Of a DNA stretch of 64,000 nucleotides, positions 1 through 64,000 are shown piece by piece (the stretch's first letter is position 1; every line of letters begins with the position of its first letter). Made by a program: the position numbers and the translations under genes. The stretch is from contig DAHUZJ010000021.1 of NCBI GenBank assembly GCA_027306585.1, positions 3,564-67,563 on the forward strand, given 5' to 3'. The stretch is from Acidimicrobiaceae bacterium (GTDB lineage: Bacteria > Actinomycetota > Acidimicrobiia > Acidimicrobiales > RAAP-2). The notes beneath the pieces were generated by a model that was not told where the DNA came from, ran no database searches, and saw only the letters and a program-made list of their open reading frames with translations.

Positions 1-25
1 CCGGGCGTCGGACGCCGGCGCCCGG
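1..25 (-). terminator. possible stem-loop just downstream of the trxB stop
   Basis: CCGGGCG (1-7) pairs with CGCCCGG (19-25), with inner CGG/CCG pairs and a 3-nt loop. It lies about 20 nt past the trxB stop on the minus strand. Any U-tract would be outside the window. Confidence 0.25.
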
Positions 26-44
26 TGGGGGGGAGGCGGCTGGA

Positions 45-1007
45 TCAGGATCCCCGCGCCTCGAGCCAGCGCTCGGCATCGATGGCGGCCATGCATCCCG
101 ACCCGGCGGCCGTGATGGCCTGCCGGTAGACGTGGTCCTGGACGTCGCCGCACACGAACACGCCGTCGACGTTGGTGCGGGAGCCTTCGGACGTGGCGAC
201 GTACCCTGTGGTGTCGAGGTCCAGCTGTCCCCGCAGCACGGCGGTGTTGGGCTCGTGGCCGATGGCGACGAACACGCCGTCGACCGGCAGCTCCGACGGC
301 TCGCCGCCGACCGTGTCGCGCAGGCGCACCCCGGTGACCTTCCCGTCGCCCACCACTTCGGTGACGACGGCGTTCCAGTGGAACTCGATCGTCGGGTTGG
401 CGAAGGCTCGGTCCTGGAGGATGCGGGAGGCGCGGAGCTGGTGGCGGCGGTGCACCACCGTGACCTTGGCGGCGAACCGGGTGAGGAAGAGCGCCTCCTC
501 CAGGGCGGAGTCGCCCCCGCCTACGACGACGACGTGCTGGGAGCGGAAGAAGAAGCCGTCGCAGGTGGCGCAGGTGGAGACGCCGTGGCCGAGCAGGCGG
601 TCCTCACCCGGAACGTCCAGCATGAGGGCGCGTGCCCCGGTGGCGACGATGAGCGTCTCGGCTTCGTACGTGGGCTCCGGCGCCTCCGGGGCGCCGACCC
701 ACACCCCGAACGGGGAGCCACCGCCCAGCTCCAGGCGCGTCACCTTGTCCGTGACCATCTCGGCACCGAACCGCGCGGCCTGGGAGCGCATGGCGGCCAT
801 CAGCTCCGGCCCCAAGATGCCGTCGGGGAAACCGGGGAAGTTCTCGACCTCGGTCGTCAGCATCAGCTGGCCCCCCGGCTGGTCGCTCGTGGAGGACGGC
901 TGGCCCTCGACCACCAGGGGCGACAGCTGGGCGCGGGCGGTGTACACGGCCGCCGTCAGGCCGGCGGGGCCGGAACCGGCGATCACGACCTTGCGGTGCT
1001 CGGTCAC
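45..1007 (-). CDS. trxB: thioredoxin-disulfide reductase
   Basis: 320-aa ORF with the FAD motif GSGPAG, the redox-active CATCDG and the NADPH motif GGGDSA. Length is typical of low-Mr TrxR. Confidence 0.95.
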
Positions 1008-1011
1008 GGCG

Positions 1012-1401
1012 CTACTGGGCGGACCGCGGACGGACGCTGCGGCGGGACCATGCGCCCAGCCCCGACAGGGTGAGCAGGCCGCCGAGGAGGGTGTACGAGG
1101 CCCAGTTGTGGTTGGGGAACGCGTAGGTGTCGAGGATCCGGAGCACGGCGACGGACACCAGCACGGTGACCAGCACGGCCAGGGCGGCGATCACGAGCCC
1201 GAACACCATGGCCCGGACGACGAGGGCCACCGGCCGGATCGCCTTGTCGTGGAGGGCGTCGACCACCATCTCGACGGTGTCGGCCGCCTTCTTCGGCCAC
1301 TCGATGCCTGCCAAGCCGGCACTCGCAGGTGCCCCGCCTCCGATACCCCGCGGTCCGGTCGGTTGCGCCGCCCCGCTGTCCACTGCTCCGCCGTCGGCCA
1401 T
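1012..1401 (-). CDS. small membrane protein, unknown function
   Basis: 129-aa ORF 4 nt upstream of trxB on the same strand. It has two clear hydrophobic helices ([23 protein letters not shown]; [16 protein letters not shown]) and GC3-rich codons. Confidence 0.55.
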
Positions 1402-1478
1402 ACCGCGAGGTTAGTGGGATCGCGGTGTGGCCCGGCTCCTGGAACGGGCGGCCGCGAAGGACCGCCCCCGGCGGCGGC

Positions 1479-2336
1479 TCAGGTCGCCGACCGCCCCGGG
1501 GGCAGCTGGTAGCTGATGCCGATGGCTCCGGGGCCGGCGTGCGTGCCCACGACCGGACCGAGGTCGACGACCACCAGCTCGTGCGCCACTTCGACGTCCG
1601 CCAGCCGCGAGACGACGGCCCCGATGTCCGCCGCCGCCCCGTTGCTCACGGCGAGCCGCTCGAGCGGTGCGGCGCCAGCGGCCTTGGCCACCAGGTACTC
1701 GAGGGACCGGCTGCGCGTGCGCTGCTTCGACTCCTGCTCGACCACTCCGTCGCGGACCTCGATGACCGGCTTGATCGAAAGGAGCGACCCGAGGAGCGCG
1801 GCGGCGCCGCCGATCCGGCCGCCGCGCTGGAGGTGGTCGAGGGTGTCGACCGCGCCGAGGACGTGGGTGCGCCCCACGAGGTCCTTGCACAAGGCGGTCA
1901 CCTCCTCGAGGGAGGCGCCAGCGGCGGCCGCCTCGGCGGCGGCCAGACAGATGAGGCCCTGCCCCATCGTCACCGACCGCGTGTCCACCACCTGCACCGG
2001 CAGCCTGTTGGCCGCGGCCGCGGCGCCGGCGAGCGCGGCCTGGTGGGTCGCCGACAGGGCCGACGAGATCGTGCAGCACACCACGCCGTCGGCCCCTGCA
2101 TCGGCGGCTGCCACGAAGGCGGCCTGGAACGCCCCCGGCGGCGGTGCCGCCGTCTCGGGCAGCGCCGCCGACGTGCGGCACCGTTCCCAGAAGGCGGCCG
2201 GCGTGAGGTCCCGGCGGTCGAGCAGCTCCTCGTCGCCGAAGCGGATCGTGAGCGGGACGACCGTGATACCTGCCGGGACGGCGAGCTCGTCGGTCAGGTC
2301 GCTGGCGCTGTCGGTGACGACGCGGACGCCGGGCAT
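1479..2336 (-). CDS. DegV family (fatty-acid-binding) protein
   Basis: 285 aa. The N-terminus VRVVTDSASDL and the later SSALSATHQAA and GPVVGTHAGPGAIG segments match the DegV pattern. Confidence 0.8.
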   Translation of the reverse strand: MPGVRVVTDSASDLTDELAVPAGITVVPLTIRFGDEELLDRRDLTPAAFWERCRTSAALPETAAPPPGAFQAAFVAAADAGADGVVCCTISSALSATHQAALAGAAAAANRLPVQVVDTRSVTMGQGLICLAAAEAAAAGASLEEVTALCKDLVGRTHVLGAVDTLDHLQRGGRIGGAAALLGSLLSIKPVIEVRDGVVEQESKQRTRSRSLEYLVAKAAGAAPLERLAVSNGAAADIGAVVSRLADVEVAHELVVVDLGPVVGTHAGPGAIGISYQLPPGRSAT

Positions 2337-2408
2337 GGGTTCCCCCGTTCGGTCTTGCTGTGGTGGCCGGCGCGTCCGCGGGCATCGTCCCGGGCGGCCG
2401 GCAAGAAC

Positions 2409-4697
2409 CTACCGCGGCGGCCGGCCTCGGAGACCCGTCGGCGTGCCGCCGATCCACCGGACGTCCCCGACGTCGTTCGTCCCCAGGAGGTCGTCCGCGT
2501 CCACGGGCTCCTGGGGACGCCGCCCGCGACGGGCACGACCGGGATCCGGCACGATGCGCACGTGGCCGCCGGCGCCTCCCCGGGGGCTCGCGGCAGCGCT
2601 CTCCCCCGGGACCTGGGGGGAGGGCGAGCCGTGCGCCGGGGCCACGTCGTGGTGCGGCGGGGGCGGTATCGCCGGCTGGCCGGCGGGCGGCGGGTCGACC
2701 GGCACCCGGGGGCGAGGAGCGGTTGGTGCTCCCCGCCGGCGCCCCCCACTGCGAGCGCCGGCGCCCGGAGCGTCGGCGCCCGGGACCGTCACTCGGGCGC
2801 GGCCGCCGGTCACCCGGGCCCCGGTGATGTGGACCCGCGGGTCCTCGTGCCGGGCCCGAGGCGGCGTCTCCGCGCCGTGAACGACGCCGCCCGCCCTGCC
2901 ACCGCTCGGCCTGGTCGCCGGCCACCCGCCGCGGTCGTCGTCGGTCGGCTCGGGGAACGGGCTGAAGCCGCGACGCCGCCCGCCGAGCAGGGTGGCCGCG
3001 GCTGCGTACACCGCACCCCCCACCACGACCGAGCCGGCCACCCGCACCAGCAGGCCGATACCCTGCTGGGCGCCCGAGATGTTGGACACGACGAGGACCA
3101 CCGCCCCCATCACGGCCGTCGCCAGCCCGACACGGCGCAGCGGTCCCCACGTCCGGGTGCCGCCGAGCGTCCCCAGCCAGCGGTGCAGGACGACGAGGCC
3201 GATCACGGCCGCCACCGAGTAGGCGATCGAGAGGGACAGCGCCAGGCCGCGCACCCCGAGCGGATGGACGAGGGCGGCGGCCAGCGCCACGTTGAGCCCG
3301 TTCTCCACCAGGTACAGCCAGAAGGCGACCTTGGGCCGCTGCATCGATTGCAGCACGCGGATGACGTACAGGAAGGCGCAGAAGCCGGGAAGGCCGAGGG
3401 AGAAGAGGGCGAGCGACGAGCCGGTCACCTGGGTCCCTGTCACCGTCGTCGAGCCGTGCCCGAGCAGCAGGGCAACGGCCGGCTTGGCGAGCAGGAACAT
3501 CCCGACGGCGGCGGGGAGGATGGCGGCCAAGGTGGCCCGCAGGCCGGCGGCCAGTCGACGCCGGAAGGCGGCGAGGTCGCCGGTGGCCCACCGCTCGGAG
3601 AGCTCGGGCGTGACGGCGCTCATGATCGAGACCGCCACCACGGCGAACGGCAGTTGCATGAAGGTGTACGCGTACGTGTACGACGAGACGGGGTCGGTGC
3701 CGGGCGCGCCCACGGCGAGGGTCAGGACGACGAAGAGGGCGACCTGGTTCGCCACGACGAAGCCGAACGTCCAGCTGCCCAGGCGGACGACCGTCCGCAC
3801 CGCCTCGTGCCGAGGGTCCCACCGCCAGCGCAGCCGGGCCAGCCCGATCCCGCGGAGCGCCGGCAGGAGCAGTCCCGCCTGCAGGGCGACCCCGAGGGTC
3901 GTGCCCAAGCCGAGCAGCAGCAGCTCGCCGGAGTTGACCTGCACGCCCCGCAGGGTCGGGAAGTGGGGGACGAGGGCGTGGAACCACAACAGGACCCCGA
4001 TGCACACGAGGTTGTTGGCGATCGGGACCCACATCGGGGCGGCGAACCGCCGCTTCGAGTTGAGCAGGGCCTCCGCCAGGGCGAGCAGCCCGTAGAGGGC
4101 GATCTGGGGGACGAACCACCGGAGCAGCGTCGTGGCGACCGAGCGTTCCGACGCCAGGGTGGTGGCGTGGGCGGCGGAGGTGGAGCCGAGCGCGGTGAAG
4201 GCCGAGATGATCTCGGGCGAGAGGAGCCAGAAGAGCACCGTCATGACGGCCAGGACGACGACGGACAGCGTGACGATGGACGAGATGGCCCGCCAGGCCT
4301 CGCGGTCGGACCGGGTTGCCAGCCGGTCGACGAACACGGGGATGAAGGTGGCCGACAGCACCCCGCCGAGGACGATGTCGTAGAGCATGTTGGGGGTGGT
4401 GTTGGCGAGGTTGTACGCGTCGGCCAGGTGGTGGAAGCCCAGCGCGTAGGCGAGGGCGATGACCCGGAGCAGCCCGGTGATCCGCGAGACGGCGGTCCCG
4501 GCGGCCATGCCGGCGGTCGCCCGACGAAGGTTGGTCGGGTCGGCGGAATCGGCCGCCACCCCGCCGCCGGCGTCCACCGAGGCGTCGCCGGTCATCCCGG
4601 ACGGCGTGGTGATGGTGCGGGGGGCCACCCACCCGGCCCGGCCGACCAAGCGGCGGGTGCCGACGTCGTCGGGTCCGGAGAGGGCGTCGTCGGTCAC
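2409..4697 (-). CDS. murJ: lipid II flippase MurJ/MviN with an approximately 190-aa low-complexity C-terminal tail
   Basis: The N-terminal region reads AAGTAVSRITGLLRVIALAYALG ... ADAYNLANTTPNMLYDIVLGGVLSATFIPVFV, typical of MurJ, and is followed by many TM helices. The position next to the DUF6049-like gene and cca matches mycobacteria. Confidence 0.85.
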   Translation of the reverse strand: MTDDALSGPDDVGTRRLVGRAGWVAPRTITTPSGMTGDASVDAGGGVAADSADPTNLRRATAGMAAGTAVSRITGLLRVIALAYALGFHHLADAYNLANTTPNMLYDIVLGGVLSATFIPVFVDRLATRSDREAWRAISSIVTLSVVVLAVMTVLFWLLSPEIISAFTALGSTSAAHATTLASERSVATTLLRWFVPQIALYGLLALAEALLNSKRRFAAPMWVPIANNLVCIGVLLWFHALVPHFPTLRGVQVNSGELLLLGLGTTLGVALQAGLLLPALRGIGLARLRWRWDPRHEAVRTVVRLGSWTFGFVVANQVALFVVLTLAVGAPGTDPVSSYTYAYTFMQLPFAVVAVSIMSAVTPELSERWATGDLAAFRRRLAAGLRATLAAILPAAVGMFLLAKPAVALLLGHGSTTVTGTQVTGSSLALFSLGLPGFCAFLYVIRVLQSMQRPKVAFWLYLVENGLNVALAAALVHPLGVRGLALSLSIAYSVAAVIGLVVLHRWLGTLGGTRTWGPLRRVGLATAVMGAVVLVVSNISGAQQGIGLLVRVAGSVVVGGAVYAAAATLLGGRRRGFSPFPEPTDDDRGGWPATRPSGGRAGGVVHGAETPPRARHEDPRVHITGARVTGGRARVTVPGADAPGAGARSGGRRRGAPTAPRPRVPVDPPPAGQPAIPPPPHHDVAPAHGSPSPQVPGESAAASPRGGAGGHVRIVPDPGRARRGRRPQEPVDADDLLGTNDVGDVRWIGGTPTGLRGRPPR

Positions 4698-4704
4698 GGC
4701 GACC

Positions 4705-6834
4705 TCATGTGGTGCTGCCCGCTGCCTCGTGCGCGGCGCGCCGGCGCCACCCGGTCCGCCACGAGCGCGCCCACCATCCGAGGAGCACCAGCACCGCCAG
4801 GACGGTGAGGATCACCCCCACGACCGAGGTGGCGGTCGACCGCACGGTGACCTGCGTCTTGGCGAAGACGAGGCCGGGCACCGAGAACTGCACTGTGAGC
4901 GGCGAGTCCCCGAGCGTGCGGGCCTCCACGTGGAAGCGGACGGAGTTGTTGGGGTGGTCCAGTGTGAGCGGCTGCGCCGTCGAATCGGGGAAGTTGAACT
5001 TGTTGCTCGAGACGCTGAGCGTTCCCCGGATCGCGTAGGGGGCAGCGGACACCACGGTGATGGGGATCCACCCTGTCCGCGACGTCAAGGTGATTGTCCG
5101 GTTGGTCGACAGCTGGACCAGCGACAGCTGGTGGGCGAGGATCTTGTCGAACGCCGACACGGACGTCGCCATCCCGGCCCGGCCCCGGTAGTCGGCCTCG
5201 GCGGCGAGCAGCGCCTGGTCGAGCCCCGCCAGCACCGATGGGGCGCCGCGCACGGCGGTGCCGAAGTGGGTGAGGCGCAGCCGGGCTGTGCTGAGCCGGG
5301 CGGCGAGCGCCTTCGAGAGGGCCTGGGCGGGCCCGGCCGACTGGAGGTGCCGGACGTCTGTTGTGGGCGCAGGCACTGTGGCGAAGAAGGCGGCGAGGGT
5401 GACGGGCTGCACCACCGGGCTGTTCTTGAGCCCGGACAGCAACTGGTCCAAGAAGCGCGCTGTCTCGTGCCAGCCCGCCACCGGCACCGCCACCATCCCG
5501 CGAGGCGTGGATGTGTTGGGCCGCTCGAAGTGGATGATGGCCAAGTCGGCCACGAGCTGGGCGGCGGCCAGCGCCGGGTCCCCCGGGTCGGCGGCGAACT
5601 GGGAGCCCAGCACGCTGTCCGAGGCGCTGGCGGTGAGGGTCGGTCCTTTGCCAAAGGGCAGCTGGAACGGCCAGCCCCATGTGACGCCGGCGCCGACCGG
5701 GGGCCGGGCGAGCTGGATGTCGGGCACGACGACGTGCGTGGCGCCCACCTGGCCGAGCCCGGTGCCGGTGGCGTCGCTGACCTGGCCGGTGCTCACCCAG
5801 GTTGTGGGGGCCGTCACGCTGACGCCGTACTGCTTGAGGACGGAGCGGGCCGCGGTGACCTGCGCTGTGATCTCGGTGGGCTCGCCGGCTGCGGCGAGCC
5901 CACCGAGATCCACGGGCACGTAGGTCTGTGCGACGGTCTCGTCCACCGTGGGCCGCGTGGTCGACAGGTGGGCCAGCGTGGCGACGGCGGCCCGTCCGGC
6001 GGACCCGCTCTTGCTCAGCGCCTCGACCGTCTGAGGGGTGGGCTCGAGGGTCACCGGGACCGACGACTGGTGCAGGGTGCCGACGAGCCGTGTCAGCGAG
6101 CGAGCCGTGGTGGGGGAGAGGGGCGTCAGGGCCTTGGACGGGTCGGTGGCCCCAGCTCGCACCGTGGTCGGGGCCGACACGGGCACGACCCAGGCGAAGC
6201 GCAGCGGGTCGGCGCTGGTGCGGGGCGCGTACGTGAGGTACGTGGTGAACTGCCCGAGGGGCGCGCCCGCCGGGCTCTGGAGCGAGACGACCGCCGGGTA
6301 CACCCCTGTGCAGAGCCCGCGAGCGGCTGTGCATGTCAGGTCGATCGTGGGCGTCCCCGCCGCGGGGGCGGGGCTCGTCGAGGAGGACGCCTCAACGGCG
6401 ACCCGGAGCTGGACCACCCCGGCACCGTGCGGACCCGTGGGCAGCTGGGCGAGCGGCACCGGTGTGGTGTGGTCGACCTCCGGCGCGTCGCTCTGGCTGG
6501 GCGGGGTGTGCAGCGTCGCCTCGTACCCGCTCCGGGTGCGGAGCCGGGCGTACACGCTGACGCTGACCTCGGCGTCCGCCGGGGCGTCGACCGCCGAGAG
6601 GACCAGTGTGAATGTCCCCGGGCCGCCTGCGGCCGACGGCGTGACCCAGTTGCTCTGGGACTCGAGCGTGAGCACCGGGCCCTGCCCGGCCGCCTTGGAC
6701 GTGCCCTTGGTGGACGTCGCGCCGAGGGCGGGGGACGGCAGGACGGCCGACGCGACGACCAGGAGGCTCGCGACCAGGGCGGCTGCCGCCGCCGGCAGGG
6801 CACGCCGGGTCACCCGGCCACGCGACACCGACAC
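4705..6834 (-). CDS. secreted/anchored conserved actinobacterial protein (DUF6049-like, Rv3909-position homolog)
   Basis: 709 aa with an N-terminal signal peptide (AALVASLLVVASAVLPSPALGA) and a C-terminal TM helix (VVGVILTVLAVLVLLGWW). It sits in the syntenic slot between murJ and cca. Confidence 0.6.
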   Translation of the reverse strand: MSVSRGRVTRRALPAAAAALVASLLVVASAVLPSPALGATSTKGTSKAAGQGPVLTLESQSNWVTPSAAGGPGTFTLVLSAVDAPADAEVSVSVYARLRTRSGYEATLHTPPSQSDAPEVDHTTPVPLAQLPTGPHGAGVVQLRVAVEASSSTSPAPAAGTPTIDLTCTAARGLCTGVYPAVVSLQSPAGAPLGQFTTYLTYAPRTSADPLRFAWVVPVSAPTTVRAGATDPSKALTPLSPTTARSLTRLVGTLHQSSVPVTLEPTPQTVEALSKSGSAGRAAVATLAHLSTTRPTVDETVAQTYVPVDLGGLAAAGEPTEITAQVTAARSVLKQYGVSVTAPTTWVSTGQVSDATGTGLGQVGATHVVVPDIQLARPPVGAGVTWGWPFQLPFGKGPTLTASASDSVLGSQFAADPGDPALAAAQLVADLAIIHFERPNTSTPRGMVAVPVAGWHETARFLDQLLSGLKNSPVVQPVTLAAFFATVPAPTTDVRHLQSAGPAQALSKALAARLSTARLRLTHFGTAVRGAPSVLAGLDQALLAAEADYRGRAGMATSVSAFDKILAHQLSLVQLSTNRTITLTSRTGWIPITVVSAAPYAIRGTLSVSSNKFNFPDSTAQPLTLDHPNNSVRFHVEARTLGDSPLTVQFSVPGLVFAKTQVTVRSTATSVVGVILTVLAVLVLLGWWARSWRTGWRRRAAHEAAGSTT

Positions 6835-6912
6835 CTTGAAACGCTAGACGCCCCAGGGAGGATCGGGTTCCCGCCGGCCGGGGGGCCCGACGGGGGGCAG
6901 TACCGTGGGTGG

Positions 6913-8334
6913 GTGCAGCAGACGACGGTGCCCGAGCGCTTCCGCCCCCTGGTGTCGGCGACGGCCGACCTGGCGGAGCGCTTCGCCGCCGCCGGTCACA
7001 GCCTGTACCTGGTGGGTGGCTCGGTGCGGGACGCGCTCCTGGCGACCTCGGGCGGCGGCGAGCCGGGCTACGAGCGGGACTTCGACCTCACCACGGACGC
7101 CGGGCCCGACGACATCGAACGGATCGTGTCCCCGTGGGCCGCCGCCCTGTGGACCCAGGGCAAGCGGTTCGGGACGATCGGGTGCCGGGTCGGGAACCGA
7201 CGGTACGAGATCACGACGCACCGGGCCGAGGCCTACCAGCCGGGCTCCCGCAAGCCCGAGGTGACCTTCGGGGACGACATCGAGACCGACCTGTCCCGGC
7301 GGGACTTCACGATCAACGCCATGGCCCTCGAGCTGCCCGGCCTGCGCCTCGTCGACCCGTTCGACGGCATCGGCGACCTGGCGTCCCATCGGTTGCGCAC
7401 CCCCCTCGACCCCGAGGTGTCCTTCTCCGACGACCCGCTGCGCATGCTGCGGGCCGCCCGCTTCATCGCCGCCTACGACCTGGTCCCCGACGAGGCACTG
7501 GTGGCGGCGGTGGCCGCCGGCCATTCCCGCCTGGCCATCGTGTCGGCCGAGCGCATCCGCGAGGAGCTCGACAAGATCGTGGTGCTGCCCGTGCCGTCCC
7601 GGGCGCTGTGGTTCGTGGTGGACAACGGGCTGGCGGAGGAGTTCCTCCCCGAGCTGACGGCGCTCCGCCTGGAGCAGGACCCGGTCCACCGGCACAAGGA
7701 CGTGCTCGCCCACACCCTGGCGGTGGTGGACAAGACCCAATCCGACCGGATCCTGCGGTTGGCGGCGCTCTTCCATGATGTCGGCAAGCCCAGGACCCGG
7801 GTCTACGGACCGGGCGGGGTGAGCTTCCACCACCACGAGGTGGTGGGGGCGCGCATCACCAAGCAGCGGATGGAAGCCCTGCGGTACTCGAAGGAGGACG
7901 TCGACGCGGTGGTCCGCCTCGTCGAGCTCCACCTGCGCTTCCACACCTACCGCCTGGGCTGGACGGACAAGGCGGTTCGGCGCTACGTGCGCGACGCCGG
8001 GCCCCTCGTGGACCGGCTCAACGAGCTCACCCGGTGCGACTGCACGACGCGCAACGAGGCGAAGGCGCGCGCGCTCTCCCGCCGCATGGACGAGCTCGTG
8101 GCGCGCATCGCCGAGTTGCGCGAGCGGGAGGAGCTCGACGCCCTGCGCCCGGACCTCGACGGCACGGAGGTCATGGTACGGCTCGGTGTCGCCCCCGGCC
8201 CGGTGGTGGGTGAGGCGCTGGCGTTCCTGATGGACCTCCGCCTCGACGAGGGGCCGCTCGGCCCGGAGGAGGCCGGCCGCCGCCTCGACGAGTGGTGGGT
8301 GGCGCGTCAGGCTGCCGGCGTCACGCAGACCTGA
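6913..8334 (+). CDS. cca: CCA tRNA nucleotidyltransferase / poly(A) polymerase family with HD domain
   Basis: The GTG at 6913 opens VQQTTVPERF. Motifs are GGSVRDALL, DFDLTT and an HD region (HRHKDVLAHT ... FHDVGKP). The upstream part of the long track ORF 4459..8334 is antisense to real genes. Confidence 0.85.
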   Translation: MQQTTVPERFRPLVSATADLAERFAAAGHSLYLVGGSVRDALLATSGGGEPGYERDFDLTTDAGPDDIERIVSPWAAALWTQGKRFGTIGCRVGNRRYEITTHRAEAYQPGSRKPEVTFGDDIETDLSRRDFTINAMALELPGLRLVDPFDGIGDLASHRLRTPLDPEVSFSDDPLRMLRAARFIAAYDLVPDEALVAAVAAGHSRLAIVSAERIREELDKIVVLPVPSRALWFVVDNGLAEEFLPELTALRLEQDPVHRHKDVLAHTLAVVDKTQSDRILRLAALFHDVGKPRTRVYGPGGVSFHHHEVVGARITKQRMEALRYSKEDVDAVVRLVELHLRFHTYRLGWTDKAVRRYVRDAGPLVDRLNELTRCDCTTRNEAKARALSRRMDELVARIAELREREELDALRPDLDGTEVMVRLGVAPGPVVGEALAFLMDLRLDEGPLGPEEAGRRLDEWWVARQAAGVTQT

Positions 8335-8421
8335 CAGCACCGATGCAAGCCGCAGCGACGGGCCGGGTGCCATCCGGGGCGGCGGCCCCCCTCGGCCCCC
8401 TCGGCCCGCCGTCTCGTCGGC

Positions 8422-9519
8422 TCAGTCCTCGGGCCAGGAGGGTCCGGGCTCGCCAGCGGCGAACGCTTCGACCATCCCCTGGGCCTCGTCGTCGTGGTAC
8501 TGCACCGGCGGTGACTTCATGAAGTAGGCGGACGGCCCGAGCAGCGGGCCGCCGACACCGCGGTCGAGAGCGAGCTTGGCGCAGCGCACGGCGTCGATGA
8601 TGACACCCGCCGAGTTGGGCGAGTCCCACACCTCGAGCTTCAGCTCCACGTTGAGGGGGACGTCGCCGAAGTTGCGCCCCTCCATGCGGATGTAGGCCCA
8701 CTTGCGGTCCTGGAGCCACGGGACGTGGTCCGAGGGCCCGATGTGCACGTCGTCGGCGGGGAGGACGGTGTTCTCGATCTGGCTGGTCACGGCCTGGGTC
8801 TTCGACACCTTCTTCGACTGCAGCCGGTCCCGCTCGAGCATGTTGCGGAAGTCCATGTTCCCGCCGACGTTGAGCTGGTACGTGCGGTCGAGGGCGAGAC
8901 CGCGGTCCTCGAACAGGCGGGTGAGCACCCGGTGGACGATGGTCGCCCCGACCTGGCTCTTGATGTCGTCCCCGACGATCGGCACCCCGGCGTCACGGAA
9001 GCGGCGGGCCCACTCGGGGTCCGACGCGATGAAGACGGGGATGGCGTTCACGAAGGCGACGCCCGCCTCCAGGCACGCTTCGGCGTAGAAGCGTTGCGCC
9101 TCCTCCGAGCCCACCGGCAGGTAGGAGACGAGCACGTCGGCCTCGACCGCTCGCAGGGCGGCCGTCACGTCGACCGGCGCCTCGGGGGACTCCTCGACCA
9201 CGTCGCGGTAGTAGCGCCCGAGACCGTCGAACGTCGGCCCCCGCTGGACGGTCACGCCGAGGTGGCTGACGTCGGCGAAGCGGACGGTGTTGTTGTGCCC
9301 GGCGAGGATGGCCTTGGACAGATCGGTGCCCACCTTGGTGGCGTCGACGTCGAAGGCGGCCACCGGGACCACGTCCCGCACGTGGTAGCCGCCCAGCTCC
9401 ACGTGCATCAGGCCCGGCACCACCTCGTCGGTTGCCGCGTCGCGGTAGTAGGCGAGCCCCTGCACCAGCGAGCTGGCGCAGTTGCCCACGCCGGCGATGG
9501 CCACACGGACGCTGCTCAT
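8422..9519 (-). CDS. ino1: inositol-3-phosphate synthase
   Basis: 365 aa starting [21 protein letters not shown], with LNVGGNMDF and [11 protein letters not shown]. It resembles mycobacterial Ino1. Its ATG overlaps the stop of the upstream PadR gene (ATGA). Confidence 0.9.
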
Positions 9520-10265
9520 CGGTTCTCTCCTTGTCGGTCCTGTTCGGGTCGGTCCTGGTCGAGTGGTTCGTGTCGTTCCGGCGCGCCCACGGTCGCGGGG
9601 ACGCTGGGAGCTGGCGCCGGACCGTCCGGCTGCGCCCCCGGCACTGCGGGGAGGGTCGCCCGTTCGGCCTCGATGAGGCGGTCGAGCCAGCGGATGTCGT
9701 GCTCCACGGCGTCGGCGGCGTGCTCGACGACGGAGCGGGCGTAGGCGCCGAGCCCTGGGCTGCCGGAGGTGCGCACGTCGCCGAGCCGCTCCGCCAGTTG
9801 CTGGCGCCGCCGCTCGAGGAGGGCGAGGCGCGCTTGCGGCGCCAGGTGGCCGGCGAAGGCCACGCGGAGGCTGAAGCTGCGGGGGTCGTCCGCTCCGTCG
9901 GCGCGGCAGAGCAGGTCGGCGAAGAGCTGGCGCCCGGTGTCGGTGATCCGGTAGGCCTTGCGCGACCGGCGGCCCCGGGTCCCGGCAGGGCGGCGCGACC
10001 GCAGCACCGCCCACTCGCCGCTGAGGGAGCCGGTGGGCGGGACGTCCGCCGGCGAGGGCTCGGTGGCCTCGACGGCCCCGCTCGCCTCGAGCCGGGCGAG
10101 CGCCGGGTACAGCGAGCCGAACGACACGTTGGCGAGGACGCCCAGCCCGTCGCGGAGCTGCCGGCGGATCTCGTAGCCGTGGAGCCCACCTCGTTCCTCC
10201 AAGAGGCCGAGGATCGCCAGATCGAGCATGGTCCAGAAGTATATCGAGTCGATATATCGACGCAT
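9516..10265 (-). CDS. PadR family transcriptional regulator
   Basis: [17 protein letters not shown] ... [17 protein letters not shown] is a PadR winged helix. It is coupled to ino1, as in mycobacteria (Rv0047c-Rv0046c). The start could instead be the internal ATG at 10229. Confidence 0.8.
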
Positions 10266-10364
10266 CGCTCATCGCCCGCACCGTGGCCGTAGGCCCAGAC
10301 GGGCGACGCCGCGCGGGCGGCGCCGGATGACGGCTCGGCGCGGTGGTGGCGGTAGCCTCGTTGC

Positions 10365-10808
10365 GTGACCAGCCGCTCCCGCACGGGGGCCCCGCGCAGC
10401 GTCGGGCCGACAGCCGGTTCCCAGCGTGAGGCCGGCGTCGAGTACCGCCTCGTCCGCGACGCCGTCGTCCGCGACGTGCGAAGGGGGAAGGTCGGGGCGG
10501 TCGACGTGTGCGACGCCCATCCGGAGCTCCTCCGAGCTGCTCGCAACGTCGGGCGGCCGTCGGGCGACGACTGCCCCATCTGCGAGTCGGCGACGACGAC
10601 GCACGTGACCTACGTGTTCGGCGCCGGGCTGCCCCCCGGTGGCCGGTGCCCGGGGACAGCGGCGGAGCTCAACCGGCTACGCCGGCGGCCGGAGCCGGTC
10701 CTCTGCTACGACGTCGAGGTGTGCCCGGACTGTGCCTGGCACCACCTGCTCCGCAGGTACCCGGCCGGCGGGGTGGCGCCCCGTCGGGCCCGGACCGGAC
10801 GCCGCTGA
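10365..10808 (+). CDS. DUF5318-like Cys-rich small protein
   Basis: 147 aa with CPICES ... CPDCAWHHL. It is divergent from padR-ino1, where DUF5318 proteins usually sit in actinobacteria. Confidence 0.6.
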
Positions 10809-10833
10809 CGTGGGCGCTGCCTACCTGGGAGGC

Positions 10834-11793
10834 ATGGACGCCGGCGACGGGGGACCCGCTCCGGCCGCCGGCCCGGCGGCGGCGGCCGGAGCGGCGCCCG
10901 GACGGACGGGGAGCCCCGAGGGGCGCCGGCCGGTGACCGTGCCGGCGGTCCGGCTGCGCAAGCGGCGGGCCGGTCACCAGCCCCTGGTCGTGGTGACCGC
11001 CTACGACACCCCCGGGGCGCGCATCGCCGACGCCGGGGGGGTCGACGTGATCCTCGTCGGCGACTCGCTGGCCAACAACGTCCTCGGCTACGAGGACACC
11101 CTCCAGGTCACGATCGAGGTCATGGCGCACCACACGGCGGCCGTGGCTCGGGCCCGGCCGAGCGCGCTGGTGGTGGCCGACATGCCGTGGCTCAGCTACC
11201 ACCTGGGCGCCGAGGACGCCGTGCGCAACGCCGCCACGCTGGTCCGGGCGGGTGCGCAGGCCGTGAAGCTCGAGGGCGGGACGTCACGGGTCCCGGCGAT
11301 CGAGGCCATCGTGGGAGCCGAGATCCCGGTGATGGGCCATCTGGGCCTCACTCCGCAATCCGTGCTCGCCATGGGCGGTTACCGGGTCCAGGCCCGGGAC
11401 GCGGACGCGGCGGCGAGCCTGCGTGACGCGGCACAGGCGATCGCCGGCGCGGGGTGCTTCTCGCTGGTGCTCGAAGGGGTGCCCGACGTGGTGGCGGCGG
11501 CCGTCACCGACGCCGTGGACGTCCCGACGATCGGGATCGGCGCCGGGCCGGCCTGCGACGGCCAGGTGCTCGTGTACCACGACCTGCTCGGGCTGGCCCA
11601 TGGACCGCGGCCCAAGTTCGTGCGCCAGTACGCCGACCTGGAGGCCGTCGCCGTGGAGGCCGTCGCCGCCTACGCCGCCGACGTCCGATCGGGGACATTC
11701 CCGAGCGACGCCGAGAGCTACCACGCCGCGCCAGAGGTCGCCGAGCGCCTTGGGGCGGCCCCGCCCGGCGGGTCCCGCACGCCGGTGCGCTAG
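10834..11793 (+). CDS. panB: 3-methyl-2-oxobutanoate hydroxymethyltransferase
   Basis: Motifs VVVTAYD, ILVGDSLANNVLGY, VKLEGG and IGIGAG. The start is placed at ATG 10834, after the stop of the upstream gene. Confidence 0.9.
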   Translation: MDAGDGGPAPAAGPAAAAGAAPGRTGSPEGRRPVTVPAVRLRKRRAGHQPLVVVTAYDTPGARIADAGGVDVILVGDSLANNVLGYEDTLQVTIEVMAHHTAAVARARPSALVVADMPWLSYHLGAEDAVRNAATLVRAGAQAVKLEGGTSRVPAIEAIVGAEIPVMGHLGLTPQSVLAMGGYRVQARDADAAASLRDAAQAIAGAGCFSLVLEGVPDVVAAAVTDAVDVPTIGIGAGPACDGQVLVYHDLLGLAHGPRPKFVRQYADLEAVAVEAVAAYAADVRSGTFPSDAESYHAAPEVAERLGAAPPGGSRTPVR

Positions 11794-11843
11794 CATCGTC
11801 GGGTCCGGCACGGCCGCCGTGGGCGGCCCAGCGTTGCGCCGCC

Positions 11844-11878
11844 GGGCAGGCAGTGACCCTGCCCCGCATGGCGCGGGG
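11844..11878 (+). promoter_or_regulatory. two overlapping (mutually exclusive) hairpins in the rpsF 5' leader
   Basis: Hairpin 1 is GGGCAGG (11844-11850) with CCTGCCC (11858-11864). Hairpin 2 is CCCCGC (11862-11867) with GCGGGG (11873-11878). They lie about 45-80 nt upstream of the rpsF ATG. Confidence 0.2.
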
Positions 11879-11921
11879 CCCGGACGCCGAGCGCGCCGGT
11901 CCAGAGGGAGGTGAGCCGCCC

Positions 11922-12296
11922 ATGCGGCCCTACGAAGTCATGGTCATCTTCGACACCGGCGCGGAGCCGCCGGCGATCCAGGCGGTCGTCGACCGCCTGC
12001 TCGAGACCATCCGCACTGCGGAGGGCACCCCCGGGGCGATCGACCGGTGGGGACGCCGGCCCTTCGCCTACGAGGTGAAGCACCGCCGCGAGGGCTACTA
12101 CGTGCTGGTGGACTTCTCCGGCACGAGCCGCACGGTCGCCGACGTGGACCGGATGCTGTCCCTGGCGGACGAAGTGCTGCGGCACAAGGTGATCCGCGTC
12201 CCCGAGAAGTTGGCGCGCCGGTCCAAGGGGTCGGACGGGGGAGCGCCGGCGGCGGGTCGTGCCCGGCCCGAGCCGGCCGGGCAGACGGCCGGTTGA
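11922..12296 (+). CDS. rpsF: 30S ribosomal protein S6
   Basis: MRPYEVMVIF ... RWGRRPFAYEV ... GYYVLV. A GGAGG lies about 10 nt upstream. The rpsF-ssb-rpsR-rplI order is conserved. Confidence 0.95.
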   Translation: MRPYEVMVIFDTGAEPPAIQAVVDRLLETIRTAEGTPGAIDRWGRRPFAYEVKHRREGYYVLVDFSGTSRTVADVDRMLSLADEVLRHKVIRVPEKLARRSKGSDGGAPAAGRARPEPAGQTAG

Positions 12297-12330
12297 CGGG
12301 CGCCGAGCCCACGGACGAGGAGGGAGCGCC

Positions 12331-12792
12331 ATGCCGGACAACAGCGTGACCCTGGTGGGGAACGTGACCCGCGACCCCGAATTGCGGTTCACCAACACGG
12401 GGCAGCCGACGGCGTCGTTCGGGCTGGCGGTCAACCGCCGCTGGCAGAACCGCCAGACCCAGGAGTGGGAGGAGGCGACCAGCTTCTTCGACGTCGTCTG
12501 CTGGCGGGAGATGGCGGAGAACGTGAGCGAGACCATCACCCGTGGGGCGCGGGTGGTGGTGTGCGGTCGGCTCGAGCAGCGCAGCTGGGAGACGCCGGAG
12601 GGGGACCGCCGGTCGAAGGTCGAGGTGATCGCCGACGAGGTCGGCCCGTCGCTGCGCTGGGCGACGGCACAGGTGGTGAAGAACGAGCGCCGCGGCCCCT
12701 CGGAGGGTCCGCGGGGCGGGGGGCGCCCGGCGCCCCCCGCCCGTCCGGCGGAGCCCGCCGGCGGGTACGGCTATGACGAGGAGCCTTTCTGA
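12331..12792 (+). CDS. ssb: single-stranded DNA-binding protein
   Basis: OB-fold N-terminus ([16 protein letters not shown]), a Gly/Pro-rich linker and the acidic tip DEEPF. Confidence 0.95.
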
Positions 12793-13304
12793 TGGCACGC
12801 AGCAATTATCGCGGTGGGACCGCCCGCCGGGCGCCCAAGGACCTGAACCGCCGGGTCAAGAAGAAGCCCTGCCAGCTCTGCCGCGACCACGTCGAGTGGG
12901 TGGACTACAAGGACGTCCCGCTCCTCAGGAAGTTCGTGAGCGACCGGGGCAAGATCCGCTCGCGCCGGGTCACCGGCAACTGTGCGCAGCACCAGCGCGA
13001 CATCGCCCAAGCCATCAAGACGGCCCGCGAGCTCGTGCTCTTGCCGTACACCCAGCGCACCGTGACCGAGCGGCCCGGTGGCCGTGGTGGGCGCGGTGCC
13101 CGGGGCGAACGGGAGCACGGGCGTGAGGGCCGTGAGGGGCGCGGTGAGGGCCGTGAGGGCCGTGAGGGCCGCGGCGAGGGCCGTGAGGGGCGCCCGCCCG
13201 CGGGCTCGGCCGCCAACGGGGCCGAGGCGCCGGGTGGGGCTGGCGGGGCGGCGCCGGTGGATGGCGGGACCCAGGCCGAGGTGACCGAGGCGGCGCGGCC
13301 ATGA
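12792..13304 (+). CDS. rpsR: 30S ribosomal protein S18 with an approximately 80-aa Arg/Gly/Glu-rich C-terminal extension
   Basis: The S18 core reads [50 protein letters not shown]. It overlaps ssb by TGATG and rplI by ATGA. At 170 aa it is roughly twice the usual S18 length. Confidence 0.9.
13119..13193 (+). repeat. in-frame 30-bp tandem repeat (2.5 copies) encoding [10 protein letters not shown] inside the rpsR tail
   Basis: Copy 1 is 13119-13148, copy 2 is 13149-13178 and a partial copy is 13179-13193. The translation is [25 protein letters not shown]. Confidence 0.85.
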
Positions 13305-13750
13305 GGGTCGTCTTGCGGCAGGACGTGGACGGCGTGGGGCGTCGTGGCGACATCGTGGACGTCACGGGCGGCTTCGCCCGGAACTTCCTCTTCCCCGCCG
13401 GGCGCGCCATCGTCGCCACGGACGGGGTCGAGCACCAGGCGGCCGCCATGCGCCGGGCACGTGACCAGCGACAGGCCAGGTCGCGCGAGGCGGCCATGGC
13501 CAAGGCGCAGGTGCTGGCGGGGGCCACGCTGCGGATCACCGCCCGCGCCAGCGGCAAGGGCAAGCTGTTCGGCTCGGTGAGCGCCGCCGACGTCGCCGAC
13601 GCCGCCCGCGAGCAGAAGGGCGTCGACCTCGACCGCCACCAGGTGGCGTTGGACGAGCCCATCAAGCTCGTCGGCACCCATGAGGTGCCGGTCCACCTCT
13701 TCGAGGACGTCGGCACCGCGGTGATGGTCGAGGTCGTTCCCGCCGGCTGA
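13301..13750 (+). CDS. rplI: 50S ribosomal protein L9
   Basis: [32 protein letters not shown] is a typical L9 N-terminus. 149 aa. Confidence 0.95.
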
Positions 13751-14025
13751 CCCGCCGGCGGACCGGCCCGGGAGAGCCGCCCGGGAGAGCCGCCGCCGCT
13801 CCCGCTCGTCGCCCGTTCCGAACGCCCCGGCGACCGGCCGCACCGCGGCCGTTCGTGGCGTGTCACACCCCGACGGCACCATTTTGGCGTGCCCGTACGA
13901 CGCCGGCCCGCCGTCCACCGCTTGTCCACAGGTCCGACCACAGGCAACCCGGGAAAGATCGCACACAATCCCCAGGTTGTTGCCCTGTTGCTCAACAGGC
14001 CATTTCGCGCAAGGTAGTCGACGCC

Positions 14026-16416
14026 ATGGTGCAGGCCTTCGATGACAGCAGGAGCCGCCGCCTCCGCCCGGCGGGGGGCGGCGGAGCGGCGGCAGCGACC
14101 CCGGCGGGTAGCCGGGGAACCCGCGTGCCGCCCCACGACCTCGACGCCGAGGAGTCGCTCCTCGGCTCGATGCTGTTGTCGAGCGACGCCGTCGTCGCCG
14201 CCATCGAGCGGTGCTCGGCCGCCGACTTCTACAAGCCGGCGCACGGCCACATCTTCACCGCCATCGTCACCCTCTTCGAGCAGGGCGAGCCGGTCGACGC
14301 GGTCACCGTGGCCGACGAGCTGCGGCGGAGAGACCTGCTCGACGCCGTGGGTGATCCGGCGGTGCTGGTCTCCCTCCAAGCCAACACCCCGTCGATCGCC
14401 AATGCCGGCCATTACGCCACCATCGTGGAGGAGCACGCGCTGCTGCGCAGGATGATCGGCGTGGCGGGGGAGATGGCCGAGATCGGTTACTCCGTGCCCC
14501 CGGACGTGACGGCCGCCGTCGACGAAGCCGAGCGGATGGTGTTCGACCTCGCCGAGCGGCGCACCACCGACACCGTGACCGCCCTCAAGGACTTGATCGG
14601 TCCCAGCCTCGACCGCATCGAGGAGCTGTCGCAGCGCACCGGGCGCATCACCGGGGTTGCCACCGGCTACTCCGAGCTCGACGAGATCCTGGCCGGCCTG
14701 CAGGCGGCCAGCCTGACGATCGTGGGCGCCCGACCCGCGATGGGAAAGGCCCTCGCCCTCGACACGCCGGTGCCGACGCCGAGCGGCTGGACGACGATGG
14801 GTGGCGTCCGGGTCGACGACGAGGTGCTCGACGAGCAGGGGCGGTCGTGCCTGGTCACGTACACGTCGCCCGTCTTCGTGGGGCACCGCTGCTTTCGCGT
14901 GTGCTTCGACGACGGGAGCTCGCTCGTGGCCGACGCCGGCCATCGCTGGCTCGCCTACGACTTCACCGCCTGGAAGGAGCACCGAGCGGGCGACGCCCGG
15001 CTGGTACGCGGCCTCCCCGACTGTCCGGAGGTCGCAGGCCACCGGTTGGCGCCACGCGGGCTCCCGCGGGTCGTGACCACCGAGCAGATGCTGGCTGAAG
15101 GGCTGCGCACGCCGCGCGGCCGTCGGCCGAAGTGGTACGTGCCGCTCGCCGGGCCGCTCGACGGGCCCGACGCGGAGCTGCCGGTCGATCCCTACGTCCT
15201 CGGCTGCTGTGTGGGCGGCGGTGCCATGGGCGCCGCCGAGCCCGGCTCAGCCGAACGTCCCGTGGGGCCGGTCGTGCAGATCCCGCCGGCGTACCTCCGC
15301 GCGTCGGCCAAGCAGCGCCTGGCGCTCCTCCAGGGGCTGATGGACACCTGCGGCGCGCTGGCGGACCGGAACGGGACGGTCGAACTGTGCCTGCGCGATC
15401 GGGATCTGTTGGAGCAGGCGTGGGAGGTGGTCTGCACGCTGGGGCACAAGCCCCGGCCGGTCGAGGAGCGAGTGCGTCCCCTTCCCGACGGCCGGGTGGG
15501 GCGAGCCTGGCGCTTCGCCTGGGCGCCGAGGGACCCGGTGTTCGCGAGGCCCGACATGGCCGAGCGGTTGGCCGCCACGGCCAGCAGACGGCGCATCGGC
15601 CGCCACACCCGGAGGGCGGTGGTCGCGGTGGAGGAAGTCCCGAGCATCCCGGTGCGCTGCATCGCGGTCAGCTCGGCCTCACGCCTGTTCCTGGCCGGCC
15701 GCTGCATGACGCCGACGCACAACACGAGCTTCGCCCTCGGGATGCTGGCCCACGTCGGCGTCGTCCTCCGGCGGCCGGCCCTTCTCTTCTCGCTCGAGAT
15801 GGGGCACTTCGAGCTGACCCAGCGGATGCTGGCGTCGGACGCCCGGGTCGACTCGCAGCGGATGCGCACGGGCCACCTCCACGAGGCCGATTGGGCGAAG
15901 GTGGGTGCCGCGGTCAGCCGCCTGAGCGACGCCACCGTCTTCATCGACGACAAGCCGAACCTCACCTTGATGGACATCCGTGCGCGGGCCCGCCGGCTGA
16001 AGAAGAGCGAGGGCGATCTCGGCCTGGTCGTCGTGGACTACCTCCAGCTCATGACGGGCCGCGGCCGGGCGGAGAACCGCCAGGTCGAGGTGGCCGAGAT
16101 CAGCCGGGGGCTCAAGATCCTCGCCCGGGAGCTCGACTGTCCCGTGGTGGCGCTGTCCCAGCTGTCCCGGGGGCTCGAGGCACGGCAGGACAAGCGGCCG
16201 ATGCTGTCCGACCTACGGGAGTCCGGCTCCCTCGAGCAGGACGCCGACGTGGTGCTGTTCATCTACCGCGAGGAGGCGTACGACCCCGAGACGCCGATCG
16301 ACCGCCGTGGCATCGCCGAGATCATCGTGGCCAAGCACCGCAACGGGCCGACCGGGTCGGCACATCTGGTCTTCCTCGGCCAGTACGCCAGGTTCGACAA
16401 CCTGAAGACCGTGTAG
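14026..16416 (+). CDS. dnaB: replicative DNA helicase DnaB, intein-containing precursor (796 aa; 471 aa after excision)
   Basis: N-terminus PPHDLDAEESLLGSMLL. The Walker A motif GARPAMGK is interrupted and resumes with TSFALGM. Later motifs are VVDYLQLM and ALSQLSRG. Confidence 0.95.
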   Translation: MVQAFDDSRSRRLRPAGGGGAAAATPAGSRGTRVPPHDLDAEESLLGSMLLSSDAVVAAIERCSAADFYKPAHGHIFTAIVTLFEQGEPVDAVTVADELRRRDLLDAVGDPAVLVSLQANTPSIANAGHYATIVEEHALLRRMIGVAGEMAEIGYSVPPDVTAAVDEAERMVFDLAERRTTDTVTALKDLIGPSLDRIEELSQRTGRITGVATGYSELDEILAGLQAASLTIVGARPAMGKALALDTPVPTPSGWTTMGGVRVDDEVLDEQGRSCLVTYTSPVFVGHRCFRVCFDDGSSLVADAGHRWLAYDFTAWKEHRAGDARLVRGLPDCPEVAGHRLAPRGLPRVVTTEQMLAEGLRTPRGRRPKWYVPLAGPLDGPDAELPVDPYVLGCCVGGGAMGAAEPGSAERPVGPVVQIPPAYLRASAKQRLALLQGLMDTCGALADRNGTVELCLRDRDLLEQAWEVVCTLGHKPRPVEERVRPLPDGRVGRAWRFAWAPRDPVFARPDMAERLAATASRRRIGRHTRRAVVAVEEVPSIPVRCIAVSSASRLFLAGRCMTPTHNTSFALGMLAHVGVVLRRPALLFSLEMGHFELTQRMLASDARVDSQRMRTGHLHEADWAKVGAAVSRLSDATVFIDDKPNLTLMDIRARARRLKKSEGDLGLVVVDYLQLMTGRGRAENRQVEVAEISRGLKILARELDCPVVALSQLSRGLEARQDKRPMLSDLRESGSLEQDADVVLFIYREEAYDPETPIDRRGIAEIIVAKHRNGPTGSAHLVFLGQYARFDNLKTV
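14749..15723 (+). mobile_element. class-3 (WCT) intein in the DnaB P-loop with a degenerate LAGLIDADG region
   Basis: 325-aa in-frame insert ALALDTPVPTPSGW...TPTHN, followed by a +1 Thr that restores GKT. Block B is GHRW, block F is VRCIAV and block G is THN. The LAGLIDADG-like helices PYVLGCCVGGG and LLQGLMDTCG lack the acidic catalytic residues. Confidence 0.85.
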
Positions 16417-16443
16417 GCGAGCGAGCGGGTCGCCCGGCCGCGC

Positions 16444-18000
16444 TCATGCGGCGTCGAGGGGCTCGAGGGTGCGGTCCGGCTCTTCGATGCCGGTGCTCGA
16501 CCGTGCCATCACCCCCGCCTCGACCGCCGTGCGGCGGTGCCGGACGAAGATCGCCACCACCGCCAGCCCGGCGACGGCGAACAGCGTCCCGACCTCGAAC
16601 GCGCGGTCGATGCCGCCTGCGAGCACCGCGTCCGCCGCCGCCCCGCCGTGCCCCGACAACGCCAGGTGGTGCGTCGCCGCCCCGAAGACGGTGACCAGCA
16701 CCGCCACGCCCAGCGCCCCCCCGAGTTGCTGGCTGACGTTGACGAGCCCGGAGGCGGCGCCGGCGTCAGTGGCGACGACGTCGACGAGCGACGCGGTCGT
16801 GAGCGACACGAACGAGACGCCCGATCCCACGCCGACCAGCACGAGGCTCGCCACCACCTGGGGATAGCCCGTGCCGGCATGGAGGCGTGCTGCCAGGAGC
16901 AGCCCCAGCGTCGACAGCGCGATACCGGCGAGCATGAGGCGCTTCGGGCTGAACCGCCGGACCAGCACCCGGCTGGTGAGCTGCGACGCGAGGAACACGG
17001 AGACCGGCATCGGCAGGAACGCGGCGCCCCCGCGCAGTGGGGAGTAGCCGTCGACCTCCTGGAGGAACTGGGACAGGAAGAAGAACATCCCGTACATGCC
17101 GCAGTAGACGAGGCCTCGAGCGGCGTTGGCGGCGCTGCGGGTGGGGTGGCTGAGCAGGTGCAAGGGAAGGATCGGCTCCTTGGCCGTGCGCTCGACCAGC
17201 ACGAACCCCGCCAGCAGGGCGACGCCGCCCAGGAGCGCGCCCAGGGTGAGGGGCCCCGTCCAGCCGTCACTGCTGGCCTGGACGAGCCCGAGGACGACCC
17301 CTGCCATGCCGAGCGTCGAGGTGAGCGCGCCGGCGACGTCGAACCGTCCTTGGCGGACCGGGGTCTCGCCCAGCACCCGGTGGCCCACCACCGCGACCAC
17401 GACGCCGATCGGGACGTTGACGAACATCACCCACCGCCATCCGACCCACTCGGTCAGGATGCCGCCGGCCACCAGGCCCACGGCACCCCCGGCGGCCGAG
17501 ACGGCCGTGAACAGGGCGATCGCCCTGACCCGGGCTGCGCCCTCGGGGAACAGCGTGGTGAGCAGGGCGAGGGCCGACGGTGCGGCCAGCGCCCCCCCGA
17601 CGCCCTGGACCGCCCGGGCCGCCAGCAACATGCCGCCGGAGGGAGCGAAGCCGCCGGCGAGCGAGGCGACGGAGAAGAGCGCGATCCCGCCCACGAACAC
17701 CCGGCGGCGACCGACGAGATCGCCCGAGCGGGCGCCGAGGAGCAGGAGCCCTCCGAAGGTCAGCACGTAGGCGTTGAGCACCCAGGACAGGTTGGCCGTC
17801 GAGAAGCCGAGCGCGGCCTGGATGTGGGGGAGGGCGACGTTGACGATGGTGGCGTCGAGGACGACCATGAGCTGGGCCGTCAGGATGACGAGCAGCCGGA
17901 ACGTGGGTCCGGCGACGGCGCGCGGCGGCCGGCGCCCCGGGGGTCCGGGGAACGGCGCGCCGTGGCGCGGGCGCGAGGCAGCACGGTGAGGGGAGGGCAT
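16444..18000 (-). CDS. MFS transporter, DHA2 (EmrB/QacA-like, about 14 TMS) drug-efflux type
   Basis: 518 aa with LMVVLDATIVNVALPHIQ and LLGARSGDLVGRRRV motifs and many TM helices. It is divergent from a TetR gene. Confidence 0.85.
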   Translation of the reverse strand: MPSPHRAASRPRHGAPFPGPPGRRPPRAVAGPTFRLLVILTAQLMVVLDATIVNVALPHIQAALGFSTANLSWVLNAYVLTFGGLLLLGARSGDLVGRRRVFVGGIALFSVASLAGGFAPSGGMLLAARAVQGVGGALAAPSALALLTTLFPEGAARVRAIALFTAVSAAGGAVGLVAGGILTEWVGWRWVMFVNVPIGVVVAVVGHRVLGETPVRQGRFDVAGALTSTLGMAGVVLGLVQASSDGWTGPLTLGALLGGVALLAGFVLVERTAKEPILPLHLLSHPTRSAANAARGLVYCGMYGMFFFLSQFLQEVDGYSPLRGGAAFLPMPVSVFLASQLTSRVLVRRFSPKRLMLAGIALSTLGLLLAARLHAGTGYPQVVASLVLVGVGSGVSFVSLTTASLVDVVATDAGAASGLVNVSQQLGGALGVAVLVTVFGAATHHLALSGHGGAAADAVLAGGIDRAFEVGTLFAVAGLAVVAIFVRHRRTAVEAGVMARSSTGIEEPDRTLEPLDAA

Positions 18001-18029
18001 GGGCAGCGACCTTTCCGCTGGTAGGCTTC

Positions 18030-18055
18030 AACCGGAAGCTTCCTCCGGTTACTAT
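18030..18055. promoter_or_regulatory. candidate TetR operator overlapping a -10-like TACTAT in the MFS/tetR divergent region
   Basis: AACCGGA (18030-18036) and TCCGGTT (18044-18050) form a perfect inverted repeat. The nested GGAAGCTTCC (18034-18043) is a perfect 10-bp palindrome. TACTAT lies at 18050-18055. Confidence 0.4.
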
Positions 18056-18102
18056 ACGGAGGGATCCTCCACTTTGCAACTCCTGGCCGTACCGGGGCGA
18101 GA

Positions 18103-18738
18103 ATGATGGCAATGAGCAGGGATGACGCGACGGATGCGACCGCCGCCGGCCGTCCGCTCCGGGCGGACGCCCGGCGCAACTACGCCCGTCTCCTCGAAGC
18201 CGCCCGCCGCGTCTTCGCCGAACAGGGTGCCGAGGCGTCCATGGAGGCGGTCGCTCGGCAGGCGGGGGTCGGGGTCGGAACCCTCTACCGCCGGTTCCCC
18301 CACCGGATCGACCTGGTGGAGGCCGTCTACCGCGATGACGTCGAGGAGCTCATGGGCGCCGCCGAGCGGGCGGTGGCCGAGCTCGGACCGTGGGAGGCGC
18401 TGGCCGAGTGGCTGCATGCCTTCTTGCGCTACGCGAGCAGCAAGCGCACGCTCCTCCAGGAGCTGCGGGAGGCCTTCGACAAGAACCCGGAGCTCCGGAG
18501 CAGCTCGCGGGAGCGGATCGAGCAGGCGGCCGACCTGGTCCTCGAGCGGGCGCAATCGGCGGGGCTCGTCCGGGACGACGTCGTCGGGTCCGATCTGATG
18601 CAGCTGATCGGTCCGATGTGCACGAGCGCCACCCTCACCGAGGGCCAGGGCGAGCGGCTGCTGGGGATGGTGCTCGACGGGCTTCGTCCCGGCCCCGGAT
18701 CGGTGGCGGCGCGCATCGGGAGCCCGCCCGCCGGCTGA
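18103..18738 (+). CDS. TetR family transcriptional regulator
   Basis: HTH region ARRNYARLLEAARRVFAEQGAEASMEAVARQAGVGVGTLYRRFP. 211 aa. Confidence 0.9.
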   Translation: MMAMSRDDATDATAAGRPLRADARRNYARLLEAARRVFAEQGAEASMEAVARQAGVGVGTLYRRFPHRIDLVEAVYRDDVEELMGAAERAVAELGPWEALAEWLHAFLRYASSKRTLLQELREAFDKNPELRSSSRERIEQAADLVLERAQSAGLVRDDVVGSDLMQLIGPMCTSATLTEGQGERLLGMVLDGLRPGPGSVAARIGSPPAG

Positions 18739-18744
18739 CGCGCG

Positions 18745-19482
18745 CTAGGGCTCGAAGCGAAAGCCCACCCCCCGCACGGTGACCAGGTGACGGGGCCGGG
18801 CCGGGTCCACTTCGAGCTTGTGGCGCAACCGCTTGACGTGCGTGTCCAGGGTGCGAGTGTCGGACAGCTCCTGGTCCCACCACAGCCGGTCGATGCACAG
18901 CTCCCGGGTCACCACCTGGCCGGCGTGGGACATCAGCAGCGCCAACAGGTCGAACTGCTTGCGCGAGAGGTCGACGGCCGAGCCACGGACGGTGACCTCT
19001 CGCCGGGCGGTGTCCAGGCGAACGGGCCCGCCGACGAGCACCTCCTCGGTGGCCGGCGGCGGCAGCGGGTTCCGCCGCAGCACGGCGCGCATCCGGGCCA
19101 CCAGCTCCCGGAGGCGGAACGGCTTGGCCACGTAGTCGGAAGCACCCAGCTCCAGGCCGACGACGACGTCCACCTCGGCGTCACGCGCCGTCACCATGAT
19201 GATCGGCACCCCGGGCGCCAGTGCCCGCATCCGGCGGCACACCTCGATCCCCGACTCGTCCGGCAGCATGAGGTCGAGGAGCACGAGGTCGGGCCGGAGG
19301 TCCTCGAAGGCCTGGAGGCCTTCACGGGCCGTCGCCGCCACCTGGGTGGCGAACCCCTCCTGGCCCAGACCCGACGCCAAGGCCTGGCGGTAGGACTCCT
19401 CGTCGTCGACGACCAGGACGACGGGACGGCTGTCGTCCGTGGAGCGGCCCGACGGGCCCCTCTCCAGCAGGTCGCCCGTCAT
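18745..19482 (-). CDS. OmpR/PhoB-type response regulator (no adjacent histidine kinase)
   Basis: Receiver motifs VLVVDDE, DLVLLDLMLPD and YVAKPF. The winged-helix region reads LSRKQFDLLALLM ... VRGVGFRF. Confidence 0.9.
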   Translation of the reverse strand: MTGDLLERGPSGRSTDDSRPVVLVVDDEESYRQALASGLGQEGFATQVAATAREGLQAFEDLRPDLVLLDLMLPDESGIEVCRRMRALAPGVPIIMVTARDAEVDVVVGLELGASDYVAKPFRLRELVARMRAVLRRNPLPPPATEEVLVGGPVRLDTARREVTVRGSAVDLSRKQFDLLALLMSHAGQVVTRELCIDRLWWDQELSDTRTLDTHVKRLRHKLEVDPARPRHLVTVRGVGFRFEP

Positions 19483-19596
19483 GCTGCGTCATCGGGGGGG
19501 TCGGCGGGCGGGGGAGGTGCAATGGCAGATGTAGAGCCGCCGGCCACTGCTGGTCCCACCGGGTGGTCGTGGGACTCGCCCCGACGGGCCCCAAGG

Positions 19597-19647
19597 GGAG
19601 GCGGCGGGACCGAAGGCCGGGGGGGAGGACCTTCGGTCGCCGCCTCC
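19597..19647. other. long GC-rich hairpin in an ORF-poor gap
   Basis: The left arm GGAGGCGGCG-GG-ACCGAAGG (19597-19616) pairs with CCTTCGGTCGCCGCCTCC (19630-19647). That gives 18 bp with a 2-nt bulge and a 13-nt loop. Confidence 0.5.
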
Positions 19648-19916
19648 GAGCACAGGTGCGGGCGCACGTGTGCGAAGGGGATGACGCCTGTGCCAGGAGT
19701 GGTGGGGGCCTTGCCCGGCGACGTCCGCGCCATCGGTTGCAACGTACGAGCGCGAGATGAACGCCCCGCGAAGCGGCTGCAACACCGAGGTTTCCCCGAG
19801 GTGAAATCTCTCTGGGGCTGATCGCTCTGGGGCGGCCCCGCCCGGGAGGGCGCTCAGTCCCGCGATAGGACGAGCCCCGGCGCGGACCCCTTGGCCGTCG
19901 TGGCGGCGACCGCGGC

Positions 19917-20399
19917 CTATGCGACCCTGGGCGCCTTGGAGGAGGACCGGCGGCCGACGGGGCGGTCCGCCCCCCGGCCGGCTCGCGTCGACCTCGCCTT
20001 CTCCATCTTCCGGGACTGGCGGCGAGCGCCGACCGAGTGGCCCATGAGGGACAGTCCGATGCCGAGGAGCCAGATGTCCTTGGCGAACGCCGTCCCCTGT
20101 TGGGTGGGTCGAACGCCACCCTCCCGGCGCAGCCCTGGGGTCTTGACGTAGAGGCCCAGAAGGCCGCCGGCGAACGCCGTGAGCGACAGCCCGGCCAGTC
20201 CGTCGCCGACCAGCGGTAGGAGAAGGGCCCCGCCGACCGCGCACTCGGCCATCCCGAGGCCCTTGGCGAACCCGTCGGGCGGCACCTGCTCGAGCACCGG
20301 GTAGGCACTCTTCGCCATCTCGTGGATCGTGCCGGCACTCTCCTCGTCCGCCTGCAGCTTCCCGAGGCCGGAGCTCAAGATGAACGCTCCGGCGGCCAT
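19917..20399 (-). CDS. small integral membrane protein, unknown function
   Basis: MAAGAFILSSGLGKL ... GMAECAVGGALLLPLV ... LSLTAFAGGLLGLYV ... IWLLGIGLSLM gives 3-4 TM helices. The start is placed at ATG 20399; the track ORF extends to GTG 20474. Confidence 0.5.
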   Translation of the reverse strand: MAAGAFILSSGLGKLQADEESAGTIHEMAKSAYPVLEQVPPDGFAKGLGMAECAVGGALLLPLVGDGLAGLSLTAFAGGLLGLYVKTPGLRREGGVRPTQQGTAFAKDIWLLGIGLSLMGHSVGARRQSRKMEKARSTRAGRGADRPVGRRSSSKAPRVA

Positions 20400-20507
20400 C
20401 CGCTCCGGGAGGTTGGCACATCGTGATCGGTGTCGCACGAACGAAGCGGTACCCCGTCGGCCACCCCACCACACCCCGGTGCTGCCTCCGCACGGGCGGC
20501 CCGACGA

Positions 20508-21773
20508 TCAGAGCAAGAAGCGGAACAGGGCGCTGCCGGGCGTCATCGACTCGATCTCGAGGCCGGACGTCGCCATCCGGTCGAGCAACGGCGACAGGTC
20601 CTCGGGCCGGGCGAGCTCCAGCCCGACCAGGGCAGGACCGAGCTCCCGGCTGCTCTTCTTCATGTACTCGAAGAGCGTGATGTCGTCGTCGGGGCCCAGG
20701 CACTCGTCGAGGAACCGGCGCAGGGCCCCCGGCTGCTGGGGGAACTGCACCAGGAAGTAGTGCTTGAGGCCGCGGTCCACCAGGCTGCGCTCGATGATGT
20801 CGCCGTACCGGGCGACGTCGTTGTTGCCGCCGCTCAGCACGCACACGACCGTCCGGCCAGGGTCCCCCAGGTGGTCGGTCAGGTGCTCGAGAGCAGCGAT
20901 GGAGAGGGCGCCGGCCGGCTCGGCGACGATGCCGTCCTCCTGGTAGAGCGCAAGAAGCTCCGTGCAGATCCGTCCCTCCGTGACGATCGCCAGGCCGGAG
21001 AGGACCTCTTGTGCCACCGCCACTCCGAGCGCGCCCGGCGTGCCCACGACCGCCCCGTCGACGAAGTCGTCGGTGATGTCGACCCTCACCGGGTGCCCGG
21101 CGGCCAAGGAGCGGGCCATGGCCGGCGCCCCGGCCGGCTGGGCTCCCAGGAGCTGGGTGGGCGCGCCGAGCCCGTCCAGGCACGCCCCGATCCCCGCTAC
21201 CAGCCCGCCGCCGCCGATGGGCACCACGAGGGCGTCCGGCGGGCGGCCCAGTTGCTCCACCACCTCCAGCCCGACCGTCCCCTGGCCCGCCGCCGTCGCC
21301 GGGTCGTCGAAGGCGGGCACGACCGTGGCGCCCGTCGCCGCCGCATGGGCCGCTGCCGCTGCCGCGGCGTCGTCGAACGTGGTGCCGGCGAAGCGCACGT
21401 CGACGAGGGCGCCTCCGATCGAGCGGATGCGGTCCACCTTCTGGCGTGGGGTCCTTCCCGGGAGGAAGACCGTCCCGGGCACCCCGAGGTGGCGGCAGCT
21501 CCAGGCGACCCCTTGGGCATGGTTGCCCGCACTGGCACAGGTGACGCCCGCCGCTGGCGGCCCTCCGGAGAGGCCGGCGATGAAGTTGTAGGCACCTCGG
21601 ATCTTGTAGGAGCGGACGGATTGGAGGTCCTCCCGCTTGAGCAGCACCTCGACCCCGTAGCGAGCCGAGAGCCGCTCGTTGCGCTGCAGCGGGGTCTGCA
21701 CCCCGATGGGGGCCAGGCGCTCGGCGGCCGCCCGCACCGTCGCCAGGTTGAGGACCTCTCGCCAGTCGCTCAC
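20508..21773 (-). CDS. ilvA: threonine ammonia-lyase (threonine dehydratase) with one C-terminal ACT-like regulatory domain
   Basis: PLP-lysine motif SYKIRGAYN, then SAGNHAQGVA and PIGGGGL, and the C-terminal HYFLVQFPQQPGALRRFL. The GTG start at 21773 overlaps the upstream stop (GTGA). Confidence 0.9.
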   Translation of the reverse strand: MSDWREVLNLATVRAAAERLAPIGVQTPLQRNERLSARYGVEVLLKREDLQSVRSYKIRGAYNFIAGLSGGPPAAGVTCASAGNHAQGVAWSCRHLGVPGTVFLPGRTPRQKVDRIRSIGGALVDVRFAGTTFDDAAAAAAAHAAATGATVVPAFDDPATAAGQGTVGLEVVEQLGRPPDALVVPIGGGGLVAGIGACLDGLGAPTQLLGAQPAGAPAMARSLAAGHPVRVDITDDFVDGAVVGTPGALGVAVAQEVLSGLAIVTEGRICTELLALYQEDGIVAEPAGALSIAALEHLTDHLGDPGRTVVCVLSGGNNDVARYGDIIERSLVDRGLKHYFLVQFPQQPGALRRFLDECLGPDDDITLFEYMKKSSRELGPALVGLELARPEDLSPLLDRMATSGLEIESMTPGSALFRFLL

Positions 21774-22138
21774 GGGTCTTCCCGCGCCAGATCGAGCAGG
21801 TAGCGCTGCTCGGGGCTCCCGTCCACGAAGAAGCGGGCGATGGGGTGGAAGGAGTCGCCGAAGCGCAGGATCGCCCGGGCGGTCGCCAGCGACCTCAGCA
21901 GCTCCGGCACGCCCAGCGCCTCGAGGGCGGCGGCGGCCTCTGCCCGTGCCGCCGGGTCCGCGGGCACGTCGGGCCGCAGGCGCCGCGCCAGCTCGTCCAC
22001 CATGACGTCCAGATCCGGGAGGCCAGCCACTCCGCCGGACCGTACCCGAGCCGAGGGGCTGTCGCCGGTCGTCGCACTTCTGTAGCGTCGCAGTTGCGCG
22101 AACGACGCGTACGACGGCGTACGCGGCGTGCGCGTCAC
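21770..22138 (-). CDS. hypothetical small protein translationally coupled to ilvA
   Basis: ORF with GC3-rich codons ending in a GTGA overlap with ilvA. The real start may be the internal ATG at 22003 (77 aa). I recognise no family. Confidence 0.35.
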   Translation of the reverse strand: MTRTPRTPSYASFAQLRRYRSATTGDSPSARVRSGGVAGLPDLDVMVDELARRLRPDVPADPAARAEAAAALEALGVPELLRSLATARAILRFGDSFHPIARFFVDGSPEQRYLLDLAREDP

Positions 22139-22173
22139 GTACGCGTCGTTCGTCGGTCACGAAGGAGCCCGCG

Positions 22174-22947
22174 ATGGCCAGGACGGCGAGCCCCCGACGG
22201 TGGACCATCGAACCGATCGTGGGCGACCGTCGCCGCGTGCTGCGCGTCGTGGCCGTCCTCGCGGGGGCGGCGGTCGTCGTCTTCGCCGTCGGCAGCGGGC
22301 TGGGCCTGGGGCTCGTCGGCCGCCACGGTGGGGGGCTCGTCCAGGGGTGGGACGACCAGGTCCAGGCTTGGGACCTGCACCACCGTTACGCCGTCTCGGC
22401 GGCCAAGGCGGTGGCCTTCTTCGGCGACGCCCCGAAGCTGGCCGTCATCGCCGTGGTCCTCAGCGCCGTCTTGCTGGTCACGATCCGCACGGTGCGCGCG
22501 CTGATCCCGATCGCGGCGTACCTCGGAGGCGAGCTCCAGGTCTTCCTGATCCGTGAGGTGGTCCACCGCCACCGCCCTCCCACCGCCAACTACCCGGCGC
22601 CGGGCGCCATCCCCGGCGTGCACGAGACCAGCTTCTCGTTCCCGTCGGGACACTCGGTGGCGGTGACGGCGATGCTCTTCGGCTGCCTGGGCGCCATCGC
22701 CATCGCCCATCGCTGGTGGTGGCCGTGGGCCGTCGCCCTCGTGGCCTCCCTGTACGTGGTCGACACCCGGCTCGATCTCGGGGTCCATTGGTTCAGCGAC
22801 GTCACCATCGGGCTGGCGCTCGGCGTCGCGTGGGGGGTGACGGTCGCCGTGACGTCCTTCCGTTTCGACTGGGACGACGTCCGGGACCTGCTGCCCACCC
22901 GAGGCCGCGGCCGTGGGGCGCCCGCGCCCGCTCCGCCCCGCGCCTGA
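22174..22947 (+). CDS. PAP2 family membrane phosphatase
   Basis: The three PAP2 motifs are REVVHRHRPP, PSGH and TRLDLGVHWFSD, with several TM helices. Confidence 0.85.
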   Translation: MARTASPRRWTIEPIVGDRRRVLRVVAVLAGAAVVVFAVGSGLGLGLVGRHGGGLVQGWDDQVQAWDLHHRYAVSAAKAVAFFGDAPKLAVIAVVLSAVLLVTIRTVRALIPIAAYLGGELQVFLIREVVHRHRPPTANYPAPGAIPGVHETSFSFPSGHSVAVTAMLFGCLGAIAIAHRWWWPWAVALVASLYVVDTRLDLGVHWFSDVTIGLALGVAWGVTVAVTSFRFDWDDVRDLLPTRGRGRGAPAPAPPRA

Positions 22948-22990
22948 CGCCCGCGGTCGCCGCCGGCCCGTTCTGCGATAGGACGGACCT

Positions 22991-24598
22991 GTGCGTGGTC
23001 GGGTGTCCGTCGCCGTCCTCACCCTCGCCGCCGGACTCGCGGTCCTCGCGTGGGCCGGTCCGGCGGGGGCCGGCGTTGCGGCCCGGTCCAACGGCTCCGA
23101 TACCGCACGGAGCGCGTCGCGACGGCGCGGCACCTTCCAGGGTCCCGACGGCGTGGAGGCCTCCTGGGTCATCAAGGAGAACGACAGGCCCGGGACCACG
23201 GCCTGGCGCATCACCGGCCACCAGACCCCCACAGGCATCATGGGCTATGCCAACCGGGTCGAGGCCCGGCGCGGCCAGGTGGTCACGCTCTTCGTGTCCA
23301 CCAGGGCGCCCTCGTTCCGAGTGGAGGCATTCCGCATGGGCTACTACCACGGCAAGGGGGCGCGCCTCGTCTGGCAGTCGGGCAAGGTCGCCGGGGTCGT
23401 CCAGCCGACATGCCCCGTCACCCCGGGGATCAACATGGTCGAATGCCACTGGGCCGCCTCGACGCACTTCTCGGTGGACCGCCAGTGGGTCCAGGGCGAT
23501 TACCTGCTCAAGCTCGTCGGCAGCCAGGGTCAGCAGGCGTACGTCCCGCTCACCGTGTGGGACCCGGCCAGCCGGGCCGCCTACGTCGTCATGGAGGGCT
23601 CGTTCACCCAGGAGGTGTTCAACCCGTTCGGCGGCTACGACCTGTACCAGGGCGCGACCCCGTGTGCCGCGGGGGTCTACCCGTGCTCGAGCCGGTCCCG
23701 GGTGGTCTCCTTCGACCGGCCGTACACCTACGCCTACGGGCAGGGCGCCGGGACGTTCCTCAGCCTCGTGTACCCGCTCACCCGGTGGATGGAGAAGCAC
23801 GGCCTCGACGTCACCTACTGGACGGACCTCACCTTGCACGAGCACGGCACACTGCTCCCCCGCCATCGCGTGCTGATCTCGACCGGCCACGACGAGGAGT
23901 GGTCGCTCCACATGCGCGACGCTGCCACCGCCGGGCTGGACCGCGGCGTCAACATCGCCTTCTTCGGGGCCAGCCCGGTGCTGCGCAAGGTCCGGCTGCA
24001 GCCGTCGCCGCTCGGCCCTGACCGGGAGATCGTGAACTACCGCGACCCCACAGCCGATCCGGAATTGGCGACCGACCCGGCGCGCGTGAGCCAGAACACA
24101 TGGGGCCAAGCCCCCGCCGACCTCCCCGCGAGCGCCCTCGTGGGCGCCGCGTACGTCGGCTTCAACAACACAGCCGCCTTTCCCCTCGTGGTCTCGAACC
24201 CGTCGTCGTGGCTCTTCGCCGGCACCGGGCTGGCGGCCGGTGCCCAGGTGCCCGGCGTGCTCTCCACCGACTTCCAGGAGTACCAGCCGACAGGTGACAA
24301 CCCGCCCGGCGTGGAGATCGTCGCCCATTCGCCGGTGACCGTCACCTTGCACGCCACAACGCAGATGTACGCCGACACGACGTACTACACGATGCCCGGC
24401 GGGGGGGCAGGTGTCTTCGAGAGCGGCGCCAACTCGTGGATCCCGTCGCTCGCTCCGTGCCCGGCGACGACGCCCGCCGCAGCTTGCCCGGCGAAGACCA
24501 TGCGCAAGCTCACCGGCAACGTGCTCCGGGTGTTCGGGCAAGGCCCGGTCGGCCGACGCTATCCGTCGGTCGCCAATTGGCAGCAGTTCTACGGGTGA
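22991..24598 (+). CDS. secreted protein resembling the N,N-dimethylformamidase large-subunit-like family (DUF6605-type)
   Basis: Signal peptide VAVLTLAAGLAVLAWAGPAGA. The segments GYANRVEARRGQVV, GDYLLKL and STGHDEEWSLHMRD are reminiscent of that family. This is a by-eye assignment. Confidence 0.5.
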   Translation: MRGRVSVAVLTLAAGLAVLAWAGPAGAGVAARSNGSDTARSASRRRGTFQGPDGVEASWVIKENDRPGTTAWRITGHQTPTGIMGYANRVEARRGQVVTLFVSTRAPSFRVEAFRMGYYHGKGARLVWQSGKVAGVVQPTCPVTPGINMVECHWAASTHFSVDRQWVQGDYLLKLVGSQGQQAYVPLTVWDPASRAAYVVMEGSFTQEVFNPFGGYDLYQGATPCAAGVYPCSSRSRVVSFDRPYTYAYGQGAGTFLSLVYPLTRWMEKHGLDVTYWTDLTLHEHGTLLPRHRVLISTGHDEEWSLHMRDAATAGLDRGVNIAFFGASPVLRKVRLQPSPLGPDREIVNYRDPTADPELATDPARVSQNTWGQAPADLPASALVGAAYVGFNNTAAFPLVVSNPSSWLFAGTGLAAGAQVPGVLSTDFQEYQPTGDNPPGVEIVAHSPVTVTLHATTQMYADTTYYTMPGGGAGVFESGANSWIPSLAPCPATTPAAACPAKTMRKLTGNVLRVFGQGPVGRRYPSVANWQQFYG

Positions 24599-24616
24599 GC
24601 GGCCGGGGCGCCCGGC

Positions 24617-24769
24617 TCAGTGGGCACCCGCGTGGCGCTCGAGGAACCGCAGGATCGTGGCGTGCTTCTCCGTGTCGAGGAGCATGAGCTCGACCAGGTC
24701 GCGAGTGTCCACGCCTGCGCCCGTCGCCGCCAAGCCCTGCCGTGCCGTCTCCCAATCGCTCGTGGTCAT
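24617..24769 (-). CDS. hypothetical 50-aa protein
   Basis: ATG at 24769 preceded by GGAGGGCGGCC (a GGAGG about 7 nt upstream). The sequence is MTTSDWETARQGLAATGAGVDTRDLVELMLLDTEKHATILRFLERHAGAH. I recognise no family. Confidence 0.35.
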   Translation of the reverse strand: MTTSDWETARQGLAATGAGVDTRDLVELMLLDTEKHATILRFLERHAGAH

Positions 24770-24895
24770 GGCCGCCCTCCGTCCGCAGGCTGGTGTCAGC
24801 GTACGAAGCGGCTGCCGGCCGCGGCAGGGCCGATGGACCCTGGTAGCCGGGGTCGGGCGCGAGGGTGATCGTGCCGGGCCAGTAGCGTCGCACCG

Positions 24896-25843
24896 ATGGT
24901 CCGCGAGCTCGTCGTGCTCGGCTCGGCCAGTCAGGTGCCGACCCGCCGCCGGAACCACAACGGCTACCTCCTGCGATGGAATGGCCACGGCGTTCTCTTC
25001 GACCCGGGGGAGGGGACGCAGCGCCAGCTCCTCCTGGCGGGTGTCGCGCCGTCGGCGGTGACCGCCATCTGCATCACCCATTTCCACGGTGACCACTGCC
25101 TCGGCCTGCCGGGGGTGCTCCAGCGCCTGGCGCTCGACGGCGTCGAGCGGCCCGTCCCCATCGTCTTCCCGGCCGCCGGGCGGGAGTACTTCGACCGCCT
25201 CCGGCATGCCTCGTCCTTCGACGACACCCTCGACGTGCGGCCCCTTCCCCTCGAGGCGCCGTCCGACGGGTCCACGGTGCCGGTGCCCCTCGACCTCGGC
25301 GGCGGCCTCTGCCTCGAGGTCGCCGCCCTGGCGCACCGGATCCCCACGGTTGGCTTTCGCCTGGTCGAGCCGGCCGGCCGCACCATGGTGCCCCAGCGGT
25401 TGGCGGCTGCGGGTGTGAGCGGTCCCGACATCGGACGCCTGGAGCGGACCGGGGCCGTCCGGGTGGGCGGGCGCGACGTGCGGGTGCAGGACGTGAGCAT
25501 CGAGCGGCCCGGCCAGCGGGCGGCAGTGGTCATGGACACCGGGTGGTGCGCCGGTGCGCTCGCGCTCGCTGACCACGCCGACCTTCTCGTGTGCGAGGCG
25601 ACGTTCACCACCGCCGACGCTGACGTCGCCGCCCGGTCCGGGCACCTGACGGCTGCCCAGGCGGGCCGGCTGGCGAGCGAGGCGGGCGCCACCCACCTTC
25701 TCCTGGCCCACTTCTCCCAGCGGTACCCGGACGTGGCTCCGCTCGTGGCGGAGGCACGCGCCGCCTTCGCCGGCCGGATCACCGCCGCCGAGGACCTGCA
25801 GCGGGTGGCACTGCCGGCGCGCCGCCGGGCGATCGCCCGGTGA
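24896..25843 (+). CDS. rnz: ribonuclease Z (metallo-beta-lactamase fold)
   Basis: LGSASQVPTRRRNHNGYLL, ITHFHGDHCLGLPG (HxHxDH) and C-terminal LAHFSQRY. Confidence 0.85.
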   Translation: MVRELVVLGSASQVPTRRRNHNGYLLRWNGHGVLFDPGEGTQRQLLLAGVAPSAVTAICITHFHGDHCLGLPGVLQRLALDGVERPVPIVFPAAGREYFDRLRHASSFDDTLDVRPLPLEAPSDGSTVPVPLDLGGGLCLEVAALAHRIPTVGFRLVEPAGRTMVPQRLAAAGVSGPDIGRLERTGAVRVGGRDVRVQDVSIERPGQRAAVVMDTGWCAGALALADHADLLVCEATFTTADADVAARSGHLTAAQAGRLASEAGATHLLLAHFSQRYPDVAPLVAEARAAFAGRITAAEDLQRVALPARRRAIAR

Positions 25844-26152
25844 CGGGGGAACGGCCCCGCGCCCCCGGGTGGCGGCCCGTGCCGGACGAGGGACGGCGTC
25901 ACGGGCGCGAGGCACCTCGCTCGCATCGTGAATTCGCACAACCGGGCGTACCGTGGGCCGGCACCCCCTTTGGCACGAGGCCGACCCCGACCGCACTCGT
26001 TCTGCCTGGTCGAGGGCGAAGCGATTGACACGGCGGCTCCGGCACCGTTGGCTACAGTTCGGATCAGGTCGGTCGATGGACCGGTGGCTCACGGAGGGCC
26101 GCCACGAGCCGGCGGTGGCCTTCGTGCACCGCGGGAGAGGAAGGCCAGTTCG

Positions 26153-27715
26153 ATGGACGACGTGCTCTGGGAGCTCCGCACCGACGAAGACGACGCGTCA
26201 CTGCTCGCCGGTTGCCTCCTGCAGGCGCCGGATGGGATCGACCTCGCCTACCGTCTCCTCGATCGGGTCGCCGAGCGTGACCGGGTGGGGGAGCCCTCCC
26301 TCGTGCTGCACCCAGCCCGCCTTGGCCCGCAGGTCTTCGTGCGCGGTGGCGTACCACCTACGGCCGACGACGTGGCTACCTTGCTCGGGAGGGGCCGGGG
26401 GCTGCACGCCGACGATGCGCGGCTCATGACGGGCATTCAGCCGGTCGTGGCCGCCAGCTGCGAGCGGGCCCTTGATGCCGACGTCACCGCTTCGGCGGAC
26501 GGCGCCGTCGGCGGCCTGGCGAGCCGGCCGTCGCTCGACATCGAGGTCGCCCGTGCCGCGGCCTGCGGTGCTCGCTACGGCTGGCCGGTGACGGCGCTGC
26601 TGCTGGCACTCGCAGGGGCTGACGGACCGTTCGGCGGCTGGGACGCGCTGTGCCGGGCCGTGCTGGCGGCGACCCGAGTCGGTGACCTCGTCGGGGTCGC
26701 TGGTCCCGGCCGGATCCTGGCTCTCCTCGGGAACGGTGGCCCCGGCGTCGGAGCGCCCTTTCTCGAGCGGGTACGAGCCGCCCTCGGCGCTCCGGGGGTG
26801 GAGGGCGCGCCGCCGCCCGGGGTGGTCACGGCCACGGCGAACGTTCCGGCGGAGACGGTCGACCCGGAAGAGGTCTGGCGCCTGCTCGACGAGCGACTGC
26901 TCGAGCACGGCGGTGCGTTGGGCACGTCGGGCGAGCACTGGTCCGGCGCGGTGCCGAGCAGCCTCGAGCTCCAGCTGCGAGCGTTGCCGGGCGTCGTCGC
27001 CGTGGGGACCTCGGCACGTGGCGCCGTGGGCGGCCCGCAGCTGACCGTCGTGGCCCTGGAAGCCGGCGACCACGTGCACGCCGCCGCCAGCCGGTTGGTG
27101 GCGCAGCATTTCGGCGACGGTGCCGTACCCCTCGTCACCGTTGGTGCGAGCCCGCCTTCCGGGCCTTCCGTCCGGACGAATGGCGCGACGAACGGCCACG
27201 AGCGAGCGACGCTGCTGAGTGGCTCCAGGGCTCCGACGGCCGTGCCCAGCACGAACCACACACGCGTCGTGGTCGCCACTGGCGAGCGCCGAGCCCTGGT
27301 GGCCGCCTCCGGGGTCCCCCGCGTCGCCCTCCTCACCGCCCGATTCGACCCGGTCACCGGAACGAGCGAGGTCGCGCTCGGGCGCGACGGTGACCGTGCC
27401 GTGGGCCGAGCAACCGCCGGTCCGCTCGCGGGCGGAGCGCAAGCGACGCTGGCCGCCCTCGGTGTCCTCGGCGTCGACGTGCCCTTCTACCTTCGATCGG
27501 TGGCGCGAGCCCGGGACCTCCCGGGTGAGCCGGTCGTCGTGGTGCTGGCTCCGCGGCACCCACCTGCCGATGGCTTGGCGCAGAGCGCCGAAGGCGACCG
27601 GGTCGGGGTCGCCGGCGGCGACGGTGAGGTGGAGGCAGCCAGCCGGGCCACGCTGGGGGCCCTCAATCGCTTCCTGTTCGCCCGGCCGGAGCTCCGCTCG
27701 GCCGACCGAGGGTGA
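26153..27715 (+). CDS. hypothetical protein with a degenerate GGDEF-like core (GPGRI in place of GGDEF) and retained RxxD spacing
   Basis: ATG 26153 is preceded by GGGAGAGGAAGG. The segment ARYGWPVTALLLALAG...LCRAVLAATRVGDLVGVAGPGRILALLGN...APFLERVRAAL follows the GGDEF-domain template. Its stop overlaps the next start (GTGA). Confidence 0.55.
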   Translation: MDDVLWELRTDEDDASLLAGCLLQAPDGIDLAYRLLDRVAERDRVGEPSLVLHPARLGPQVFVRGGVPPTADDVATLLGRGRGLHADDARLMTGIQPVVAASCERALDADVTASADGAVGGLASRPSLDIEVARAAACGARYGWPVTALLLALAGADGPFGGWDALCRAVLAATRVGDLVGVAGPGRILALLGNGGPGVGAPFLERVRAALGAPGVEGAPPPGVVTATANVPAETVDPEEVWRLLDERLLEHGGALGTSGEHWSGAVPSSLELQLRALPGVVAVGTSARGAVGGPQLTVVALEAGDHVHAAASRLVAQHFGDGAVPLVTVGASPPSGPSVRTNGATNGHERATLLSGSRAPTAVPSTNHTRVVVATGERRALVAASGVPRVALLTARFDPVTGTSEVALGRDGDRAVGRATAGPLAGGAQATLAALGVLGVDVPFYLRSVARARDLPGEPVVVVLAPRHPPADGLAQSAEGDRVGVAGGDGEVEAASRATLGALNRFLFARPELRSADRG

Positions 27716-30552
27716 ACCGCCCCCTGTACCGGTACGGCTCCTCGTTCACGGACCGGGGGAGCGGTCTACGGTTCGAGGCCCACCACCCGGCCACCCGACC
27801 CGACCGCTGGAGGGCCTACGTCGACGGCGTGGCGCGCGAGTACGAGCGCTACGGGATCGGCGAGATCATCGACAGGGCGGCCCTGGAGCGCGGCGACGGG
27901 GTATCGGTGTTCTTCGTCGGCGTCGATGCCGACGATCAGGTCGTCGCCGGGCTGCGCTGTCACGGTCCTCTCGACGAAGCCGCGTCGGCCCAGGCCCTGG
28001 CCGAGGTGGCCCGCTCCCCGGAGTGGGCGGAGCACCGCCAAGCGATCGCCGCGCTGACACCCCACGGCGTCGTCGAGATCAAGGGCGCATGGCGCCAGCT
28101 GAGTGGCGACGGGAACCACCAGGTGACGAAGGCCATGGCCCGCTGCTGTGTGCACGCGGCCGAGTGGCTCGGGGCCGAGGTGCTGCTGGCCTCGGTCGCC
28201 GATCGAATGCGCCCGCTCATGGCAGGCGTCGGCAGCCTCATGATGGGAAAGGAGTCAGCGCCGTACCCGAGCGACCGCTACCGGACGATCCTCACGCAGC
28301 TCCGGCGTTCCCAGACGTGCCGAGAGATGGAGCCGCAGGTCGCGCAGCTTCTGCGGCAGGACGCCGAGGACCTGCGACGTAGCTCGCTCGATGGTCCACC
28401 CACGGGCTGGCGACCGATCGTCCTCGACCCTCGGCAACGCGCCGATCGCCAGATACTGGTGACCTTGCGCAGCGATCCCGGCGTCTTCGTGATCGACGCA
28501 CTGGACTGCCAGCGCAAGGAGCTCGCACAACTGCTGCCGACGCCGACCGCTCCCCTCATGAGCGAGGCACCACGCCACGTCTACTACCCGTGGCGACGGG
28601 TCCTCGTCAAGATACTGGGCCCCGAGTCGTTCCGCGCGGTACGCCTGGACCGCAACCGCAACCGGATCACGCGTGCCGAGCAAGACCGCCTCCGGCGCCA
28701 GCGTGTGGGGATCGTGGGGCTCAGCTCCGGCCACGCCGTCGCCACCACCCTCGCGCTGGAGGGGCTGTGCGGGGAGCTGCGGTTGGCCGACTTCGACGAC
28801 ATCGGGCTCACCAACTTGAACCGGATACCGGCGTCGATCTTCGACGTCGGCGTCAACAAGGCCGTGGTGGCCGCACGCCGGGTGTCCGAGATCGACCCGT
28901 ACCTTCCCGTGCAGATCGTGCCGGACGGGCTCACCGTCGACAACGTCGACGCGTTCGCGGCAGGGCTCGACCTGGTCATCGAGCAGTGCGATGAGATCGG
29001 CATGAAGGTCCTCGTGCGCGAGATCGCCCGTCGTCAAGGTGTGCCGGTCGTGATGGAGACGAGCGACCGGGGACTGCTGGACGTCGAGCGCTTCGACCTC
29101 GAGCCGGAGCGCCCGCTCTTCCACGGGCTCCTCGGTGATGTCACCGCCGAGCAGCTGCGGTCGCTGTCGACCGAGGAGAAGATCCCGCACGTCTTGGCGA
29201 TCGTAGAGCCCGACAAGGCGTCGGCCCGTGGAGCTGCGTCACTGGCGGAGATCGGGCGGACCCTCACCACCTGGCCACAGCTCGGATCCGACGTAACGCT
29301 CGGCGGAGCGTCGGTGGCCGCGGCCGTGCGCCAGATCGGCCTCGGGGTTCGGGTCCCGTCGGGCAGGACCCGGGTGGACATCGACGCCGCGCTGGCCACG
29401 CTCGAGAGCCCAGGAGGCGGTGCCCGGGACGAGCTCCGCGACGCCGACGACGTCCCGGCGGAGCAGCCCGCGGGGACTGCCGGCGCTGCGTGGGCTCCCC
29501 CCAGGGACCCCGTGCTGTCCATCGTGCACGCTGCGACGATGGCGCCCTCGTGCGGGAACGGACAGCCGTGGCAGTTCGCCCTCGATGACCGGCGTCTCGA
29601 CGTAGAGCTCGTGCGTGCCAGGGGTTGTGGCGTCATGGACGTGGGGTCGCGGGCGAGCTACGTGGGGCTTGGTGCGGCCATCTTCAATGCCCGGGTGGCG
29701 GCGGCGCGGGTCAACCGCCTCGGTGCCGTGCACCTCTTTCCGCACGGGCCGAGCTCGGATGTCGTCGCCACGCTTGCCCTCGAGGGGGGGAGCGACGACG
29801 AGCTCGCCGACCTCTACGCGCCGATGTTGCAGCGATGCTCCAACCGTCGTCATGGTCAGCCCGCTCCGCTCGATCTCGCCGTCGGTGGACAGCTCGTGGG
29901 CGCCGCGACGGCCGAAGGTGCGACGCTCCACCTGGTCACCGACCCGGAACGCTTGGCGGAGTGCGCCGAGGTCCTGCGTGCTGCCGAACGGATCCGCTTC
30001 CTCACGGCGGCGCTCCGGAATGAGACGATGCGCGAGATGCGTTGGCCCGGGGGGGACGTGCGCAGAGGAATCGACGTCGCCACGCTCGAGCTGTCGAGCT
30101 TCGAGATGTCGTCGTTGCAGCTCATGCGCCGCCACGACGTGATGGAGCTGCTCGACCGTTGGGACGCGGGAGATGCCTTGGGCGACTACCTCAAGTCGGC
30201 CGTGCTCTCGAGCTCGGCGATCGCCGTCGTCTCGATGTCGAACCAGGCCCCGGCGGCGTACGTCACCGGCGGGATGGCGTTGGAGCGGGTGTGGATCGAG
30301 GTGCAGCGCCTGGGGCTGGCGGTGCACGCCATCGCCCCGTCGTTCCTTTACGCGGTCCAGGCCGCCGACTACGAGAAGTTGGTCGGTGCCCGGTGGGCGG
30401 ATGAGCTGCGCACGCTCTCGGAGCGGTTCCGGTCCGTCGTGAGCATCGAGCCCACGGCAGCGCTCGCGCTGGTGCTGCGTCTCAGCCATGCGCCGCCGCC
30501 GACGGCTCGCAGCATACGGCTCGGTGTGGACGAGGTGCTGCGGCGCAAATAG
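27712..30552 (+). CDS. 946-aa fusion: N-terminal GNAT-like domain (tentative) + Rv1355c-family E1/ThiF-like domain + Acg-type nitroreductase-like domain
   Basis: The middle reads YYPWRRVLVKILGPESFRAVRLDRNRNRITRAEQDRL..VGIVGLSSGHAVATTLALEGLCGELRLADFDDIGLTNLNRIP. The C-terminus has MAPSCGNGQPWQF and a tandem nitroreductase-like fold. About 230 aa at the N-terminus are extra relative to the 715-aa Rv1355c layout. Confidence 0.65.
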   Translation: MNRPLYRYGSSFTDRGSGLRFEAHHPATRPDRWRAYVDGVAREYERYGIGEIIDRAALERGDGVSVFFVGVDADDQVVAGLRCHGPLDEAASAQALAEVARSPEWAEHRQAIAALTPHGVVEIKGAWRQLSGDGNHQVTKAMARCCVHAAEWLGAEVLLASVADRMRPLMAGVGSLMMGKESAPYPSDRYRTILTQLRRSQTCREMEPQVAQLLRQDAEDLRRSSLDGPPTGWRPIVLDPRQRADRQILVTLRSDPGVFVIDALDCQRKELAQLLPTPTAPLMSEAPRHVYYPWRRVLVKILGPESFRAVRLDRNRNRITRAEQDRLRRQRVGIVGLSSGHAVATTLALEGLCGELRLADFDDIGLTNLNRIPASIFDVGVNKAVVAARRVSEIDPYLPVQIVPDGLTVDNVDAFAAGLDLVIEQCDEIGMKVLVREIARRQGVPVVMETSDRGLLDVERFDLEPERPLFHGLLGDVTAEQLRSLSTEEKIPHVLAIVEPDKASARGAASLAEIGRTLTTWPQLGSDVTLGGASVAAAVRQIGLGVRVPSGRTRVDIDAALATLESPGGGARDELRDADDVPAEQPAGTAGAAWAPPRDPVLSIVHAATMAPSCGNGQPWQFALDDRRLDVELVRARGCGVMDVGSRASYVGLGAAIFNARVAAARVNRLGAVHLFPHGPSSDVVATLALEGGSDDELADLYAPMLQRCSNRRHGQPAPLDLAVGGQLVGAATAEGATLHLVTDPERLAECAEVLRAAERIRFLTAALRNETMREMRWPGGDVRRGIDVATLELSSFEMSSLQLMRRHDVMELLDRWDAGDALGDYLKSAVLSSSAIAVVSMSNQAPAAYVTGGMALERVWIEVQRLGLAVHAIAPSFLYAVQAADYEKLVGARWADELRTLSERFRSVVSIEPTAALALVLRLSHAPPPTARSIRLGVDEVLRRK

Positions 30553-30613
30553 GCATGCACACGCGTCGCCGGAGCGCCCCACCCGAGCGATCGAGTGCCA
30601 GCGTGGACAGGGG

Positions 30614-30642
30614 TCGACGCGCGGGTTGTGACCGGGTATCAT
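30614..30642 (+). promoter_or_regulatory. candidate promoter of the first GGDEF-EAL gene
   Basis: -35-like TCGACG (30614-30619), a 17-nt spacer and -10 TATCAT (30637-30642). It sits in a locally AT-richer patch. Confidence 0.3.
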
Positions 30643-30672
30643 CAGTTGACCTATTGCTTGGGGATGGGAACC

Positions 30673-32943
30673 ATGAGCGTAGAGTCAGCTAGCGGGGACA
30701 ATCGGACGCGGGAGAGCAACACCATTGATCTCCTCGCGGCAGTCGTGCGTTTGCTCGAGGGTGCGGTCGCCGCGACCATCGTGCCGCGCGCGGAGTTCAG
30801 CAGCCCGATCGTATGGGCAGATCTCGCCAACGCAGATGTCGCCGCGGGGTTGGGCTCGCTCGCCGCGCGCTGCTTCGCGGACTGCGGTCCATGGGGCGAG
30901 AGCGCCGCCGACGGTTGGACGGGTTGGGTGGAGCCAATCGCCGACGTCGACGGTGAAGGCCCTCCGGTTGGTGTCCTGGCGTTCGCCGTGCGTGACCGGC
31001 CGAGCTTGGACGCCAACGAGCAGACGACCGTTGCGTTGTTCGCTCGATTGTGCGGCGTCGTCCTGGCGTCGCCGGTTGCGACAGAACAGGCGACACAGCG
31101 GCTTCGGCTGGACGAGCTGGTCTCCACGATCAGCGAGCGTCTGATGGTGACGACGGGACCGAACCTCGAGGCGGCACTGGACTGGACGGTGGAGCACCTG
31201 TGCCGGTTCCTGGGGGCGGACGTGGCCTTCTTGCGGCGCAACGACCGGGCCCAGGACGTCAGCGTCCTCATGGCGTTCTATCCCCCGCGGAACATGCCGA
31301 TCGAAGACGACCCGCTCGGCATCGTTCCCTTCGACGCAGACCCCATCTTCGCTGCCACGAAGGACCTGAAGATCCCGCTCATCGTCCGCAACGCGGCCGA
31401 GACCGACGATCGCTACCTGCAGCGCGTGAAGGACGCGGGCCAGAGCATCGACTTCACGGGTGCGGCGGCTCCCTTGGTGCACGGTGACACGACCGAAGGC
31501 ATCTTGGCCTTCGTCTACCTGTCCGAGTACTGGTGGTCGGAGCGCGAGGTCAACGCGCTTCGCACCATTGCCGCCTTGCTGGTCCAACTGCTGCACCGTG
31601 TGGACGCGGAGGACCGCCTGTGGCACAGCGCGTTGACCGATGAGCTGACCGGCCTCGCCAATCGGCGCGCCCTCTTCGCGGAGGTGGCGCGCCGCCAGCG
31701 CTCGCCGGGGAGCTCGATCGCCCTTCTGTTCATGGACCTCGACAGGTTCAAGGTGATGAACGACCACTTGGGGCACGGTGCCGGTGACAGAGTCCTCCAG
31801 GTGATCGCCGACCGGATCCGCACGTCGCTGCGACCATCGGACTTTGCGGCCCGGCTGGGTGGCGACGAATTCGTCGTGGTGCTCGACGAGACAGGCGGGG
31901 GCTTGGCGGCCACGGCCGCAGGCAACCGCCTCCTCGAGGTCATCTCGTCACCGATCGATGTCGACGGTCAGCGCGTGACGCACACCGGCAGCGTCGGCAT
32001 CGCGTTGTGCAGTGACAGCTCGCTCGGAGGAGAGGAGCTGCTCGGGCAGGCCGACGTCGCTCTGTACGCCGCCAAGTCGCAGGGTCGCAACCGCGTGGTC
32101 GTCTTCGACCATGAGCTCGAGCAGAGGGTGGCCAAGCGCTCGAGCACGGAGCTCGAACTGCGCCAGACGTTCACTGAGCACGCGTTGCGGCTCGCCTATC
32201 AGCCCGAGGTCGACCTTCGCACGGGCAAGCTGCTCGCCGTCGAGGCGTTGGTGCGCTGGCAGCGCCACGGCGAGCTCGCCGAGGCGAGCCAGTTCATCCC
32301 GGTCGCCGAAGAGACGAACCTCATCACGGACATCGACCGATGGGTCCTCGACGAGGCGTGCGCCCAGATGGCGGCGTGGTCGCTGGCCCATCCGCACCTC
32401 GACCACTTGGTCGTGCGAGTCAACATCTCTCCCGTCCAGCTGGCGGTGAACGGGCTCGCGCGAATGGTGGCCGACTGCCTGCACAACTCCGGTCTCGCTC
32501 CCGAGCGACTCTGTCTCGAGATCACCGAGCAGGCCGTGATCGGCGACATCGAGCAGGTCGTCCGGGTGCTGCACGATGTTCGGGGGATGGGCGTGCAGCT
32601 GGCGGTCGACGATTTCGGCACCGGGTTCTCGTCGATGATCCAGCTCAAGAACCTTCCGGTCGATGTCCTGAAGGTCGATCGGGTGTTCGTGGACCGCATC
32701 GCGGAGGACGCGGGCGACCAGGCCATCGTGGAGGCCATCGTCCGCCTGGCCACGGCCTTCGAGCTGGACGTGGTGGGCGAAGGGGTGGAACGCCTCGCCG
32801 ACATGGAGACGCTCGTGCAGCTGGGATGCCTCCGGGCGCAGGGCTACCTGCTCGCCCGGCCGCTCCCACCTCTGGCGCTCGAGCCACTGTTCGCGCGTGG
32901 CGGCATCGATCTCGCTTCGATTGGGGCGTCGGCGCCGGCGTGA
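30673..32943 (+). CDS. GAF-GAF-GGDEF-EAL protein (diguanylate cyclase/phosphodiesterase), paralog 1
   Basis: RPSDFAARLGGDEFVV carries an intact GGDEF with an RxxD I-site. The EAL side has AVEALVRW, DDFGTGFSS, KVDR and GEGVE. The start could be ATG 30664 or 30673. Confidence 0.9.
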   Translation: MSVESASGDNRTRESNTIDLLAAVVRLLEGAVAATIVPRAEFSSPIVWADLANADVAAGLGSLAARCFADCGPWGESAADGWTGWVEPIADVDGEGPPVGVLAFAVRDRPSLDANEQTTVALFARLCGVVLASPVATEQATQRLRLDELVSTISERLMVTTGPNLEAALDWTVEHLCRFLGADVAFLRRNDRAQDVSVLMAFYPPRNMPIEDDPLGIVPFDADPIFAATKDLKIPLIVRNAAETDDRYLQRVKDAGQSIDFTGAAAPLVHGDTTEGILAFVYLSEYWWSEREVNALRTIAALLVQLLHRVDAEDRLWHSALTDELTGLANRRALFAEVARRQRSPGSSIALLFMDLDRFKVMNDHLGHGAGDRVLQVIADRIRTSLRPSDFAARLGGDEFVVVLDETGGGLAATAAGNRLLEVISSPIDVDGQRVTHTGSVGIALCSDSSLGGEELLGQADVALYAAKSQGRNRVVVFDHELEQRVAKRSSTELELRQTFTEHALRLAYQPEVDLRTGKLLAVEALVRWQRHGELAEASQFIPVAEETNLITDIDRWVLDEACAQMAAWSLAHPHLDHLVVRVNISPVQLAVNGLARMVADCLHNSGLAPERLCLEITEQAVIGDIEQVVRVLHDVRGMGVQLAVDDFGTGFSSMIQLKNLPVDVLKVDRVFVDRIAEDAGDQAIVEAIVRLATAFELDVVGEGVERLADMETLVQLGCLRAQGYLLARPLPPLALEPLFARGGIDLASIGASAPA

Positions 32944-33150
32944 CCGGTTGAGCCGCGCCCGGGTGTGCTCCGCCCCGGCCCGGACCGTGCTGAGCCGGCC
33001 GGTCGTCCTCGCTCCCGGACACCCACCTCTGGCGGTGGTGCCGGTGCCGTCACTACGCAGGGCTGGCGTGACGTTGCGCCTGGAAGTAGCATTGACGTGG
33101 GGTCGCTGTCACCGGGGGACGTGGCGGCGAAATGGGATGGGGACAATGTG

Positions 33151-35472
33151 ATGAGATCGGAACCACCGGTCATCAATGACCGCCTTGGGACGCTGCTGGC
33201 CGCCACCGTTCGCCTGATGCGCGGCGCAGTCGCTGCAGCCGTGGTGTCAGCATCCGGCAACGAAGCTCCCGCGGGCTGGGCTACCACCGAAGTCGCCGGG
33301 CTGGCGGAGGAATTGCGCGCCGTGGTGAGCAAGCGGCTCGACACCGTGGGCCCCTGGGGGGCCTTGCTCCTGGCGGGATCGCCCGAGCGGACCGTGTGGA
33401 TCGAGCCGATCGCGGGTCACGGCCCGTCCGACGCCGAGGGTCACGCGCTCCAATACCTCGAGGGTCCGAGCGGTACCGACCGCGTGATCGGAGCGCTTGC
33501 CGTCGCGTTCGAAGGCTCCTTTCCCGCGCTCACCGGCGAGGAGGGCAAGACCGTACGGCTGCTGGCGCGCCTCTGCGGCGGAGCCAGTTTCGGCGTGCAG
33601 CACGTGGAAGACGTCGCCGATCAGCGTCAGCTGGACGACCTGGTCTCGCGGATCAGCGAGCGGTTGATGTCGACGACATCGTCCTCACTTCGAGAGAACC
33701 TCGACTGGACGGTCGAGACCTTGTCCCGGTACCTGGGGGCGTCGGCAGGCTTCCTGCGCCGCAACGACCACGCCGCCGACACCAGCATCCTGGTGGCCGA
33801 GTACCCGCGGCGAGACCTCGACGCGGACAGCGACCCGTTGGCGGTGGTGCCCTTCGACGCCGATTCCATCTTCGCGGCGACCCGAGACTTCAAGGCTCCT
33901 CTCGTCATCCACGACCCGAGCGCGGTGAGCGTTGATTATGCGGAGAGAGTGGCGTCGGCGACTGGGCTGAGGGTGTTCACGGCCGCCGGGGTACCCCTCG
34001 TCCACGCCGACGTCACCGAGGGCTGCCTCGGCTTCGTGTTCGGGTCGCAGTTCGATTGGTCGGAGCCCGAGCTCAACGCCGTGCGCGCGGTCGGTTCCCT
34101 GCTCGTGCAACTGCTGCACCGGATCGACGCCGAAGAGCGACTCCGCCACAGCGCGATGACCGACGAGCTGACGGGCCTCGCCAACCGGCGGGCGCTGCTC
34201 GACGAGGTCAGCCGTTGTCCGATGAGCCCGCGGCACCCGTTGGCGATGCTCTTCCTCGACCTCGACCGTTTCAAGGTCATGAACGACTTCCTCGGCCACC
34301 GTGCCGGCGACAAGCTGCTCTGCGTGATCGCCGATCGAATCCGTACGTCGTTGCGCCCGACGGACTTCGCCGCCCGACTGGGCGGCGACGAGTTCGTCGT
34401 CCTGCTCGAGGACGGCGGCGACATCCTTGGCGCAGTGGCCGCAGCGGAGCGGCTCCTCGAGTTGATCGCCCTCCCGATCGACATCGGGGGGCGGAGCGTG
34501 ACCCACACGGGGAGCATCGGCGTCGCTGTCGGTGACCATCCCACCATGAGCGGCGAGAAGCTGCTCGGTCATGCCGACATCGCCATGTACGCCGCCAAGT
34601 CGCAGGGTCGGAACCAGATCGTCGTCTTCGACGCCGGACTGGAGGCTCGTGTGGCGAACCGCTCGAACACCGAGCTCTTGCTGCGCAAGGCCATGGCCAA
34701 CGAAGAGTTCGAGGTCTACTACCAACCGGAGTTCGATCTGCTTACGGGCCGCCTTCTCGCCGTCGAGGCGTTGCTCCGGTGGCACCGCGAGGGCCATGGC
34801 GTCGTCGGAGCCGGCGAGTTCATCCCGGTGGCGGAGGAGACCCACCTCATCACGGAGATCGACCGCTGGGTGCTCGAGCAGGCCTGCAGCCAGCTGGCGA
34901 GGTGGCGTCGGGAGTACCCCGCGGTCCAGCTCGATGTGCGAGTCAACATGTCACCGGCCCAGTTGGTGATGCCAGGGGTCGTGCAGACGGTGCAGCGATC
35001 GTTGCGGCGTTCGGGTCTTCCGGCCGAGCTGCTCTGTCTCGAGATCACTGAGCAGGCCATGATCAGCGACATCGACCAAGCCGTCCACATTCTTCGCGAC
35101 GTGCGCCGGCTCGGCGTTCAGCTGGCCATCGACGACTTCGGCACCGGCTACAGCTCGATGGTGCAATTGAAGAACCTGCCGGTGAACGCGCTCAAGATCG
35201 ACCGCGAGTTCGTGGACGGCATCGCCGACGACCTCACCGACCAGGCGATCGTGGACTCGGTCGTGCGCCTCGCCCGGGCCTTCCGGCTCGAGGTGGTGGC
35301 AGAGGGCGTGGAGACCGTGCCCGACCTGCAGACGCTCGTGCGGCTGGGTTGCCGCCGGGCACAGGGGTTCCTCCTGGCGAAGCCGATGCCAGCATCCGAG
35401 GTGGCACCGCTCCTCGCTCGGCGGGGCATCGACCTCGTCGCGCTCACGGCGCCCGCCGGCGCCCGCCACTGA
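33151..35472 (+). CDS. GAF-GAF-GGDEF-EAL protein, paralog 2
   Basis: It is colinear with paralog 1 (RPTDFAARLGGDEFVV, AVEALLRW, DDFGTGYSS, KIDR, AEGVE). An in-frame upstream GTG at 33097 or 33121 is possible, because the GDN motif conserved with paralog 1 lies upstream of ATG 33151. Confidence 0.9.
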   Translation: MRSEPPVINDRLGTLLAATVRLMRGAVAAAVVSASGNEAPAGWATTEVAGLAEELRAVVSKRLDTVGPWGALLLAGSPERTVWIEPIAGHGPSDAEGHALQYLEGPSGTDRVIGALAVAFEGSFPALTGEEGKTVRLLARLCGGASFGVQHVEDVADQRQLDDLVSRISERLMSTTSSSLRENLDWTVETLSRYLGASAGFLRRNDHAADTSILVAEYPRRDLDADSDPLAVVPFDADSIFAATRDFKAPLVIHDPSAVSVDYAERVASATGLRVFTAAGVPLVHADVTEGCLGFVFGSQFDWSEPELNAVRAVGSLLVQLLHRIDAEERLRHSAMTDELTGLANRRALLDEVSRCPMSPRHPLAMLFLDLDRFKVMNDFLGHRAGDKLLCVIADRIRTSLRPTDFAARLGGDEFVVLLEDGGDILGAVAAAERLLELIALPIDIGGRSVTHTGSIGVAVGDHPTMSGEKLLGHADIAMYAAKSQGRNQIVVFDAGLEARVANRSNTELLLRKAMANEEFEVYYQPEFDLLTGRLLAVEALLRWHREGHGVVGAGEFIPVAEETHLITEIDRWVLEQACSQLARWRREYPAVQLDVRVNMSPAQLVMPGVVQTVQRSLRRSGLPAELLCLEITEQAMISDIDQAVHILRDVRRLGVQLAIDDFGTGYSSMVQLKNLPVNALKIDREFVDGIADDLTDQAIVDSVVRLARAFRLEVVAEGVETVPDLQTLVRLGCRRAQGFLLAKPMPASEVAPLLARRGIDLVALTAPAGARH

Positions 35473-35699
35473 GCCGCCCGGACCGCTTCGACGGGCTGGC
35501 CGTCCAGGCGAGATCGAGGGAGCCCGGCCCGGCCACGGCGAGCGCTGCGCCGGACCAGCCGGTCGCGGCGCGTCGGCGTCCGCTCCGCACCGTCCCGAGC
35601 TCCCCTCCGGCCGCCGACCGTCGGGGTGCCGGGTGCTGTGCGCCGGGGTTGCCGAATGGTTGCAGAAGCTGCCAGCGTGGCACATCGGGCTGCCGCCGG

Positions 35700-36713
35700 T
35701 CACGATCGTGTGCGGGACCAGGCGAGGAGCCGGCCGAGGGGCCACGTGTTGACGACCCGTGACGGCGGGACCCCTGCGGCCAAGGCCTGCGCGCACCCGT
35801 GGTGCTGCCACTCGAGCTGACCGGGGGCGTGGGCGTCGGTGTCGATCGCCACGAGGCACCCGACGCCCGCCGCTTGGCGGAGGAGGTCCACGGGCGGGTC
35901 GAGGCGCTCGGGCCGGGAGTTCACCTCGACCGCCGTACCCGTGCGGGCGCAGGCTGCGAAGACCGCCTCGGCGTCGAACGCCGACGGCGGCCGGCCGCGT
36001 CCGACGACGAGACGCCCGGTGCAGTGGCCCAGGACGTCGCTGCGAGGGTTCTCGATGGCCGCGACCATGCGCTCGGTCATGGCGTCGGCGTCCATGCGGA
36101 GCTTCGAGTGCACCGACGCCACCACCACGTCGAGCCGGTCCAGCAGGTCCTCGTCCTGGTCCAAGGACCCGTCCACCAGGATGTCCACCTCGATCCCGGC
36201 CAGCAGGCGGAACGGCGCGAGCTCCTCGTTGACCGCCGCCACCGCGTCCAGCTGGCGGCGCAGGCGGTCGGCGTCGAGCCCGTGCGCGACGGTGAGGCGA
36301 GGGCTGTGGTCGGTGAGGGCGAGGTAGTGGTGCCCGAGCGCGGCCGCCGCCCGCGCCATCTCGGAGATCGGGCTCCCACCGTCGGACCAATCCGAGTGGC
36401 TGTGGAGGTCCCCCTGCAAGGCTGCGTGGAGCCGCGCCACCTCCGGGGTGAGCTCGACGCGGTGGCGCTCCTCGAGCACGTGGAGGTAGGGCGGCTCCTC
36501 GCCGCGCAGCGCCGCCTCGACCACGGCGGCCGTCGTGGCCCCCAACCCGGGCAGGTCCGTGAGCCGGCCGGCACCGGCCAGCGCCACCAGCCGCTCGTGC
36601 CCGGTCTCCTCCACCGTCGCCGCCGCCCGCCGGAAGGCGCGCACCTTGTAGGCCTCCGCCCGTTCCGCCTCGAGGAGGTACGCGATCCGCCGGAGGGTAT
36701 CGGCCGCGTTCAC
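35700..36713 (-). CDS. PHP-domain phosphoesterase with an N-terminal helix-hairpin-helix region (PolX C-terminal-like)
   Basis: LTDLPGLGATTA is the HhH. GDLHSHSDWSDG, ALTDHS, SVHS and DTDAH are PHP metal motifs. The GTG start at 36713 overlaps the upstream stop (GTGA). Confidence 0.75.
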   Translation of the reverse strand: MNAADTLRRIAYLLEAERAEAYKVRAFRRAAATVEETGHERLVALAGAGRLTDLPGLGATTAAVVEAALRGEEPPYLHVLEERHRVELTPEVARLHAALQGDLHSHSDWSDGGSPISEMARAAAALGHHYLALTDHSPRLTVAHGLDADRLRRQLDAVAAVNEELAPFRLLAGIEVDILVDGSLDQDEDLLDRLDVVVASVHSKLRMDADAMTERMVAAIENPRSDVLGHCTGRLVVGRGRPPSAFDAEAVFAACARTGTAVEVNSRPERLDPPVDLLRQAAGVGCLVAIDTDAHAPGQLEWQHHGCAQALAAGVPPSRVVNTWPLGRLLAWSRTRS

Positions 36714-37030
36714 GGACGCGCGCACCGCACGCAGCGGTCGGCCGTCGGGCGGGCGGCCAGCCGCTCCTCGCCGATCGGGCCGCCACACGCGGCGCACTGC
36801 TCGTACGTGCCGGCTTCGAGGCGCGCGAGCGCGTGTTCGACCGCCGCCAGGCGGTCCTGGGCGTCGGCGACCAGCGTGGCCACCCGTGCCCGCTCGAAGG
36901 CGACCGTCGAGCCCTCCGGGTCGTGCTCGTCGTCCGCGCCGCCCCCGGCGCTGCGCAGGTCGTCCAGCTCGGCACCGGCGGCCGCCAGCCGCGCCCCCGC
37001 CCGCCGGCGCTCTTCGTCGAGCGCCGCCAT
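36710..37030 (-). CDS. TraR/DksA family C4-type zinc-finger protein
   Basis: 106 aa with a coiled-coil region followed by CAACGGPIGEERLAARPTADRCVRC. Confidence 0.75.
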   Translation of the reverse strand: MAALDEERRRAGARLAAAGAELDDLRSAGGGADDEHDPEGSTVAFERARVATLVADAQDRLAAVEHALARLEAGTYEQCAACGGPIGEERLAARPTADRCVRCARP

Positions 37031-37091
37031 CACCGACCGGCGGCCCACGGGCCCACCGTCCACGCTCCCGTGGGAGCGCGTCGGCCGGCGT

Positions 37092-39233
37092 TCACAGCGC
37101 GTCCCGCAGCGCCGCCAGCACGCGTGCCGGCCGGAGCGGGAGGTCCCGGACCCGCACCCCGGTTGCCTGGGCGACGGCGTTGGCGATGGCGCCACCGGTC
37201 GGACCGCACGTGGCCTCGCCGGCACCCATCGGCCGGTGTCCGGGTCGGTCGAGGAGGCGGGTCTCGACCGGCGGCACCTCCGAGAAGCGCAGGATGGGGT
37301 AGTCGTCCCAGCCCGTCGGCACCCCGTCGGCCTCCTCCTTCAACGTCCAGCTGGCGGCTTGGACGAACCCGCCCTCCAGCTGGTTCACCAGCCCGTCGGG
37401 ATCGACGACCTCGCCGGCGTCGGCGGCGATCCACCCGCGCCGGAGGGTGACGGCCCCGGTCCGTGCCGACACCTCGACCTCGGCCACCACGGCGGCGTAG
37501 GTCATGGAGTTCTCGTAGCGGGCGAAGCCCAGCCCCCGGCCGGGAGCGTCGTCGCCTCCCGGTGCGGCGAGCCCCCCGCACAGCTCGACGACGGCCTCGA
37601 CGACGGCCCGGGCACGCGGGTCGGCGAGGTGCCGCAGCCGCAGCTCGACCGGGTCCTGGCCGGAGGCGAGGGCCAGCTCGTCGAGGAAGGACTCGATGGC
37701 GAACACGTTGGCGAAGGCGCCGAGGCTGCGGAGGGCCGACGTCCGCAGCGCCGAGCCGTCGTCCACGTCGTGCTTGACCACGCGGCGGGCGCCGACGGCG
37801 TAGGCCGGGTCGGCGTTGCGGTGGCCGCCGATCTCGAACGACCGGCGAGGCGTCGCCCGTGCCCGGGGAACGGCCGGGTCGAGCGACCAGCTGGCGAGCA
37901 GGCGGGAGCCACCGCGCAGCGTGACCGGCCGGGTGCTGTGGGGGTAGGTGAGGATCTCCTGGTCCCAGGAGGTCACCGCGCCGGAGGAGTCGACACCGGC
38001 GGCGAGGTGCACGGCCATTGCGGGTCCCCGGGGCTCCCACGCGTGCTCGTCCTGGCGCGTCCACCGTACGGCGACGGGTGGCCCCGGGCGGGCGGTGGCG
38101 ACCAGGGCGGCGTCGAGGGCGACGTCGTCGGCACCGTTGTGCCCGTAGCAGCCCGGGCCGGCGACGTGCTGGACGGTCACCGCGGCGTCGTCCCATCCGA
38201 GGACGGCGGCGATCGCGTGCCGCAGCGGGCCGACGCCCTGGCTGTGCGTCCACACCGTGAGGTGCCCGTCCACGCACCGTGCGGCGGCCGCCGACGGGCC
38301 GATCGAGGCGTGGAGGAGGAACGGCTTGCGGTAGGTGGCGCGCACCACCGTCGCCGCGCCGACGAGGTCGAGGGGTGGCGGGGGCGGTCCGTCGACACCG
38401 GCACCGTCGACGATCGACATGGACTCGACGACGTGGCCCTCCATGTACCCGGGATCGGTGCTCTCGGGCGGCGGGGGGGCGCCGCCCGTCCAGGTGAGCC
38501 GGGACGCAAGGAGCTCGGCGGCCGCCTCGGCTGCCCACTCGGTGTCGGCGACCACGGCCACGAAGTGGCCCCGGCGCACGACCTCCGCCTCGCCCGCGAC
38601 GAGCGGGACATCGCCGGCGAGGGTGGCCCCGGGCCGCGGCGGCCGCACGACGCGCGCGACGCGCAGCTCGGGCAGCTGCAGGTCCTGGGCGAAGACGGGC
38701 TCGCCCCGGATCCGCTCTGCCAGGTCGACGCGGGGCATCCCGTGCCCGACCCAACGGCGCTCTTCCGGCGGCACCGTCGGGACGGGCGTCCGGACGAGCA
38801 GCGCGAACGGGCGTCCCGCCGCCAGCTCGGCGTACGACCGGGCCCTGCCGTCGGGGGCGACCACGTGCCCGTCCACGGCCCGCAGGTCGAAGGCGGGGAC
38901 CCCGAGCTCGTCGGCCGCCCGGGCCACCATGGCCGCCAGCGCGTGGGCGCACGCCTGGCGCACGGCGCCGCCGCTGTCCTCGATCGATCGGCTGCCGGAG
39001 GTGACGCCCTCATCGGGCGTGCCGTCGGTGCACGGCCCCTCGAGGACGATCCACGCCGGGTCGAGGTGCAGCTCCTCGGCGGCCAGCAGCACGAGCGCCG
39101 TGTGGATCCCCTGGCCGAGCTCGGCCTTGCCGGTGCGCACCACCACCCGGTTGTCCGCTTCGACCCGCACCCAGTCGTCGAGCGCAGGATGGTCGCGGAG
39201 GGACCCGAGCTGCCGGCGGAGGTCGTCGTCCAT
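37092..39233 (-). CDS. IorB-type molybdopterin-binding subunit of the xanthine dehydrogenase/aldehyde oxidase family
   Basis: 713 aa. WVRVEADNRVVVRTGKAELGQGIHTALVLLAAEEL is typical of the IorB N-terminus. The C-terminus has GAGEATCGPTGGAIANAV. No adjacent 2Fe-2S subunit gene. Confidence 0.75.
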   Translation of the reverse strand: MDDDLRRQLGSLRDHPALDDWVRVEADNRVVVRTGKAELGQGIHTALVLLAAEELHLDPAWIVLEGPCTDGTPDEGVTSGSRSIEDSGGAVRQACAHALAAMVARAADELGVPAFDLRAVDGHVVAPDGRARSYAELAAGRPFALLVRTPVPTVPPEERRWVGHGMPRVDLAERIRGEPVFAQDLQLPELRVARVVRPPRPGATLAGDVPLVAGEAEVVRRGHFVAVVADTEWAAEAAAELLASRLTWTGGAPPPPESTDPGYMEGHVVESMSIVDGAGVDGPPPPPLDLVGAATVVRATYRKPFLLHASIGPSAAAARCVDGHLTVWTHSQGVGPLRHAIAAVLGWDDAAVTVQHVAGPGCYGHNGADDVALDAALVATARPGPPVAVRWTRQDEHAWEPRGPAMAVHLAAGVDSSGAVTSWDQEILTYPHSTRPVTLRGGSRLLASWSLDPAVPRARATPRRSFEIGGHRNADPAYAVGARRVVKHDVDDGSALRTSALRSLGAFANVFAIESFLDELALASGQDPVELRLRHLADPRARAVVEAVVELCGGLAAPGGDDAPGRGLGFARYENSMTYAAVVAEVEVSARTGAVTLRRGWIAADAGEVVDPDGLVNQLEGGFVQAASWTLKEEADGVPTGWDDYPILRFSEVPPVETRLLDRPGHRPMGAGEATCGPTGGAIANAVAQATGVRVRDLPLRPARVLAALRDAL

Positions 39234-39238
39234 GGCCG

Positions 39239-40228
39239 TCAGGCCACCGGCCAGGGGTCGACGAAGACGTCTTCGACCTCTTGGCGCCCAGCCCCTCCGC
39301 CGAGCAGGAGGGCGAGCAGCAGCCGCGCCTTGCGGGCTTCGAGCAGGCCGCCGTTCAGCACCCCGCGCGCGGCCAGGTCGCGCTCGGACCCGGCGAACCC
39401 GTAGGTCGAGCGGAGCACCTCGCCGGCTCGGGTGGTCGTGGTCACCACCACCGGCACACGGCGAGCAGCAGCGCCCACGGCCTCGAGGGTGGTGGCCGGC
39501 ACGTGGCCGCCGCCCAGCGCGTCGACGACGACGCCCTCCGCTCCCCCTTCCACGGCTGCCGTCACCAGCTGCCCGTCGTCGCCGACGGGCAGCGCCACCA
39601 GCGCCACCCTGGCAGTCCTCGCAGGGATCGGGAGCTGCCGCCGACCGAGCGGCCGGAGCACCAGGCGCGGACGGCCCTCCGCCACCCAGCCCAGCGCGCC
39701 GGGGTACGAGGTGAAGGCCGCCGGGCTCTGGCTGTGGCGCTTGGCCACGAAGCGGGCAGCGTGGACCTCGTCGTTGAGGACGACCAGCGTGCCGAGGCCG
39801 CGGGCCGGACCGTGAGCCGCCACAGCGACGGCGGCCAGGAGGTTGGCCGGGCCGTCCGCCCCCGCCAGGGTCGGGTTGCGCATGGCACCCGTGACCACCA
39901 CCGGGGACGGGTCACCGACCAGCAGGTCGAGGACGAAGGCCGTGTCCTCGATGGTGTCCGTGCCCTGGGTGACGACGACGCCGTCGGCCCCGTCCGAGAG
40001 GGTCTCGTCGACCGTGCCTGCCAGCGCGACCAGGTCGTCCAGGCCGAGGTGGGCGCCGGGCACCTGCGCGACCGTGCGCACGTCCACGTCGGCGACGGCA
40101 TCGAGGCCCGGTACGGCGGCGACCAGGTCGTGGGCGGTGAGCGCCGGCGCGACGCCCCCGGTGGCGGCCGGCACGCTGGCGATGGTGCCGCCGAGACCGA
40201 GCACGGTGACCCGGGGCCGGTCGCTCAC
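39239..40228 (-). CDS. L-asparaginase (type I-like)
   Basis: VTVLGLGGTIAS carries the catalytic Thr, followed by VVTQGTDTIEDTA and VVTGAMR. The GTG start at 40228 overlaps the upstream stop (GTGA). Confidence 0.85.
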   Translation of the reverse strand: MSDRPRVTVLGLGGTIASVPAATGGVAPALTAHDLVAAVPGLDAVADVDVRTVAQVPGAHLGLDDLVALAGTVDETLSDGADGVVVTQGTDTIEDTAFVLDLLVGDPSPVVVTGAMRNPTLAGADGPANLLAAVAVAAHGPARGLGTLVVLNDEVHAARFVAKRHSQSPAAFTSYPGALGWVAEGRPRLVLRPLGRRQLPIPARTARVALVALPVGDDGQLVTAAVEGGAEGVVVDALGGGHVPATTLEAVGAAARRVPVVVTTTTRAGEVLRSTYGFAGSERDLAARGVLNGGLLEARKARLLLALLLGGGAGRQEVEDVFVDPWPVA

Positions 40229-41583
40229 CTCGCCCCCGGCCCGGCGAGGAAGCGACCGGACCGCTCGCCATCGAGCAGCTGCCCGTCCTGGGCGACGAGC
40301 CGCCCCCCGAGGACGGTCGCCACCACCCGGCCGCGGACCTGGCGGCCGGCGTAGGGCGTCCAGCCGGCCTTGGAGTGGACCGTTGCGTCGTCGAGGGTCC
40401 AGGTGACGTCGGGGTCCACGACGGCGAGATCGGCTGCCCGGCCCTCGGCGACGTCGCCTTTCCCCGCCAGGCGGTAGCGGCGGGCGGGCGCCGTCGCATA
40501 GGCGGTCACGACGCGCTCGAGGGAGGTCCGGCCGCGGAGCGCGGCGTCGATCATCAGCGGGGTGGTGCTGTCGAGGCCGGGCAGGCCGAAGTGGGCGTCC
40601 CAGATCGAGTGCGCCGCCTTGTGGTCGCGGCTGGCCGGCGCGTGATCGGTGGAGAGGTGGTGCACCATCCCGGTGTTGAAGGCTGCCCACATCCGGTCTG
40701 CCTCGTCGTCGCTGCGGATGCGGGCCGGCGGGGTGAACTTGCGGAAGGGACCGAGGTTGGCCACCTCCTCCTCCCGCAGGAGCAGGTACTGCGGGCACGT
40801 CTCGGCGGCGACGGGGGCTCCCCGCTTGGCCTGGTCCGCCACCGCGTCGAGCACGTCGGGCGTGGAGGCGTGCGCCACGGTGACCCGGGCGCCGGCGAGG
40901 CGGGCGAGCAAGGCCACCGTGGTCACGGCCACCTCCTCGGCCGCCCGGGACCGCCACTCGGGCACGATCCATCCATCGGTCCTCCCGGCCGCCCGCAGCC
41001 GGGCCTCGGCCGCCGCCGTGATGGCGTTGTCCTCGCAGTGCACGAGGCAGGTGCCGTCCACGGCGGCGAGGCCGTCGAAGGCGTCGAGGAGGAGGTCGGC
41101 ACCGAGGGCCGGGATGCCGTGGGTGTCGCAGGTGAAGATCTTGAAGAACGTGACCCCGGCCGCCCACAGGGGTGCGAGCTGGTCGAGGTGCTCCGGCCAC
41201 AGGTGCGCGGCCAGCCCGTAGTCGACGTACGACCGGCCCTCGAGGTGCGCCACCTTCTCCCGCAGCCGTTCGACCGTCGTGACGGGCCAGCCGTGGGTGT
41301 GCTCGACGATCGTGGTGACGCCCTGGAGCGCCGCCGCGCCCGAACCGGTGGGGAAGTCCTCGCGTGCCTCGTCGCCGGGGTCCATGAGGTGGACATGGGA
41401 GTCGACCATTCCCGGCAGCACGTAGTGGCCGCTGGCATCCACGACCTGGCGGGCGTCGAGGCCGGGAGCCCCGGCGGCCCGCAAGGCGGCGATCCGCCCG
41501 CCGGCCGCGTACACGTCCAGTCGTGCCCGGCCGCGGGCCGTCACGACGGTCCCACCACGCACTGCGAGGTCGAAGACGGTCAT
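40225..41583 (-). CDS. cyclic amidohydrolase (allantoinase/dihydropyrimidinase/dihydroorotase-like)
   Basis: Metal ligands DSHVHL, FFKIF (candidate carbamylated Lys), VHCED, AHAST and STDHAP. 452 aa from ATG 41583. Confidence 0.8.
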   Translation of the reverse strand: MTVFDLAVRGGTVVTARGRARLDVYAAGGRIAALRAAGAPGLDARQVVDASGHYVLPGMVDSHVHLMDPGDEAREDFPTGSGAAALQGVTTIVEHTHGWPVTTVERLREKVAHLEGRSYVDYGLAAHLWPEHLDQLAPLWAAGVTFFKIFTCDTHGIPALGADLLLDAFDGLAAVDGTCLVHCEDNAITAAAEARLRAAGRTDGWIVPEWRSRAAEEVAVTTVALLARLAGARVTVAHASTPDVLDAVADQAKRGAPVAAETCPQYLLLREEEVANLGPFRKFTPPARIRSDDEADRMWAAFNTGMVHHLSTDHAPASRDHKAAHSIWDAHFGLPGLDSTTPLMIDAALRGRTSLERVVTAYATAPARRYRLAGKGDVAEGRAADLAVVDPDVTWTLDDATVHSKAGWTPYAGRQVRGRVVATVLGGRLVAQDGQLLDGERSGRFLAGPGAR

Positions 41584-41833
41584 GTCGCCGACGGTACCAA
41601 ACGGGCCGGCTGCCGCCTCGGGTTGGCAACGCGCGTGTTCACTGGCCGGTCCGAGCGGCCCCGCCGGCCGCCGCATGCCCACGGAGATGGACGCCGTCGT
41701 GGGGGTGGACCGCCGTGGGGCGCCGTCGTACGCCGCCGAGCTGCTGGTGGACCCGGTGCCGGCGGGACCGTCGGCCTTCACCTGGGCCCACGAGCAGCCC
41801 TACCTTCGCTCGTAGCCGGTCACGGTCGGGCCG

Positions 41834-42424
41834 TCAACGCTCGCCCGCTCCGATCCACTGCTCTCCCACCACCGGCTCGGCGGCGGACAAGAGGGCGAGA
41901 GCCTCCTCGGGCGACTCGGCGAGCTGGACGAGGCGGCGGTTCACCGGCCTCAGGAGCCCGGCGGCCGCCATGCGGTCGAGGAGGAGCACCAGTGGCGCCC
42001 AGAAGCCGGCCACGTCCAGCAGCACCAGGGGCTTGGCGTGGATCCCGAGCTGGGACCAGGTCGCCGCCTCGGCCAGCTCCTCCAGGGTCCCGAGCCCGCC
42101 CGGGAGCGCGACGAAGGCGTCGGCTCGGTCGTACATCGCCTGCTTGCGCTCGTGCATCGAGCCGACCTCGAGGAGCTCGGTGACCCCGGTGTGCCCCACC
42201 TCCCGACGCAGGAGGCCCACGGGGATGACCCCCGTCACCTGGCCGCCGGCGGCCAGGGCGGCGTCGGCCACGGCGCCCATGAGGCCGGCGCGCCCGCCCC
42301 CGTACACCAGCCCGATGCCGCGCTGGGCGAGGAGCGACCCCAGGGCCCGGGCCGCCGCGACGTAGCGCCCGTCGCCGGGCGTGGACGAACCGCAGAAGAC
42401 GCAGACGGTACGGAGGGCGACCAT
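41834..42424 (-). CDS. LOG family protein (TIGR00730-type nucleotide phosphoribohydrolase)
   Basis: VCVFCGSS, LVYGGGRAGLMGAVA and PGGLGTLEE motifs. 196 aa. Confidence 0.9.
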   Translation of the reverse strand: MVALRTVCVFCGSSTPGDGRYVAAARALGSLLAQRGIGLVYGGGRAGLMGAVADAALAAGGQVTGVIPVGLLRREVGHTGVTELLEVGSMHERKQAMYDRADAFVALPGGLGTLEELAEAATWSQLGIHAKPLVLLDVAGFWAPLVLLLDRMAAAGLLRPVNRRLVQLAESPEEALALLSAAEPVVGEQWIGAGER

Positions 42425-42433
42425 CGGCGCAAG

Positions 42434-43573
42434 CTAACCAGTCCCGCGCCGGCCGTGCGAGGGCCCCGAGCCGGGTGCGGCGGCCGGGCGTGGCGCGGTC
42501 ACCGGCGATGGACGGGCCGACATGGTGATGAAGTCGCGGGCCCACGCGGGCTCGAAGAACGTGCCCGGGCCCTGGACGGTTGTGGCCACCAGCTTGCCGC
42601 CGTTCGCCGGTGTGGCCAGGCCGCCGGGCGTGGGCGGGTCGTAGGTGACGAAGACGTCCCAGTCGGGGTTGATGTCGAGCTGCATGCCCTCCACCGCGCC
42701 CGCCCGGACCAGGAGGTCGGCGAGCTGGAGCGGCGACAGGCCTGGTCCGGTGGCGTAGACGAGCGCCCCGTCGGCCGTCGTCCCCACACCCGAGCGCCAC
42801 TGGTGCTCCACCCCGGGCGTTGTCGCTGTGCAGGCGGTGGCCCCGCAGGTGTTGCCCCAGGCCTGCCAGTCGGCGCTCGCCGCGGTCGGGGTGGGCTGGC
42901 CGCCCGCGACGAGCGGGACGAGGTTCTGGCGCACCGCCACCACGTCGGGCGTCATCGACACTGTCGCGTCCCAGGCCCCGATCCGGACCGACCCGTTGCT
43001 GTCGATGACGAGCGACGCCGCCCCTGGGACGAGCGGATCGATCAAGCGGCTTGTCGTGTAGTAGCCGCCCTGGGCTGTCTTCATCTGGAAGCCGCCGTTG
43101 AACACCGCCACGACCGATGCCGCCTGCGCAGGCTGGATCGGCGCGGTGTAGGGGTACGGGCCGCCGCCAGGGCTGAGCGAGCCCGAGTACAGGCGGGCGG
43201 ACAGCAGGTTCGAGTCCATCCAGGCGATCCCTGCCGGCTGTGTCCCGCCCGGTGGCACGAGATGCGTCTCCTCCACGGCGGCGGTGCCGTCGACGACGCG
43301 CCCGGCCGGGGTCCAGGATCCCGCGCCCGCCACGACCGGGGCTGTGGAGAAGGGCACAAGGGGGTGCGGCGGTGCCAGCGGCCGGGCGGTGGTCGCCGCC
43401 CGCCGGCTCGCCGCGGTCGCGTGGCCCGCGGACGTGGGCGAGGCGTGGCGCTTCGACGATGCGGGCGCGGCCGACGACGGGCCGCCGCAGGCGGCCAGGA
43501 CGACGGAGAGGCCGAGGAGGGCGGTGGCCACGAGGACGGCGGGCGCTGGGCGGCGGCGGGGAGGTGCGTGCAT
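42434..43573 (-). CDS. lipoprotein with a phosphodiester glycosidase (DUF2233-like) domain
   Basis: Lipobox LSVVLAAC. VFNGGFQ, SGVGTTADGALVYA and GMQLDINPDW resemble DUF2233. Confidence 0.6.
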   Translation of the reverse strand: MHAPPRRRPAPAVLVATALLGLSVVLAACGGPSSAAPASSKRHASPTSAGHATAASRRAATTARPLAPPHPLVPFSTAPVVAGAGSWTPAGRVVDGTAAVEETHLVPPGGTQPAGIAWMDSNLLSARLYSGSLSPGGGPYPYTAPIQPAQAASVVAVFNGGFQMKTAQGGYYTTSRLIDPLVPGAASLVIDSNGSVRIGAWDATVSMTPDVVAVRQNLVPLVAGGQPTPTAASADWQAWGNTCGATACTATTPGVEHQWRSGVGTTADGALVYATGPGLSPLQLADLLVRAGAVEGMQLDINPDWDVFVTYDPPTPGGLATPANGGKLVATTVQGPGTFFEPAWARDFITMSARPSPVTAPRPAAAPGSGPSHGRRGTG

Positions 43574-43640
43574 CGCCTCTCAGGGTAGGGAGCGGCGCCC
43601 CGCGGCCGTGAGCGCCCGAGGCGGACTGCTGAGCCGGTGC

Positions 43641-44597
43641 TCAGGTGCGGGCGGGCGCCTGGGGCGTCCGCCGGACGGTCGTGCGGGGCTCTTTGGTGGA
43701 GGCAACCCCGGCTCGGAAGATCCCCAACCGCTCGTAGAACCCTCCGGCCAGTAGCGCGGCGCCCGACACCGCGGCGGCCAGCCGGCTGCGCCGGCCGAGG
43801 AGCATGGAGAGCAGCACCCCACCCGCCGTGAGGCCGCGAGCCCGGGTCAGGCACCGCCGGGCGTCACCGGTGAGGTAGGCCTCGACGGAGGGGGAGCGGC
43901 GCCTTTCGAGCTGACGTGAGGCCACCAGCTCGACGAGCGCCCCGTACTGGGCGAGCCGTCGTGCCGGGGCCGCCTCCTCGGGCGGCGCGACCAGCATGCC
44001 GAGGCCACCGGCACTGGCGGCGGCGCTGGCGGAGAACACGAAGGGGAGGAGGTCCCGCCCTTCGTTCCACGCCGGTACCGCCGTGTCGGCGATGAGCACC
44101 GCCGTGTAGGCGGCGACGGCGGGTGCCGCCAGGGCGGCGGCTACGCCGGCCGGACGGGCAGCCGTGTCCACGAGCCGGCCGAGGGTGGTCCGGCGCCACC
44201 GGCGCGGCAGCACCTCGGCGAGGGCCGCCGTCCCCGCCAACGGGGCGTAGGCGGTGAGGAGCCACGTCCCGACGCTCATGGGGGAGGTCGGCTTGGCCAC
44301 CCGCAACATGTGGTGGAACCGGTCCGGCCGCCCGAGGTCCCGGACGAGGAAGATCGCTCCCAGGCCGATCGCGCCCACGGCGCCGAGCCGCGTGCCCCGG
44401 CGGAGACGGAGGCGGCCCGTCTGGTCGGCACCGGCGGCCAGCAGGCTCGCCCCGGCCGCCAGACCCCCGAGGAAGAAGTAGTAGGCGATGTCCTCCTTCC
44501 ACACCGGTGGCTTGAGCACGGGCCGTCCGTAGTAGGTGTCGACCTCGGCCGGCGGGACCATGGCCGCCTCCCGCGAGCCGTCGCCGGACCAGCTCAT
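43641..44597 (-). CDS. NrfD/PsrC-like membrane anchor subunit of the formate dehydrogenase operon
   Basis: YYGRPVLKPPVWKEDIAYYFFLGGLAAGASLL is typical of the NrfD family, with about 8 TM helices. Its ATG overlaps the fdhB stop (ATGA). Confidence 0.8.
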   Translation of the reverse strand: MSWSGDGSREAAMVPPAEVDTYYGRPVLKPPVWKEDIAYYFFLGGLAAGASLLAAGADQTGRLRLRRGTRLGAVGAIGLGAIFLVRDLGRPDRFHHMLRVAKPTSPMSVGTWLLTAYAPLAGTAALAEVLPRRWRRTTLGRLVDTAARPAGVAAALAAPAVAAYTAVLIADTAVPAWNEGRDLLPFVFSASAAASAGGLGMLVAPPEEAAPARRLAQYGALVELVASRQLERRRSPSVEAYLTGDARRCLTRARGLTAGGVLLSMLLGRRSRLAAAVSGAALLAGGFYERLGIFRAGVASTKEPRTTVRRTPQAPART

Positions 44598-45607
44598 CGC
44601 CGGCCCTCCACGAACACCGAGAAGGCGGCGGCCGCGAGGGCCAGGGCGGCCACGCCGGCCGCCTTCCACATGCGCCCCAGGTCGCGGGTCGGGACCACCG
44701 GGTCGGGGGGCAACCCGTAGACCTCGGGCTCGTCCAGGAGGAGGAAGAAGGCACCGCACCCCCCGACGCCGTCATCGGGGTCGTCGCCGTACAGGCGGGC
44801 TTCGGTGGCGCCGAGCGCGTGGAGCTGCGCCACCCGTCCCCGGGCCCGGTCGCGCAGCTCGTCGAGCGTGCCGAACTGGATGGAGTCGGTCGGGCACGCC
44901 TTTGCGCACGCCGGTTCGAGCCCGTCGCGCAGGCGGTCGTAGCAGAGCGTGCACTTGTGGGCCTGGCCGTCCGTCGGCCGACGGTCGATCACGCCGAAGG
45001 GGCAGCCCGACACGCAGTACCCGCAACCGTTGCAGATATCGTCCTGGACGACCACGGTGCCGAACTCGGTGCGGAAGAGGGCGCCGGTCGGGCAGACGTC
45101 GAGACAGCCGGCGTGGGTGCAGTGCTTGCAGACGTCGGACAGCATGAGCCAGCGGAAGTCCATCCGGTCGGCGCCGCCGGGCGGTGGCGGGCCGCCCCCG
45201 GGGACGCCGGGGTCGAGCGGGGCCGTGCCGAGCTCGCCCCCGCCCCGCTCGGCCTGTCGCAGGCGCCCGGCCACCACCCCGGCGGCGTAGCTCGTCGAGG
45301 ACGGGCCCACGGGCAGACCGGCCACGCCGCCATCCTGGCGGCCGAGCCGCCGGGGCTGCTCGACGAAGGCGACGTGCCGCCACGAGTCGGCGCCGAGCAT
45401 GCCGGTGTTGTCGAGCGACATGCCGAGGAGGTTGAACCCGTCCTCCGGCACCGCGTTCCACTCCTTGCAGGCCACCTCGCACGCTTTGCAGCCGATGCAG
45501 ACGGACGTGTCCGTGAAGAACCCGACCCGAGGGGGATGGCCGACGTGGCCCGCCTGGGTGGCCACGTCGTCGACCGGTCCGTACAGGGGATGCGTCCCGA
45601 GGGTCAT
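44594..45607 (-). CDS. fdhB: formate dehydrogenase iron-sulfur (beta) subunit with a C-terminal TM anchor
   Basis: Four Cys clusters: CIGCKACEVAC, CKHCTHAGCLDVC, CNGCGYCVSGC and CTLC..EPACAKAC. Tail helix AAGVAALALAAAAFSVFV. ATG 45607 has a GGAGGA RBS and overlaps the fdhA stop. Confidence 0.9.
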   Translation of the reverse strand: MTLGTHPLYGPVDDVATQAGHVGHPPRVGFFTDTSVCIGCKACEVACKEWNAVPEDGFNLLGMSLDNTGMLGADSWRHVAFVEQPRRLGRQDGGVAGLPVGPSSTSYAAGVVAGRLRQAERGGGELGTAPLDPGVPGGGPPPPGGADRMDFRWLMLSDVCKHCTHAGCLDVCPTGALFRTEFGTVVVQDDICNGCGYCVSGCPFGVIDRRPTDGQAHKCTLCYDRLRDGLEPACAKACPTDSIQFGTLDELRDRARGRVAQLHALGATEARLYGDDPDDGVGGCGAFFLLLDEPEVYGLPPDPVVPTRDLGRMWKAAGVAALALAAAAFSVFVEGRR

Positions 45608-48600
45608 GCGTCCTCCGTTCGAGGTCGGGTGGGGGTCGGTGGCGCCACCTCCGCCGCGCCGAGCCGACGGCGCACCTCCTCGGCCACCGGTCCCGGGCGG
45701 GGGGCCGAGTGTGCGGGCGCTGTGGGATGGGCGGTGTCGATGCGGGTCCCGGTGGCGACCGTGACCCCGGCTCGCCGCCGGTAGTCCTCCAGGTAGCGCA
45801 CCAGGTCCGGGCCCCGCGGCCGACGGCCGGCGCGGACGTCGCACGTCGCCACCTTCGACTCCTGGATCAGCACGTTGGGGTCGAGCGAGATGCCGAAGAG
45901 GTCGTTCACCACGTCCCCCGTGACGAGCCCGGCCGGTCCCCAGTGGTACGGCATCCAGATCTGGTGGACCACCCGTTGCTGGACCCGCAGGGGCTTCATG
46001 CGGTCGGTGACGAGGACGCGGGCGTCGACGGCGGCGCGGCTCGTGACGACGTGGGCCCAGCCGAGGTGCTCGAGGCCGCGCTCCCGCGCCAGCTCGGGCG
46101 AGACCTCGACGGTGAGCGCCGGCTGGAGCTCGGCGAGGTAGGGGAGGTTCCGGCTCATGCCCCCCGCCGTGTGGTGCTCGGTGAGGCGGGCCGTCGTGAG
46201 CACGTAGGGGAACACGTCGGTGTGCGCTTCGGGTGGGGACGGGTTCGAGGGATTGTCCGGACGGCCGTAGACCATCCTGGTCGGGTTGCCCTGCTGGGCG
46301 TAGAAGGGGTTGGCGAACGGCGACTCGTGGGGTTCGTAGTGGGTGGGCAGGGGGCCGTCGTGCAGGCCCGCCGGGGCGAACAGCCATCCCTTGCCGTCCG
46401 CCTGCATGACGAACGGGTCGTCGCCGTGCAGCGCCGCCACCCCCACCGCCCCGTCGGGCGGGACGTAGTCCGGCTTCTTGGCCCGCTCGAAGTCGGGAAC
46501 GTCGTGACCGGTCCACTCTCCCTTGGCGGCGTCCCACCACACGCAGGCCTTGGCGTCGCTCCAGGGCCGCCCGCCGGGGTCGGCGGAGGCCCGGTTGTAG
46601 AGGATGCGCCGGTTGTACGGCCACGCCCAGGCCCACTCGAGCGAGAAGTCGCCGGGACGTGTGGTCCGGGGGCTGCGGCGGGCTGCCTGGTTGACCCCCC
46701 CGGCGAAGACCCCGCTGTAGATCCAGCAGCCGCACGAGGTGGTGCCGTCGGCTGCGAGGTCCAGGTAGCCGTCGACGAGCTCCCCCGTGGTGAGGTCGTG
46801 GCCGTTGATGCGGCGGAGCACGTCGGCGGCGTCCGGCTCGTCGCCCTGCACGGCGTAGTCCCACGCCAGGTCCTGGACGGGCCGGTCCCTGGGATCGGTG
46901 GAGCTCGCGAGCAGTTGCTGCACCCGCCGCCCCAAGTGGTAGAGGAACCACAGCTCGGAACGCTGGTCGCCGGACGGGTCGACCGCCTTCTCCCGCCACT
47001 GGAGCAGGCGCTGGGTGTTGGTGAAGGACCCGTCCTTCTCGGTGTGGGCGGCGGCGGGGAAGAAGAACACCTCGGTCCGGCACTCCTCGGGGACGATCTC
47101 CCCGGTGGCGATCTCGGGTGCGTTCTTCCAGAAGGTCGCGCTCTCGGTCATGGCCAGGTCTCGCACCACCAGCCAGTCGAGGTTGGCCAGTCCGAGCCGC
47201 TGGAGGCGGCCGTTGGCGGACCCGACCGCAGGGTTCTGGCCCAAGAGGAAGAAGCCGAAGACGCGGCCGTCGATCATGTCCATGGCCGAGCGGTACGTCC
47301 CGTGGTCGCCGTTGATCCGCGGCAGGTAGTCGAAGCAGTAGTCGTTCTCGCCCGTCGCGTGCTCGCCCCAGTACTCCTTGAGCAACGAGACCGTGTACGC
47401 ATCGGCGTTGCGCCAGAAGCCCTTCTGGTTGTGGGCGGCGATGGAGCCCAGGTAGGTGGCGAGGTCCTTCCCGCTCTCGGTGGACGGCATCGGGAGGTAG
47501 CCCGGGAGCAGGTTGAACAGCGTGGGGATGTCCGTCGACCCCTGGATGCTGGCGTGGCCGCGCATGGCCATGATCCCGCCGCCGGGCCGGCCGATGTTGC
47601 CCAGCAGGAGCTGGACGATCGTTGCCGTCCGGATGAACTGGGCACCGACGGTGTGCTGGGTCCAGCCCAGCGCGTAGACGACCGCCGAGGTCCTCTCGCG
47701 GCCCGACGCCTCGGTCCACCAGTCGCACAGCTGGAGGAATTGGTCCCTGGGCGTGCCGCACGTCTGCTCCACCATCTCGGGCGTGTAGCGGGCGTAGTGG
47801 CGCTTGAGGAGCTGGTAGACACAGCGCGGGTGCTGGAGGGTCGCATCGCGGGCGATGGTGCTGGTTGTCTCGACGGCGGGCCCCCCCGAGCCGTACTGGT
47901 GCCCCGACGCGTGCTCCTTGTGCGCCCGGTGATCGCCCCCGGGCCCCCCCCGTTCGTACTGCCACGAGGTGGTGTCGTAGGTGGCGGAGCTCGGGTCGTA
48001 GCCGCTGAACAGCCCGTCGAGGTCCTCGGTGTCGGCGAACCGCTCGTCGACGAGGAACGACGCGTTCGTGTAGGCGACGACGTAGTCGCGGAAGATCTTG
48101 TCGTTGGCGAGGATGTAGTTGACGACACCGCCGAGGAAGGCGATGTCGCTCCCCGCCCGGAGCGGGACGTGCATGTCGGCGAGGGCGCTGGTGCGGGTGA
48201 AGCGGGGGTCGACGTGGACCACCTTGGCGCCCCGGGCCTTCGCTTCGACCACCCACTGGAAGCCCACCGGGTGCGCCTCGGCCATGTTCGACCCCATGAT
48301 GACGATGCACTGGGCGTTCGCCAGGTCCTGCTGGAAGTTGGTTGCGCCCCCCCGGCCGAACGACGCCCCCAGACCGGGGACGGTGGCCGAGTGTCATATG
48401 CGGGCCTGGTTCTCGATCTGGATGGCACCGAGCGCGGTGAACAGCTTCTTGATCAGGTAGTTCTCCTCGTTGTCGAGGGTGGCCCCGCCCAGGCTGGCGA
48501 AGCCCATGGTGCGGCGGAGGGTGTTGCCCTGCTCGTCGACGTCCTGCCAGCCCCGGTCGCGGGCGTCGAGCACCCGCTCCGCCACCAGGTCCATGGCCTG

Positions 48601-48957
48601 CTCGAGGTCGAGCTCCCGCCACTCGGTGGCATAGGGGGCCCGGTAGAGCACCCGTTGCTCGCGCTGAGGTCCGGTGACCAGCTGCTTGCTGGCTGAGCCC
48701 TTGGGGCACAGCCGCCCGCGAGAGATCGGACTGTCCGGGTCGCCCTCGATCTGGATGACGTTCCCGTCCTTCACGTACACGAGCTGGCCGCAGCCCACCG
48801 CGCAGTAGGGGCAGACCGACCGGGCGACGCGATCGGCCGAGCGCGTGCGGGGCGCCAGCTCGACGCTCTGGCGGGACGCCACGGCGGCGCCCCGTCCCCA
48901 GGGGTCGCCGCCCATGAGCTGCCGGACCACCGGCCACGACTGGATCAGGCGTCGCAT
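45604..48957 (-). CDS. fdhA: formate dehydrogenase catalytic (alpha) subunit, selenocysteine-containing (in-frame TGA at 48394-48396)
   Basis: Track ORFs 48394..49086 and 45604..48297 are in the same frame. Together they read ...CPYCAVGCG...IENQARI-U-HSATVPGLGASFGRGGATN...IMGSNMAEAHPVGF, colinear with FdnG/FdhF around the Sec residue. A GGAGGAG RBS precedes GTG 48960 / ATG 48957. Confidence 0.85.
48352..48393 (-). promoter_or_regulatory. candidate bacterial SECIS element immediately 3' of the UGA
   Basis: The mRNA reads UGA CAC UCG GCC ACC GUC CCC GGU CUG GGG GCG UCG UUC GGC. The GUCCCC/GGGGGC stem (48381-48365) closes a GGUCU loop. The GGU CUG codons sit at the same offset from UGA as in E. 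coli fdhF, and an outer GGCC/GGCC pairing is possible. Confidence 0.6.
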
Positions 48958-49092
48958 CACTCGGCTCCTCCGTCCGCGTGTGCCCACCGCGTCGTGCGGC
49001 GGGCTGCTCCACTTATGCCCGCTACCGCCCGCCGCTACCGCCCGCCGCTGCCCCCCTCGCCGGGCTCGGGCCGACACGCACCCCACCGCCCC

Positions 49093-49695
49093 TCAGCTCT
49101 TTCGGCGGGGGCCCTTGCCCTTCTTGCGCCCGCTGCCCTCGCGGCCGAGTGGGGTCTCCGGCCCGCCGTGCGCCGCCCGCCCGCCCGCACCGTGCGGGAC
49201 CTCCGGGTCCGGGACCTCACCGCCAAGGGCGGTGGCGACCGCTCCCGGGCGCCCGGCGCCGGCCCCAACCGAGGCCCCGGCGCCGGCCGACAGCAGGGCC
49301 CGCACCGAACGGTGGGAGAGGAGCGAGCAGAGCGAGCCCGAGGACGCAGCCGAGAGGATCGAGACGAGCGAGCCCAGTGACCCCACCGACAAGGTCGAGC
49401 CGACCGACCCGATGGAGAGGATCGAGCCCACGGAGCCGATCGACAGGATCGAGCCCACGGAGCCGATCGACAGGATGGACCGTTCGCCGTGCCGCCAGCC
49501 TCCCCGGTGGGAGCCCGGCCCGTGGGTCTCGACGTGACGGTGGCCATGACGGTGGCCGTGCCGGGGGGCACGCCCGTGGGTCTCGACGTGCCGGTGGCCG
49601 TGCGGGTTGTGCCCCGGCGCGGGGACCTGCCGGCGCCCGGAGCTCCCACCATGCCGGGGGGCAGTTCGATGCCCGTGGACCCGGTGCTGTCGCAT
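49093..49695 (-). CDS. His-rich / nonapeptide-repeat protein of unknown function
   Basis: 200 aa. The N-terminus is rich in His and Arg with two HGHRHVETHG copies. It is followed by SILSIGSVG x3 and degenerate copies (STLSVGSLG, SLVSILSAA, SSGSLCSLL), an Ala/Gly region and the basic tail GRKKGKGPRRKS. Repeat copies differ only at synonymous sites in this frame. Confidence 0.55.
   Translation of the reverse strand: MRQHRVHGHRTAPRHGGSSGRRQVPAPGHNPHGHRHVETHGRAPRHGHRHGHRHVETHGPGSHRGGWRHGERSILSIGSVGSILSIGSVGSILSIGSVGSTLSVGSLGSLVSILSAASSGSLCSLLSHRSVRALLSAGAGASVGAGAGRPGAVATALGGEVPDPEVPHGAGGRAAHGGPETPLGREGSGRKKGKGPRRKS
49315..49479 (-). repeat. 27-bp in-frame tandem repeat array (about 6 units, 3 encoding identical SILSIGSVG)
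   Basis: Perfect 27-mers lie at 49418-49444 and 49445-49471, with flanking diverged units. A separate 28-bp direct repeat (49518-49545 and 49572-49599, one mismatch) encodes the HGHRHVETHG copies. Confidence 0.85.
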
Positions 49696-49773
49696 GCCGA
49701 GATGTCTAGTCCCCCCGTTCGGCCGATGTGGGAGCGACCGTTCGGCAGGGCGCCGCGCGGCGCCGCGACGCGG

Positions 49774-49801
49774 TTGACATCCAGGGGGAACGGCGCATAC
49801 T
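49774..49801 (+). promoter_or_regulatory. candidate sigma-70/SigA-type promoter of coxM
   Basis: Perfect -35 TTGACA (49774-49779), a 16-nt spacer and -10 CATACT (49796-49801). An RBS-like GAAGGGGG precedes ATG 49835. Confidence 0.4.
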
Positions 49802-49834
49802 GGCAAACGATTGCGTCGCCCGAAGGGGGCTCCC

Positions 49835-50713
49835 ATGCAAGTTCCTGCGCCGTTCGAGTACCGCCGTGCGACGAGCGTCGATGAGGCCCTCACCCTCCTC
49901 GGGGAGCTCGGCGGCACCACGCGGCTCGTGGCTGGGGGGCACAGCCTGCTCCCGATGATGAAGCTGCGGCTGGCCACCCTCGACCGCGTCGTGGACATCA
50001 ACGGCCTGCACGACGAGCTGGGCTACATCCGCGTCGGCCACGACGAGGTCCGGATCGGCGCGCTCACCCGCCACCGGGAGCTGCTCGAGTCCGAGGAGCT
50101 GGCGGCGGCGTTCCCGATCTTCCGGGACGCCGAGCGGGTGATCGCCGACCCGGTGGTGCGCAACCGCGGCACGATCGGTGGCTCGCTGTGCCAGGCCGAC
50201 CCTGCCGAGGACCTGTCGGCTGTGTGCACCGCCGTCCAGGCGAGCTGTGTCATCCGAGGTCCGGACGGTACCCGGACCGTCCCGATGGAGGAGTTCTACC
50301 GAGGACCCTTCGAGACGGCGGTGGGGGACGGGGAGATGCTGGTCGAAGTCCGGGTCCCGGTCCGGCCGAACGGGTCGAGCGCCTACGAGAAGGTGGAGCG
50401 CCGTGCCGGGGACTGGGCGATCGTGTCGAGCGGCGCGGCCGTGTGGCTCGAGGGCGACGTCGTCGCCGACGCCCGCGTGGGGCTCGCCGCTGTCGGGCCC
50501 AACACGACCGCCATCGAGGGGGTCGCCGACGTGCTGCGGGGCCACGAGCCCTCCGAGGACGCCTACGCCGCCGCCGGCGCCATCGCTGCCGAGCGCTGCA
50601 GCCCGGTCGCCGACCTCCGAGGCAGCGTCGAGTACAAGCGCCATCTGGCCGACGAGCTGACCCGCCGGTCCCTGCGCCGAGCCGTGGCCAGGGTCCGAGG
50701 AGAGGAGGGCTGA
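49835..50713 (+). CDS. coxM: CO dehydrogenase medium (FAD-binding) subunit
   Basis: MQVPAPFEY.., LVAGGHSLLPMMKLR, RNRGTIGGSL and GSVEYKRHL. It is first in the M-S-L order. Confidence 0.9.
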   Translation: MQVPAPFEYRRATSVDEALTLLGELGGTTRLVAGGHSLLPMMKLRLATLDRVVDINGLHDELGYIRVGHDEVRIGALTRHRELLESEELAAAFPIFRDAERVIADPVVRNRGTIGGSLCQADPAEDLSAVCTAVQASCVIRGPDGTRTVPMEEFYRGPFETAVGDGEMLVEVRVPVRPNGSSAYEKVERRAGDWAIVSSGAAVWLEGDVVADARVGLAAVGPNTTAIEGVADVLRGHEPSEDAYAAAGAIAAERCSPVADLRGSVEYKRHLADELTRRSLRRAVARVRGEEG

Positions 50714-50715
50714 CG

Positions 50716-51201
50716 ATGCACGTGTCGATGACGGTCAATGGCGAGCCGGTCGCCCGCGAGATAGAGGACCGGCTCCTGCTGGTGCACTTCCTGCGCGATC
50801 ACCTCGGGCTCACCGGGACGCACTGGGGTTGCGACACCTCCAACTGCGGGACCTGCGTGGTGTGGCTCGACGGGGAGCCGGTCAAGTCCTGTACGGTGCT
50901 GGCGGCGATGGCCGACGGCCACGAGGTGCGCACCGTCGAGGGCCTCGAGCGCGACGGGGAGCTCGATCCCGTGCAGCAGGGCTTCATGCAGTGCCACGGG
51001 CTCCAGTGCGGGTTCTGCACCCCCGGCATGATGATGACGGCCCGGGCGCTGCTCGACCGGAACCCGGCCCCTTCGGAGGAGGAGATCCGCGAGGCGATCT
51101 CCGGACAGATCTGCCGCTGCACTGGCTATGCCACCATCGTGCGGTCCGTGCAGTGGGCCGCCGCCTACGAGGCGAGCCAGGCCGTGGGGAGCTCCGCATG
51201 A
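50716..51201 (+). CDS. coxS: CO dehydrogenase small (2x[2Fe-2S]) subunit
   Basis: CDTSNCGTCVV, CHGLQCGFCTPG and CRCTGY. 161 aa. Confidence 0.95.
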   Translation: MHVSMTVNGEPVAREIEDRLLLVHFLRDHLGLTGTHWGCDTSNCGTCVVWLDGEPVKSCTVLAAMADGHEVRTVEGLERDGELDPVQQGFMQCHGLQCGFCTPGMMMTARALLDRNPAPSEEEIREAISGQICRCTGYATIVRSVQWAAAYEASQAVGSSA

Positions 51202-53591
51202 CGACGCTCGGAACCCGCCCGCTCGACAGCTTCGTCGACAACGACCAGAAGCCGGTCGGCTACGGCCGGATGCTGCGCAAGGAGGACCCGCGGTTCGTCC
51301 GCGGCCTCGGGCACTACTGCGACGACATCCAGCTGCCGGGGATGCTGCACATGGCGATCCTGCGTTCGCCGTACGCCCATGCCCGGATCGTCTCGATCGA
51401 CGCCAGCGCCGCTCTCGCCCACCCCAAGGTCAAGGCCGTGGTGACCGGCGCCGACCTGGCGGAGAAGGGCCTGGCGTGGATGCCGACCCTGTCCAACGAC
51501 GTCCAAGCCGTGCTCGCCACCGACAAGGTGCGCTTCCAGGGCCAGGAGGTCGCCATCGCCGTGGCCGAGGACCGCTACGCGGCCCGTGACGCCCTTGACC
51601 TGATCGACGTCGAGTACGAGCCGCTCGACCCGGTGGTCGACGCCCGCCGGGCCCTCGAGCCCGGCGCTCCGGTGATCCGTGACGATCTGGAAGGCAAGGC
51701 CGACAACCACTGCTTCGACTGGGAGACCGGCGACGAGGCGGCGACCCAGGCGGTCTTCGATGCCGCCGAGGTCGTGGTCAGCCAGGACATCGTCTACCCG
51801 CGGGTCCACCCGGCCCCGATGGAGACCTGCGGCTGCGTCGCCGACTACGAGCGGGTCAGCGGGAAGCTGACGTTGTGGACGACGTCCCAGGCGCCGCATG
51901 CCCACCGGACGCTGTATGCGCTCGTGGCGGGGTTGCCCGAGCACAAGATCCGGGTCGTCTCTCCGGACATCGGCGGCGGGTTCGGCAACAAGGTCCCGAT
52001 CTACCCCGGGTACGTCTGCGCCATCGTGGCGTCGCTCGTCCTCAACAAGCCCGTCAAGTGGATGGAGGACCGGTCGGAGAACCTCATCTCCACCGGCTTC
52101 GCCCGGGACTACCTCATGCGCGGGGAGATCGCCGCCACGCGTGACGGCAAGATCCTGGCCGTCCGCACCCACGTGCTGGCCGACCACGGTGCCTTCAACG
52201 GCACCGCGGCGCCCGTGAAGTACCCGGCGGGCTTCTTCGGCGTGTTCACCGGGAGCTACGACCTCGAGGCGGCGTACTGCAAGATGACGGCCGTCTACAC
52301 CAACAAGGCGCCGGGTGGCGTCGCCTACGCCTGCTCCTTCCGGATCACCGAAGCGGTGTACCTCGTGGAGCGCATCGTCGACTGCCTGGCCGACGAGCTC
52401 GGCATGGACCCCGCGGAGCTGCGGCTGCGCAACCTGATCCGGCCCGATCAGTTCCCCTACACCACCAAGACGGGGTGGGTCTACGACTCGGGCGAGTACG
52501 AGCGGGCACTTCGGCTCGCCATGGACATGGTGGGCTACGACGAGTTGCGCAAGGAGCAGGCGGAGCGGCGTGCCCGGGGCGAGATGATGGGCATCGGGAT
52601 CTCGTTCTTCACCGAGGCGGTGGGTGCCGGTCCGCGCAAGGACATGGACATCCTCGGCCTGGGCATGGCCGACGGCTGCGAGCTGACGGTGCACCCGACC
52701 GGCAAGGCCGTGGTGCGGCTCTCGGTCCAGACCCAGGGGCAGGGCCACGAGACGACGTTCGCCCAGATCGTGGCGGAGGAGCTCGGCATCCCGCCGGGCG
52801 ACATCGAGGTGGTCCACGGGGACACGGACCAGACCCCCTTCGGCCTCGGCACGTACGGGAGCCGGTCGACGCCCGTGTCGGGGGCCGCCGCCGCCATGGT
52901 CGCCCGCAAGGTGCGGGACAAGGCGCGGATCATCGCCTCGGGGATGCTCGAGGTGTCCGTGGCCGACCTCGAGTGGGAGAAGGGCGCGTTCGGGGTGAAG
53001 GGCGACCCGGGGAAGTCGGTGACGATCCAGGACATCGCCCTCCGCTCCTACGGCGCCGGGGACCTCCCCGAGGGGCTGGAGGGCGGCCTGCAGGCCGAGG
53101 TGTGCTACAACCCCGAGAACCTCACGTACCCGTTCGGGGCCTACGTCTGCGTGGTCGACGTCGACCGGGGGACGGGGCAGGTGAAGGTGCGGCGGTTCGT
53201 GGCGGTCGACGACTGCGGCACCCGGATCAACGAGATGATCATCGAGGGCCAGGTGCACGGCGGGCTCACCGACGGCGTGGGCATGGCGCTCATGGAGATG
53301 ATCGCCTTCGACGAGGAAGGCAACTGCCTCAGCGCCTCGCTCATGGACTACCTGATCCCGACGGCGCTGGAGGTACCGGACTGGCAGACCGGCCACACGG
53401 TCACGCCCTCGCCGCACCACCCGATCGGCGCCAAGGGCATCGGCGAGTCGGCGACGGTCGGGTCGCCGCCGGCGATCGTGAACGCCGTGGTCGATGCCCT
53501 GTCGCCGATGGGCGTGCGGCACGCCGACATGCCCCTGACGCCGGCACGGGTGTGGGACGCGATGCAGGGACATCCGACCCCGCCGGTGTGA
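51198..53591 (+). CDS. coxL: form I CO dehydrogenase large (Mo-Cu) subunit
   Basis: 797 aa. GGVAYACSFRITE matches the form I active-site signature AYxCSFR, and the M-S-L gene order is typical of form I. It overlaps coxS by ATGA. Confidence 0.85.
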   Translation: MTTLGTRPLDSFVDNDQKPVGYGRMLRKEDPRFVRGLGHYCDDIQLPGMLHMAILRSPYAHARIVSIDASAALAHPKVKAVVTGADLAEKGLAWMPTLSNDVQAVLATDKVRFQGQEVAIAVAEDRYAARDALDLIDVEYEPLDPVVDARRALEPGAPVIRDDLEGKADNHCFDWETGDEAATQAVFDAAEVVVSQDIVYPRVHPAPMETCGCVADYERVSGKLTLWTTSQAPHAHRTLYALVAGLPEHKIRVVSPDIGGGFGNKVPIYPGYVCAIVASLVLNKPVKWMEDRSENLISTGFARDYLMRGEIAATRDGKILAVRTHVLADHGAFNGTAAPVKYPAGFFGVFTGSYDLEAAYCKMTAVYTNKAPGGVAYACSFRITEAVYLVERIVDCLADELGMDPAELRLRNLIRPDQFPYTTKTGWVYDSGEYERALRLAMDMVGYDELRKEQAERRARGEMMGIGISFFTEAVGAGPRKDMDILGLGMADGCELTVHPTGKAVVRLSVQTQGQGHETTFAQIVAEELGIPPGDIEVVHGDTDQTPFGLGTYGSRSTPVSGAAAAMVARKVRDKARIIASGMLEVSVADLEWEKGAFGVKGDPGKSVTIQDIALRSYGAGDLPEGLEGGLQAEVCYNPENLTYPFGAYVCVVDVDRGTGQVKVRRFVAVDDCGTRINEMIIEGQVHGGLTDGVGMALMEMIAFDEEGNCLSASLMDYLIPTALEVPDWQTGHTVTPSPHHPIGAKGIGESATVGSPPAIVNAVVDALSPMGVRHADMPLTPARVWDAMQGHPTPPV

Positions 53592-54460
53592 TGGCCGAGA
53601 CCGGACCGGCGGCCGACGCCCCGTTCGTACGGGCCACGGTGGTGCGGGCCCAACCGCCGACGCCGGCGCACGCCGGCGACACCGCGGTGGTGCGGGCAGA
53701 CGGCACCATCGAGGGCTTCGTCGGTGGCCAGTGCGCCGAGGAGTCGGTGCGGGCGGCAGCCCTCGACGTGCTGGCGAGCGAGGAGCCACTGCTGTTGCGG
53801 ATCCTTCCCGACGGAGCGGCCGGCTTCCCCGAGACCGACGGGGCCCGGGTCGCCGTGAACCCTTGCCTGTCGGGGGGCGCACTGGAGATCTTCCTCGAGC
53901 CCTCGCTCCCGCCTCGCCGCGTCGTGGTGGTCGGGGAGACGCCCCTGGCCCGGGCCGTCGAGGGGCTGGTGCCCCAGCTCGGCTTCACGGTCGAGACGGT
54001 GCCGGTCCTGACCGCGGAGCGAGCGGCCGGCGCCATGGCCGTCGTGGTCGCGAGCTGCGGCCACCACGAGCCCGAGTCCCTGCGAGCGGCGTTCGACGCC
54101 GGCGTCGCGTTCGTCGGCCTCGTGGCGAGCCCCCGCCGGGGCGGCGCCGTGCTCGACGCCATGGACCTCTCACCCGAGGAGCGGGGTCGCGTGCACAGCC
54201 CGGTCGGCATCGACATCGGCGCCCGCACGCCCCCGGAGGTGGCGGTGTCCATCGGAGCCGAGCTCGTCCGGGCGGTCCGCGAGGAGGGACTCGTGGCAGC
54301 GCCGGGCGGCGTCGCAGCGGTGGCCACAGCACCGGCCCGGGCCGTCGACCCCGTGTGTGGCATGACCGTCGTGGTCCGAGCCGACACGCCCCACCGGACC
54401 GTCGGCGGAGCGCACGTGTGGTTCTGCAGCACCGCGTGCCGGGACGGCTACGCGGCCTGA
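53591..54460 (+). CDS. XdhC/CoxF/CoxI-family maturation protein fused to a C-terminal YHS (TRASH-like) metal-binding domain
   Basis: N-terminus ATVVRAQPPTPAHAGDTAVVRADGTIEGFVGGQCAEE. A Rossmann-like VVVVGETPLA follows. The C-terminus DPVCGMTV...HVWFCSTAC is the YHS pattern. Confidence 0.75.
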   Translation: MAETGPAADAPFVRATVVRAQPPTPAHAGDTAVVRADGTIEGFVGGQCAEESVRAAALDVLASEEPLLLRILPDGAAGFPETDGARVAVNPCLSGGALEIFLEPSLPPRRVVVVGETPLARAVEGLVPQLGFTVETVPVLTAERAAGAMAVVVASCGHHEPESLRAAFDAGVAFVGLVASPRRGGAVLDAMDLSPEERGRVHSPVGIDIGARTPPEVAVSIGAELVRAVREEGLVAAPGGVAAVATAPARAVDPVCGMTVVVRADTPHRTVGGAHVWFCSTACRDGYAA

Positions 54461-54464
54461 CCGG

Positions 54465-55358
54465 ATGGCGGAGCACCCCGCAGCGGTGCGAGCCGCCGTC
54501 ACTCCCGACGAGGTCCGCCGGCAGCTCGACGGCGTCGGGTACCTGGTGGACGAAGGGCTCGCCACGGCCCTCGCCCTCGCCCTCTCCCTCGGCCAGCCGC
54601 TCCTCCTCGAGGGCGAGCCAGGTGTCGGCAAGACGGCGGCCGCCAAGTCGCTGGCCGAGGCACTCGGCGCGCCGTTGCTCCGGCTGCAGTGCTACGAGGG
54701 CGTGACGGCCAGCGAGGCCCTCTACGAGTGGAACTACCAGCGCCAGCTCCTCGCCATCCGCCTCGCCGAGTCCCGCCACGAGACGCTGCGGGACGCCGAT
54801 CTCTTCACCGAGGAGTTCCTGCAGTCGCGCCCCATCCTCCAGGCCGTCCGGGCGGAGGGACCCGTGGCGCCCGTCCTCCTCATCGACGAGATCGACCGGG
54901 CCGACGACGAGTTCGAAGCGCTGCTCTTCGAGTTCCTCGGGGAGGCCTCGGTGACCGTGCCCGAGCTCGGCACCTTCACCGCCCGCCGGCGGCCCACGGT
55001 GGTCCTGACCTCGAACCGCAGCCGCGAGCTCCACGACGCCCTGCGGCGCCGCTGCCTGTACCACTGGATCGAGTTCCCCGACGCCGAGCGCGTCGTGGCC
55101 ATCCTGCGCCGTTCGGTCCCGGGCGCGGCCGACCCGCTCCTGACCGAGACGGCGGCCTTCGTGGGGCGGGTCCGCCTCCTCGACCTCGACAAGGCGCCGG
55201 GCCTGGCCGAGGCCATCGACTGGCTGGCGGCCCTCAGCGTGCTCGGCGTCGCCGAGCTCACCCGCGAGGACGTCGTGCGCACCCTGGGGTCGATCGTGAA
55301 GACGCCCGACGACGGCGAGGCCGTCCGGGCGGCCCTCGGCGACCTCGGCTACGGGTGA
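54465..55358 (+). CDS. coxD: MoxR-type AAA+ ATPase (CoxD-like)
   Basis: Walker A GEPGVGKT, Walker B VLLIDEIDRA, and the downstream LRRRC. Confidence 0.9.
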   Translation: MAEHPAAVRAAVTPDEVRRQLDGVGYLVDEGLATALALALSLGQPLLLEGEPGVGKTAAAKSLAEALGAPLLRLQCYEGVTASEALYEWNYQRQLLAIRLAESRHETLRDADLFTEEFLQSRPILQAVRAEGPVAPVLLIDEIDRADDEFEALLFEFLGEASVTVPELGTFTARRRPTVVLTSNRSRELHDALRRRCLYHWIEFPDAERVVAILRRSVPGAADPLLTETAAFVGRVRLLDLDKAPGLAEAIDWLAALSVLGVAELTREDVVRTLGSIVKTPDDGEAVRAALGDLGYG

Positions 55359-56551
55359 CCGCGCTCCTCCCCGGCGTCGATCGTGCCGCCGTCGCCGGGG
55401 CACTGACCGTCCGGCTCCGGGCAGCGGGGATGGCGGTGGGGGTGAACGGGGCCGCCGCCTTCGCCCGCTCCCTCGCCGTCACCGACGTCGGCGAGCGCCG
55501 CGCGCTGTACTGGGCCGCCCGGGTGACGCTCGTCCATCGGCCCGAGGACCTGGCCACCTTCGACGCCGTCTTCGCCGGTGTGTTCGGCGCCGGCGGGCTG
55601 CGGCTGGACCCGGCGGCCCGCCGCCGGTCGCCCGGACCGGCACCCCGCCGTCCCGAGGACGCCTATGCGCGGGTCGAGGCGCTCGCCGCCCCGGAAGAGG
55701 CCGGCGCAGGGCTCCCGTGGGCCACGCTCCCCGCCGTCGTGGGGCTGGCGGCGGACGACCGGGACACCGAGCTCGCCGTGCCCGAGCGGTTGCCGAGCCG
55801 GCTCGAGGCCGTGGCCGACGCGCCGTTCGAGTCGCTCGATCCGGGCCAGCTCGCGCTGCTCGACGGCTGGCTGGCCGATGCCTTGCGGCGGTGGCCGACC
55901 CGCCGGTCGCGGCGCACGGCTCCCAGCCGCCACGGTCGCCGCGTCGGGCTGCGGCCGACCGTGGCCCGGGCCCGGCGCACGGGGTTCGAGCCGGTCGAGC
56001 TGGTGCGGACCCGGCCGGTGCCCCGGCCCCGCAGGATCGTCCTGCTCTGTGACGTCAGCCGGTCCATGCAGCCCTACGCTGCCGCCTACCTCCACCTCAT
56101 GCGAGCGGCGGCCGTCGTCGCCCGGGCGGAGGTGTTCGCCTTCGCCACTGCGCTCACCCGGCTGACCCCGGTCCTCGCCCACGGGCCGGCCGAGACGGCC
56201 GTCGAGCAGGCGACGGCCGAGGTCGCCGACCGGTTCGGCGGCACCCGCATCGCCGGCTCCCTGCGGGCCTTGCTCACCTCGCGCCACGGCGAGCTGTGCC
56301 GGGGGGCTCTGGTCCTGATCGCCTCCGATGGGTGGGACAGCGACCCGCCCGAGGCGATGCAGGCAGCCATGGCGCGGCTCCGGCGCCGCGCCCACCGCGT
56401 GCTGTGGCTCAATCCTCGGCTCGCCGCTCCCGGCTACCAGCCGCTGGTGGGCGGCATGGCCGCCGCCCTCCCGTTCTGCGACCGGGTCCTGCCGGCCGAC
56501 ACGATCGGCGCGCTGGGGGACGTGGTGGCGGCCATCGTGGGCGGAGGTTGA
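55355..56551 (+). CDS. coxE: VWA-domain protein (CoxE-like)
   Basis: MIDAS-like IVLLCDVSRSM and LIASDGWD. It overlaps coxD by GTGA. 398 aa. Confidence 0.85.
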   Translation: MTALLPGVDRAAVAGALTVRLRAAGMAVGVNGAAAFARSLAVTDVGERRALYWAARVTLVHRPEDLATFDAVFAGVFGAGGLRLDPAARRRSPGPAPRRPEDAYARVEALAAPEEAGAGLPWATLPAVVGLAADDRDTELAVPERLPSRLEAVADAPFESLDPGQLALLDGWLADALRRWPTRRSRRTAPSRHGRRVGLRPTVARARRTGFEPVELVRTRPVPRPRRIVLLCDVSRSMQPYAAAYLHLMRAAAVVARAEVFAFATALTRLTPVLAHGPAETAVEQATAEVADRFGGTRIAGSLRALLTSRHGELCRGALVLIASDGWDSDPPEAMQAAMARLRRRAHRVLWLNPRLAAPGYQPLVGGMAAALPFCDRVLPADTIGALGDVVAAIVGGG

Positions 56552-56624
56552 CGGCACGCAGCCGAGGGCCGCGTCGAGGGGCGCCACGGCGTGGCCGGAG
56601 CGCCGAACTACCCTTTCGGGACTC

Positions 56625-57614
56625 ATGCGACCGAACGTGCACCGCAGGAGGCGGTCCCCCTGGCGGGCGGTGGTGGCGGCACTTCTGCTGGTGGCGGGCG
56701 GTGCCGGCATCTGGTACGCCGTCGCCGGCCGCTTCGACCTCTCGTCGGGTACCACGCTGGTGGCGACGCGCATCGGCACCTACCCGGTGGCCACGAGCGA
56801 GCTGCGGATCGTCGAGCCGACGGTGAGCCAGCCGCGCGTCCTGCCGACCGACGTCTGGTACCCGGAGACGGCGGGTCGCCGCCCGCTGCTCGTGTTCTCG
56901 CAGGGCTACCTCCACCCCGTGGCGACATACGAGCCGCTCCTCACGGCGTGGGCCTCGGCGGGGTACGTCGTCGTGGCCCCGACCTACCCGCGGACCGTGA
57001 TGCCGGATCCGACAACAGCCGCCGGTCCCACAGAGAGCGACATGCTCGACCACCCGGCGGATCTCCGCTACGTCGTGCACACCGTCCTCGATGACGCCGC
57101 GCACGGCCGGACCGTGCTCGCCGGCCGGGTGGACGGCGACGACGTCGGGCTGGTGGGACAGTCCGACGGGGGAGACGTCAGCCTGGCGGTGGCGGACAAC
57201 TCCGCCGACCGCACACCTCGGGTGAAGGCGGTGGCCGTCTTGTCGGGTGCCGAGTGGGCGCCGTTCGGCGGCACCTACTTCAGCGGCCCCGCCGTCCCCC
57301 TCCTCGTCGTCCAGAGCAATGCCGACACGGTCAACGTGCCGGTCTGCGGGACCATGACCTACGACCAGGCACCGCAGCCCAAGTACTTCCTCGAGCTGCT
57401 CGGCATCACACACATGGGCGCCTACACGGTGCCCAACGCCTACGAGCACGTCGTGGCCAAGGTGACGACGCGCTTCTTCGACGCCGAGCTCGAGCACGAG
57501 GGACGCGCCTTGTCCGGGATCGGTGCCATCGCCGACGTGCCCGGCGTCTCCGCCATCACGGCGCAGCCGGTAGCCCCTTCGCTCACCCCGACGACATGCC
57601 CGGGCGCCCCGTGA
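56625..57614 (+). CDS. membrane-anchored alpha/beta hydrolase (PAF-acetylhydrolase/chlorophyllase-like)
   Basis: N-terminal TM helix AVVAALLLVAGGAGIWYAV, nucleophile elbow GQSDGG and a late H in GITHMG. Confidence 0.65.
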   Translation: MRPNVHRRRRSPWRAVVAALLLVAGGAGIWYAVAGRFDLSSGTTLVATRIGTYPVATSELRIVEPTVSQPRVLPTDVWYPETAGRRPLLVFSQGYLHPVATYEPLLTAWASAGYVVVAPTYPRTVMPDPTTAAGPTESDMLDHPADLRYVVHTVLDDAAHGRTVLAGRVDGDDVGLVGQSDGGDVSLAVADNSADRTPRVKAVAVLSGAEWAPFGGTYFSGPAVPLLVVQSNADTVNVPVCGTMTYDQAPQPKYFLELLGITHMGAYTVPNAYEHVVAKVTTRFFDAELEHEGRALSGIGAIADVPGVSAITAQPVAPSLTPTTCPGAP

Positions 57615-57661
57615 TGCACCACCGAGGAGGTGCGTGACCGGCAAGCCCTGGCACCCGCGGA

Positions 57662-57876
57662 GCCGCCGGGATGACGACCAGCGGCTGCGTACGGGCGACC
57701 GTCGTCGACGCCTTCTCCGCCAACTTCCACGTCGTCGTGCCCGCCGAGTGTGTCGCCGACCGGAGCCAGATCTCGCACAAGAGGTCAACCTCTTCGACAT
57801 CCACATGAAGTACGCCGACGTCGTCAGCCTGGAGGAGGCGCTCGCCTATCTGGCCACGGTGGCCGCGTCGGGCTGA
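57662..57876 (+). pseudogene. 3' remnant of an isochorismatase/cysteine-hydrolase family gene, frameshifted
   Basis: One frame reads GMTTSGCVRATVVDAFSANFHVVVPAECVADRS, which includes the catalytic-Cys region. After a shift near 57779-57780, another frame reads EVNLFDIHMKYADVVSLEEALAYL, the family C-terminus. The first roughly 110 aa of a normal gene are missing. Confidence 0.6.
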
Positions 57877-57898
57877 CCACCGGAGGCGGGCACGCGGG

Positions 57899-58300
57899 TC
57901 AGCGGCCGCGGTACTCCTCGTCGGTCACGTGGTCGCCCCATTCGTGCTCGGGCGTCTCGTCGTCCGCCGGCGCTTCCCACACGGCGAGGTGGGACATGAA
58001 ATGGTCCGGTGCCGCGCCATGCCAGTGCCACTCGCCCGGAGCCGTCTGGACCGTGTCGCCGGGATGGAGCTCGACGATCGCGTGGTCCCGGACCTGGGCG
58101 CGGCCGAGGCCTTCGGTCACGTGGAGGGTCTGGCCCACGGCGTGGGCGTGCCATGCACTGCGGGCGCCGGGGGCGAACCGCACCAGGTTGACCCGCAAGC
58201 GGGAGGGTCGTTCCGCCCTCGCCAGCACGTCGTACCAGACGTCCCCGGTGAACATGTGGGCAGGGCCCTTGATCGAGGACGAACGGGGCTGGACGTGCAT
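57899..58300 (-). CDS. cupin domain protein
   Basis: 133 aa with FAPGARSAWHAH and GEWHWHG cupin motifs. A GAGGAGG RBS precedes ATG 58300. Confidence 0.8.
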   Translation of the reverse strand: MHVQPRSSSIKGPAHMFTGDVWYDVLARAERPSRLRVNLVRFAPGARSAWHAHAVGQTLHVTEGLGRAQVRDHAIVELHPGDTVQTAPGEWHWHGAAPDHFMSHLAVWEAPADDETPEHEWGDHVTDEEYRGR

Positions 58301-58394
58301 CTCGCCTCCTCGGGTGGCCGGCGCGCGGGACCGCCGGGACCCTCCCAGGTTACGGGGGCCGTGCCCTGCCCGGTCCAACCGGCGGTCTCGGACC

Positions 58395-58691
58395 TCAGGG
58401 GTGCGACGGCGCCGGCGGGGCCCCTTCGAGCTCGAAGAAGAGCTGGTCGGCGTAGCACCACCACCAGTCCTCGCCGGGCTCGTACGACCGGATGAGGGGG
58501 TGGTCGGGGTTGGCCTGCCAGTGGGCGGTGGCGTGCCGGTGGGGGGAGCTGTCGCAGCACCCCACGTGGCCGCAGTGCATGCACATCCGGAGGTGCACCC
58601 ATTGGCCTCCGGTGCGGAGACAGTCCTCGCAGCCGTCGCTCGACGGCGTGACGTCCTCGACGGTCCCCAGATGGCCGCAGGTCTGTGCCAT
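58395..58691 (-). CDS. UBP-type zinc-finger protein
   Basis: CGHL...CEDCL...WVHLRMCMHCGHVGCCDSSPHRHATAH. A GGAAGGGG RBS precedes ATG 58691. Confidence 0.8.
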   Translation of the reverse strand: MAQTCGHLGTVEDVTPSSDGCEDCLRTGGQWVHLRMCMHCGHVGCCDSSPHRHATAHWQANPDHPLIRSYEPGEDWWWCYADQLFFELEGAPPAPSHP

Positions 58692-58890
58692 GACGCCCCT
58701 TCCCGTGCAGGGAACCAACGACGCGGCCTCCGACGGTCACCGCACGCCGGCACCGGCGCGGCAACGGCGCGGCAACGGCGCCTCCGGCGGCAGTGAGGCG
58801 ACGGTACGCGGTGGGAGGCGAACCTGTCAACGTGCCCGCCGGGCCCCAGCACCGTCCGGCGACCGCGTGGTACACCACCCGGGTGACGCC

Positions 58891-59685
58891 ATGCCGCCGG
58901 ACGAGGCGTGCCGACCGCTCGAACCGGGGAAGTGGACGGTGAGGGCCCTCCTCCCCCAACCGCGGTCGCAGGTCGACCTGCTCGCCGCCTACGCCGTCCC
59001 CGACAGCGCCCGGGGTGACCGGTCCTTCGTCCGGTGCAACATGGTGTCGACGCTCGACGGTGCGATCGCCGTCCAGGGGCGCTCCGGCTCGCTGGGCAGC
59101 CCTGGCGACCGGCGAGTCTTCGGGGTCCTTCGGTCACTCGCCGACGTGATCTTGGTCGGCGCCGGCACCGCGCGGGCCGAGGGCTACGGTCCGGCTCGCC
59201 TCGGGGACGAGCTCCGTGCGCGCCGGGTCGAGCGGGGTCAGTCGGACGCACCGCCCATCGCCGTGGTCACCGGGACGGGCGAGCTGGACGGGAGGACGCC
59301 CTTCTTCGCCGACGCCGTGGAGCCCCCCATCGTGCTCACCACCGAGCTCGGCGCGGCCGCCGCCCACCGGTCCGTCGGGGACGTGGCGCGCGTCCGCGTC
59401 GCCGGGGCGAACCGCGTGGACCCTTTCCGGGCGCTGGACGAGCTCAACCGCCTGGGCCACCGCCACGTGCTCCTCGAGGGCGGACCCGGTCTCAACGGAG
59501 ACCTCGTGCGGGCCGGGTTGCTGGACGAGCTGTGCCTGACGCTGTCCCCTCGCCTGGTCGCAGGTGCGGGGCCGCGCGTGCTGGCCGGCCCCGAACTGGC
59601 CAGTCCCCTGGACCTTGACGTCGTCCACCTCCTGGAAGAGGACGGCTTCCTCTTCTGGCGGCTCGTGGTCCGCCGCCGCGACTGA
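58891..59685 (+). CDS. RibD C-terminal domain / pyrimidine reductase family protein
   Basis: NMVSTLDGA, DRRVFGVLRSLADVILVGAGTAR and LLEGGPGLNGDL. The start is uncertain. Confidence 0.7.
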   Translation: MPPDEACRPLEPGKWTVRALLPQPRSQVDLLAAYAVPDSARGDRSFVRCNMVSTLDGAIAVQGRSGSLGSPGDRRVFGVLRSLADVILVGAGTARAEGYGPARLGDELRARRVERGQSDAPPIAVVTGTGELDGRTPFFADAVEPPIVLTTELGAAAAHRSVGDVARVRVAGANRVDPFRALDELNRLGHRHVLLEGGPGLNGDLVRAGLLDELCLTLSPRLVAGAGPRVLAGPELASPLDLDVVHLLEEDGFLFWRLVVRRRD

Positions 59686-59868
59686 GCGTGCCCGCGGCGC
59701 CGGGGACCGAGACCGGAGACCAGGGGCGAGAAGTCAACCAGGCGCCGTCCACCGGCGCGGCGGTCTCGTCCACCGCGCGTTGCACGACGGGGTCGATCGG
59801 TGCGGGTCGGGCCGCAAGGGCCGGGTGGCGGGTGGGCATCTCCCGGGGGCATCGCGCCGCACCGCGGG

Positions 59869-61029
59869 TCAGCCGGCGAGGACGTGGCGCAGCCGGTGGG
59901 TGGCGAGGAGAAGGAACACGGCGGCGAAGCCGGCCAGGACCGCCAGGTCCGGAAGGACGGTGGCCAGCGTGCCGCCTCGGGCGAGGAGGGCCGTCCAGGC
60001 GTCGACCGCCCACGCCTGGGGCGTGGCGTGGCCCACCTGGCGCATGACGGGGCTGACCATCGCCAGGGGCCACATGCAGCCCCCGAGCATCCCGAGCGTG
60101 ATGCCGACCACCGGGCCGATGCCGCTCGCCTGCTCGGGGGTCTTGAACAGCGTGCCAGCGAGCATGCCCGCGCCCGCGCCCACGAGCGACCAGCACACGA
60201 GGAGCAGCGCGGCGGCGATCGGGTCACCCCACGAGACGCCGAAGGCGAGGGCGCCCACGGCCACGATCAGCAGCGACTGGCCGAGCGCGATGACGAGGTA
60301 GTTGAGGGTCTCGCCGGCGATGACGTCGCGGGGGCGCACCGGGGCGGCGACGATCCGCTCGTAGATGCCGAGCCGCCGGGTCTCGACGGTCGCCGCCCCG
60401 CCGGCGACCGCGCTCAGGAACACGAAGAGCACCAGTTCGGTCGGCGCGGCGTAGCTGAAGCCTTCGGGCAGGATGCTGGACGACGCCTGGGCGGCCACCG
60501 TCCGGACCTGGGCGCGCGGCAGCCGTCCCTCGAGGCGTGCCGCCTGGGAGAGGTTGGTGGCGAAGGTGCCACCGGCCTGCGCAGTGGCGAACTGCGCCGC
60601 CTGCACCCGCACCCCCTCCGCCCGGACGACGGCGGCCACCGCGGTGGCGGCCGCCTGCATCGAGCTGTTGGCCTGCTCGAAGACGAGCCCCACGCTGGTC
60701 CTGCTGCCGCCGCGCTCGGCCTCGTCCATCCGGGCCGGGAGCACCACCCCGGTGTTGAGCTCGCCGCGAGCGATCGCCGTGGACATCGCCCGCACGGTGG
60801 GGTAGTGGTCGACCGCGAGATCCGGGGACCGGTCGAGCGCCGCCACCAGACGCTGCCCCGCGGCACCGGCTCCCTCGTCGACCACGCCCACCTTCCACGT
60901 GGAGAACCCCCGCACCGTGGCGCCGACGAGCACGATCACGAGCACGGGGAGGACGACCAGGAAGAAGAGGGCGGTGCGGTCCCGGACCAGCCGGGTCAGC
61001 GATGCCCGGGCGATGGCGAGCACGGTCAC
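59869..61029 (-). CDS. ABC-2 type transporter permease
   Basis: N-terminal TM helix, a large extracytoplasmic loop and about 5 C-terminal TM helices. It overlaps the upstream permease by GTGA. Confidence 0.8.
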   Translation of the reverse strand: MTVLAIARASLTRLVRDRTALFFLVVLPVLVIVLVGATVRGFSTWKVGVVDEGAGAAGQRLVAALDRSPDLAVDHYPTVRAMSTAIARGELNTGVVLPARMDEAERGGSRTSVGLVFEQANSSMQAAATAVAAVVRAEGVRVQAAQFATAQAGGTFATNLSQAARLEGRLPRAQVRTVAAQASSSILPEGFSYAAPTELVLFVFLSAVAGGAATVETRRLGIYERIVAAPVRPRDVIAGETLNYLVIALGQSLLIVAVGALAFGVSWGDPIAAALLLVCWSLVGAGAGMLAGTLFKTPEQASGIGPVVGITLGMLGGCMWPLAMVSPVMRQVGHATPQAWAVDAWTALLARGGTLATVLPDLAVLAGFAAVFLLLATHRLRHVLAG

Positions 61030-62195
61030 GACCGCACGGCCTTGGTCGCGAGCAGCGCCGACAGCCCCCCGGCCACGGCGCTGAAGGAGAGGATGGCGGC
61101 GATCGGCACGGCCACCGTGCGAAGGCCACCACCGAGCGTCGCCAGGTCGGTGAACCCCCGCAGGGCCCACCCGTTCGGCGTGCCGAGGGCGAGGTTGCGC
61201 ATGATCGGCGGGGCGGCCGAGAGGAACACGAAGTTCCCTCCGAGGAGGGCGAGCCCGAACACCAGGACGGCGCTGATGCCCTCGGCCTGTCGCTGCGTCC
61301 GCGCAACCGCCATGACGAGCGTCGCGAGGGTGACCACGGCGACGACCAGCGCCACGCAGAGCGCGCCGGCGGCCAGGGGGTCGCCCCAGTCGGCGCCGAA
61401 CGCCGCCGTCGTGACCAGGGCGATGATCCCGAGGCTGACGATGCCGTAGGCGAAGACGGACAACGCCTTGCCGAGCACGATCTCGTGCGGGCGGACGGGT
61501 GCCGCCCGTATCCGCTCGATCATTCCCTGCGACCGGTCGACGAAGTAGCTGCGCGACGTGAAGGAGATCATGAAGAGGAGGAAGAAGATCGCCATGCCGG
61601 GGCTGTAGTAGCTGACGGCCTTCAGCGGCGTGGCGCCGACGGATCGGTCGACGGTGGTCAGCGGCAGCCGCAGGGTGGTGGCGAGCGACTGTAGACGGGC
61701 GGCTTCCGAGCCCGGCGCGCCGGCGGCCAGCGCGGTGGCGACCGAGAGGCGGTCGGCGTTCAGCTGGGCGACGAAGGAGGAGGCGATCGACGCGGTGACG
61801 CTCCCGGCCGTGGCGTTGTCGGCACCGGTGACGACCGTCAGGGCCGCCGGGTGACCGGCGGCGGCGGCGGCGGAGAACCCCGTCGGCACCACGAGGGCCG
61901 CCCCGACGGTCTTGTCTCGTACGGCGGTCCGCGCTGCGGCGGCGGAGGGCAGCGACTGCGTGGTGACGACCTGGCGGAGCCCAGGCTCGTGGAGCACTCC
62001 GCCCAACGCGGTCGCCAGCGGGCCATGGTCGTCGTCGACCACCCCCAGGGTGTAGTGGAAGGTCTCGGCACCTCGGAAGGCGAGGCTCATCAGGGCGGCG
62101 ATGGCGATCGGGGCCACGAGTCCGATCACGATCGCCGACCGGTCGCGCAGGCGCTGACGAAGATCTTTGCCGGCGATCACCAGGGCGGCCCGCAT
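61026..62195 (-). CDS. ABC-2 type transporter permease
   Basis: MRAALVIAGKDLRQRLRDRSAIVIGLVAPIAIAALM. Same architecture as its neighbour. Confidence 0.8.
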   Translation of the reverse strand: MRAALVIAGKDLRQRLRDRSAIVIGLVAPIAIAALMSLAFRGAETFHYTLGVVDDDHGPLATALGGVLHEPGLRQVVTTQSLPSAAAARTAVRDKTVGAALVVPTGFSAAAAAGHPAALTVVTGADNATAGSVTASIASSFVAQLNADRLSVATALAAGAPGSEAARLQSLATTLRLPLTTVDRSVGATPLKAVSYYSPGMAIFFLLFMISFTSRSYFVDRSQGMIERIRAAPVRPHEIVLGKALSVFAYGIVSLGIIALVTTAAFGADWGDPLAAGALCVALVVAVVTLATLVMAVARTQRQAEGISAVLVFGLALLGGNFVFLSAAPPIMRNLALGTPNGWALRGFTDLATLGGGLRTVAVPIAAILSFSAVAGGLSALLATKAVRS

Positions 62196-62208
62196 GCTCG
62201 TGCCGGCC

Positions 62209-63147
62209 CTACTCTCGCAACGCCGTGCCCGTGAGGTGCAGGAACACCGCCTCGAGGTCCGGTTCCGTGACGTCGACGCTGCGTACGGGGACGCCCGCGT
62301 GCTCGGCGGCCTCGATCACGGCCGGGAGCGTCCGGCGACCGTCGGCGGCGACGAGCTGCACCGTGCCGTCGGCCACCGAGGCCCTCTCCACGCCGCCGGT
62401 CCGACGGCAGGCCGCAGCCAGGGTCTCCAGGTCGCCGTCGGCCGCCAGCTCGATCCGGTCCTTCTGGCCCAGCTCGGCCACCAGCTCGCGCCGGGTGCCT
62501 TCGGCGATCAGCCTTCCATGGTCGATGATCCCTACCCGGTCGCAGACGCGTTCCGCCTCTTCCATGTAGTGCGTGGTGTAGAGCACGCTCATGCCGGTCC
62601 GGCCGAAGCTGTCGACCCGCTCGAGGATGGCGTGCCGGCTCTGCGGGTCGACCCCGACGGTCGGCTCGTCGAGCACCAGGAGCGCCGGATGGTGCAAGAG
62701 CCCGGCCGCGATGTTGAGCCGCCGCTTCATGCCCCCCGAGAAGGAGTCGACCCGATCGCCCCCGCGGCTCGCCAGGTCCGTCAGCTCCAGCGCCTCGTCG
62801 ATCCGTGCTGCCAGCTCGCGGCCCCGGAGGTGATAGAGCCGGCCCAAGAAGGCCAGGTTCTCGGTGGCGGTGAGGTCGGGGTAGAGGGCGACGTCCTGGG
62901 GCACGTAGCCGACCATCCGGCGCACCGAGAGGTCGTCGCGTGCCGGGCGACCCCCGATGGTGACGGTGCCGCCGTCCGGGTCGAGCAGGCCACAGACCAT
63001 CTTGATGGTCGTCGTCTTGCCGGCACCGTTGGGTCCCAGCAGGCCGTAGACCTCGCCCGGTGCCAGCCGGAAGCTGACGTCGTCCACCGCCACCCGCGCC
63101 CCGAAGGTGCGCCGCAACCGATCGCATCGGAGGACGTCGTCGCCCAT
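62209..63147 (-). CDS. ABC transporter ATP-binding protein
   Basis: Walker A GPNGAGKTT, signature FSGGMKRR and Walker B LLVLDEP. Confidence 0.95.
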   Translation of the reverse strand: MGDDVLRCDRLRRTFGARVAVDDVSFRLAPGEVYGLLGPNGAGKTTTIKMVCGLLDPDGGTVTIGGRPARDDLSVRRMVGYVPQDVALYPDLTATENLAFLGRLYHLRGRELAARIDEALELTDLASRGGDRVDSFSGGMKRRLNIAAGLLHHPALLVLDEPTVGVDPQSRHAILERVDSFGRTGMSVLYTTHYMEEAERVCDRVGIIDHGRLIAEGTRRELVAELGQKDRIELAADGDLETLAAACRRTGGVERASVADGTVQLVAADGRRTLPAVIEAAEHAGVPVRSVDVTEPDLEAVFLHLTGTALRE

Positions 63148-63212
63148 GACGTCATCCTCGGGTGTTGCTCGGCCGGGTCTCTAGGGTCGAAAGTCCGAGG
63201 TGCGGCCCGGGG

Positions 63213-64000
63213 TCAACCGGGTCCGACATCGGCGCTGTGACCGCCGCCGAGCCGCAGCACGGCGCTCGCGATCGCCACCACGGCGACGGCGACGAAGACG
63301 AGCATGACGTCGCGGGCGGGGAAGTACCGGACGGCGGTTCCGAGCCCGACGACGGGGACCGACAACCCCACGTAGGCGCCGAGGAAGAAGCCGGCCAGCA
63401 CCTCGGCCCTGGACTCGGGCGGTGCCACGGACGTCACGACCCCGAGTGCCCCTTTGAACACCATGCCGGCGCCGGCACCGGTGACCAGGCCGCCGGCCAC
63501 GAAGAGCGCGAGGAGGTCGCTCCACATGGCAGCGGTCAGGAGGCCCAGCCCCACCACGATCGGCAGCAGGCTGCGGCGGAGGAGGGAGCGGACGGAGGTC
63601 CGGGCGAGGGCCGTCTGGGCCAGCGCCCCGCCGGCGAAGGCGGCGAACGTCACCGCGCCGGCGACGGCGTGCGACGTCTCGTGCAGCGTGCCGGCGAGGA
63701 AGCTCGGTGACAGCGAGGTGAACACGCCGAAGACGGCGAACGACGTGAGGGCGGCGGCGGTGGCGGCGAAGAACGTCCCCCGGGCCTCGTGCGGCACGAC
63801 GATCCGCTGCGGCCGGTACGGGGGGCGGGGATGCGGCCGGCGCACGGTCTCGGGCGACACGGCGACGGCGACGGCGAGCACCAGCACCGCCACGCCGAAC
63901 ACCACGTACGGCAGCTGCAGGGGCGCGGGGGCGAACTGGGCGAGCACCCCGGCCACGAGCGGGCCGAAGCCGATGCCGCCGAGGTTGGCGGCGGTCGCCA
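63213..64000 (-). CDS. MFS transporter, C-terminal part (5' end outside the window)
   Basis: The reading frame stays open to the window edge and carries successive TM helices (VVFGVAVLVLAVAVAV, LVAGGLVTGAGAGMVF, and others). Confidence 0.7.
   Translation of the reverse strand, partial: ATAANLGGIGFGPLVAGVLAQFAPAPLQLPYVVFGVAVLVLAVAVAVSPETVRRPHPRPPYRPQRIVVPHEARGTFFAATAAALTSFAVFGVFTSLSPSFLAGTLHETSHAVAGAVTFAAFAGGALAQTALARTSVRSLLRRSLLPIVVGLGLLTAAMWSDLLALFVAGGLVTGAGAGMVFKGALGVVTSVAPPESRAEVLAGFFLGAYVGLSVPVVGLGTAVRYFPARDVMLVFVAVAVVAIASAVLRLGGGHSADVGPG

Follow-up and report, generated by a model that had tools for sequence, protein, structure and literature searches.

The locus analysed here lies in a stretch of 64,000 nucleotides (the window) from an Acidimicrobiales bacterium, and it raises the question of what is made by a protein that joins a long extra N-terminal domain to an E1/ThiF-like and a nitroreductase-like region. 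A preliminary description regarded the Rv1355c-type part as being of unknown function and knew of no characterised example of the architecture, but both views are out of date. Work published in December 2025 identified Rv1356c as TrzA, a tryptophan N-acyltransferase, and Rv1355c as TrzS, a ThiF-like cyclase joined to a flavin-dependent oxidase (PMC12856293, JBC 2025). TrzA and TrzS produce N-acyl tryptazolones, as described for M. tuberculosis, M. smegmatis and R. jostii RHA1 (PMC12856293). TrzA of M. tuberculosis (Mtb) performs acyl-CoA-dependent N-acylation of L-Trp, and TrzS of M. smegmatis (Msmeg) an ATP-dependent cyclization, then an O2-dependent desaturation, of N-acyl-Trp. In TrzS(Msmeg), D217A abolishes cyclization, R540A impairs FMN binding and desaturation, and Q651A is impaired (PMC12856293). 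TrzA and TrzS, TyzA/B/C (PMC10404671) and OxzA/B (bioRxiv 10.1101/2020.06.11.147165) cover all three activities. We consider it highly probable that the product of the gene is a single-chain N-acyl oxazolone synthase, with TrzA (residues 1 to ~228) fused in frame to TrzS (~232 to 946). What is new is only the combination of all three enzymes in one chain, the chemistry itself being known.

The gene is a single ORF of 946 amino acids with a GTG start (Table 1). Third-codon-position GC is high in its frame from ~27720 through the stop, which puts the N-domain and the rest of the protein in one coding frame. The start at 27712 is fixed, since it is the earliest possible one downstream of the preceding in-frame stop, forms a GTGA overlap with the stop codon of the preceding ORF, and is followed by family conservation detectable from residue 6 onward; a start further downstream, which would have removed the fusion, was considered, and the fusion stands. 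The identical 946-aa product is recorded in public collections from five assemblies, and the protein is collinear with 12 fused representatives over its entire length. The motifs singled out in the preliminary description were located at residues 120-128 (VVEIKGAWR), 144-159 (RCCVHAAEWLGAEVLL), 185-190 (YPSDRY) and 611-622 (APSCGNGQPWQF), and the E1/ThiF-like stretch ending in NLNRIP at residues 332-373. Rfam and tRNA scans of the 64-kb window gave no matches.

Table 1. Features of the fusion gene and its neighbours, with positions in the window.
Feature	Position	Strand	Evidence
Upstream co-oriented ORF, stop overlapping fusion-gene start (GTGA)	25928..27715	+	Conserved neighbour in Acidimicrobiales only
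Whole gene, TrzA-TrzS fusion (acyltransferase, ThiF-like cyclase, flavin-dependent oxidase)	27712..30552	+	ORF, GC3 frame signal, public product, collinear fused representatives
TrzA-like GNAT-fold amino acid N-acyltransferase domain, residues 1-228	27712..28395	+	AlphaFold2 (AF2), Foldseek, TrzA-family homology
E122, in VVEIKGAW strand, TrzA-family invariant	28075..28077	+	Three alignments (A1, A2, A3)
Fusion junction SLDGPPTG-W, residues 229-236	28396..28419	+	pLDDT dip, split-locus gene boundary
TrzS N-terminal region ahead of Rossmann fold, residues 232-312	28405..28647	+	NF005901; aligns with R. koreensis TrzS N-terminus
ThiF/E1-like adenylating (cyclase) domain, residues 313-488	28648..29175	+	Pfam PF00899, E 3.5e-24
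D427, equivalent of Asp217 of TrzS(Msmeg)	28990..28992	+	Mutagenic primer VEEC[D>A]SLDA, window IEQC-D-EIG
ThiF-module C-terminal part and variable linker to oxidase, residues 489-595	29176..29496	+	Conserved motifs, then variable stretch
Flavin-dependent oxidase (desaturase), Acg-type tandem nitroreductase fold, residues 596-944	29497..30543	+	NF047509, PDB 2ymv
R762, equivalent of Arg540 of TrzS(Msmeg)	29995..29997	+	Primer TDRI[R>A]YLTP, window AERI-R-FLTA; invariant 74/74
H872, substitution at Gln651 position of TrzS(Msmeg)	30325..30327	+	Primer GVSV[Q>A]PVSP, window GLAV-H-AIAP
GAF-GGDEF-EAL c-di-GMP enzyme (Rv1354c-like), copy 1, downstream	30595..32943	+	Pfam GAF, GGDEF, EAL; GGDEF and EAL motifs intact
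GAF-GGDEF-EAL paralog, copy 2, 55% identical to copy 1	32965..35472	+	Pfam; motifs

The larger part of the protein is a full-length TrzS. Residues 232-944 align with positions 10-719 of the 722 in the NCBIfam model NF005901 'Rv1355c family' (E 1e-269), and the score of 896.7 bits against a curated cut-off of 476 places this part in the equivalog family over its full length. Identity to the TrzS of R. koreensis is 51% over 703 residues. These results bear out the colinearity with Rv1355c proposed from about residue 230 to 946, and matches to PF00899 and NF047509 agree with the E1/ThiF-like plus Acg-type nitroreductase architecture read from the sequence. PDB sequence matches of the ThiF domain are TcdA, MoeB and ThiF, and G336, S338, G340, D360, D362, R371, K383 and D427 are invariant in the family (74/74 members). 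The glycine loop G-L-S-x-G-H, which had been called degenerate, is instead a family signature, its G336, S338 and G340 being among these residues, and characterised members need ATP. After the ThiF domain come conserved TTWPQLGSDV and SGRxRxD motifs and then a gap-rich variable region; the linker of TrzS has been described as poorly defined (PMC12856293).

The oxidase domain matches the Acg-family FMN oxidoreductase model NF047509 at residues 604-875 (E 1.5e-40) and has Acg itself (2ymv) as a PDB sequence match. APSxGNxQPW, R708, R712 and R762 are invariant among the 74 members. The score of 139.7 bits lies below the NF047509 cut-off of 199, and the domain sits inside a 946-aa chain rather than in a stand-alone protein of ~330 aa, so assignment to the Acg family proper was rejected; by sequence the domain is a relative of that family and no member of it. 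The relation is that between FDO-A and FDO-B as distinguished in PMC10404671. Two positions in the pocket region depart from the usual residue: among the 74 members the column of H872 contains Gln 56 times, His 13 times, Tyr three times and Arg twice, and Gly614 of the APSGGN motif is replaced by Cys in the window protein.

The roughly 230 additional N-terminal residues noted in the preliminary description lie outside the Rv1355c family model, which begins at residue 232, so they are no standard part of that family. Residues 1-235 match nothing in Pfam or NCBIfam even at E <= 10. Word-indexed searches returned only 2 (sequence) or 6 (profile) homologs, and the full family of 181 representatives came from an exhaustive HMMER search. 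Single-sequence AlphaFold2 prediction of residues 1-235 was unusable (pLDDT 43), and we used instead a model built on a 60-sequence alignment, which reached pLDDT 95 and pTM 0.91 with GNAT topology. Its top Foldseek match in the PDB is FeeM (2g0b; TM 0.60/0.73, query/target), followed by the AHL synthases BjaI, TofI, LasI and RpaI; for FeeM and the CoA-dependent AHL synthases among them, E ranges from 2e-7 to 4e-6 and sequence identity is only 13-17%. A search of the domain profile against PDB sequences gave only noise (alpha-synuclein), as did Pfam scans of all 60 family members (scattered DUFs). The tentative assignment to a GNAT fold of the LuxI/FeeM type is supported by the predicted structure, in which kinship with GNAT enzymes appears at the level of the fold only.

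Homology places the N-domain in the TrzA family. The R. koreensis ortholog of the characterised TrzA(RHA1) shares 32% identity with it (E 5e-30), TrzA sequences of Mycobacteriales share 27-35%, and in 23 split loci the ORF that directly precedes trzS is a homolog (HMM E 1e-64 to 1e-93). G80, E122, G174 and P186, invariant in 60 family members, are all present, as are the residues invariant over 13 rows (the window and 12 stand-alone upstream ORFs); the near-invariant P26, W33, Y44, R82, G85, P86, K124, W127, Y185, Y190 and T192 are also kept. E122 is a candidate general base, by analogy with FeeM and the AHL synthases. The link to TrzA was drawn through the RHA1 ortholog and gene position rather than through the M. 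tuberculosis Rv1356c sequence. The reverse cloning primer of TrzA(RHA1) matches the 3' end of the R. koreensis upstream ORF exactly, the RHA1 primers for trzA reverse, trzS forward and trzS reverse, three out of four in the set, fit the boundaries of the R. koreensis genes in their gene-specific portions (0, 4 and 1 mismatches, respectively), and the N-terminus of that ORF, MPVEQLS, resembles the RHA1 sequence MSVEQLT. M. tuberculosis Rv1356c was not found among the best 120 of 802 homologs, which all came from other mycobacteria, and primer-derived termini of the Mtb TrzA were matched by none of the collected homologs. Two homologs (P0226 and P0230) end in TAAGQ like TrzA(Msmeg) and have a different N-terminus. 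Neither Pfam nor NCBIfam has a model for the TrzA family, and its fused and stand-alone members are consequently annotated only as 'Rv1355c family protein' or 'hypothetical protein'.

The window protein is a Rosetta-stone fusion of TrzA and TrzS, and the fusion is real and recurrent. It occurs in 18-20 Acidimicrobiales loci from GTDB genomes, which form one clade with the window, and also in Leucothrix arctica, and clustering of fused proteins at 50% identity gives at least 12 groups; the arrangement, described at first as unusual, is therefore not unique to this genome. Related loci were gathered with the full-length fused alignment, the N-domain alignment being too little conserved for a locus search. 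When 73 loci were classed by the position of the TrzA-family gene relative to the ThiF-FDO gene, 18 had the two fused, 23 had the TrzA-family gene next to it on the upstream side, 9 had it next to it on the downstream side, and 5 had it nearby. In Rhodococcus, Nocardia and Mycobacterium, trzS is directly preceded by a trzA-family gene. In seven Mycobacterium-type loci with trzS, no TrzA-family ORF was detected nearby, even by an HMM search without heuristic filters at E <= 50. At the junction, AF2 pLDDT falls to about 61 (residues 231-235), and this is the position at which split loci overlap the trzA stop with the trzS start, the overlap in split locus L019 being GTGA. The junction region is weakly conserved among fused sequences (alignment A2); the linker keeps its length and a single frame. 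The fusion probably arose by loss of this 4-nt overlap between trzA and trzS, and it may have arisen more than once, in Acidimicrobiales and in Leucothrix.

Several characterised systems share parts of this design. The three catalytic modules follow the DNA order of TrzA and TrzS (acyltransferase, ThiF-like cyclase, flavin-dependent oxidase), and as in TrzS the D217 and R540 equivalents are kept. The window differs in encoding one polypeptide instead of two, in its diverged acyltransferase part, in having His where TrzS(Msmeg) has Q651, and in its host, which is no mycolic-acid producer. In Pseudoalteromonas rubra and other Proteobacteria, OxzA and OxzB make tyrazolone and phenazolone (de Rond et al., bioRxiv 10.1101/2020.06.11.147165). 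There too the gene for a two-domain ThiF-nitroreductase protein is preceded by one for an N-acyltransferase, and an oxazolone is formed with ATP from an N-acyl aromatic amino acid, as would by homology be the case here. OxzA and OxzB are, however, separate proteins, use Tyr and Phe with C7-C12 acyl chains, and fall in a ThiF subcluster other than that of TrzS (PMC12856293). TyzA/TyzB/TyzC of the Rv2336-Rv2338c region of M. tuberculosis carry out the same three chemistries in C12 tyrazolone synthesis, and the structures nearest to the TyzA AlphaFold model, FeeM (2G0B) and BjaI (5W8C), are as for the window N-domain (PMC10404671); the Tyz activities reside on separate proteins, unlike those predicted for the fusion protein, and tyzA is divergently transcribed. 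FeeM (2g0b), BjaI (5w8a) and RpaI (6wn0) carry out GNAT-type acyl transfer to an amino acid amine, as is predicted for the N-domain; FeeM uses acyl-ACP, and AHL synthases additionally lactonise SAM. The best PDB sequence match of the ThiF domain is TcdA (4rdh, 4d7a; E 2.4e-11), the tRNA t6A cyclodehydratase. TcdA, too, is ThiF-like and uses ATP to form an oxazolone ring, but its substrate is tRNA and it lacks any fused oxidase or acyltransferase.

By homology to the two-protein system, the chain would catalyse three steps. The GNAT/FeeM-like domain would move a short or medium acyl group from acyl-CoA onto the alpha-amino group of an aromatic L-amino acid, most likely tryptophan, because the TrzS part belongs to the Rv1355c/TrzS equivalog family. 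Attack by the amide oxygen would then close a 5(4H)-oxazolone ring at a cyclase whose ATP site is predicted to comprise D427, R371 and K383. In the last step the FMN-dependent oxidase domain, with R762 placed at the FMN/substrate site, would desaturate the C-alpha-C-beta bond with O2 to give a conjugated N-acyl 'tryptazolone'. Fusion would give the three activities a 1:1:1 stoichiometry and may let intermediates pass straight from domain to domain. The small-molecule modification proposed in the preliminary description is, by homology to TrzA and TrzS, the likely activity.

The identity of the product is less certain than the chemistry, and another product of the same three steps is a possible, though clearly less probable, outcome. 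Acylation of Tyr, Phe or some other amino acid, or the use of a markedly different acyl chain, would yield a tyrazolone-type, phenazolone-type or new oxazolone. Specificity varies among homologs in the literature, with acyl chain length differing among the Mtb, Msmeg and RHA1 enzymes and OxzAB and TyzACB using Tyr/Phe. The acyltransferase has diverged far more from its R. koreensis counterpart than the cyclase/oxidase has, and its distance from Mycobacteriales TrzA means that amino acid and acyl-chain specificity may differ; H872 and C614 in the oxidase could point the same way. Tryptazolone formation is favoured by the TrzS score far above the Rv1355c equivalog cut-off, by a crude NJ tree in which the TrzS part nests among actinobacterial TrzS beside a Rhodococcus and Mycobacterium clade, and by the nearest stand-alone relatives of the N-domain, which are genes in the TrzA position.

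It is improbable that the N-domain is a catalytically dead remnant serving in substrate binding, docking or regulation, with the N-acyl amino acid supplied by another enzyme. The Mycobacterium loci with trzS and no neighbouring trzA do indicate that TrzS can exist without a cis-encoded partner, but every family-invariant and near-invariant residue of the N-domain is retained, an intact GNAT core is predicted with very high confidence, and the domain is conserved at 36-69% identity across the whole clade of fused genes.

A role in modifying proteins or peptides, as a ubiquitin-like activator or a RiPP-tailoring enzyme like MccB or PaaA, is more improbable still. The ThiF superfamily works mainly on protein and peptide C-termini (PMC12596934), and PaaA, MccB and UBA5 appear as weak PDB sequence matches. 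The top match, however, is TcdA, itself an oxazolone-forming cyclodehydratase; the protein is a TrzS equivalog over its full length, its fused or adjacent partner is an amino acid N-acyltransferase, and no precursor-peptide or ubiquitin-like gene is evident among the larger neighbouring ORFs. A canonical E1/MoeB/ThiF sulfur-carrier activator, as in the old 'MoeY' label, was rejected as well, the MoeB, ThiF and MoeZ models scoring 21-63 bits against cut-offs of 152-647 and no MoaD/ThiS-like gene being seen among the neighbouring ORFs. That the fusion is an artefact of a frameshift, assembly error or wrong start, with trzA and trzS really separate, is hardly credible: one wrong base could join frames across a 4-nt overlap, and one relative (P0002) is visibly frameshifted, but the same single ORF recurs in independent GTDB genomes and the five assemblies with this very protein, with an in-frame linker of conserved length and a continuous GC3 signal.

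The neighbourhood of the single-chain synthase bears on its physiological role. The survey of fusion frequency and neighbouring genes suggested in the preliminary description found, besides the recurrent fusion, a common GAF-GGDEF-EAL neighbour. Such a gene lies downstream in the window, like rv1354c in M. tuberculosis, and a homolog is directly downstream in 46 of 80 loci, spanning the Acidimicrobiia/Actinomycetes divide; the trzS/rv1354c adjacency was noted by the authors of PMC12856293 for M. tuberculosis only. A promoter/terminator scan detected no terminator-like site in the 43-bp gap between the fusion gene and copy 1, nor at either junction of the fusion gene, its sole matches being a promoter-like site inside copy 1 (30614-30642) and a terminator-like site inside copy 2 (34016-34031). 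The fusion gene is probably co-transcribed with these c-di-GMP enzymes, which suggests a signalling or stress role. The upstream ORF, whose true start is probably near 26150, has no match in Pfam, NCBIfam or the PDB, and its homologs in 20 Acidimicrobiales loci either precede the fusion gene or follow the GGDEF-EAL gene. Synteny also allows the bolder but unlikely reading that synthase and GAF-GGDEF-EAL genes form one signalling module, in which the GAF domain of the adjacent diguanylate cyclase/phosphodiesterase would sense the labile oxazolone or its N-acyl amino acid precursor and couple oxazolone synthesis to c-di-GMP turnover. If so, one of these two compounds would serve as a signal within the cell or in autocrine fashion, and the fusion would channel hydrolysis-prone intermediates.

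As a Rosetta-stone fusion, the gene gives the joint action of TrzA and TrzS independent genomic support. It would extend oxazolone-lipid biosynthesis to uncultured Acidimicrobiales, beyond mycolic-acid bacteria and Proteobacteria. A natural single-chain enzyme leading from amino acid and acyl-CoA to oxazolone could aid biocatalysis, and could help to probe whether fusion imposes the obligate sequence of cyclization before desaturation, or channelling, a question left open in PMC12856293. The deep conservation of the GAF-GGDEF-EAL neighbour provides a testable lead on the function of oxazolones.

The 946-aa protein encoded in the window is a naturally occurring fusion of TrzA with TrzS, an architecture new to an oxazolone pathway that was characterised recently, and one that extends the pathway to a new lineage. 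The ORF lies exactly where the preliminary description had placed it, and all motifs quoted there were found (residues 120-128, 144-159, 185-190, 332-373, and 611-622). GC3 is 0.75-0.98 in this frame from ~27720 through the stop, so the first 230 residues share a single uninterrupted coding frame with the body. Three observations constrain the start well: 27712 is the earliest start codon once the in-frame stop upstream is passed; as GTGA, it shares bases with the stop codon of the ORF before it; and conservation in the N-domain family alignments starts at residue 6 (YRYG). An identical 946-aa product is present in public collections, from an 82-kb NCBI contig, and its 90% cluster contains four further 946-aa members from other assemblies.

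Features of the window and residues of the fusion protein
Feature	Position	Strand	Remarks
DMFA2_C-like amidase	22991-24598		neighbour
Metallo-beta-lactamase-fold protein	24896-25843		neighbour
Ala/Gly-rich ORF	25928-27715	+	upstream of fusion gene
Fusion gene	27712-30552	+	ORF, 946 aa, GTG start
Pfam ThiF	residues 313-488		Pfam search
Acg-family FMN oxidoreductase model	residues 604-875		NCBIfam search
Counterpart of TrzS(Msmeg) D217	D427		primer motif VEEC-D-SLDA; invariant, 74/74
Counterpart of TrzS(Msmeg) R540	R762		primer motif TDRI-R-YLTP; invariant, 74/74
Counterpart of TrzS(Msmeg) Q651 (mutagenised)	H872 (30325-30327)		primer motif GVSV-Q-PVSP; Q in 56 and H in 13 of 74
GAF-GGDEF-EAL protein	30595-32943	+	tandem paralog; GGDEF and EAL motifs intact
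GAF-GGDEF-EAL protein	32965-35472	+	tandem paralog, 55% identical to the former; motifs intact
Molybdopterin-binding oxidoreductase subunit	37092-39233	-	neighbour

The NCBIfam equivalog NF005901 ('Rv1355c family') aligns with the whole of residues 232-944 (897 bits; cut-off, 476), and residues 1-235 matched no Pfam or NCBIfam model even at E ≤ 10. The extra N-terminal domain proposed earlier is thus a real addition outside the family model. In the PDB, the Rossmann part matched TcdA, MoeB, and ThiF at the sequence level, and the C-terminal part matched Acg (2ymv).

A full-text literature search on Rv1355c and Rv1356c superseded the initial view that the function of this family is unknown and that no characterised example exists. 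Kleetz et al. (JBC 2025; PMC12856293) showed that Rv1356c is TrzA, which uses short-chain acyl-CoA for N-acylation of L-tryptophan, and that Rv1355c is TrzS, a ThiF-like cyclase joined to a flavin-dependent oxidase (FDO), which carries out ATP-dependent cyclization followed by O2-dependent desaturation, yielding N-acyl tryptazolones. The D217A exchange in TrzS abolished cyclization and R540A impaired desaturation. TyzA/B/C were described by the same group in 2023 (PMC10404671), and OxzA/OxzB (de Rond et al.) are the founding example. The literature searched does not mention a three-domain chain; the acyltransferase there is always a separate adjacent gene.

Sequence anchors were taken from the supplementary primer table of PMC12856293. 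In its gene-specific part, the TrzA(RHA1) reverse primer matched a Rhodococcus koreensis locus (L019) exactly at 6687-6705, the 3' end of an N-domain-family ORF, whose product begins MPVEQLS, compared with MSVEQLT encoded by the RHA1 forward primer. The TrzS(RHA1) primers fitted the next gene with four mismatches at its start and one at its end, and the trzA stop and trzS start overlap as GTGA. The window N-domain is 32% identical to this TrzA ortholog (E 5e-30) and the body is 51% identical to the TrzS ortholog over 703 residues. The Gly-rich loop, earlier called degenerate, does depart from GxGGxG, but its GLSxGH form is family-wide: G336, S338, and G340 are invariant in 74/74 members, as are D360, D362, R371, and K383. 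Because it is invariant in enzymes known to need ATP, it is a family signature and no token of lost nucleotide binding. Residue 614 (29551-29553), within the APS-G-GN motif, is Cys in the window; Gly stands there in all but one of the 12 aligned fused relatives (Pro in P0103, described below) and in all 12 loci displayed of the TrzS family alignment. C614 and H872, both in the oxidase domain, might alter how flavin or substrate is handled.

When 1.84 billion representatives were searched exhaustively with HMMER, 181 relatives of the N-domain emerged, 114 of them at E ≤ 1e-10. The majority stand alone and measure 230-260 aa; at least 12 are 934-978 aa long and align collinearly with the window protein across all three domains at 36-49% identity. 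The window N-domain retains all residues invariant or nearly so in the TrzA family. An AlphaFold2 model from the single sequence was unusable (pLDDT 43); with a 60-sequence family alignment, pLDDT rose to 95 (pTM 0.91) and the order of strands and helices was that of the GNAT fold. Foldseek matches in the PDB were GNAT enzymes throughout, with FeeM first, followed by BjaI and RpaI, both CoA-dependent AHL synthases, and by TofI and LasI, which supports the original assignment to a GNAT fold of the LuxI/FeeM type. FeeM (2G0B) and BjaI (5W8C) are also the nearest structures reported for TyzA (PMC10404671), a result to which ours was obtained independently. Only noise came back when PDB sequences were searched with the family profile and when each of the 60 members was scanned against Pfam; the kinship with GNAT enzymes shows at the fold level only. 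The window domain (27712-28395), all 60 aligned members, and the R. koreensis TrzA ortholog (L019, 5890-6702) matched no Pfam-A or NCBIfam model, hence labels such as 'hypothetical protein' and 'Rv1355c family protein', the latter the only NCBI name of fused members.

By homology, the GNAT domain would use acyl-CoA to form an N-acyl aromatic amino acid, the ThiF-like domain would adenylate its carboxylate so that the oxazolone ring closes, and the FDO domain, with FMN and O2, would desaturate the C-alpha-C-beta bond. For the amino acid, tryptophan would be the likeliest guess, as the body is an equivalog-level TrzS nested among actinobacterial TrzS sequences in NJ trees, beside Rhodococcus and Mycobacterium; it stays a guess because the acyltransferase part is far more divergent and because of the H872 and C614 substitutions.

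A scan that covered a single genome for each GTDB species and used aligned fused proteins as the query gave 80 loci, whose stop-to-stop ORFs were searched with the N-domain family HMM and the body sequence. Arrangement was assigned for the 73 loci with a near-full-length body match. By strict count, 18 have the N-domain in the same ORF, in Acidimicrobiales/Acidimicrobiaceae MAGs; two loci with partial body matches (L026, L032) bring the total to ~20. A separate ORF abuts the body gene on its 5' side in 23 (E 1e-64 to 1e-93), in Nakamurella, Rhodococcus, Nocardia, Mycobacterium/Mycolicibacterium, Jiangella, Phytoactinopolyspora, and Actinomycetospora, with a weak match in Kibdelosporangium (E 1e-14) included. 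It lies directly downstream in nine Bacteroidota loci (E 1e-4 to 1e-15), and nearby without abutting, on either strand, in five: Streptomyces (weak, E 1e-9), Nocardia L036, Actinomycetota MAG L021, and Gordonia. No homolog was found within the flanks of the remaining 18 (seven Mycobacterium-type, Myxococcota, and others). Such a distribution is the mark of a Rosetta-stone fusion that joined two neighbours coupled in function.

In Bacteroidota (Algoriphagus, Pedobacter, Cryomorphaceae, and others) a distant acyltransferase homolog lies directly downstream of the ThiF-FDO gene, not upstream (L058, L062, L065, L066, L069, L070, L074, and L078-L080). In L036 (Nocardia sp. NPDC050193), ~1.1 kb (6711-7835) separates the trzA-like and trzS-like ORFs, possibly an insertion, the two genes abutting in other Nocardia loci. 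In seven loci (L020, L022, L023, L025, L027, L033, and L037), five from Mycobacterium/Mycolicibacterium genomes and two from Mycobacterium-related MAGs, a TrzS homolog has no TrzA-family ORF in its flanks, even by filter-free HMM search; in L022 the region upstream looks non-coding, and in two of the seven a GGDEF-EAL gene directly follows.

All fused GTDB loci, the window included, form one clade in an NJ tree. Three fused metagenomic representatives (P0084, P0103, and P0141) branch outside it in a crude NJ tree, so the fusion may have arisen more than once; their placement points tentatively to separate fusions or to horizontal transfer. P0103 (WP_109825514.1), a 954-aa three-domain 'Rv1355c family protein', comes from Leucothrix arctica, a low-GC gammaproteobacterial isolate. 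The junction falls at residues 229-236, where split genomes carry the 4-nt stop/start overlap, and a small indel would be enough to produce the fusion. On a 231-kb ENA contig, P0002, a 340-aa product, is 66% identical to the window N-domain; after two frame losses the TrzS start matches again. In this close relative of the fusion gene, either frameshifts have left a pseudogene or the sequence contains an error.

Homologs of the amidase, metallo-beta-lactamase-fold, and molybdopterin-binding genes were found in none of the 80 loci (E ≤ 1e-5). The Ala/Gly-rich ORF, for which GC3 suggests a true start near 26150 rather than 25928, has no Pfam, NCBIfam, or PDB match; its homologs are confined to Acidimicrobiales loci, where they lie immediately 5' of the fusion gene (L001, L002, and L012) or after the GGDEF-EAL gene. 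A promoter/terminator scan found no terminator-like site in the 43-bp gap 3' of the fusion gene. A GAF-GGDEF-EAL homolog follows within 430 bp on the same strand in 46/80 loci across Acidimicrobiia and Actinomycetes, among them all fused Acidimicrobiales and most Mycobacteriales, Nakamurella, and Jiangella; every locus from Bacteroidota, Myxococcota, or Streptomyces lacks one. PMC12856293 notes such adjacency for M. tuberculosis only (rv1354c and rv1357c). We consider this deeply conserved tie to c-di-GMP enzymes the most interesting thread.

Follow-up and report, generated by a model that had tools for sequence, protein, structure and literature searches.

Four consecutive forward-strand genes, P1 to P4, of an Acidimicrobiaceae bacterium (contig DAHUZJ010000021.1; the whole analysed stretch of 64,000 nt is referred to below as the window) behave as one conserved unit, in which a predicted single-chain N-acyl-oxazolone synthase is accompanied by genes of c-di-GMP signalling. 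We are modestly inclined to regard this locus as a functional unit under selection, in which the production of oxazolones is coupled to c-di-GMP signalling, and some real functional coupling of oxazolone synthesis and c-di-GMP is quite probable. The fusion of TrzA with TrzS, the depth and reciprocity of the link with DcpA-type genes, and the P1 family as a third partner are new. The pairing of an oxazolone synthase with c-di-GMP genes gives a testable clue to the purpose of these lipids.

Locus organization

The module is bounded by the gene of RNase Z on one side and by a PolX-like gene of convergent orientation on the other (Table 1), and the genes that flank it differ in every related locus and are unrelated between loci. 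The gene content and all motifs proposed in an earlier, sequence-only reading of the window were confirmed by the presence of the four plus-strand genes and by Pfam and motif scans. The P2 start codon is GTG, placed within the GTGA that is shared with the P1 stop codon. This 4-nt overlap, to which the same reading drew attention, is present here, but an overlap of this type is possible in only 10 of the 20 loci with a P1-like gene upstream. The gap between P2 and P3 contains the sole sigma-70-like match in 10.5 kb, and a TANNNT element occurs at the equivalent place in related loci. As this -10-like element is conserved, P3 may be transcribed from its own promoter.

Table 1. Features of the P1–P4 locus and its boundaries (positions in the window)
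Feature	Position	Strand	Basis or remark
RNase Z gene	24896..25843	+	upstream boundary, outside the module; NF000805, 447 bits vs. cut-off 416
P1, 520 aa	26153..27715	+	ORF and start consistent with homologues; ribosome-binding site GGGAGAGGAAGG 8 nt upstream
P1 N-terminal domain, aa 1-115, possible sensor	26153..26497	+	confident in model
P1 degenerate GGDEF domain, aa 120-252	26510..26908	+	Foldseek; alignment with intact sister-clade GGDEF domains
P1 I-site RVGD, R175-D178	26675..26686	+	RxxD five residues before the GGDEF-motif position
P1 GPGRI, residues 184-188, at the catalytic GGDEF-motif position	26702..26716	+	alignment with P3, P4, and sister-clade cyclases
P1 R206, candidate secondary I-site arginine	26768..26770	+	28 residues after D178; aligns with P3 R445
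P1 small alpha/beta domain, aa 265-335, motif LELELRxLPGVV	26945..27157	+	alignment, model
P1 C-terminal domain, aa 388-516, rare, family-specific	27314..27700	+	model, database search
GTGA, P2 start codon overlapping P1 stop codon	27712..27715	+	read from sequence
P2, 946-aa TrzA-TrzS fusion, predicted single-chain N-acyl-oxazolone synthase	27712..30552	+	NF005901
P2 TrzA-like N-acyl amino acid synthase domain, aa 1-231	27712..28404	+	model, homology
P2 ThiF-like (E1-like) ATP-dependent cyclase domain	28648..29175	+	PF00899, E 3.5e-24
P2 flavin-dependent oxidase domain, nitroreductase superfamily	29497..30543	+	Acg-family NF047509, E 1.5e-40
Promoter-like site TCGACG-17-TATCAT, P2-P3 gap	30614..30642	+	consensus match only
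P3, N-terminal extra domain + GAF + GGDEF + EAL	30664..32943	+	ORF 30595-32943, likely start 30664/30673
P3 domains	GAF 31162-31593; GGDEF 31630-32094; EAL 32155-32862	+	Pfam
P4, same architecture as P3	33151..35472	+	ORF 32965-35472, likely start 33151
P4 domains	GAF 33682-34116; GGDEF 34153-34617; EAL 34681-35385	+	Pfam
PHP + HHH_8 (PolX-like) gene	35700..37091	-	convergent; downstream boundary, outside the module

Predicted oxazolone synthase P2

The product of P2 was previously seen as an enzyme of unknown chemistry, which is out of date: Rv1355c and Rv1356c of Mycobacterium tuberculosis are TrzS and TrzA, respectively, and jointly make N-acyl tryptazolones (Kleetz et al., JBC 2025, PMC12856293). 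Results of our domain analysis identify P2 as a TrzA-TrzS fusion, with all three catalytic modules in one chain. Its residues 232-944 score 897 bits on the NF005901 'Rv1355c family' model (cut-off 476), and its best 120 homologues are all of 930-1010 aa and are covered over their full length. The MoeB/ThiF/MoeZ adenylyltransferase assignment (the old 'MoeY' annotation) was rejected, with scores of 21-63 bits vs. cut-offs of 152-647.

The AF2 model of residues 1-231 (pLDDT 90.7) has FeeM (2g0b), followed by BjaI, TofI, and EsaI, as the best PDB matches; FeeM and BjaI are likewise the reported structural neighbours of TyzA (PMC10404671). This part of P2 shares 29-35% identity (E 1e-17 to 1e-32) with separate ORFs that occupy the trzA position in Rhodococcus, Nocardia, Mycolicibacterium, Nakamurella, and Jiangella. 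In seven mycobacterial loci, the search gave no TrzA-like ORF. The ThiF-like domain has the family-wide residues G336, S338, G340, D360, D362, N368, N370, R371, K383, and D427, the last of which lies within the ThiF 'CD' motif. The oxidase domain, which gave additional weak Nitroreductase matches, has the conserved residues P612, S613, G615, N616, Q618, P619, W620, R708, R712, R762, E775, W861, and R936, and the PSxGNxQPW motif is present. Every position that is conserved in at least 97% of 80 TrzS-like proteins is retained in P2; this check concerns family-wide conserved positions. By analogy with the characterised TrzAS, TyzACB, and OxzAB systems, the predicted product of P2 is, almost certainly, a small N-acyl-oxazolone lipid. 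Its TrzA-like domain would N-acylate an amino acid from acyl-CoA, the ThiF-like domain would close the oxazolone ring using ATP, and the flavin oxidase domain would desaturate the product with O2.

Predicted c-di-GMP enzymes P3 and P4

Motifs RPSD...GGDEF, EALVR, NIS, EITE, DDFGTG, KVD, and EGVE were found in P3, and RxxD, GGDEF, EAL, DDFGTG, and other EAL motifs are all intact in P4. Both proteins are thus DcpA/Rv1354c-type, predicted bifunctional c-di-GMP enzymes. A model built from the GAF regions of P3 and P4 matches the proteins encoded next to trzS in Mycobacterium, Nocardia, and Rhodococcus (E 1e-27 to 1e-37), and a distinctive GAF signature is conserved from Acidimicrobiia to Mycobacterium; judging from this model and signature, P3 and P4 appear to be orthologous to the mycobacterial DcpA/Rv1354c enzymes. 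The closest relative of P3 is the single copy in locus L005 (68% identity). P4 shares 56% identity with P3 and more, 62%, with the single copy in locus L003, so the P3/P4 duplication is old.

Linkage of trzS and DcpA-type genes

A GAF-GGDEF-EAL gene adjoins trzS in 48 of the 55 species genomes of the in-group and in 0 of the 25 genomes of the out-group (Fisher p ~1e-14, without correction for phylogeny). This decisively contradicts a lack of conservation in all related genomes, one of the conditions under which the sequence-only reading was to be given up. In 45 of the 55 it lies immediately downstream on the same strand, and in three more it is divergently adjacent. The reciprocal search by the GAF domain revealed TrzS directly upstream in 73 of 73 informative metagenome loci. 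In a neighbour-joining tree of TrzS, the linked loci all group in a single clade, and the out-group loci have TrzS-like genes with a TrzA-like neighbour and without a c-di-GMP gene. In some lineages (L031, L039, and L053), the adjacency has been lost and trzS kept. The link between trzS and DcpA-type genes is deep and reciprocal, being kept across two classes of very distant actinobacteria, and the arrangement of P1–P4 is far from chance. The same reading also held a connection of Rv1355c-type genes with c-di-GMP to be undescribed; the adjacency of M. tuberculosis trzAS to the c-di-GMP genes rv1354c and rv1357c is in fact mentioned in one sentence of the discussion of PMC12856293.

These findings bear on an explanation by co-expression only, in which the genes would share a stress or stationary-phase regulon with no molecular contact between their products, P1 being an inactive remnant or scaffold. 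The compact one-strand gene order with short gaps, the association of both DcpA and the oxazolone genes with stress and survival phenotypes of mycobacteria (PMC12856293, discussion), and the lineages with unlinked trzS are in line with it, but it is improbable given that the pairing is retained across two classes in unrelated genomic contexts, that the reciprocal association is exclusive, that Acidimicrobiia recruited a third c-di-GMP-type partner dedicated to the module, and that the I-site and C-domain of P1 are under clear purifying selection (36 homologues), a poor fit to a dead remnant.

The P1 family

P1 consists of an N-domain, a degenerate GGDEF domain with an I-site, a small alpha/beta domain, a disordered linker, and a family-specific C-domain. 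It had no match in Pfam or NCBIfam and has only 38 homologues, all unnamed and most from Acidimicrobiales MAGs. Its whole AlphaFold (AF2) model (pLDDT 82) matches GAF/PHY-GGDEF proteins and PelD in Foldseek; among GGDEF structures, that of T. maritima (4urg) gave TM 0.70-0.72 and rmsd of 3.2 A, and several others TM of ~0.7. The sister-clade proteins that align with P1 have a GGDEF domain that passes Pfam (74.6 bits). The N-terminal domain had no sequence match in Pfam or PDB and no detectable homology to the N-terminal regions of P3 and P4; it is common to P1 and the active cyclase of the sister clade, 'gene a'. The small alpha/beta domain corresponds to the N-terminal part of stand-alone 'gene b' proteins, and an overlap of 4 nt between 'gene a' and 'gene b' is possible in 51 of 68 loci. 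The C-domain has only 117 representatives in 1.84 billion proteins, almost only in two architectures. Its modelled topology comprises three strands followed by alpha-beta-beta-beta-alpha, and its PDB matches are marginal only (RNase III dsRBD, E 0.3; uS11, E 0.06).

Besides having GPGRI at the GGDEF position, P1 lacks a 9-residue piece of the active-site region that its active relatives have, while R175, D178, and R206 are invariant across 36 homologues, which upholds the previous description of P1 as a catalytically dead GGDEF-like protein with an I-site. The spacing of these three residues matches that of PleD R359/D362/R390. In the case of 60 downstream-type relatives, GG[DE]EF is retained, whereas 14 of 14 upstream-fused P1-type proteins have a degenerate sequence here; RxxD is retained in every P1-like protein examined. 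In P1 proteins of the window clade, the catalytic site is lost and RxxD is kept. The alignments indicate that the P1 family descends from an active diguanylate cyclase (a sensor-cyclase) fused to a rare small partner protein, and that P1 has, by its motifs, the pattern classically seen where a cyclase has become a receptor. Since catalysis is lost and the RxxD I-site is kept, the role of a c-di-GMP receptor is the most likely one, and we infer that binding of c-di-GMP by P1 is reasonably likely, even if retention of the I-site can be explained by other reasons than a receptor function.

Possible directions of signal flow

In the wiring that we prefer, P3 and P4 would set the c-di-GMP level, and P1 would read the c-di-GMP that they make or remove and, via its family-specific C-terminal domains, would adjust the synthase or the DcpA enzymes. 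That P1 acts directly on P2 is doubtful. The earlier proposal of a signalling module that runs from c-di-GMP through P1 to P2 holds as to the conserved unit, but its wiring is only one option: P1 was not found in Mycobacteriales, an order in which trzS and dcpA are linked no less strongly, and the P1 equivalents of the sister Acidimicrobiia clade are encoded downstream of the GAF-GGDEF-EAL gene, not beside P2. The limited occurrence of the P1-P2 overlap and the possible separate promoter of P3 also speak against it. Given the absence of P1 from Mycobacteriales, a step mediated by P1 cannot have been the ancestral coupling.

Possibly, though this is the less probable direction, the signal flows in reverse, in a manner resembling LuxI/LuxR. 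The oxazolone made by P2, or its N-acyl amino acid precursor, might be a signal for which the GAF domains of P3 and P4, or the N-domain of P1-type proteins, act as sensors, with a resulting change in c-di-GMP. The universal partners are indeed TrzS and the GAF type described above, the signature of which is so widely conserved; the TrzA fold is that of the synthases of acyl-homoserine lactones and of N-acyl amino acids; and 'gene a' of the sister clade is, by motif, an active cyclase with an N-terminal domain of its own. Moreover, oxazolones resemble cell-cell signals, and acyl-tryptophan intermediates build up mainly in the culture supernatant (PMC12856293). On the other hand, tryptazolones are more abundant inside cells than in the supernatant (PMC12856293), and the GAF domain of M. 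smegmatis DcpA has been reported, in a study cited in PMC8846402 (Chen 2018), to bind GDP.

Comparison with known systems

With a slightly better than even chance, the locus represents the form that the actinobacterial trzAS-dcpA locus takes in Acidimicrobiia. It shares with M. tuberculosis rv1357c-rv1356c-rv1355c-rv1354c the one-strand order of acyltransferase, ThiF-FDO synthase, and GAF-GGDEF-EAL protein, the last with the common GAF signature. Unlike in M. tuberculosis, TrzA and TrzS are joined in one chain, the DcpA-type gene is present twice, with an additional N-terminal part of ~150 aa in each copy, and the EAL-only gene is missing, while P1 is added. P3 and P4 agree with DcpA, MSDGC-1, and Rv1354c in architecture, in the intact GGDEF, RxxD, and EAL motifs, and in lying downstream of trzS, but they have a longer N-terminus and occur in two copies, and their activity is predicted.

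OxzAB of Pseudoalteromonas rubra and TyzACB of M. tuberculosis, like P2, comprise an N-acyltransferase, a cyclase of the ThiF-like type, plus an oxidase of the nitroreductase superfamily; a fusion of all three modules is not mentioned in the OxzAB, TyzACB, and TrzAS literature examined. The receptors PelD (4dmz among the matches to the P1 model) and PopA have, like P1, a GGDEF fold with the active site lost and RxxD retained. P1, a predicted receptor, differs from them in its unrelated N-domain, in its two additional domains at the C-terminus, which belong to a rare family, in being soluble by sequence, and in its placement in an oxazolone locus. LuxI/LuxR pairs offer an analogy of working, not of membership: there, too, a gene of an enzyme with the AHL-synthase fold lies beside a signalling gene with a sensor domain. 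In the case of P1–P4, however, the predicted product is an oxazolone that requires two further enzymatic steps, and the neighbour is a c-di-GMP enzyme rather than a transcription factor.

The predicted P2 synthase

P2, the second of four consecutive genes (P1-P4, Table), matches NF005901 'Rv1355c family protein' at 897 bits (cut-off 476) over residues 232-944; its annotated domains (Pfam, NCBIfam) are of the ThiF and nitroreductase/Acg types. The old reading of this protein as MoeB/ThiF ('MoeY') is ruled out by the scores. While the sequence-only reading regarded the function of the Rv1355c family as unknown, this family is TrzS, which together with TrzA makes tryptazolones: in Mycobacterium tuberculosis, TrzA (Rv1356c) N-acylates tryptophan from acyl-CoA, and the product is then turned into an N-acyl tryptazolone by TrzS (Rv1355c) (Kleetz et al., J Biol Chem 2025, PMC12856293). 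In the related TyzACB pathway, described earlier by the same laboratory, the closest structural relatives of the TyzA acyltransferase are FeeM (2G0B) and BjaI (5W8C) (PMC10404671).

Residues 1-231 of P2 match no family in Pfam or NCBIfam. The AlphaFold model of residues 1-240 (pLDDT 90.7) is closest in the PDB to FeeM and then to BjaI, TofI, and EsaI. A profile of this N-terminal domain matches, with E-values of 1e-30 to 1e-47 and pairwise identity of 29-35%, a separate ORF located directly 5' of trzS in Rhodococcus, Nocardia, Mycolicibacterium, Nakamurella, Jiangella, and Phytoactinopolyspora. Comparison with these trzA-position ORFs of other actinobacteria identifies P2 as a predicted TrzA-TrzS fusion. 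All of the best 120 homologues of P2 are 930-1010 aa long and are covered over the whole protein, which indicates that the fusion is the rule in the P2 clade. Among 80 TrzS-like proteins, the positions with at least 97% conservation are all retained in P2, in the ATP-binding part as well as in the flavin part.

In seven mycobacterial loci (L026, L028, L029, L031, L033, L039, and L043), searches with HMM and hhalign detected no TrzA-like ORF adjoining trzS; in L027, an eighth locus of the same sub-clade, such an ORF is present beyond a divergent GAF-GGDEF-EAL gene. In L029, L031, L033, and L039 (Table), where the TrzA-like ORF was not detected, trzS adjoins a conserved ORF that encodes about 470 aa (64-77% identity between loci); loss of the link to c-di-GMP is frequent in this sub-clade.

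Linkage of trzS to c-di-GMP turnover genes

The sequence-only reading had proposed a comparison of gene neighbourhoods. A P2 alignment was scanned against one genome per species, and the six-frame ORFs of the 80 loci obtained were searched with profiles built from the window. The in-group comprised 55 Actinomycetota loci related to P2 (Acidimicrobiia, Mycobacteriales, Nakamurella, Jiangella, and Phytoactinopolyspora), and the out-group 25 more distant loci (Streptomyces, Kibdelosporangium, Solirubrobacteraceae, Myxococcota, Bacteroidota, and Acidobacteriota). A gene encoding a GAF-GGDEF-EAL protein, the type of M. smegmatis DcpA, lies immediately downstream of trzS on the same strand in 45 of the 55 in-group loci (one cut by a contig end), is divergently adjacent in three, and is found at 3.7 kb in one; three others have a GGDEF-only gene within about 1 kb, and the last three have nothing within 10 kb. 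In contrast, an adjacent c-di-GMP gene occurs in none of the 25 out-group loci, and in one of them a GGDEF-EAL gene lies at 2.6 kb (Fisher's exact test for adjacency, p ~1e-14, uncorrected for shared ancestry). All linked loci belong to one clade in a neighbour-joining tree of TrzS domains (no bootstrap), and the genes that flank the module vary from locus to locus.

In the out-group loci a TrzA-like gene still adjoins the TrzS-like gene, which indicates that the link to the acyltransferase is general, while the link to c-di-GMP is specific to one clade. In Bacteroidota (L063, L067, L070, L075, L079, and L083-L086), the TrzA-like gene is immediately 3' of the TrzS-like gene, opposite to the actinobacterial order, with no c-di-GMP genes nearby.

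The reverse search, in which metagenome contigs were scanned with the P3-type GAF region, is limited to Acidimicrobiia because the query consisted of six Acidimicrobiia sequences. It yielded 80 loci, some of them on contigs repeating earlier ones; TrzS is encoded directly upstream in all 73 loci that have upstream DNA, and the other seven begin at the GAF gene.

The link to c-di-GMP, considered undescribed in the sequence-only reading, has been noted before: one sentence in the discussion of PMC12856293 mentions the adjacency of trzAS to the c-di-GMP turnover genes rv1354c and rv1357c, which flank it in M. tuberculosis. Beyond that article, our full-text literature search found no paper tying oxazolones, tryptazolones, or moeY to c-di-GMP, and the oxazolone-pathway papers examined mention neither the three-module fusion nor Acidimicrobiia. 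In several Acidimicrobiaceae genomes, an EAL-only gene on the opposite strand lies 3-4 kb 3' of the module (Table), which recalls the EAL-only rv1357c adjoining trzA in M. tuberculosis.

Gene organization and transcription signals

The arrangement of four plus-strand genes after RNase Z and before an opposite-strand gene, described from sequence alone, was confirmed in coordinates and content.

Coordinates of the features in the window and in related loci
Feature	Locus	Position	Strand	Remarks
RNase Z, upstream neighbour	window	24896-25843		NF000805 above cut-off
P1	window	26153-27715	+	520 aa
P1 C-terminal domain	window	27314-27700		aa 388-516
P2	window	27712-30552	+	946 aa
trzS-GAF gap	window	30553-30663
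Promoter-like site	window	30614-30642		P2-P3 gap
P3, P4	window	within 26153-35472, 3' of P2	+	GAF-GGDEF-EAL (Pfam)
PHP/HHH_8 gene, downstream neighbour	window	35700-37091	-	opposite to P1-P4
Putative molybdenum-enzyme ORF	window	37092-39233	-	MoCoBD matches
Molybdenum-enzyme gene(s)	window	45604-49092	-
Molybdenum-enzyme gene(s)	window	49778-53591	+
GGDEF or PAS-GGDEF gene	L003	8071-9906	-	5' of P1 homologue
GGDEF or PAS-GGDEF gene	L005	7869-9758	-	5' of P1 homologue
GGDEF or PAS-GGDEF gene	L007	5449-7053	-	5' of P1 homologue
EAL-only gene	L009	18624-19496	-
EAL-only gene	L013	13733-14602	-
EAL-only gene	L016	19768-20610	-
EAL-only gene	L032	11374-12426	-
~470-aa ORF	L029	8538-9956	+
~470-aa ORF	L031	2247-3728	+
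~470-aa ORF	L033	8539-10017	-
~470-aa ORF	L039	8569-9996	-
TrzA-like gene, reversed order	L063	12227-12916
P1-family intermediate	L095	356-2137		upstream fused, YGHRF
P1-family intermediate	L096	844-1725		upstream split, GGDEF
P1-family intermediate	L153	58-963		upstream split, GGDEF

The overlap of P1 and P2 was verified as well: the junction reads GTGA, with the stop codon of P1 overlapped by the start codon of P2. The last two genes, taken previously for sensor-linked enzymes that make and break c-di-GMP, are predicted to be such, as both P3 and P4 retain RxxD, GGDEF, EAL, DDFGTG, and other EAL motifs. They share 56% identity, and each is nearer to a single copy on another contig (68% and 62%, respectively), which indicates that the duplication is old. 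Compared with the mycobacterial enzymes, P3 and P4 have about 150 more N-terminal residues, and in the GAF-region profile the match to the mycobacterial proteins starts only at about position 150; the signature of the proximal GAF domain is striking and is conserved from Acidimicrobiia to Mycobacterium.

A terminator scan found no terminator-like site between the P1-P4 genes, which says little because terminators rich in T are uncommon at such a G+C content (~73% in the window). The only promoter-like site is in the P2-P3 gap, and TANNNT is found at the same place in related loci. Alignment of the trzS-dcpA gaps revealed no conserved RNA-like element, only this short -10-like TANNNT, located some 35-40 nt upstream of a ribosome-binding site similar to GGGGATGGG. 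The gap has a fairly constant length, the first aligned residue being about 100-170 nt away (window, L003, L005, L007, and L087). A search of Rfam with the region 24500-36500 gave no riboswitch or other RNA family, the single match (E 0.98) being a chance one. P1 and P2 are likely co-transcribed, and P3 and P4 may also have transcription of their own.

The G+C content is 0.68-0.70 across the module (28000-36000) vs. 0.72-0.76 in the flanks, and GC3 is 0.85-0.86 for P2-P4 vs. ~0.90-0.95 in many neighbour genes. Together with the unrelated contexts in other genomes, these values suggest that the P1-P4 module could move as a unit. The molybdenum-enzyme genes of the window encode a molybdopterin oxidoreductase with a Fe4S4 domain and a flavoprotein and large subunit of CO-dehydrogenase/xanthine-dehydrogenase type; the ORF with MoCoBD matches failed the codon-composition filter and may not be the actual gene at that place. 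In the window-type loci L003, L005, and L007, a divergent gene encoding a GGDEF or PAS-GGDEF protein is located just 5' of the P1 homologue, where the window has RNase Z, with a second GAF-GGDEF-EAL gene (P4) instead.

The P1 family

Neither the whole of P1 nor any of its domains gave a hit in Pfam or NCBIfam, even at E-values up to 10, and the 38 homologues of P1, mostly from Acidimicrobiales MAGs, are all unnamed. The P1 model (pLDDT 82) consists of four folded parts and a disordered linker; residues 120-252 match many GGDEF structures (TM ~0.7), and whole-model matches include GAF/PHY-GGDEF cyclases and PelD. In most related Acidimicrobiia loci, P1 is replaced by two genes 3' of the GAF-GGDEF-EAL gene: 'gene a', which corresponds to the P1 N-domain with a GGDEF domain passing Pfam (74.6 bits), and 'gene b', which corresponds to the two C-terminal domains of P1. 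Of 68 loci, 51 allow a 4-nt overlap of these genes, in line with their fusion in P1.

As compared to the 'gene a' product, P1 lacks nine residues of the FKxINDxxGH segment and has GPGRI in place of GGDEF. The R-x-G-D motif is kept five residues upstream of the GPGRI position, and R175, D178, and R206 are invariant across the family, in agreement with the earlier description of P1 as a catalytically dead GGDEF protein with an I-site; R206, 28 residues past D178, corresponds in spacing to the secondary I-site arginine of PleD. Among downstream-type relatives, GG[DE]EF is kept in 60 and variant in five, while the motif is degenerate in all 14 upstream-fused proteins and in four of the upstream split forms, with two intact; RxxD is retained in all of these proteins, whatever the arrangement. 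Such a pattern is the usual signature of a cyclase turned into a predicted c-di-GMP-binding protein. Three intermediates (Table) may trace the route from an active cyclase to the degenerate protein.

Among 1.84 billion proteins, the C-terminal domain of P1 is represented by only 117, which with few exceptions have the P1 architecture or the 200-aa 'gene b' architecture. The domain also occurs in 'gene b' proteins P0184-P0271; in its model, three strands precede an alpha-beta-beta-beta-alpha arrangement, and there is a helix motif G-x-G...AASRATLGALNR. Searches of PDB sequences with the N- and C-domains gave marginal matches only (RNase III dsRBD, E 0.3-0.9; uS11, E 0.056 with a profile), and hhalign indicated no relationship of the N-domain to the N-terminal and GAF regions of P3 and P4 (probability <1%).

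Discussion

Results of our analysis indicate that the module combines a complete predicted oxazolone synthase with bifunctional c-di-GMP enzymes (one or two), to which Acidimicrobiia add a dedicated partner derived from a GGDEF protein. P2 would produce an N-acyl oxazolone, P3 and P4 would set the level of c-di-GMP, and P1 would bind c-di-GMP at its I-site. The sequence-only reading proposed that c-di-GMP acts through P1 on P2. The GTGA overlap fits this wiring, but it is weakened by the absence of P1 from loci in which the core link is equally strong and by the placement of P1 equivalents elsewhere in the sister clade; the observation was confirmed, and its interpretation is partly supported. 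Signalling in the reverse direction, in which the GAF domains or the P1-type N-domain would sense the P2 oxazolone or its precursor, fits the exclusive pairing of TrzS with the GAF proteins and the acyl-homoserine-lactone-synthase fold of TrzA, although the ligand reported for the GAF domain of M. smegmatis DcpA, in work cited in PMC8846402, is GDP. Mere co-expression of oxazolone and c-di-GMP genes is the least likely explanation because the trzS-dcpA linkage is deep and reciprocal.

The physiological role of bacterial N-acyl oxazolones has been named the major open question by the authors of the TrzAS study (PMC12856293). We suggest tentatively, as a bold and rather improbable synthesis, that N-acyl oxazolones and c-di-GMP form one circuit, ancient in Actinomycetota, in which an oxazolone or its N-acyl amino acid precursor is the long-sought physiological ligand of DcpA-type sensors or of the P1-family N-domain, with c-di-GMP feedback on the synthase via the I-site receptor P1 in Acidimicrobiia. 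If true, oxazolones would gain a defined role as an input of second-messenger signalling, including that of rv1354c and rv1357c, to our knowledge the only two c-di-GMP turnover genes of M. tuberculosis. Interest would be high should oxazolones prove wired into c-di-GMP signalling. With the pairing conserved, the passing remark of one paper becomes a concrete hypothesis that is genetically testable in M. smegmatis or Rhodococcus. Additionally, the P2 locus offers a predicted single-chain oxazolone synthase for biocatalysis, and P1 with 'gene a' and 'gene b' represents a small uncharacterised family of candidate c-di-GMP effectors.

Both the enzyme family and its adjacency to c-di-GMP genes have been published before, and the module therefore does not represent a system of a new kind. 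New findings are the predicted TrzA-TrzS synthase in a single chain, the depth and reciprocity measured for the trzS-dcpA linkage, and a third member of the module, the P1 ('gene a' and 'gene b') family, which has shifted from cyclase to probable receptor. The pairing of trzAS with c-di-GMP genes known from M. tuberculosis is no mycobacterial accident, being kept in both search directions and in two classes of Actinomycetota, one of which has added a dedicated I-site protein.

What the first reader, a model, noticed from the sequence alone, without database searches (positions are those of the whole stretch)
49093..49695. His-rich protein with SILSIGSVG nonapeptide repeats kept by purely synonymous variation, between the FDH and CODH clusters
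**Composition of the minus-strand ORF (200 aa).**
- It has a His/Arg/Gly-rich N-terminus with two HGHRHVETHG copies, encoded by a 28-bp direct repeat.
- It has about six 9-residue units: SILSIGSVG x3, then STLSVGSLG, SLVSILSAA and SSGSLCSLL.
- An Ala/Gly stretch and a Lys/Arg tail follow.

**Which strand codes.**
- The third SILSIGSVG unit (49399-49425) differs from the second (49426-49452) at five nucleotides.
- All five are synonymous in this frame.
- The same changes alter the antisense reading (PTEPIDRIE versus PTDPMERIE).
- This argues that the minus frame is coding and under purifying selection.

**Function.** I cannot place it in a family. The His-rich head suggests metal binding, and it sits between two Mo-enzyme clusters, one of which needs Cu. 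The Ser/Gly/aliphatic nonapeptides could form a glycine-zipper membrane segment or a beta-solenoid or amyloid-like array.
Basis: seen in the sequence. Interest (0 to 1): 0.65.

Follow-up and report, generated by a model that had tools for sequence, protein, structure and literature searches.

The report
Unnamed Ser-X-X triplet-repeat small protein
The ORF is a real gene from a large, unnamed family of small bacterial proteins that have a serine at every third residue for about 70 residues; the family's function is unknown, and the gene's position between the two molybdenum-enzyme clusters looks incidental.

Summary
**Observation:** confirmed. The minus-strand ORF 49093-49695 (200 aa) has three parts:
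- a His/Arg/Gly head, residues 1-72
- a run of 24 Ser-x-x triplets, residues 73-144, starting with three SILSIGSVG units that differ only at synonymous third positions
- a basic Ala/Gly/Pro tail

**Is it a gene?** Yes.
- A profile of the repeat array finds 1359 cluster representatives (E<=1e-3) in Actinomycetota, Chloroflexota and Cyanobacteria.
- The same peptide is written with TCN serine codons in actinobacteria and AGY codons in the other phyla.
- dN/dS on the array is 0.01-0.23 in 13 orthologue pairs.
- Sister strains carry 2, 3 or 4 units, always in frame.

**What is it?** Pfam, NCBIfam, PADLOC, PHROGs, PDB, Rfam and the literature do not describe the family.

**Context.** No neighbouring gene is conserved across 80 loci. 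The His-rich head has no homologue outside this lineage. A role in FDH or CODH metal handling is therefore unsupported.

**Mechanism (inferred, about 40%).** A Ser/Gly-rich hydrophobic segment sits in or on the membrane and self-associates, and both basic ends stay in the cytoplasm.
- For: 38 alignment columns with no charged residue, Arg/Trp flanks, a positive C-flank, borderline hydropathy, and an AlphaFold helix over the degenerate half of the array.
- Against: the uncharged stretch varies widely in length, and the perfect repeats could not be modelled.

The parts
49093..49695 (-). Whole ORF: 200 codons plus the TGA stop. The ATG at 49693-49695 is the only in-frame ATG, GTG or TTG upstream of codon 80.
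49480..49695 (-). His/Arg/Gly-rich head, residues 1-72 (17 His, 14 Arg, 14 Gly; net charge +11). It is specific to this lineage. It ends in GGWRHGER, which resembles the family's Arg/Trp N-flank.
49573..49602 (-). First HGHRHVETHG copy (residues 32-41)
49519..49548 (-). Second HGHRHVETHG copy (residues 50-59). It differs from the first only at synonymous positions.
49264..49479 (-). Ser-x-x triplet array, residues 73-144. This is the family-defining domain.
49399..49479 (-). Three 27-nt units, each encoding SILSIGSVG. Sister strains carry 2 or 4 units.
49312..49479 (-). Stretch of 56 residues with no charged residue (73-128). Proposed to be embedded in or associated with the membrane.
49282..49377 (-). 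Residues 107-138, the only helix in the AlphaFold2 model (block-mean pLDDT 53-66). It covers the degenerate half of the array and the C-flank.
49288..49317 (-). SHRSVRALLS, a degenerate version of the family's C-flank motif S-R-W-S-[LV]-L-S-W-R
49096..49263 (-). Ala/Gly/Pro-rich basic tail, residues 145-200, ending GRKKGKGPRRKS. It is lineage-specific and tolerates a 9-nt in-frame insertion and 3 of the 4 amino-acid changes seen between strains.

Best explanation
**Shown.** 49093-49695 (minus strand) is a real protein-coding gene. It belongs to a large, unannotated family of small proteins (mostly 84-200 aa) found in Actinomycetota, Chloroflexota and Cyanobacteria. The family domain has these features:
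- About 22-24 Ser-x-x triplets: position 1 is Ser in 97%, position 2 is Ile/Val/Ala, position 3 is Gly/Leu.
- The domain opens with near-invariant S-[IV]-L-S-I-G-S-x-G nonapeptides.
- It often closes with S-R-W-S-x-L-S-W-R followed by basic residues.

**Inferred (about 40%).**
- The uncharged Ser/Gly/aliphatic array inserts into, or lies on, the cytoplasmic membrane. The degenerate C-terminal half forms a helix, and the array as a whole is probably a hairpin.
- Small Ser/Gly residues recurring every three to four positions let the helices pack tightly and self-associate.
- The basic N- and C-terminal extensions stay in the cytoplasm. In this organism they are a His/Arg head and a Lys/Arg tail.
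- The gene stands alone. Its place between the FDH and CODH clusters is a matter of position, not function.
For: **Gene and family (shown).**
- 423 word-indexed hits.
- The profile finds 1359 representatives at E<=1e-3 and 746 at E<=1e-10.
- Among 80 confirmed genome loci, 53 are Actinomycetota, 14 Chloroflexota, 12 Cyanobacteria and 1 a deltaproteobacterial MAG.
- Ser codons are 91% TCN in the 52 TCN-type loci, 51 of them actinobacterial (1156 of 1272). They are 91% AGY in the 28 AGY-type loci (545 of 602), including loci with 68-72% G+C.
- Array dN/dS is 0.01-0.23 in 13 orthologue pairs.
- Adjacent near-identical units differ at codon positions 1/2/3 by 292/149/815.
- Strain variants carry 2, 3 or 4 units plus a 9-nt insertion, all in frame.
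- A conserved extended -10 box (TGCGAGAAT) lies 6-7 nt before the ATG in one actinobacterial subfamily. This points to leaderless, independently transcribed genes.

**Membrane reading (inferred).**
- 38 consecutive alignment columns carry no charged residue in 61 diverse sequences.
- Position 1 accepts only Ser, with rare Ala or Cys, and never Thr.
- The C-flank has mean net charge +2.3 and is positive in 88% of proteins. The N-flank has mean +0.9.
- Arg/Trp motifs occur at one or both ends.
- The 19-residue Kyte-Doolittle maximum is 1.5-2.0, and the Wimley-White octanol sum is at or below zero.
- AlphaFold2 places one long helix on the degenerate half plus the RW motif: window residues 107-138, and P0092 residues 41-96 at pLDDT about 65-77.
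Against: - The summed Hessa scale is +0.4 to +4 kcal/mol per 19 residues, which is marginal for autonomous insertion.
- The uncharged stretch varies widely (median 50, interquartile range 47-64, range 24-82). A fixed two-helix hairpin does not predict this.
- 20% of N-flanks are net negative.
- 17% of members carry an additional, conventional C-terminal hydrophobic helix. This could mean the array itself is not the anchor.
- AlphaFold2 gives pLDDT 42-47 for the perfect repeats.
- Near-absolute conservation of Ser suggests a specific chemical role for the hydroxyl group that simple packing does not require.
- There is no expression, localisation or phenotype evidence.
- Translation of the head rests only on two points: there is no other in-frame start, and it has a family-like WR..ER flank.
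Confidence: 0.42

Rival explanations
1. The array is a soluble or cytoplasmic self-assembling beta-rich element. It could be a two-nonapeptide (18-residue) beta-roll or solenoid, an intertwined trimeric fibre, or a cross-beta serine-ladder amyloid. The basic ends would act as solubilising or binding tails.
For: - Ser, Gly, Ile and Val are residues that favour beta-strand or polyproline-II conformations.
- The strict 3- and 9-residue periodicity is conserved across phyla.
- Array length varies from 13 to 32 triplets, and copy number differs between strains, as in fibrous repeat proteins.
- Ser is replaced only by small residues, as in steric zippers.
- Monomer AlphaFold2 fails on the perfect repeats. 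This is typical of obligate oligomers.
- 17% of members have a separate conventional hydrophobic helix after the array.
Against: - AlphaFold2 usually models beta-solenoids readily, but here it gives coil or helix.
- Pfam Hexapep, RTX and other repeat models give no hit at E<=10.
- A surface-exposed solenoid would be expected to tolerate charges, yet 38 columns have none.
- A period of 3 does not give the in/out alternation of a beta-strand.
Confidence: 0.22
2. The protein is a substrate whose serines are modified after translation: glycosylated, phosphorylated, dehydrated or cross-linked. This would be analogous to the His-Xaa-Ser (HxsA) triplet-repeat precursor peptides.
For: - Ser is 95-100% conserved at every third position, more strictly than any hydrophobic position.
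- Eight family members give weak, sub-threshold hits to NCBIfam NF038313, His-Xaa-Ser repeat protein HxsA4 (16-26 bits, E 1e-5 to 1e-2).
Against: - Scores are far below the 55-bit cut-off, and the window protein gives no hit at all.
- There is no His-x-Ser pattern.
- No maturase or any other conserved neighbour lies within +/-3 kb in 80 loci or +/-6 kb in 4 loci.
- The window neighbours are FDH and CODH genes.
Confidence: 0.07
3. One reading: the His-rich head binds Ni, Cu, Zn or Mo-related metals, and the protein serves the adjacent FDH or form-I CODH, for example in Cu delivery.
For: - 17 His in 72 residues, with HGH, HRH and HGHRHGHRH motifs. Stretches of this type bind divalent metals in HypB, UreE, CooJ and Hpn (established knowledge).
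- The gene is on the same strand as, and upstream of, the FDH alpha gene, with no terminator-like site between them.
- Synteny with the CODH genes is kept in two sister strains.
Against: - The synteny is seen only in genomes about 98% identical.
- No other family member in the 84 loci examined shares this context.
- The head has no detectable homologue.
- His-rich heads are rare in the family.
- In a 73% G+C genome, His/Arg/Gly-rich low-complexity sequence arises easily.
- The conserved part of the protein is the array, not the head.
Confidence: 0.08
4. This is not a gene. It is a non-coding DNA tandem repeat, or a minus-frame ORF produced by chance in G+C-rich DNA, or the plus strand is the coding strand.
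For: - Long spurious ORFs are common at 73% G+C.
- The head and tail have atypical codon-position G+C.
- Gene callers disagree on the start.
- No promoter-like or terminator-like site was found for the minus strand.
Against: - The peptide is conserved while the DNA is not: serine uses TCN or AGY codons depending on phylum.
- dN/dS is 0.01-0.23.
- Indels keep the reading frame.
- Array third-position G+C is 0.94.
- The antisense peptide changes both between units and between codon families.
Confidence: 0.03

Closest known systems
Transmembrane glycine-zipper or small-xxx-small (GAS) helix-packing motifs in small oligomeric membrane proteins
   Same: Small residues (Ser, Gly) recur every 3-4 positions among Ile, Val and Leu. 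There is a long uncharged stretch with Arg/Trp interfacial flanks and a basic C-flank, and the proteins are small.
   Different: Here the repeat is strictly 3-periodic with Ser, runs for 50-70 residues rather than about 20, is only marginally hydrophobic, and is built from tandem nonapeptides. No sequence family relationship was found.
His-Xaa-Ser repeat proteins (HxsA; NCBIfam NF038313, HxsA4)
   Same: Short proteins with a triplet repeat carrying Ser at every third residue. This is the only library model that gives any signal with family members.
   Different: Scores are 16-26 bits against a 55-bit cut-off. There is no His in the repeat and no associated radical-SAM maturase genes. The window protein itself gives no hit.
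Collagen-like (Gly-X-Y)n bacterial proteins
   Same: Strict triplet periodicity with a small residue at position 1. Copy number is variable.
   Different: Ser replaces Gly, which a collagen triple helix does not tolerate. Positions 2 and 3 are aliphatic or Gly rather than Pro or polar. There is no Pfam Collagen hit for the window protein, and only a 16-bit hit for one relative.
RTX nonapeptide beta-roll repeats (GGxGxDxUx)
   Same: Tandem Gly-rich nonapeptides. Two units of 18 residues could form one turn.
   Different: There is no Asp and so no Ca2+ ligand. There is no Pfam hit and no secretion signal, and AlphaFold2 does not build a roll.
His-rich metal-binding tails (HypB, UreE, CooJ, Hpn)
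   Same: The head has 24% His with HxH motifs.
   Different: This is only a compositional resemblance. There is no homology, and the head is attached to an unrelated conserved domain.

Membership tests
Unnamed (Ser-x-x)n family defined here | At least 13 consecutive triplets with Ser at position 1 | tested here: met
   The window protein has 24 triplets, 22 of them Ser. The family median is 24 and the range 13-32.
Unnamed (Ser-x-x)n family defined here | Near-invariant S-[IV]-L-S-I-G-S-x-G nonapeptides in the first half of the array | tested here: met
   SILSIGSVG x3. Alignment columns 82-108 are 87-100% conserved.
Unnamed (Ser-x-x)n family defined here | C-flank S-R-W-S-[LV]-L-S-W-R followed by basic residues | tested here: inconclusive
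   The window has SHRSVRALLS in the same columns. Arg is kept and both Trp are lost. The motif is present in about half of 234 members.
Unnamed (Ser-x-x)n family defined here | Significant sequence similarity to other members | tested here: met
   E-values of 1e-13 to 1e-7 to 119 proteins outside its own 90% cluster.
HxsA His-Xaa-Ser repeat protein (NF038313) | Score at or above the curated cut-off of 55 bits | tested here: not met
   No hit for the window protein. Relatives score 16-26 bits.
HxsA His-Xaa-Ser repeat protein (NF038313) | Adjacent HxsB/HxsC radical-SAM maturases | tested here: not met
   The neighbours are FDH and CODH genes. No conserved neighbour was found in 80 loci.
Collagen-like triple helix | Gly at every third residue; Pfam PF01391 hit | tested here: not met
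   Position 1 is Ser in 97%. No Pfam hit.
RTX beta-roll or hexapeptide left-handed beta-helix repeats | GGxGxDxUx or [LIV]-G-x-x-[STAV]-x consensus; Pfam model hit | tested here: not met
   No Pfam family at E<=10. There is no Asp in the repeat.
Glycine-zipper or small-xxx-small transmembrane segment | Repeated small-xxx-small spacing within a hydrophobic stretch | tested here: met
   By inspection, G78-S82, G81-S85, G87-S91 and so on. There are 56 uncharged residues.
Glycine-zipper or small-xxx-small transmembrane segment | Actual membrane insertion and oligomerisation | not testable with these tools
   Hydropathy is borderline: Kyte-Doolittle 1.69, Hessa +3.3 kcal/mol. No topology predictor or experiment was available.
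Holins (class II) | Small protein with two transmembrane segments and a basic C-terminus, encoded next to an endolysin or in a prophage | tested here: not met
   No PHROGs hit for the window protein at E<=1. There is no phage context or conserved neighbour.
His-rich metallochaperone tails | Homology to a known chaperone, or demonstrated metal binding | tested here: not met
   The head has no homologue. Metal binding was not testable.

The most novel reading that the evidence does not exclude
The (Ser-x-x)n array is a previously unrecognised structural element: a serine-ladder repeat that forms its own kind of oligomeric membrane or fibrous assembly. It would define a new, ancient family of small proteins shared by Actinomycetota, Chloroflexota and Cyanobacteria, with a cellular role not yet described.
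Probability: 0.3. Interest if true: 0.75.

Novelty: new variant of a known kind. Interest (0 to 1): 0.55.

Why it matters
**A missing family.** This small-protein family is conserved in three bacterial phyla and under strong purifying selection (1359 representatives at 50% identity). It is absent from Pfam, NCBIfam, the PDB and the searched literature.

**Annotation problems.** Gene callers mis-start it. In L001 and L088 they begin at an internal GTG inside the repeat.

**Structural interest.** Strict Ser-x-x periodicity over about 70 residues has no characterised structural precedent, so solving one member could reveal a new repeat architecture.

**Practical use.**
- The family deserves a family model.
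- The strain-level 27-nt copy-number variation is a ready marker.
- The result warns against reading function from the FDH/CODH neighbourhood.

Tried and rejected
**Library searches**
- Pfam, NCBIfam, PADLOC and PHROGs on the window protein gave nothing.
- Eight relatives gave only sub-threshold hits to HxsA4, collagen and similar models.
- A PDB profile search found only artificial (GST)n linkers.
- Rfam on the window and on 40 related loci found no riboswitch or other RNA family.
- Literature searches for the motif and for Ser-X-X repeats found nothing relevant.

**Structure**
- Two AlphaFold2 runs gave low confidence (mean pLDDT 51 and 59). I did not run a fold search because the matches would be meaningless.

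**Context**
- I clustered all open frames (stop to stop) of at least 80 aa from 84 loci plus the window region. Apart from the repeat itself read in other frames, no cluster spans more than 8 loci.
- Apparent domain fusions (P0005, P0059, P0021) look like upstream read-through in G+C-rich DNA. I did not use them as evidence.

**Other**
- The first genome scan, with the 61-sequence alignment, failed because no stretch was conserved enough. It worked with 9 sequences.
- A search with the head alone found no homologue.
- P0238 could not be located on a contig.
- The organism was not identified.

Full report
**1. What is in the sequence**

The window is 73% G+C. On the minus strand, 49093-49695 is an ATG-initiated ORF of 200 codons. 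It has three parts:
- **Head, residues 1-72:** 17 His, 14 Arg, 14 Gly, net charge +11.
- **Array, residues 73-144:** Ser at every third residue.
- **Tail, residues 145-200:** Ala/Gly/Pro-rich, ending GRKKGKGPRRKS.

- Two HGHRHVETHG copies are encoded by an in-frame direct repeat, 45 nt at 82% identity and spaced 54 nt. The differences inside the decapeptide are synonymous.
- Three 27-nt units encode SILSIGSVG at 49399-49479.
- Units 2 and 3 differ at five third positions, all synonymous.

The repeat is best described as 24 Ser-x-x triplets. The longest comparable run elsewhere in any frame of the window is 11 triplets. Third-position G+C of the array is 0.94, as in the neighbouring enzyme genes (0.91-0.96). 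The head and tail are less diagnostic.

**2. It is a gene**

*Homologues.*
- The word-indexed search found 423 proteins at E<=1e-3. All are small and all are called "hypothetical".
- A profile of 61 members, run against 1.84 billion cluster representatives, found 1359 at E<=1e-3, 746 at E<=1e-10 and 41 at E<=1e-30.
- A scan of one genome per species confirmed 160 loci. I examined the best 80: 53 Actinomycetota, 14 Chloroflexota, 12 Cyanobacteria and one deltaproteobacterial MAG.

*The peptide is conserved and the DNA is not.*
- In the 52 loci where TCN codons dominate, 51 of them actinobacterial, array serines are TCG, TCC, TCA or TCT in 1156 of 1272 cases.
- In the 28 AGY-type loci they are AGC or AGT in 545 of 602 cases. 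These are the Chloroflexota, the Cyanobacteria, the deltaproteobacterial MAG and one Actinomycetota MAG.
- This holds even at 68-72% G+C (L066, L073).
- This rules out a DNA-level repeat element and the antisense frames.

*Selection.*
- Nei-Gojobori dN/dS on the array is 0.01-0.23 in the 13 orthologue pairs where dS was not saturated.
- Adjacent units that are at least 7/9 identical differ by 705 synonymous and 245 non-synonymous codons. The differences fall at codon positions 1/2/3 as 292/149/815.

*Sister strains (about 98% identical).*
- L088 has 2 SILSIGSVG units, the window and P0239 have 3, and L001 has 4.
- A further 9-nt insertion lies in the tail. All length changes keep the frame.
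- The seven substitutions between the window and L001 (3 synonymous, 4 non-synonymous) all lie outside the array.

**3. Where translation starts**

There is no in-frame ATG, GTG or TTG between codon 1 and codon 80. The residues just before the array (GGWRHGER) match the family's N-flank columns, which are rich in Trp, Arg and Glu. The His-rich head is therefore most likely translated.

The public gene calls in L001 and L088 start at the GTG inside the first unit, and so are probably truncated.

In one actinobacterial subfamily a conserved TGCGAGAAT lies 6-7 nt before the ATG. This looks like an extended -10 box and implies leaderless mRNAs. In the window the equivalent TAGACA is a weak match. 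I did not establish the promoter.

**4. Family anatomy**

Among 121 proteins the array has a median of 24 triplets (range 13-32):
- position 1 is Ser in 97%
- position 2 is Ile 30%, Val 22%, Ala 15%
- position 3 is Gly 43%, Leu 26%

Column statistics on 61 diverse members show:
- Three near-invariant S-[IV]-L-S-I-G-S-x-G units, with invariant L84, L93 and G99.
- A degenerate half that follows them.
- The closing motif S-R-W-S-[LV]-L-S-W-R-S-x-R.
- Thirty-eight consecutive columns (reference residues 91-128) with no charged residue at all.
- Position 1 accepts only Ser, with rare Ala or Cys, and never Thr.

Heads and tails are not conserved between subfamilies.
- Minimal members are 84-96 aa.
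- 40 of 234 proteins (17%) have an extra conventional hydrophobic helix at the C-terminus.
- The Rhodococcus/Nocardia proteins end in ...PDEPDL...HCQT.

**5. Context**

In the window the gene lies between the start of the FDH alpha gene (same strand, downstream) and the divergently transcribed coxM-like gene. This arrangement is kept in the near-identical strains.

Elsewhere the neighbours are unrelated. Clustering of all flanking ORFs from 84 loci plus the window region found no neighbour family shared by more than 8 loci, apart from the repeat itself read in other frames. No Rfam family lies in the window or in 40 related loci.

The head has no homologue in the 5.8-billion-cluster database. 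His-rich heads are unusual in the family: the median His fraction is 2.6%. The proposed link to Mo- or Cu-enzyme maturation therefore rests only on position and composition.

**6. Mechanism**

*Library and structure results.*
- Nothing in Pfam, NCBIfam, PADLOC, PHROGs or the PDB matches the window protein.
- Relatives give only sub-threshold hits (16-26 bits against a cut-off of 55) to the His-Xaa-Ser repeat protein HxsA4. This reflects the shared triplet periodicity.
- AlphaFold2 is not confident: mean pLDDT is 51 for the window protein and 59 for P0092.
- Both models nonetheless place a single long helix on the degenerate half of the array plus the RW motif. This is residues 107-138 in the window protein and 41-96 in P0092, the latter at pLDDT about 65-77.
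- Both models leave the perfect nonapeptides unmodelled.

*Hydropathy and charge.*
- Hydropathy is borderline. The 19-residue Kyte-Doolittle maximum is 1.5-2.0. The Wimley-White octanol sum is at or below zero. The Hessa sum is +0.4 to +4 kcal/mol. The Cyanobacteria and Chloroflexota members score as the most hydrophobic.
- The C-flank is positive in 88% of proteins (mean +2.3). The N-flank is weakly positive (mean +0.9).

*My reading (inference, about 40%).* The array is a membrane-embedded or membrane-associated Ser/Gly-zipper segment, probably a hairpin, with both basic ends in the cytoplasm. It self-associates through its small-residue faces.

*Weak points.*
- The uncharged stretch varies widely (interquartile range 47-64 residues).
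- Insertion energy is marginal.
- Some members have a separate anchor helix.
- The invariance of Ser remains unexplained.

*Rivals.*
- A beta-rich self-assembling repeat, about 22%.
- A serine-modified substrate, about 7%.
- A metal-handling accessory protein, about 8%.
- A non-gene, about 3%.

**7. Comparison and novelty**

The closest functional analogy is the transmembrane glycine-zipper or small-xxx-small motif. The closest formal analogies are the triplet repeats of HxsA and collagen. Membership of each of these was tested and not met; see the membership table.

The protein is a member of an unnamed, undescribed family. I rate it a new variant of a known kind (tandem-repeat small hydrophobic proteins) rather than categorically new, because neither the fold nor the function has been established.

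**8. Verdict**
- The coding-strand inference is confirmed and greatly strengthened.
- The metal and Mo-enzyme interpretation is not supported.
- The structural class is unresolved, with a lean towards the membrane model.
- Interest is 0.55.

Noticed in passing
window 48394-48396 (minus strand), inside the FDH alpha gene (about 45604-48960): There is an in-frame TGA within the conserved active-site context ...IENQARI-TGA-HSATVPGLG. ORFs 48394-49086 and 45604-48297 are in the same frame. This looks like a selenocysteine codon in a formate dehydrogenase of a high-G+C actinobacterium. Rfam reported no family in the window at gathering threshold, and I did not fold the downstream RNA to look for a SECIS hairpin.
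   Followed up: partly
window 49019-49049: A 13-nt tandem repeat (CCGCTACCGCCCG, 2.4 copies) lies between the stop of this gene and the FDH alpha start. Sister strains carry more copies, and both of their contigs (L001, L088) end inside it, so it appears to break assemblies.
   Followed up: partly
window 49774-49801 (+): A strong sigma-70-like promoter match (TTGACA, 16-nt spacer, CATACT; 10 of 12) ends 10 nt before the TTG start of the coxM-like gene at 49811. This suggests a leaderless or very short-leader cox operon. Shuffled sequence gave 0 such matches.
   Followed up: no
window ORF 50829-53591 (+): The CoxL-like large subunit contains ...GGVAYACSFR.... This fits the form-I Mo-Cu CO dehydrogenase signature AYXCSFR, which I recalled from the literature and did not test here.
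   Followed up: no
L011, L069, L029, L024, L039 and others, just upstream of the family gene's ATG: A conserved TGCGAGAAT (variants GACAAT, CAGAAT, CACAAT) lies 6-7 nt before the ATG. When the upstream frame is read through it appears as a conserved 'CEN..M' peptide in database proteins. It is most simply an extended -10 box of a leaderless transcript.
   Followed up: partly
L001 3219-3620 and L088 4001-4348 (public gene calls): In both sister strains the gene caller started this gene at the GTG inside the first SILSIGSVG unit. The His-rich head and part of the array were dropped. The cluster members of 115-133 aa are truncated versions of proteins of about 190-212 aa.
   Followed up: yes
P0017, P0047, P0093, P0107, P0221 and others (Rhodococcus/Nocardia subfamily): These proteins share a conserved C-terminal tail, ...RP.L.VVPDEPDL....HCQT or HSQT, after the array. 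An Rce1-like CAAX protease gene lies about 3 kb away in R. triatomae (L002/L003). This may be coincidence.
   Followed up: no
P0013, P0023, P0025, P0090, P0096, P0099, P0102, P0118: This subfamily has a conserved N-terminal domain (MSERINVHVPILSVNSRSVIGNASQDHRRVTSQRTGHGGHIH...), a more Gly-rich array (GSxGS units), and a conventional C-terminal hydrophobic helix ending in RR. It is the only other group with a moderately His-rich head.
   Followed up: no
L086 (Actinomycetota MAG54, G+C 0.60): This is the only locus labelled as actinobacterial that uses AGY serine codons in the array (17 of 21). The cause could be mis-binning, horizontal transfer or a deep branch.
   Followed up: no
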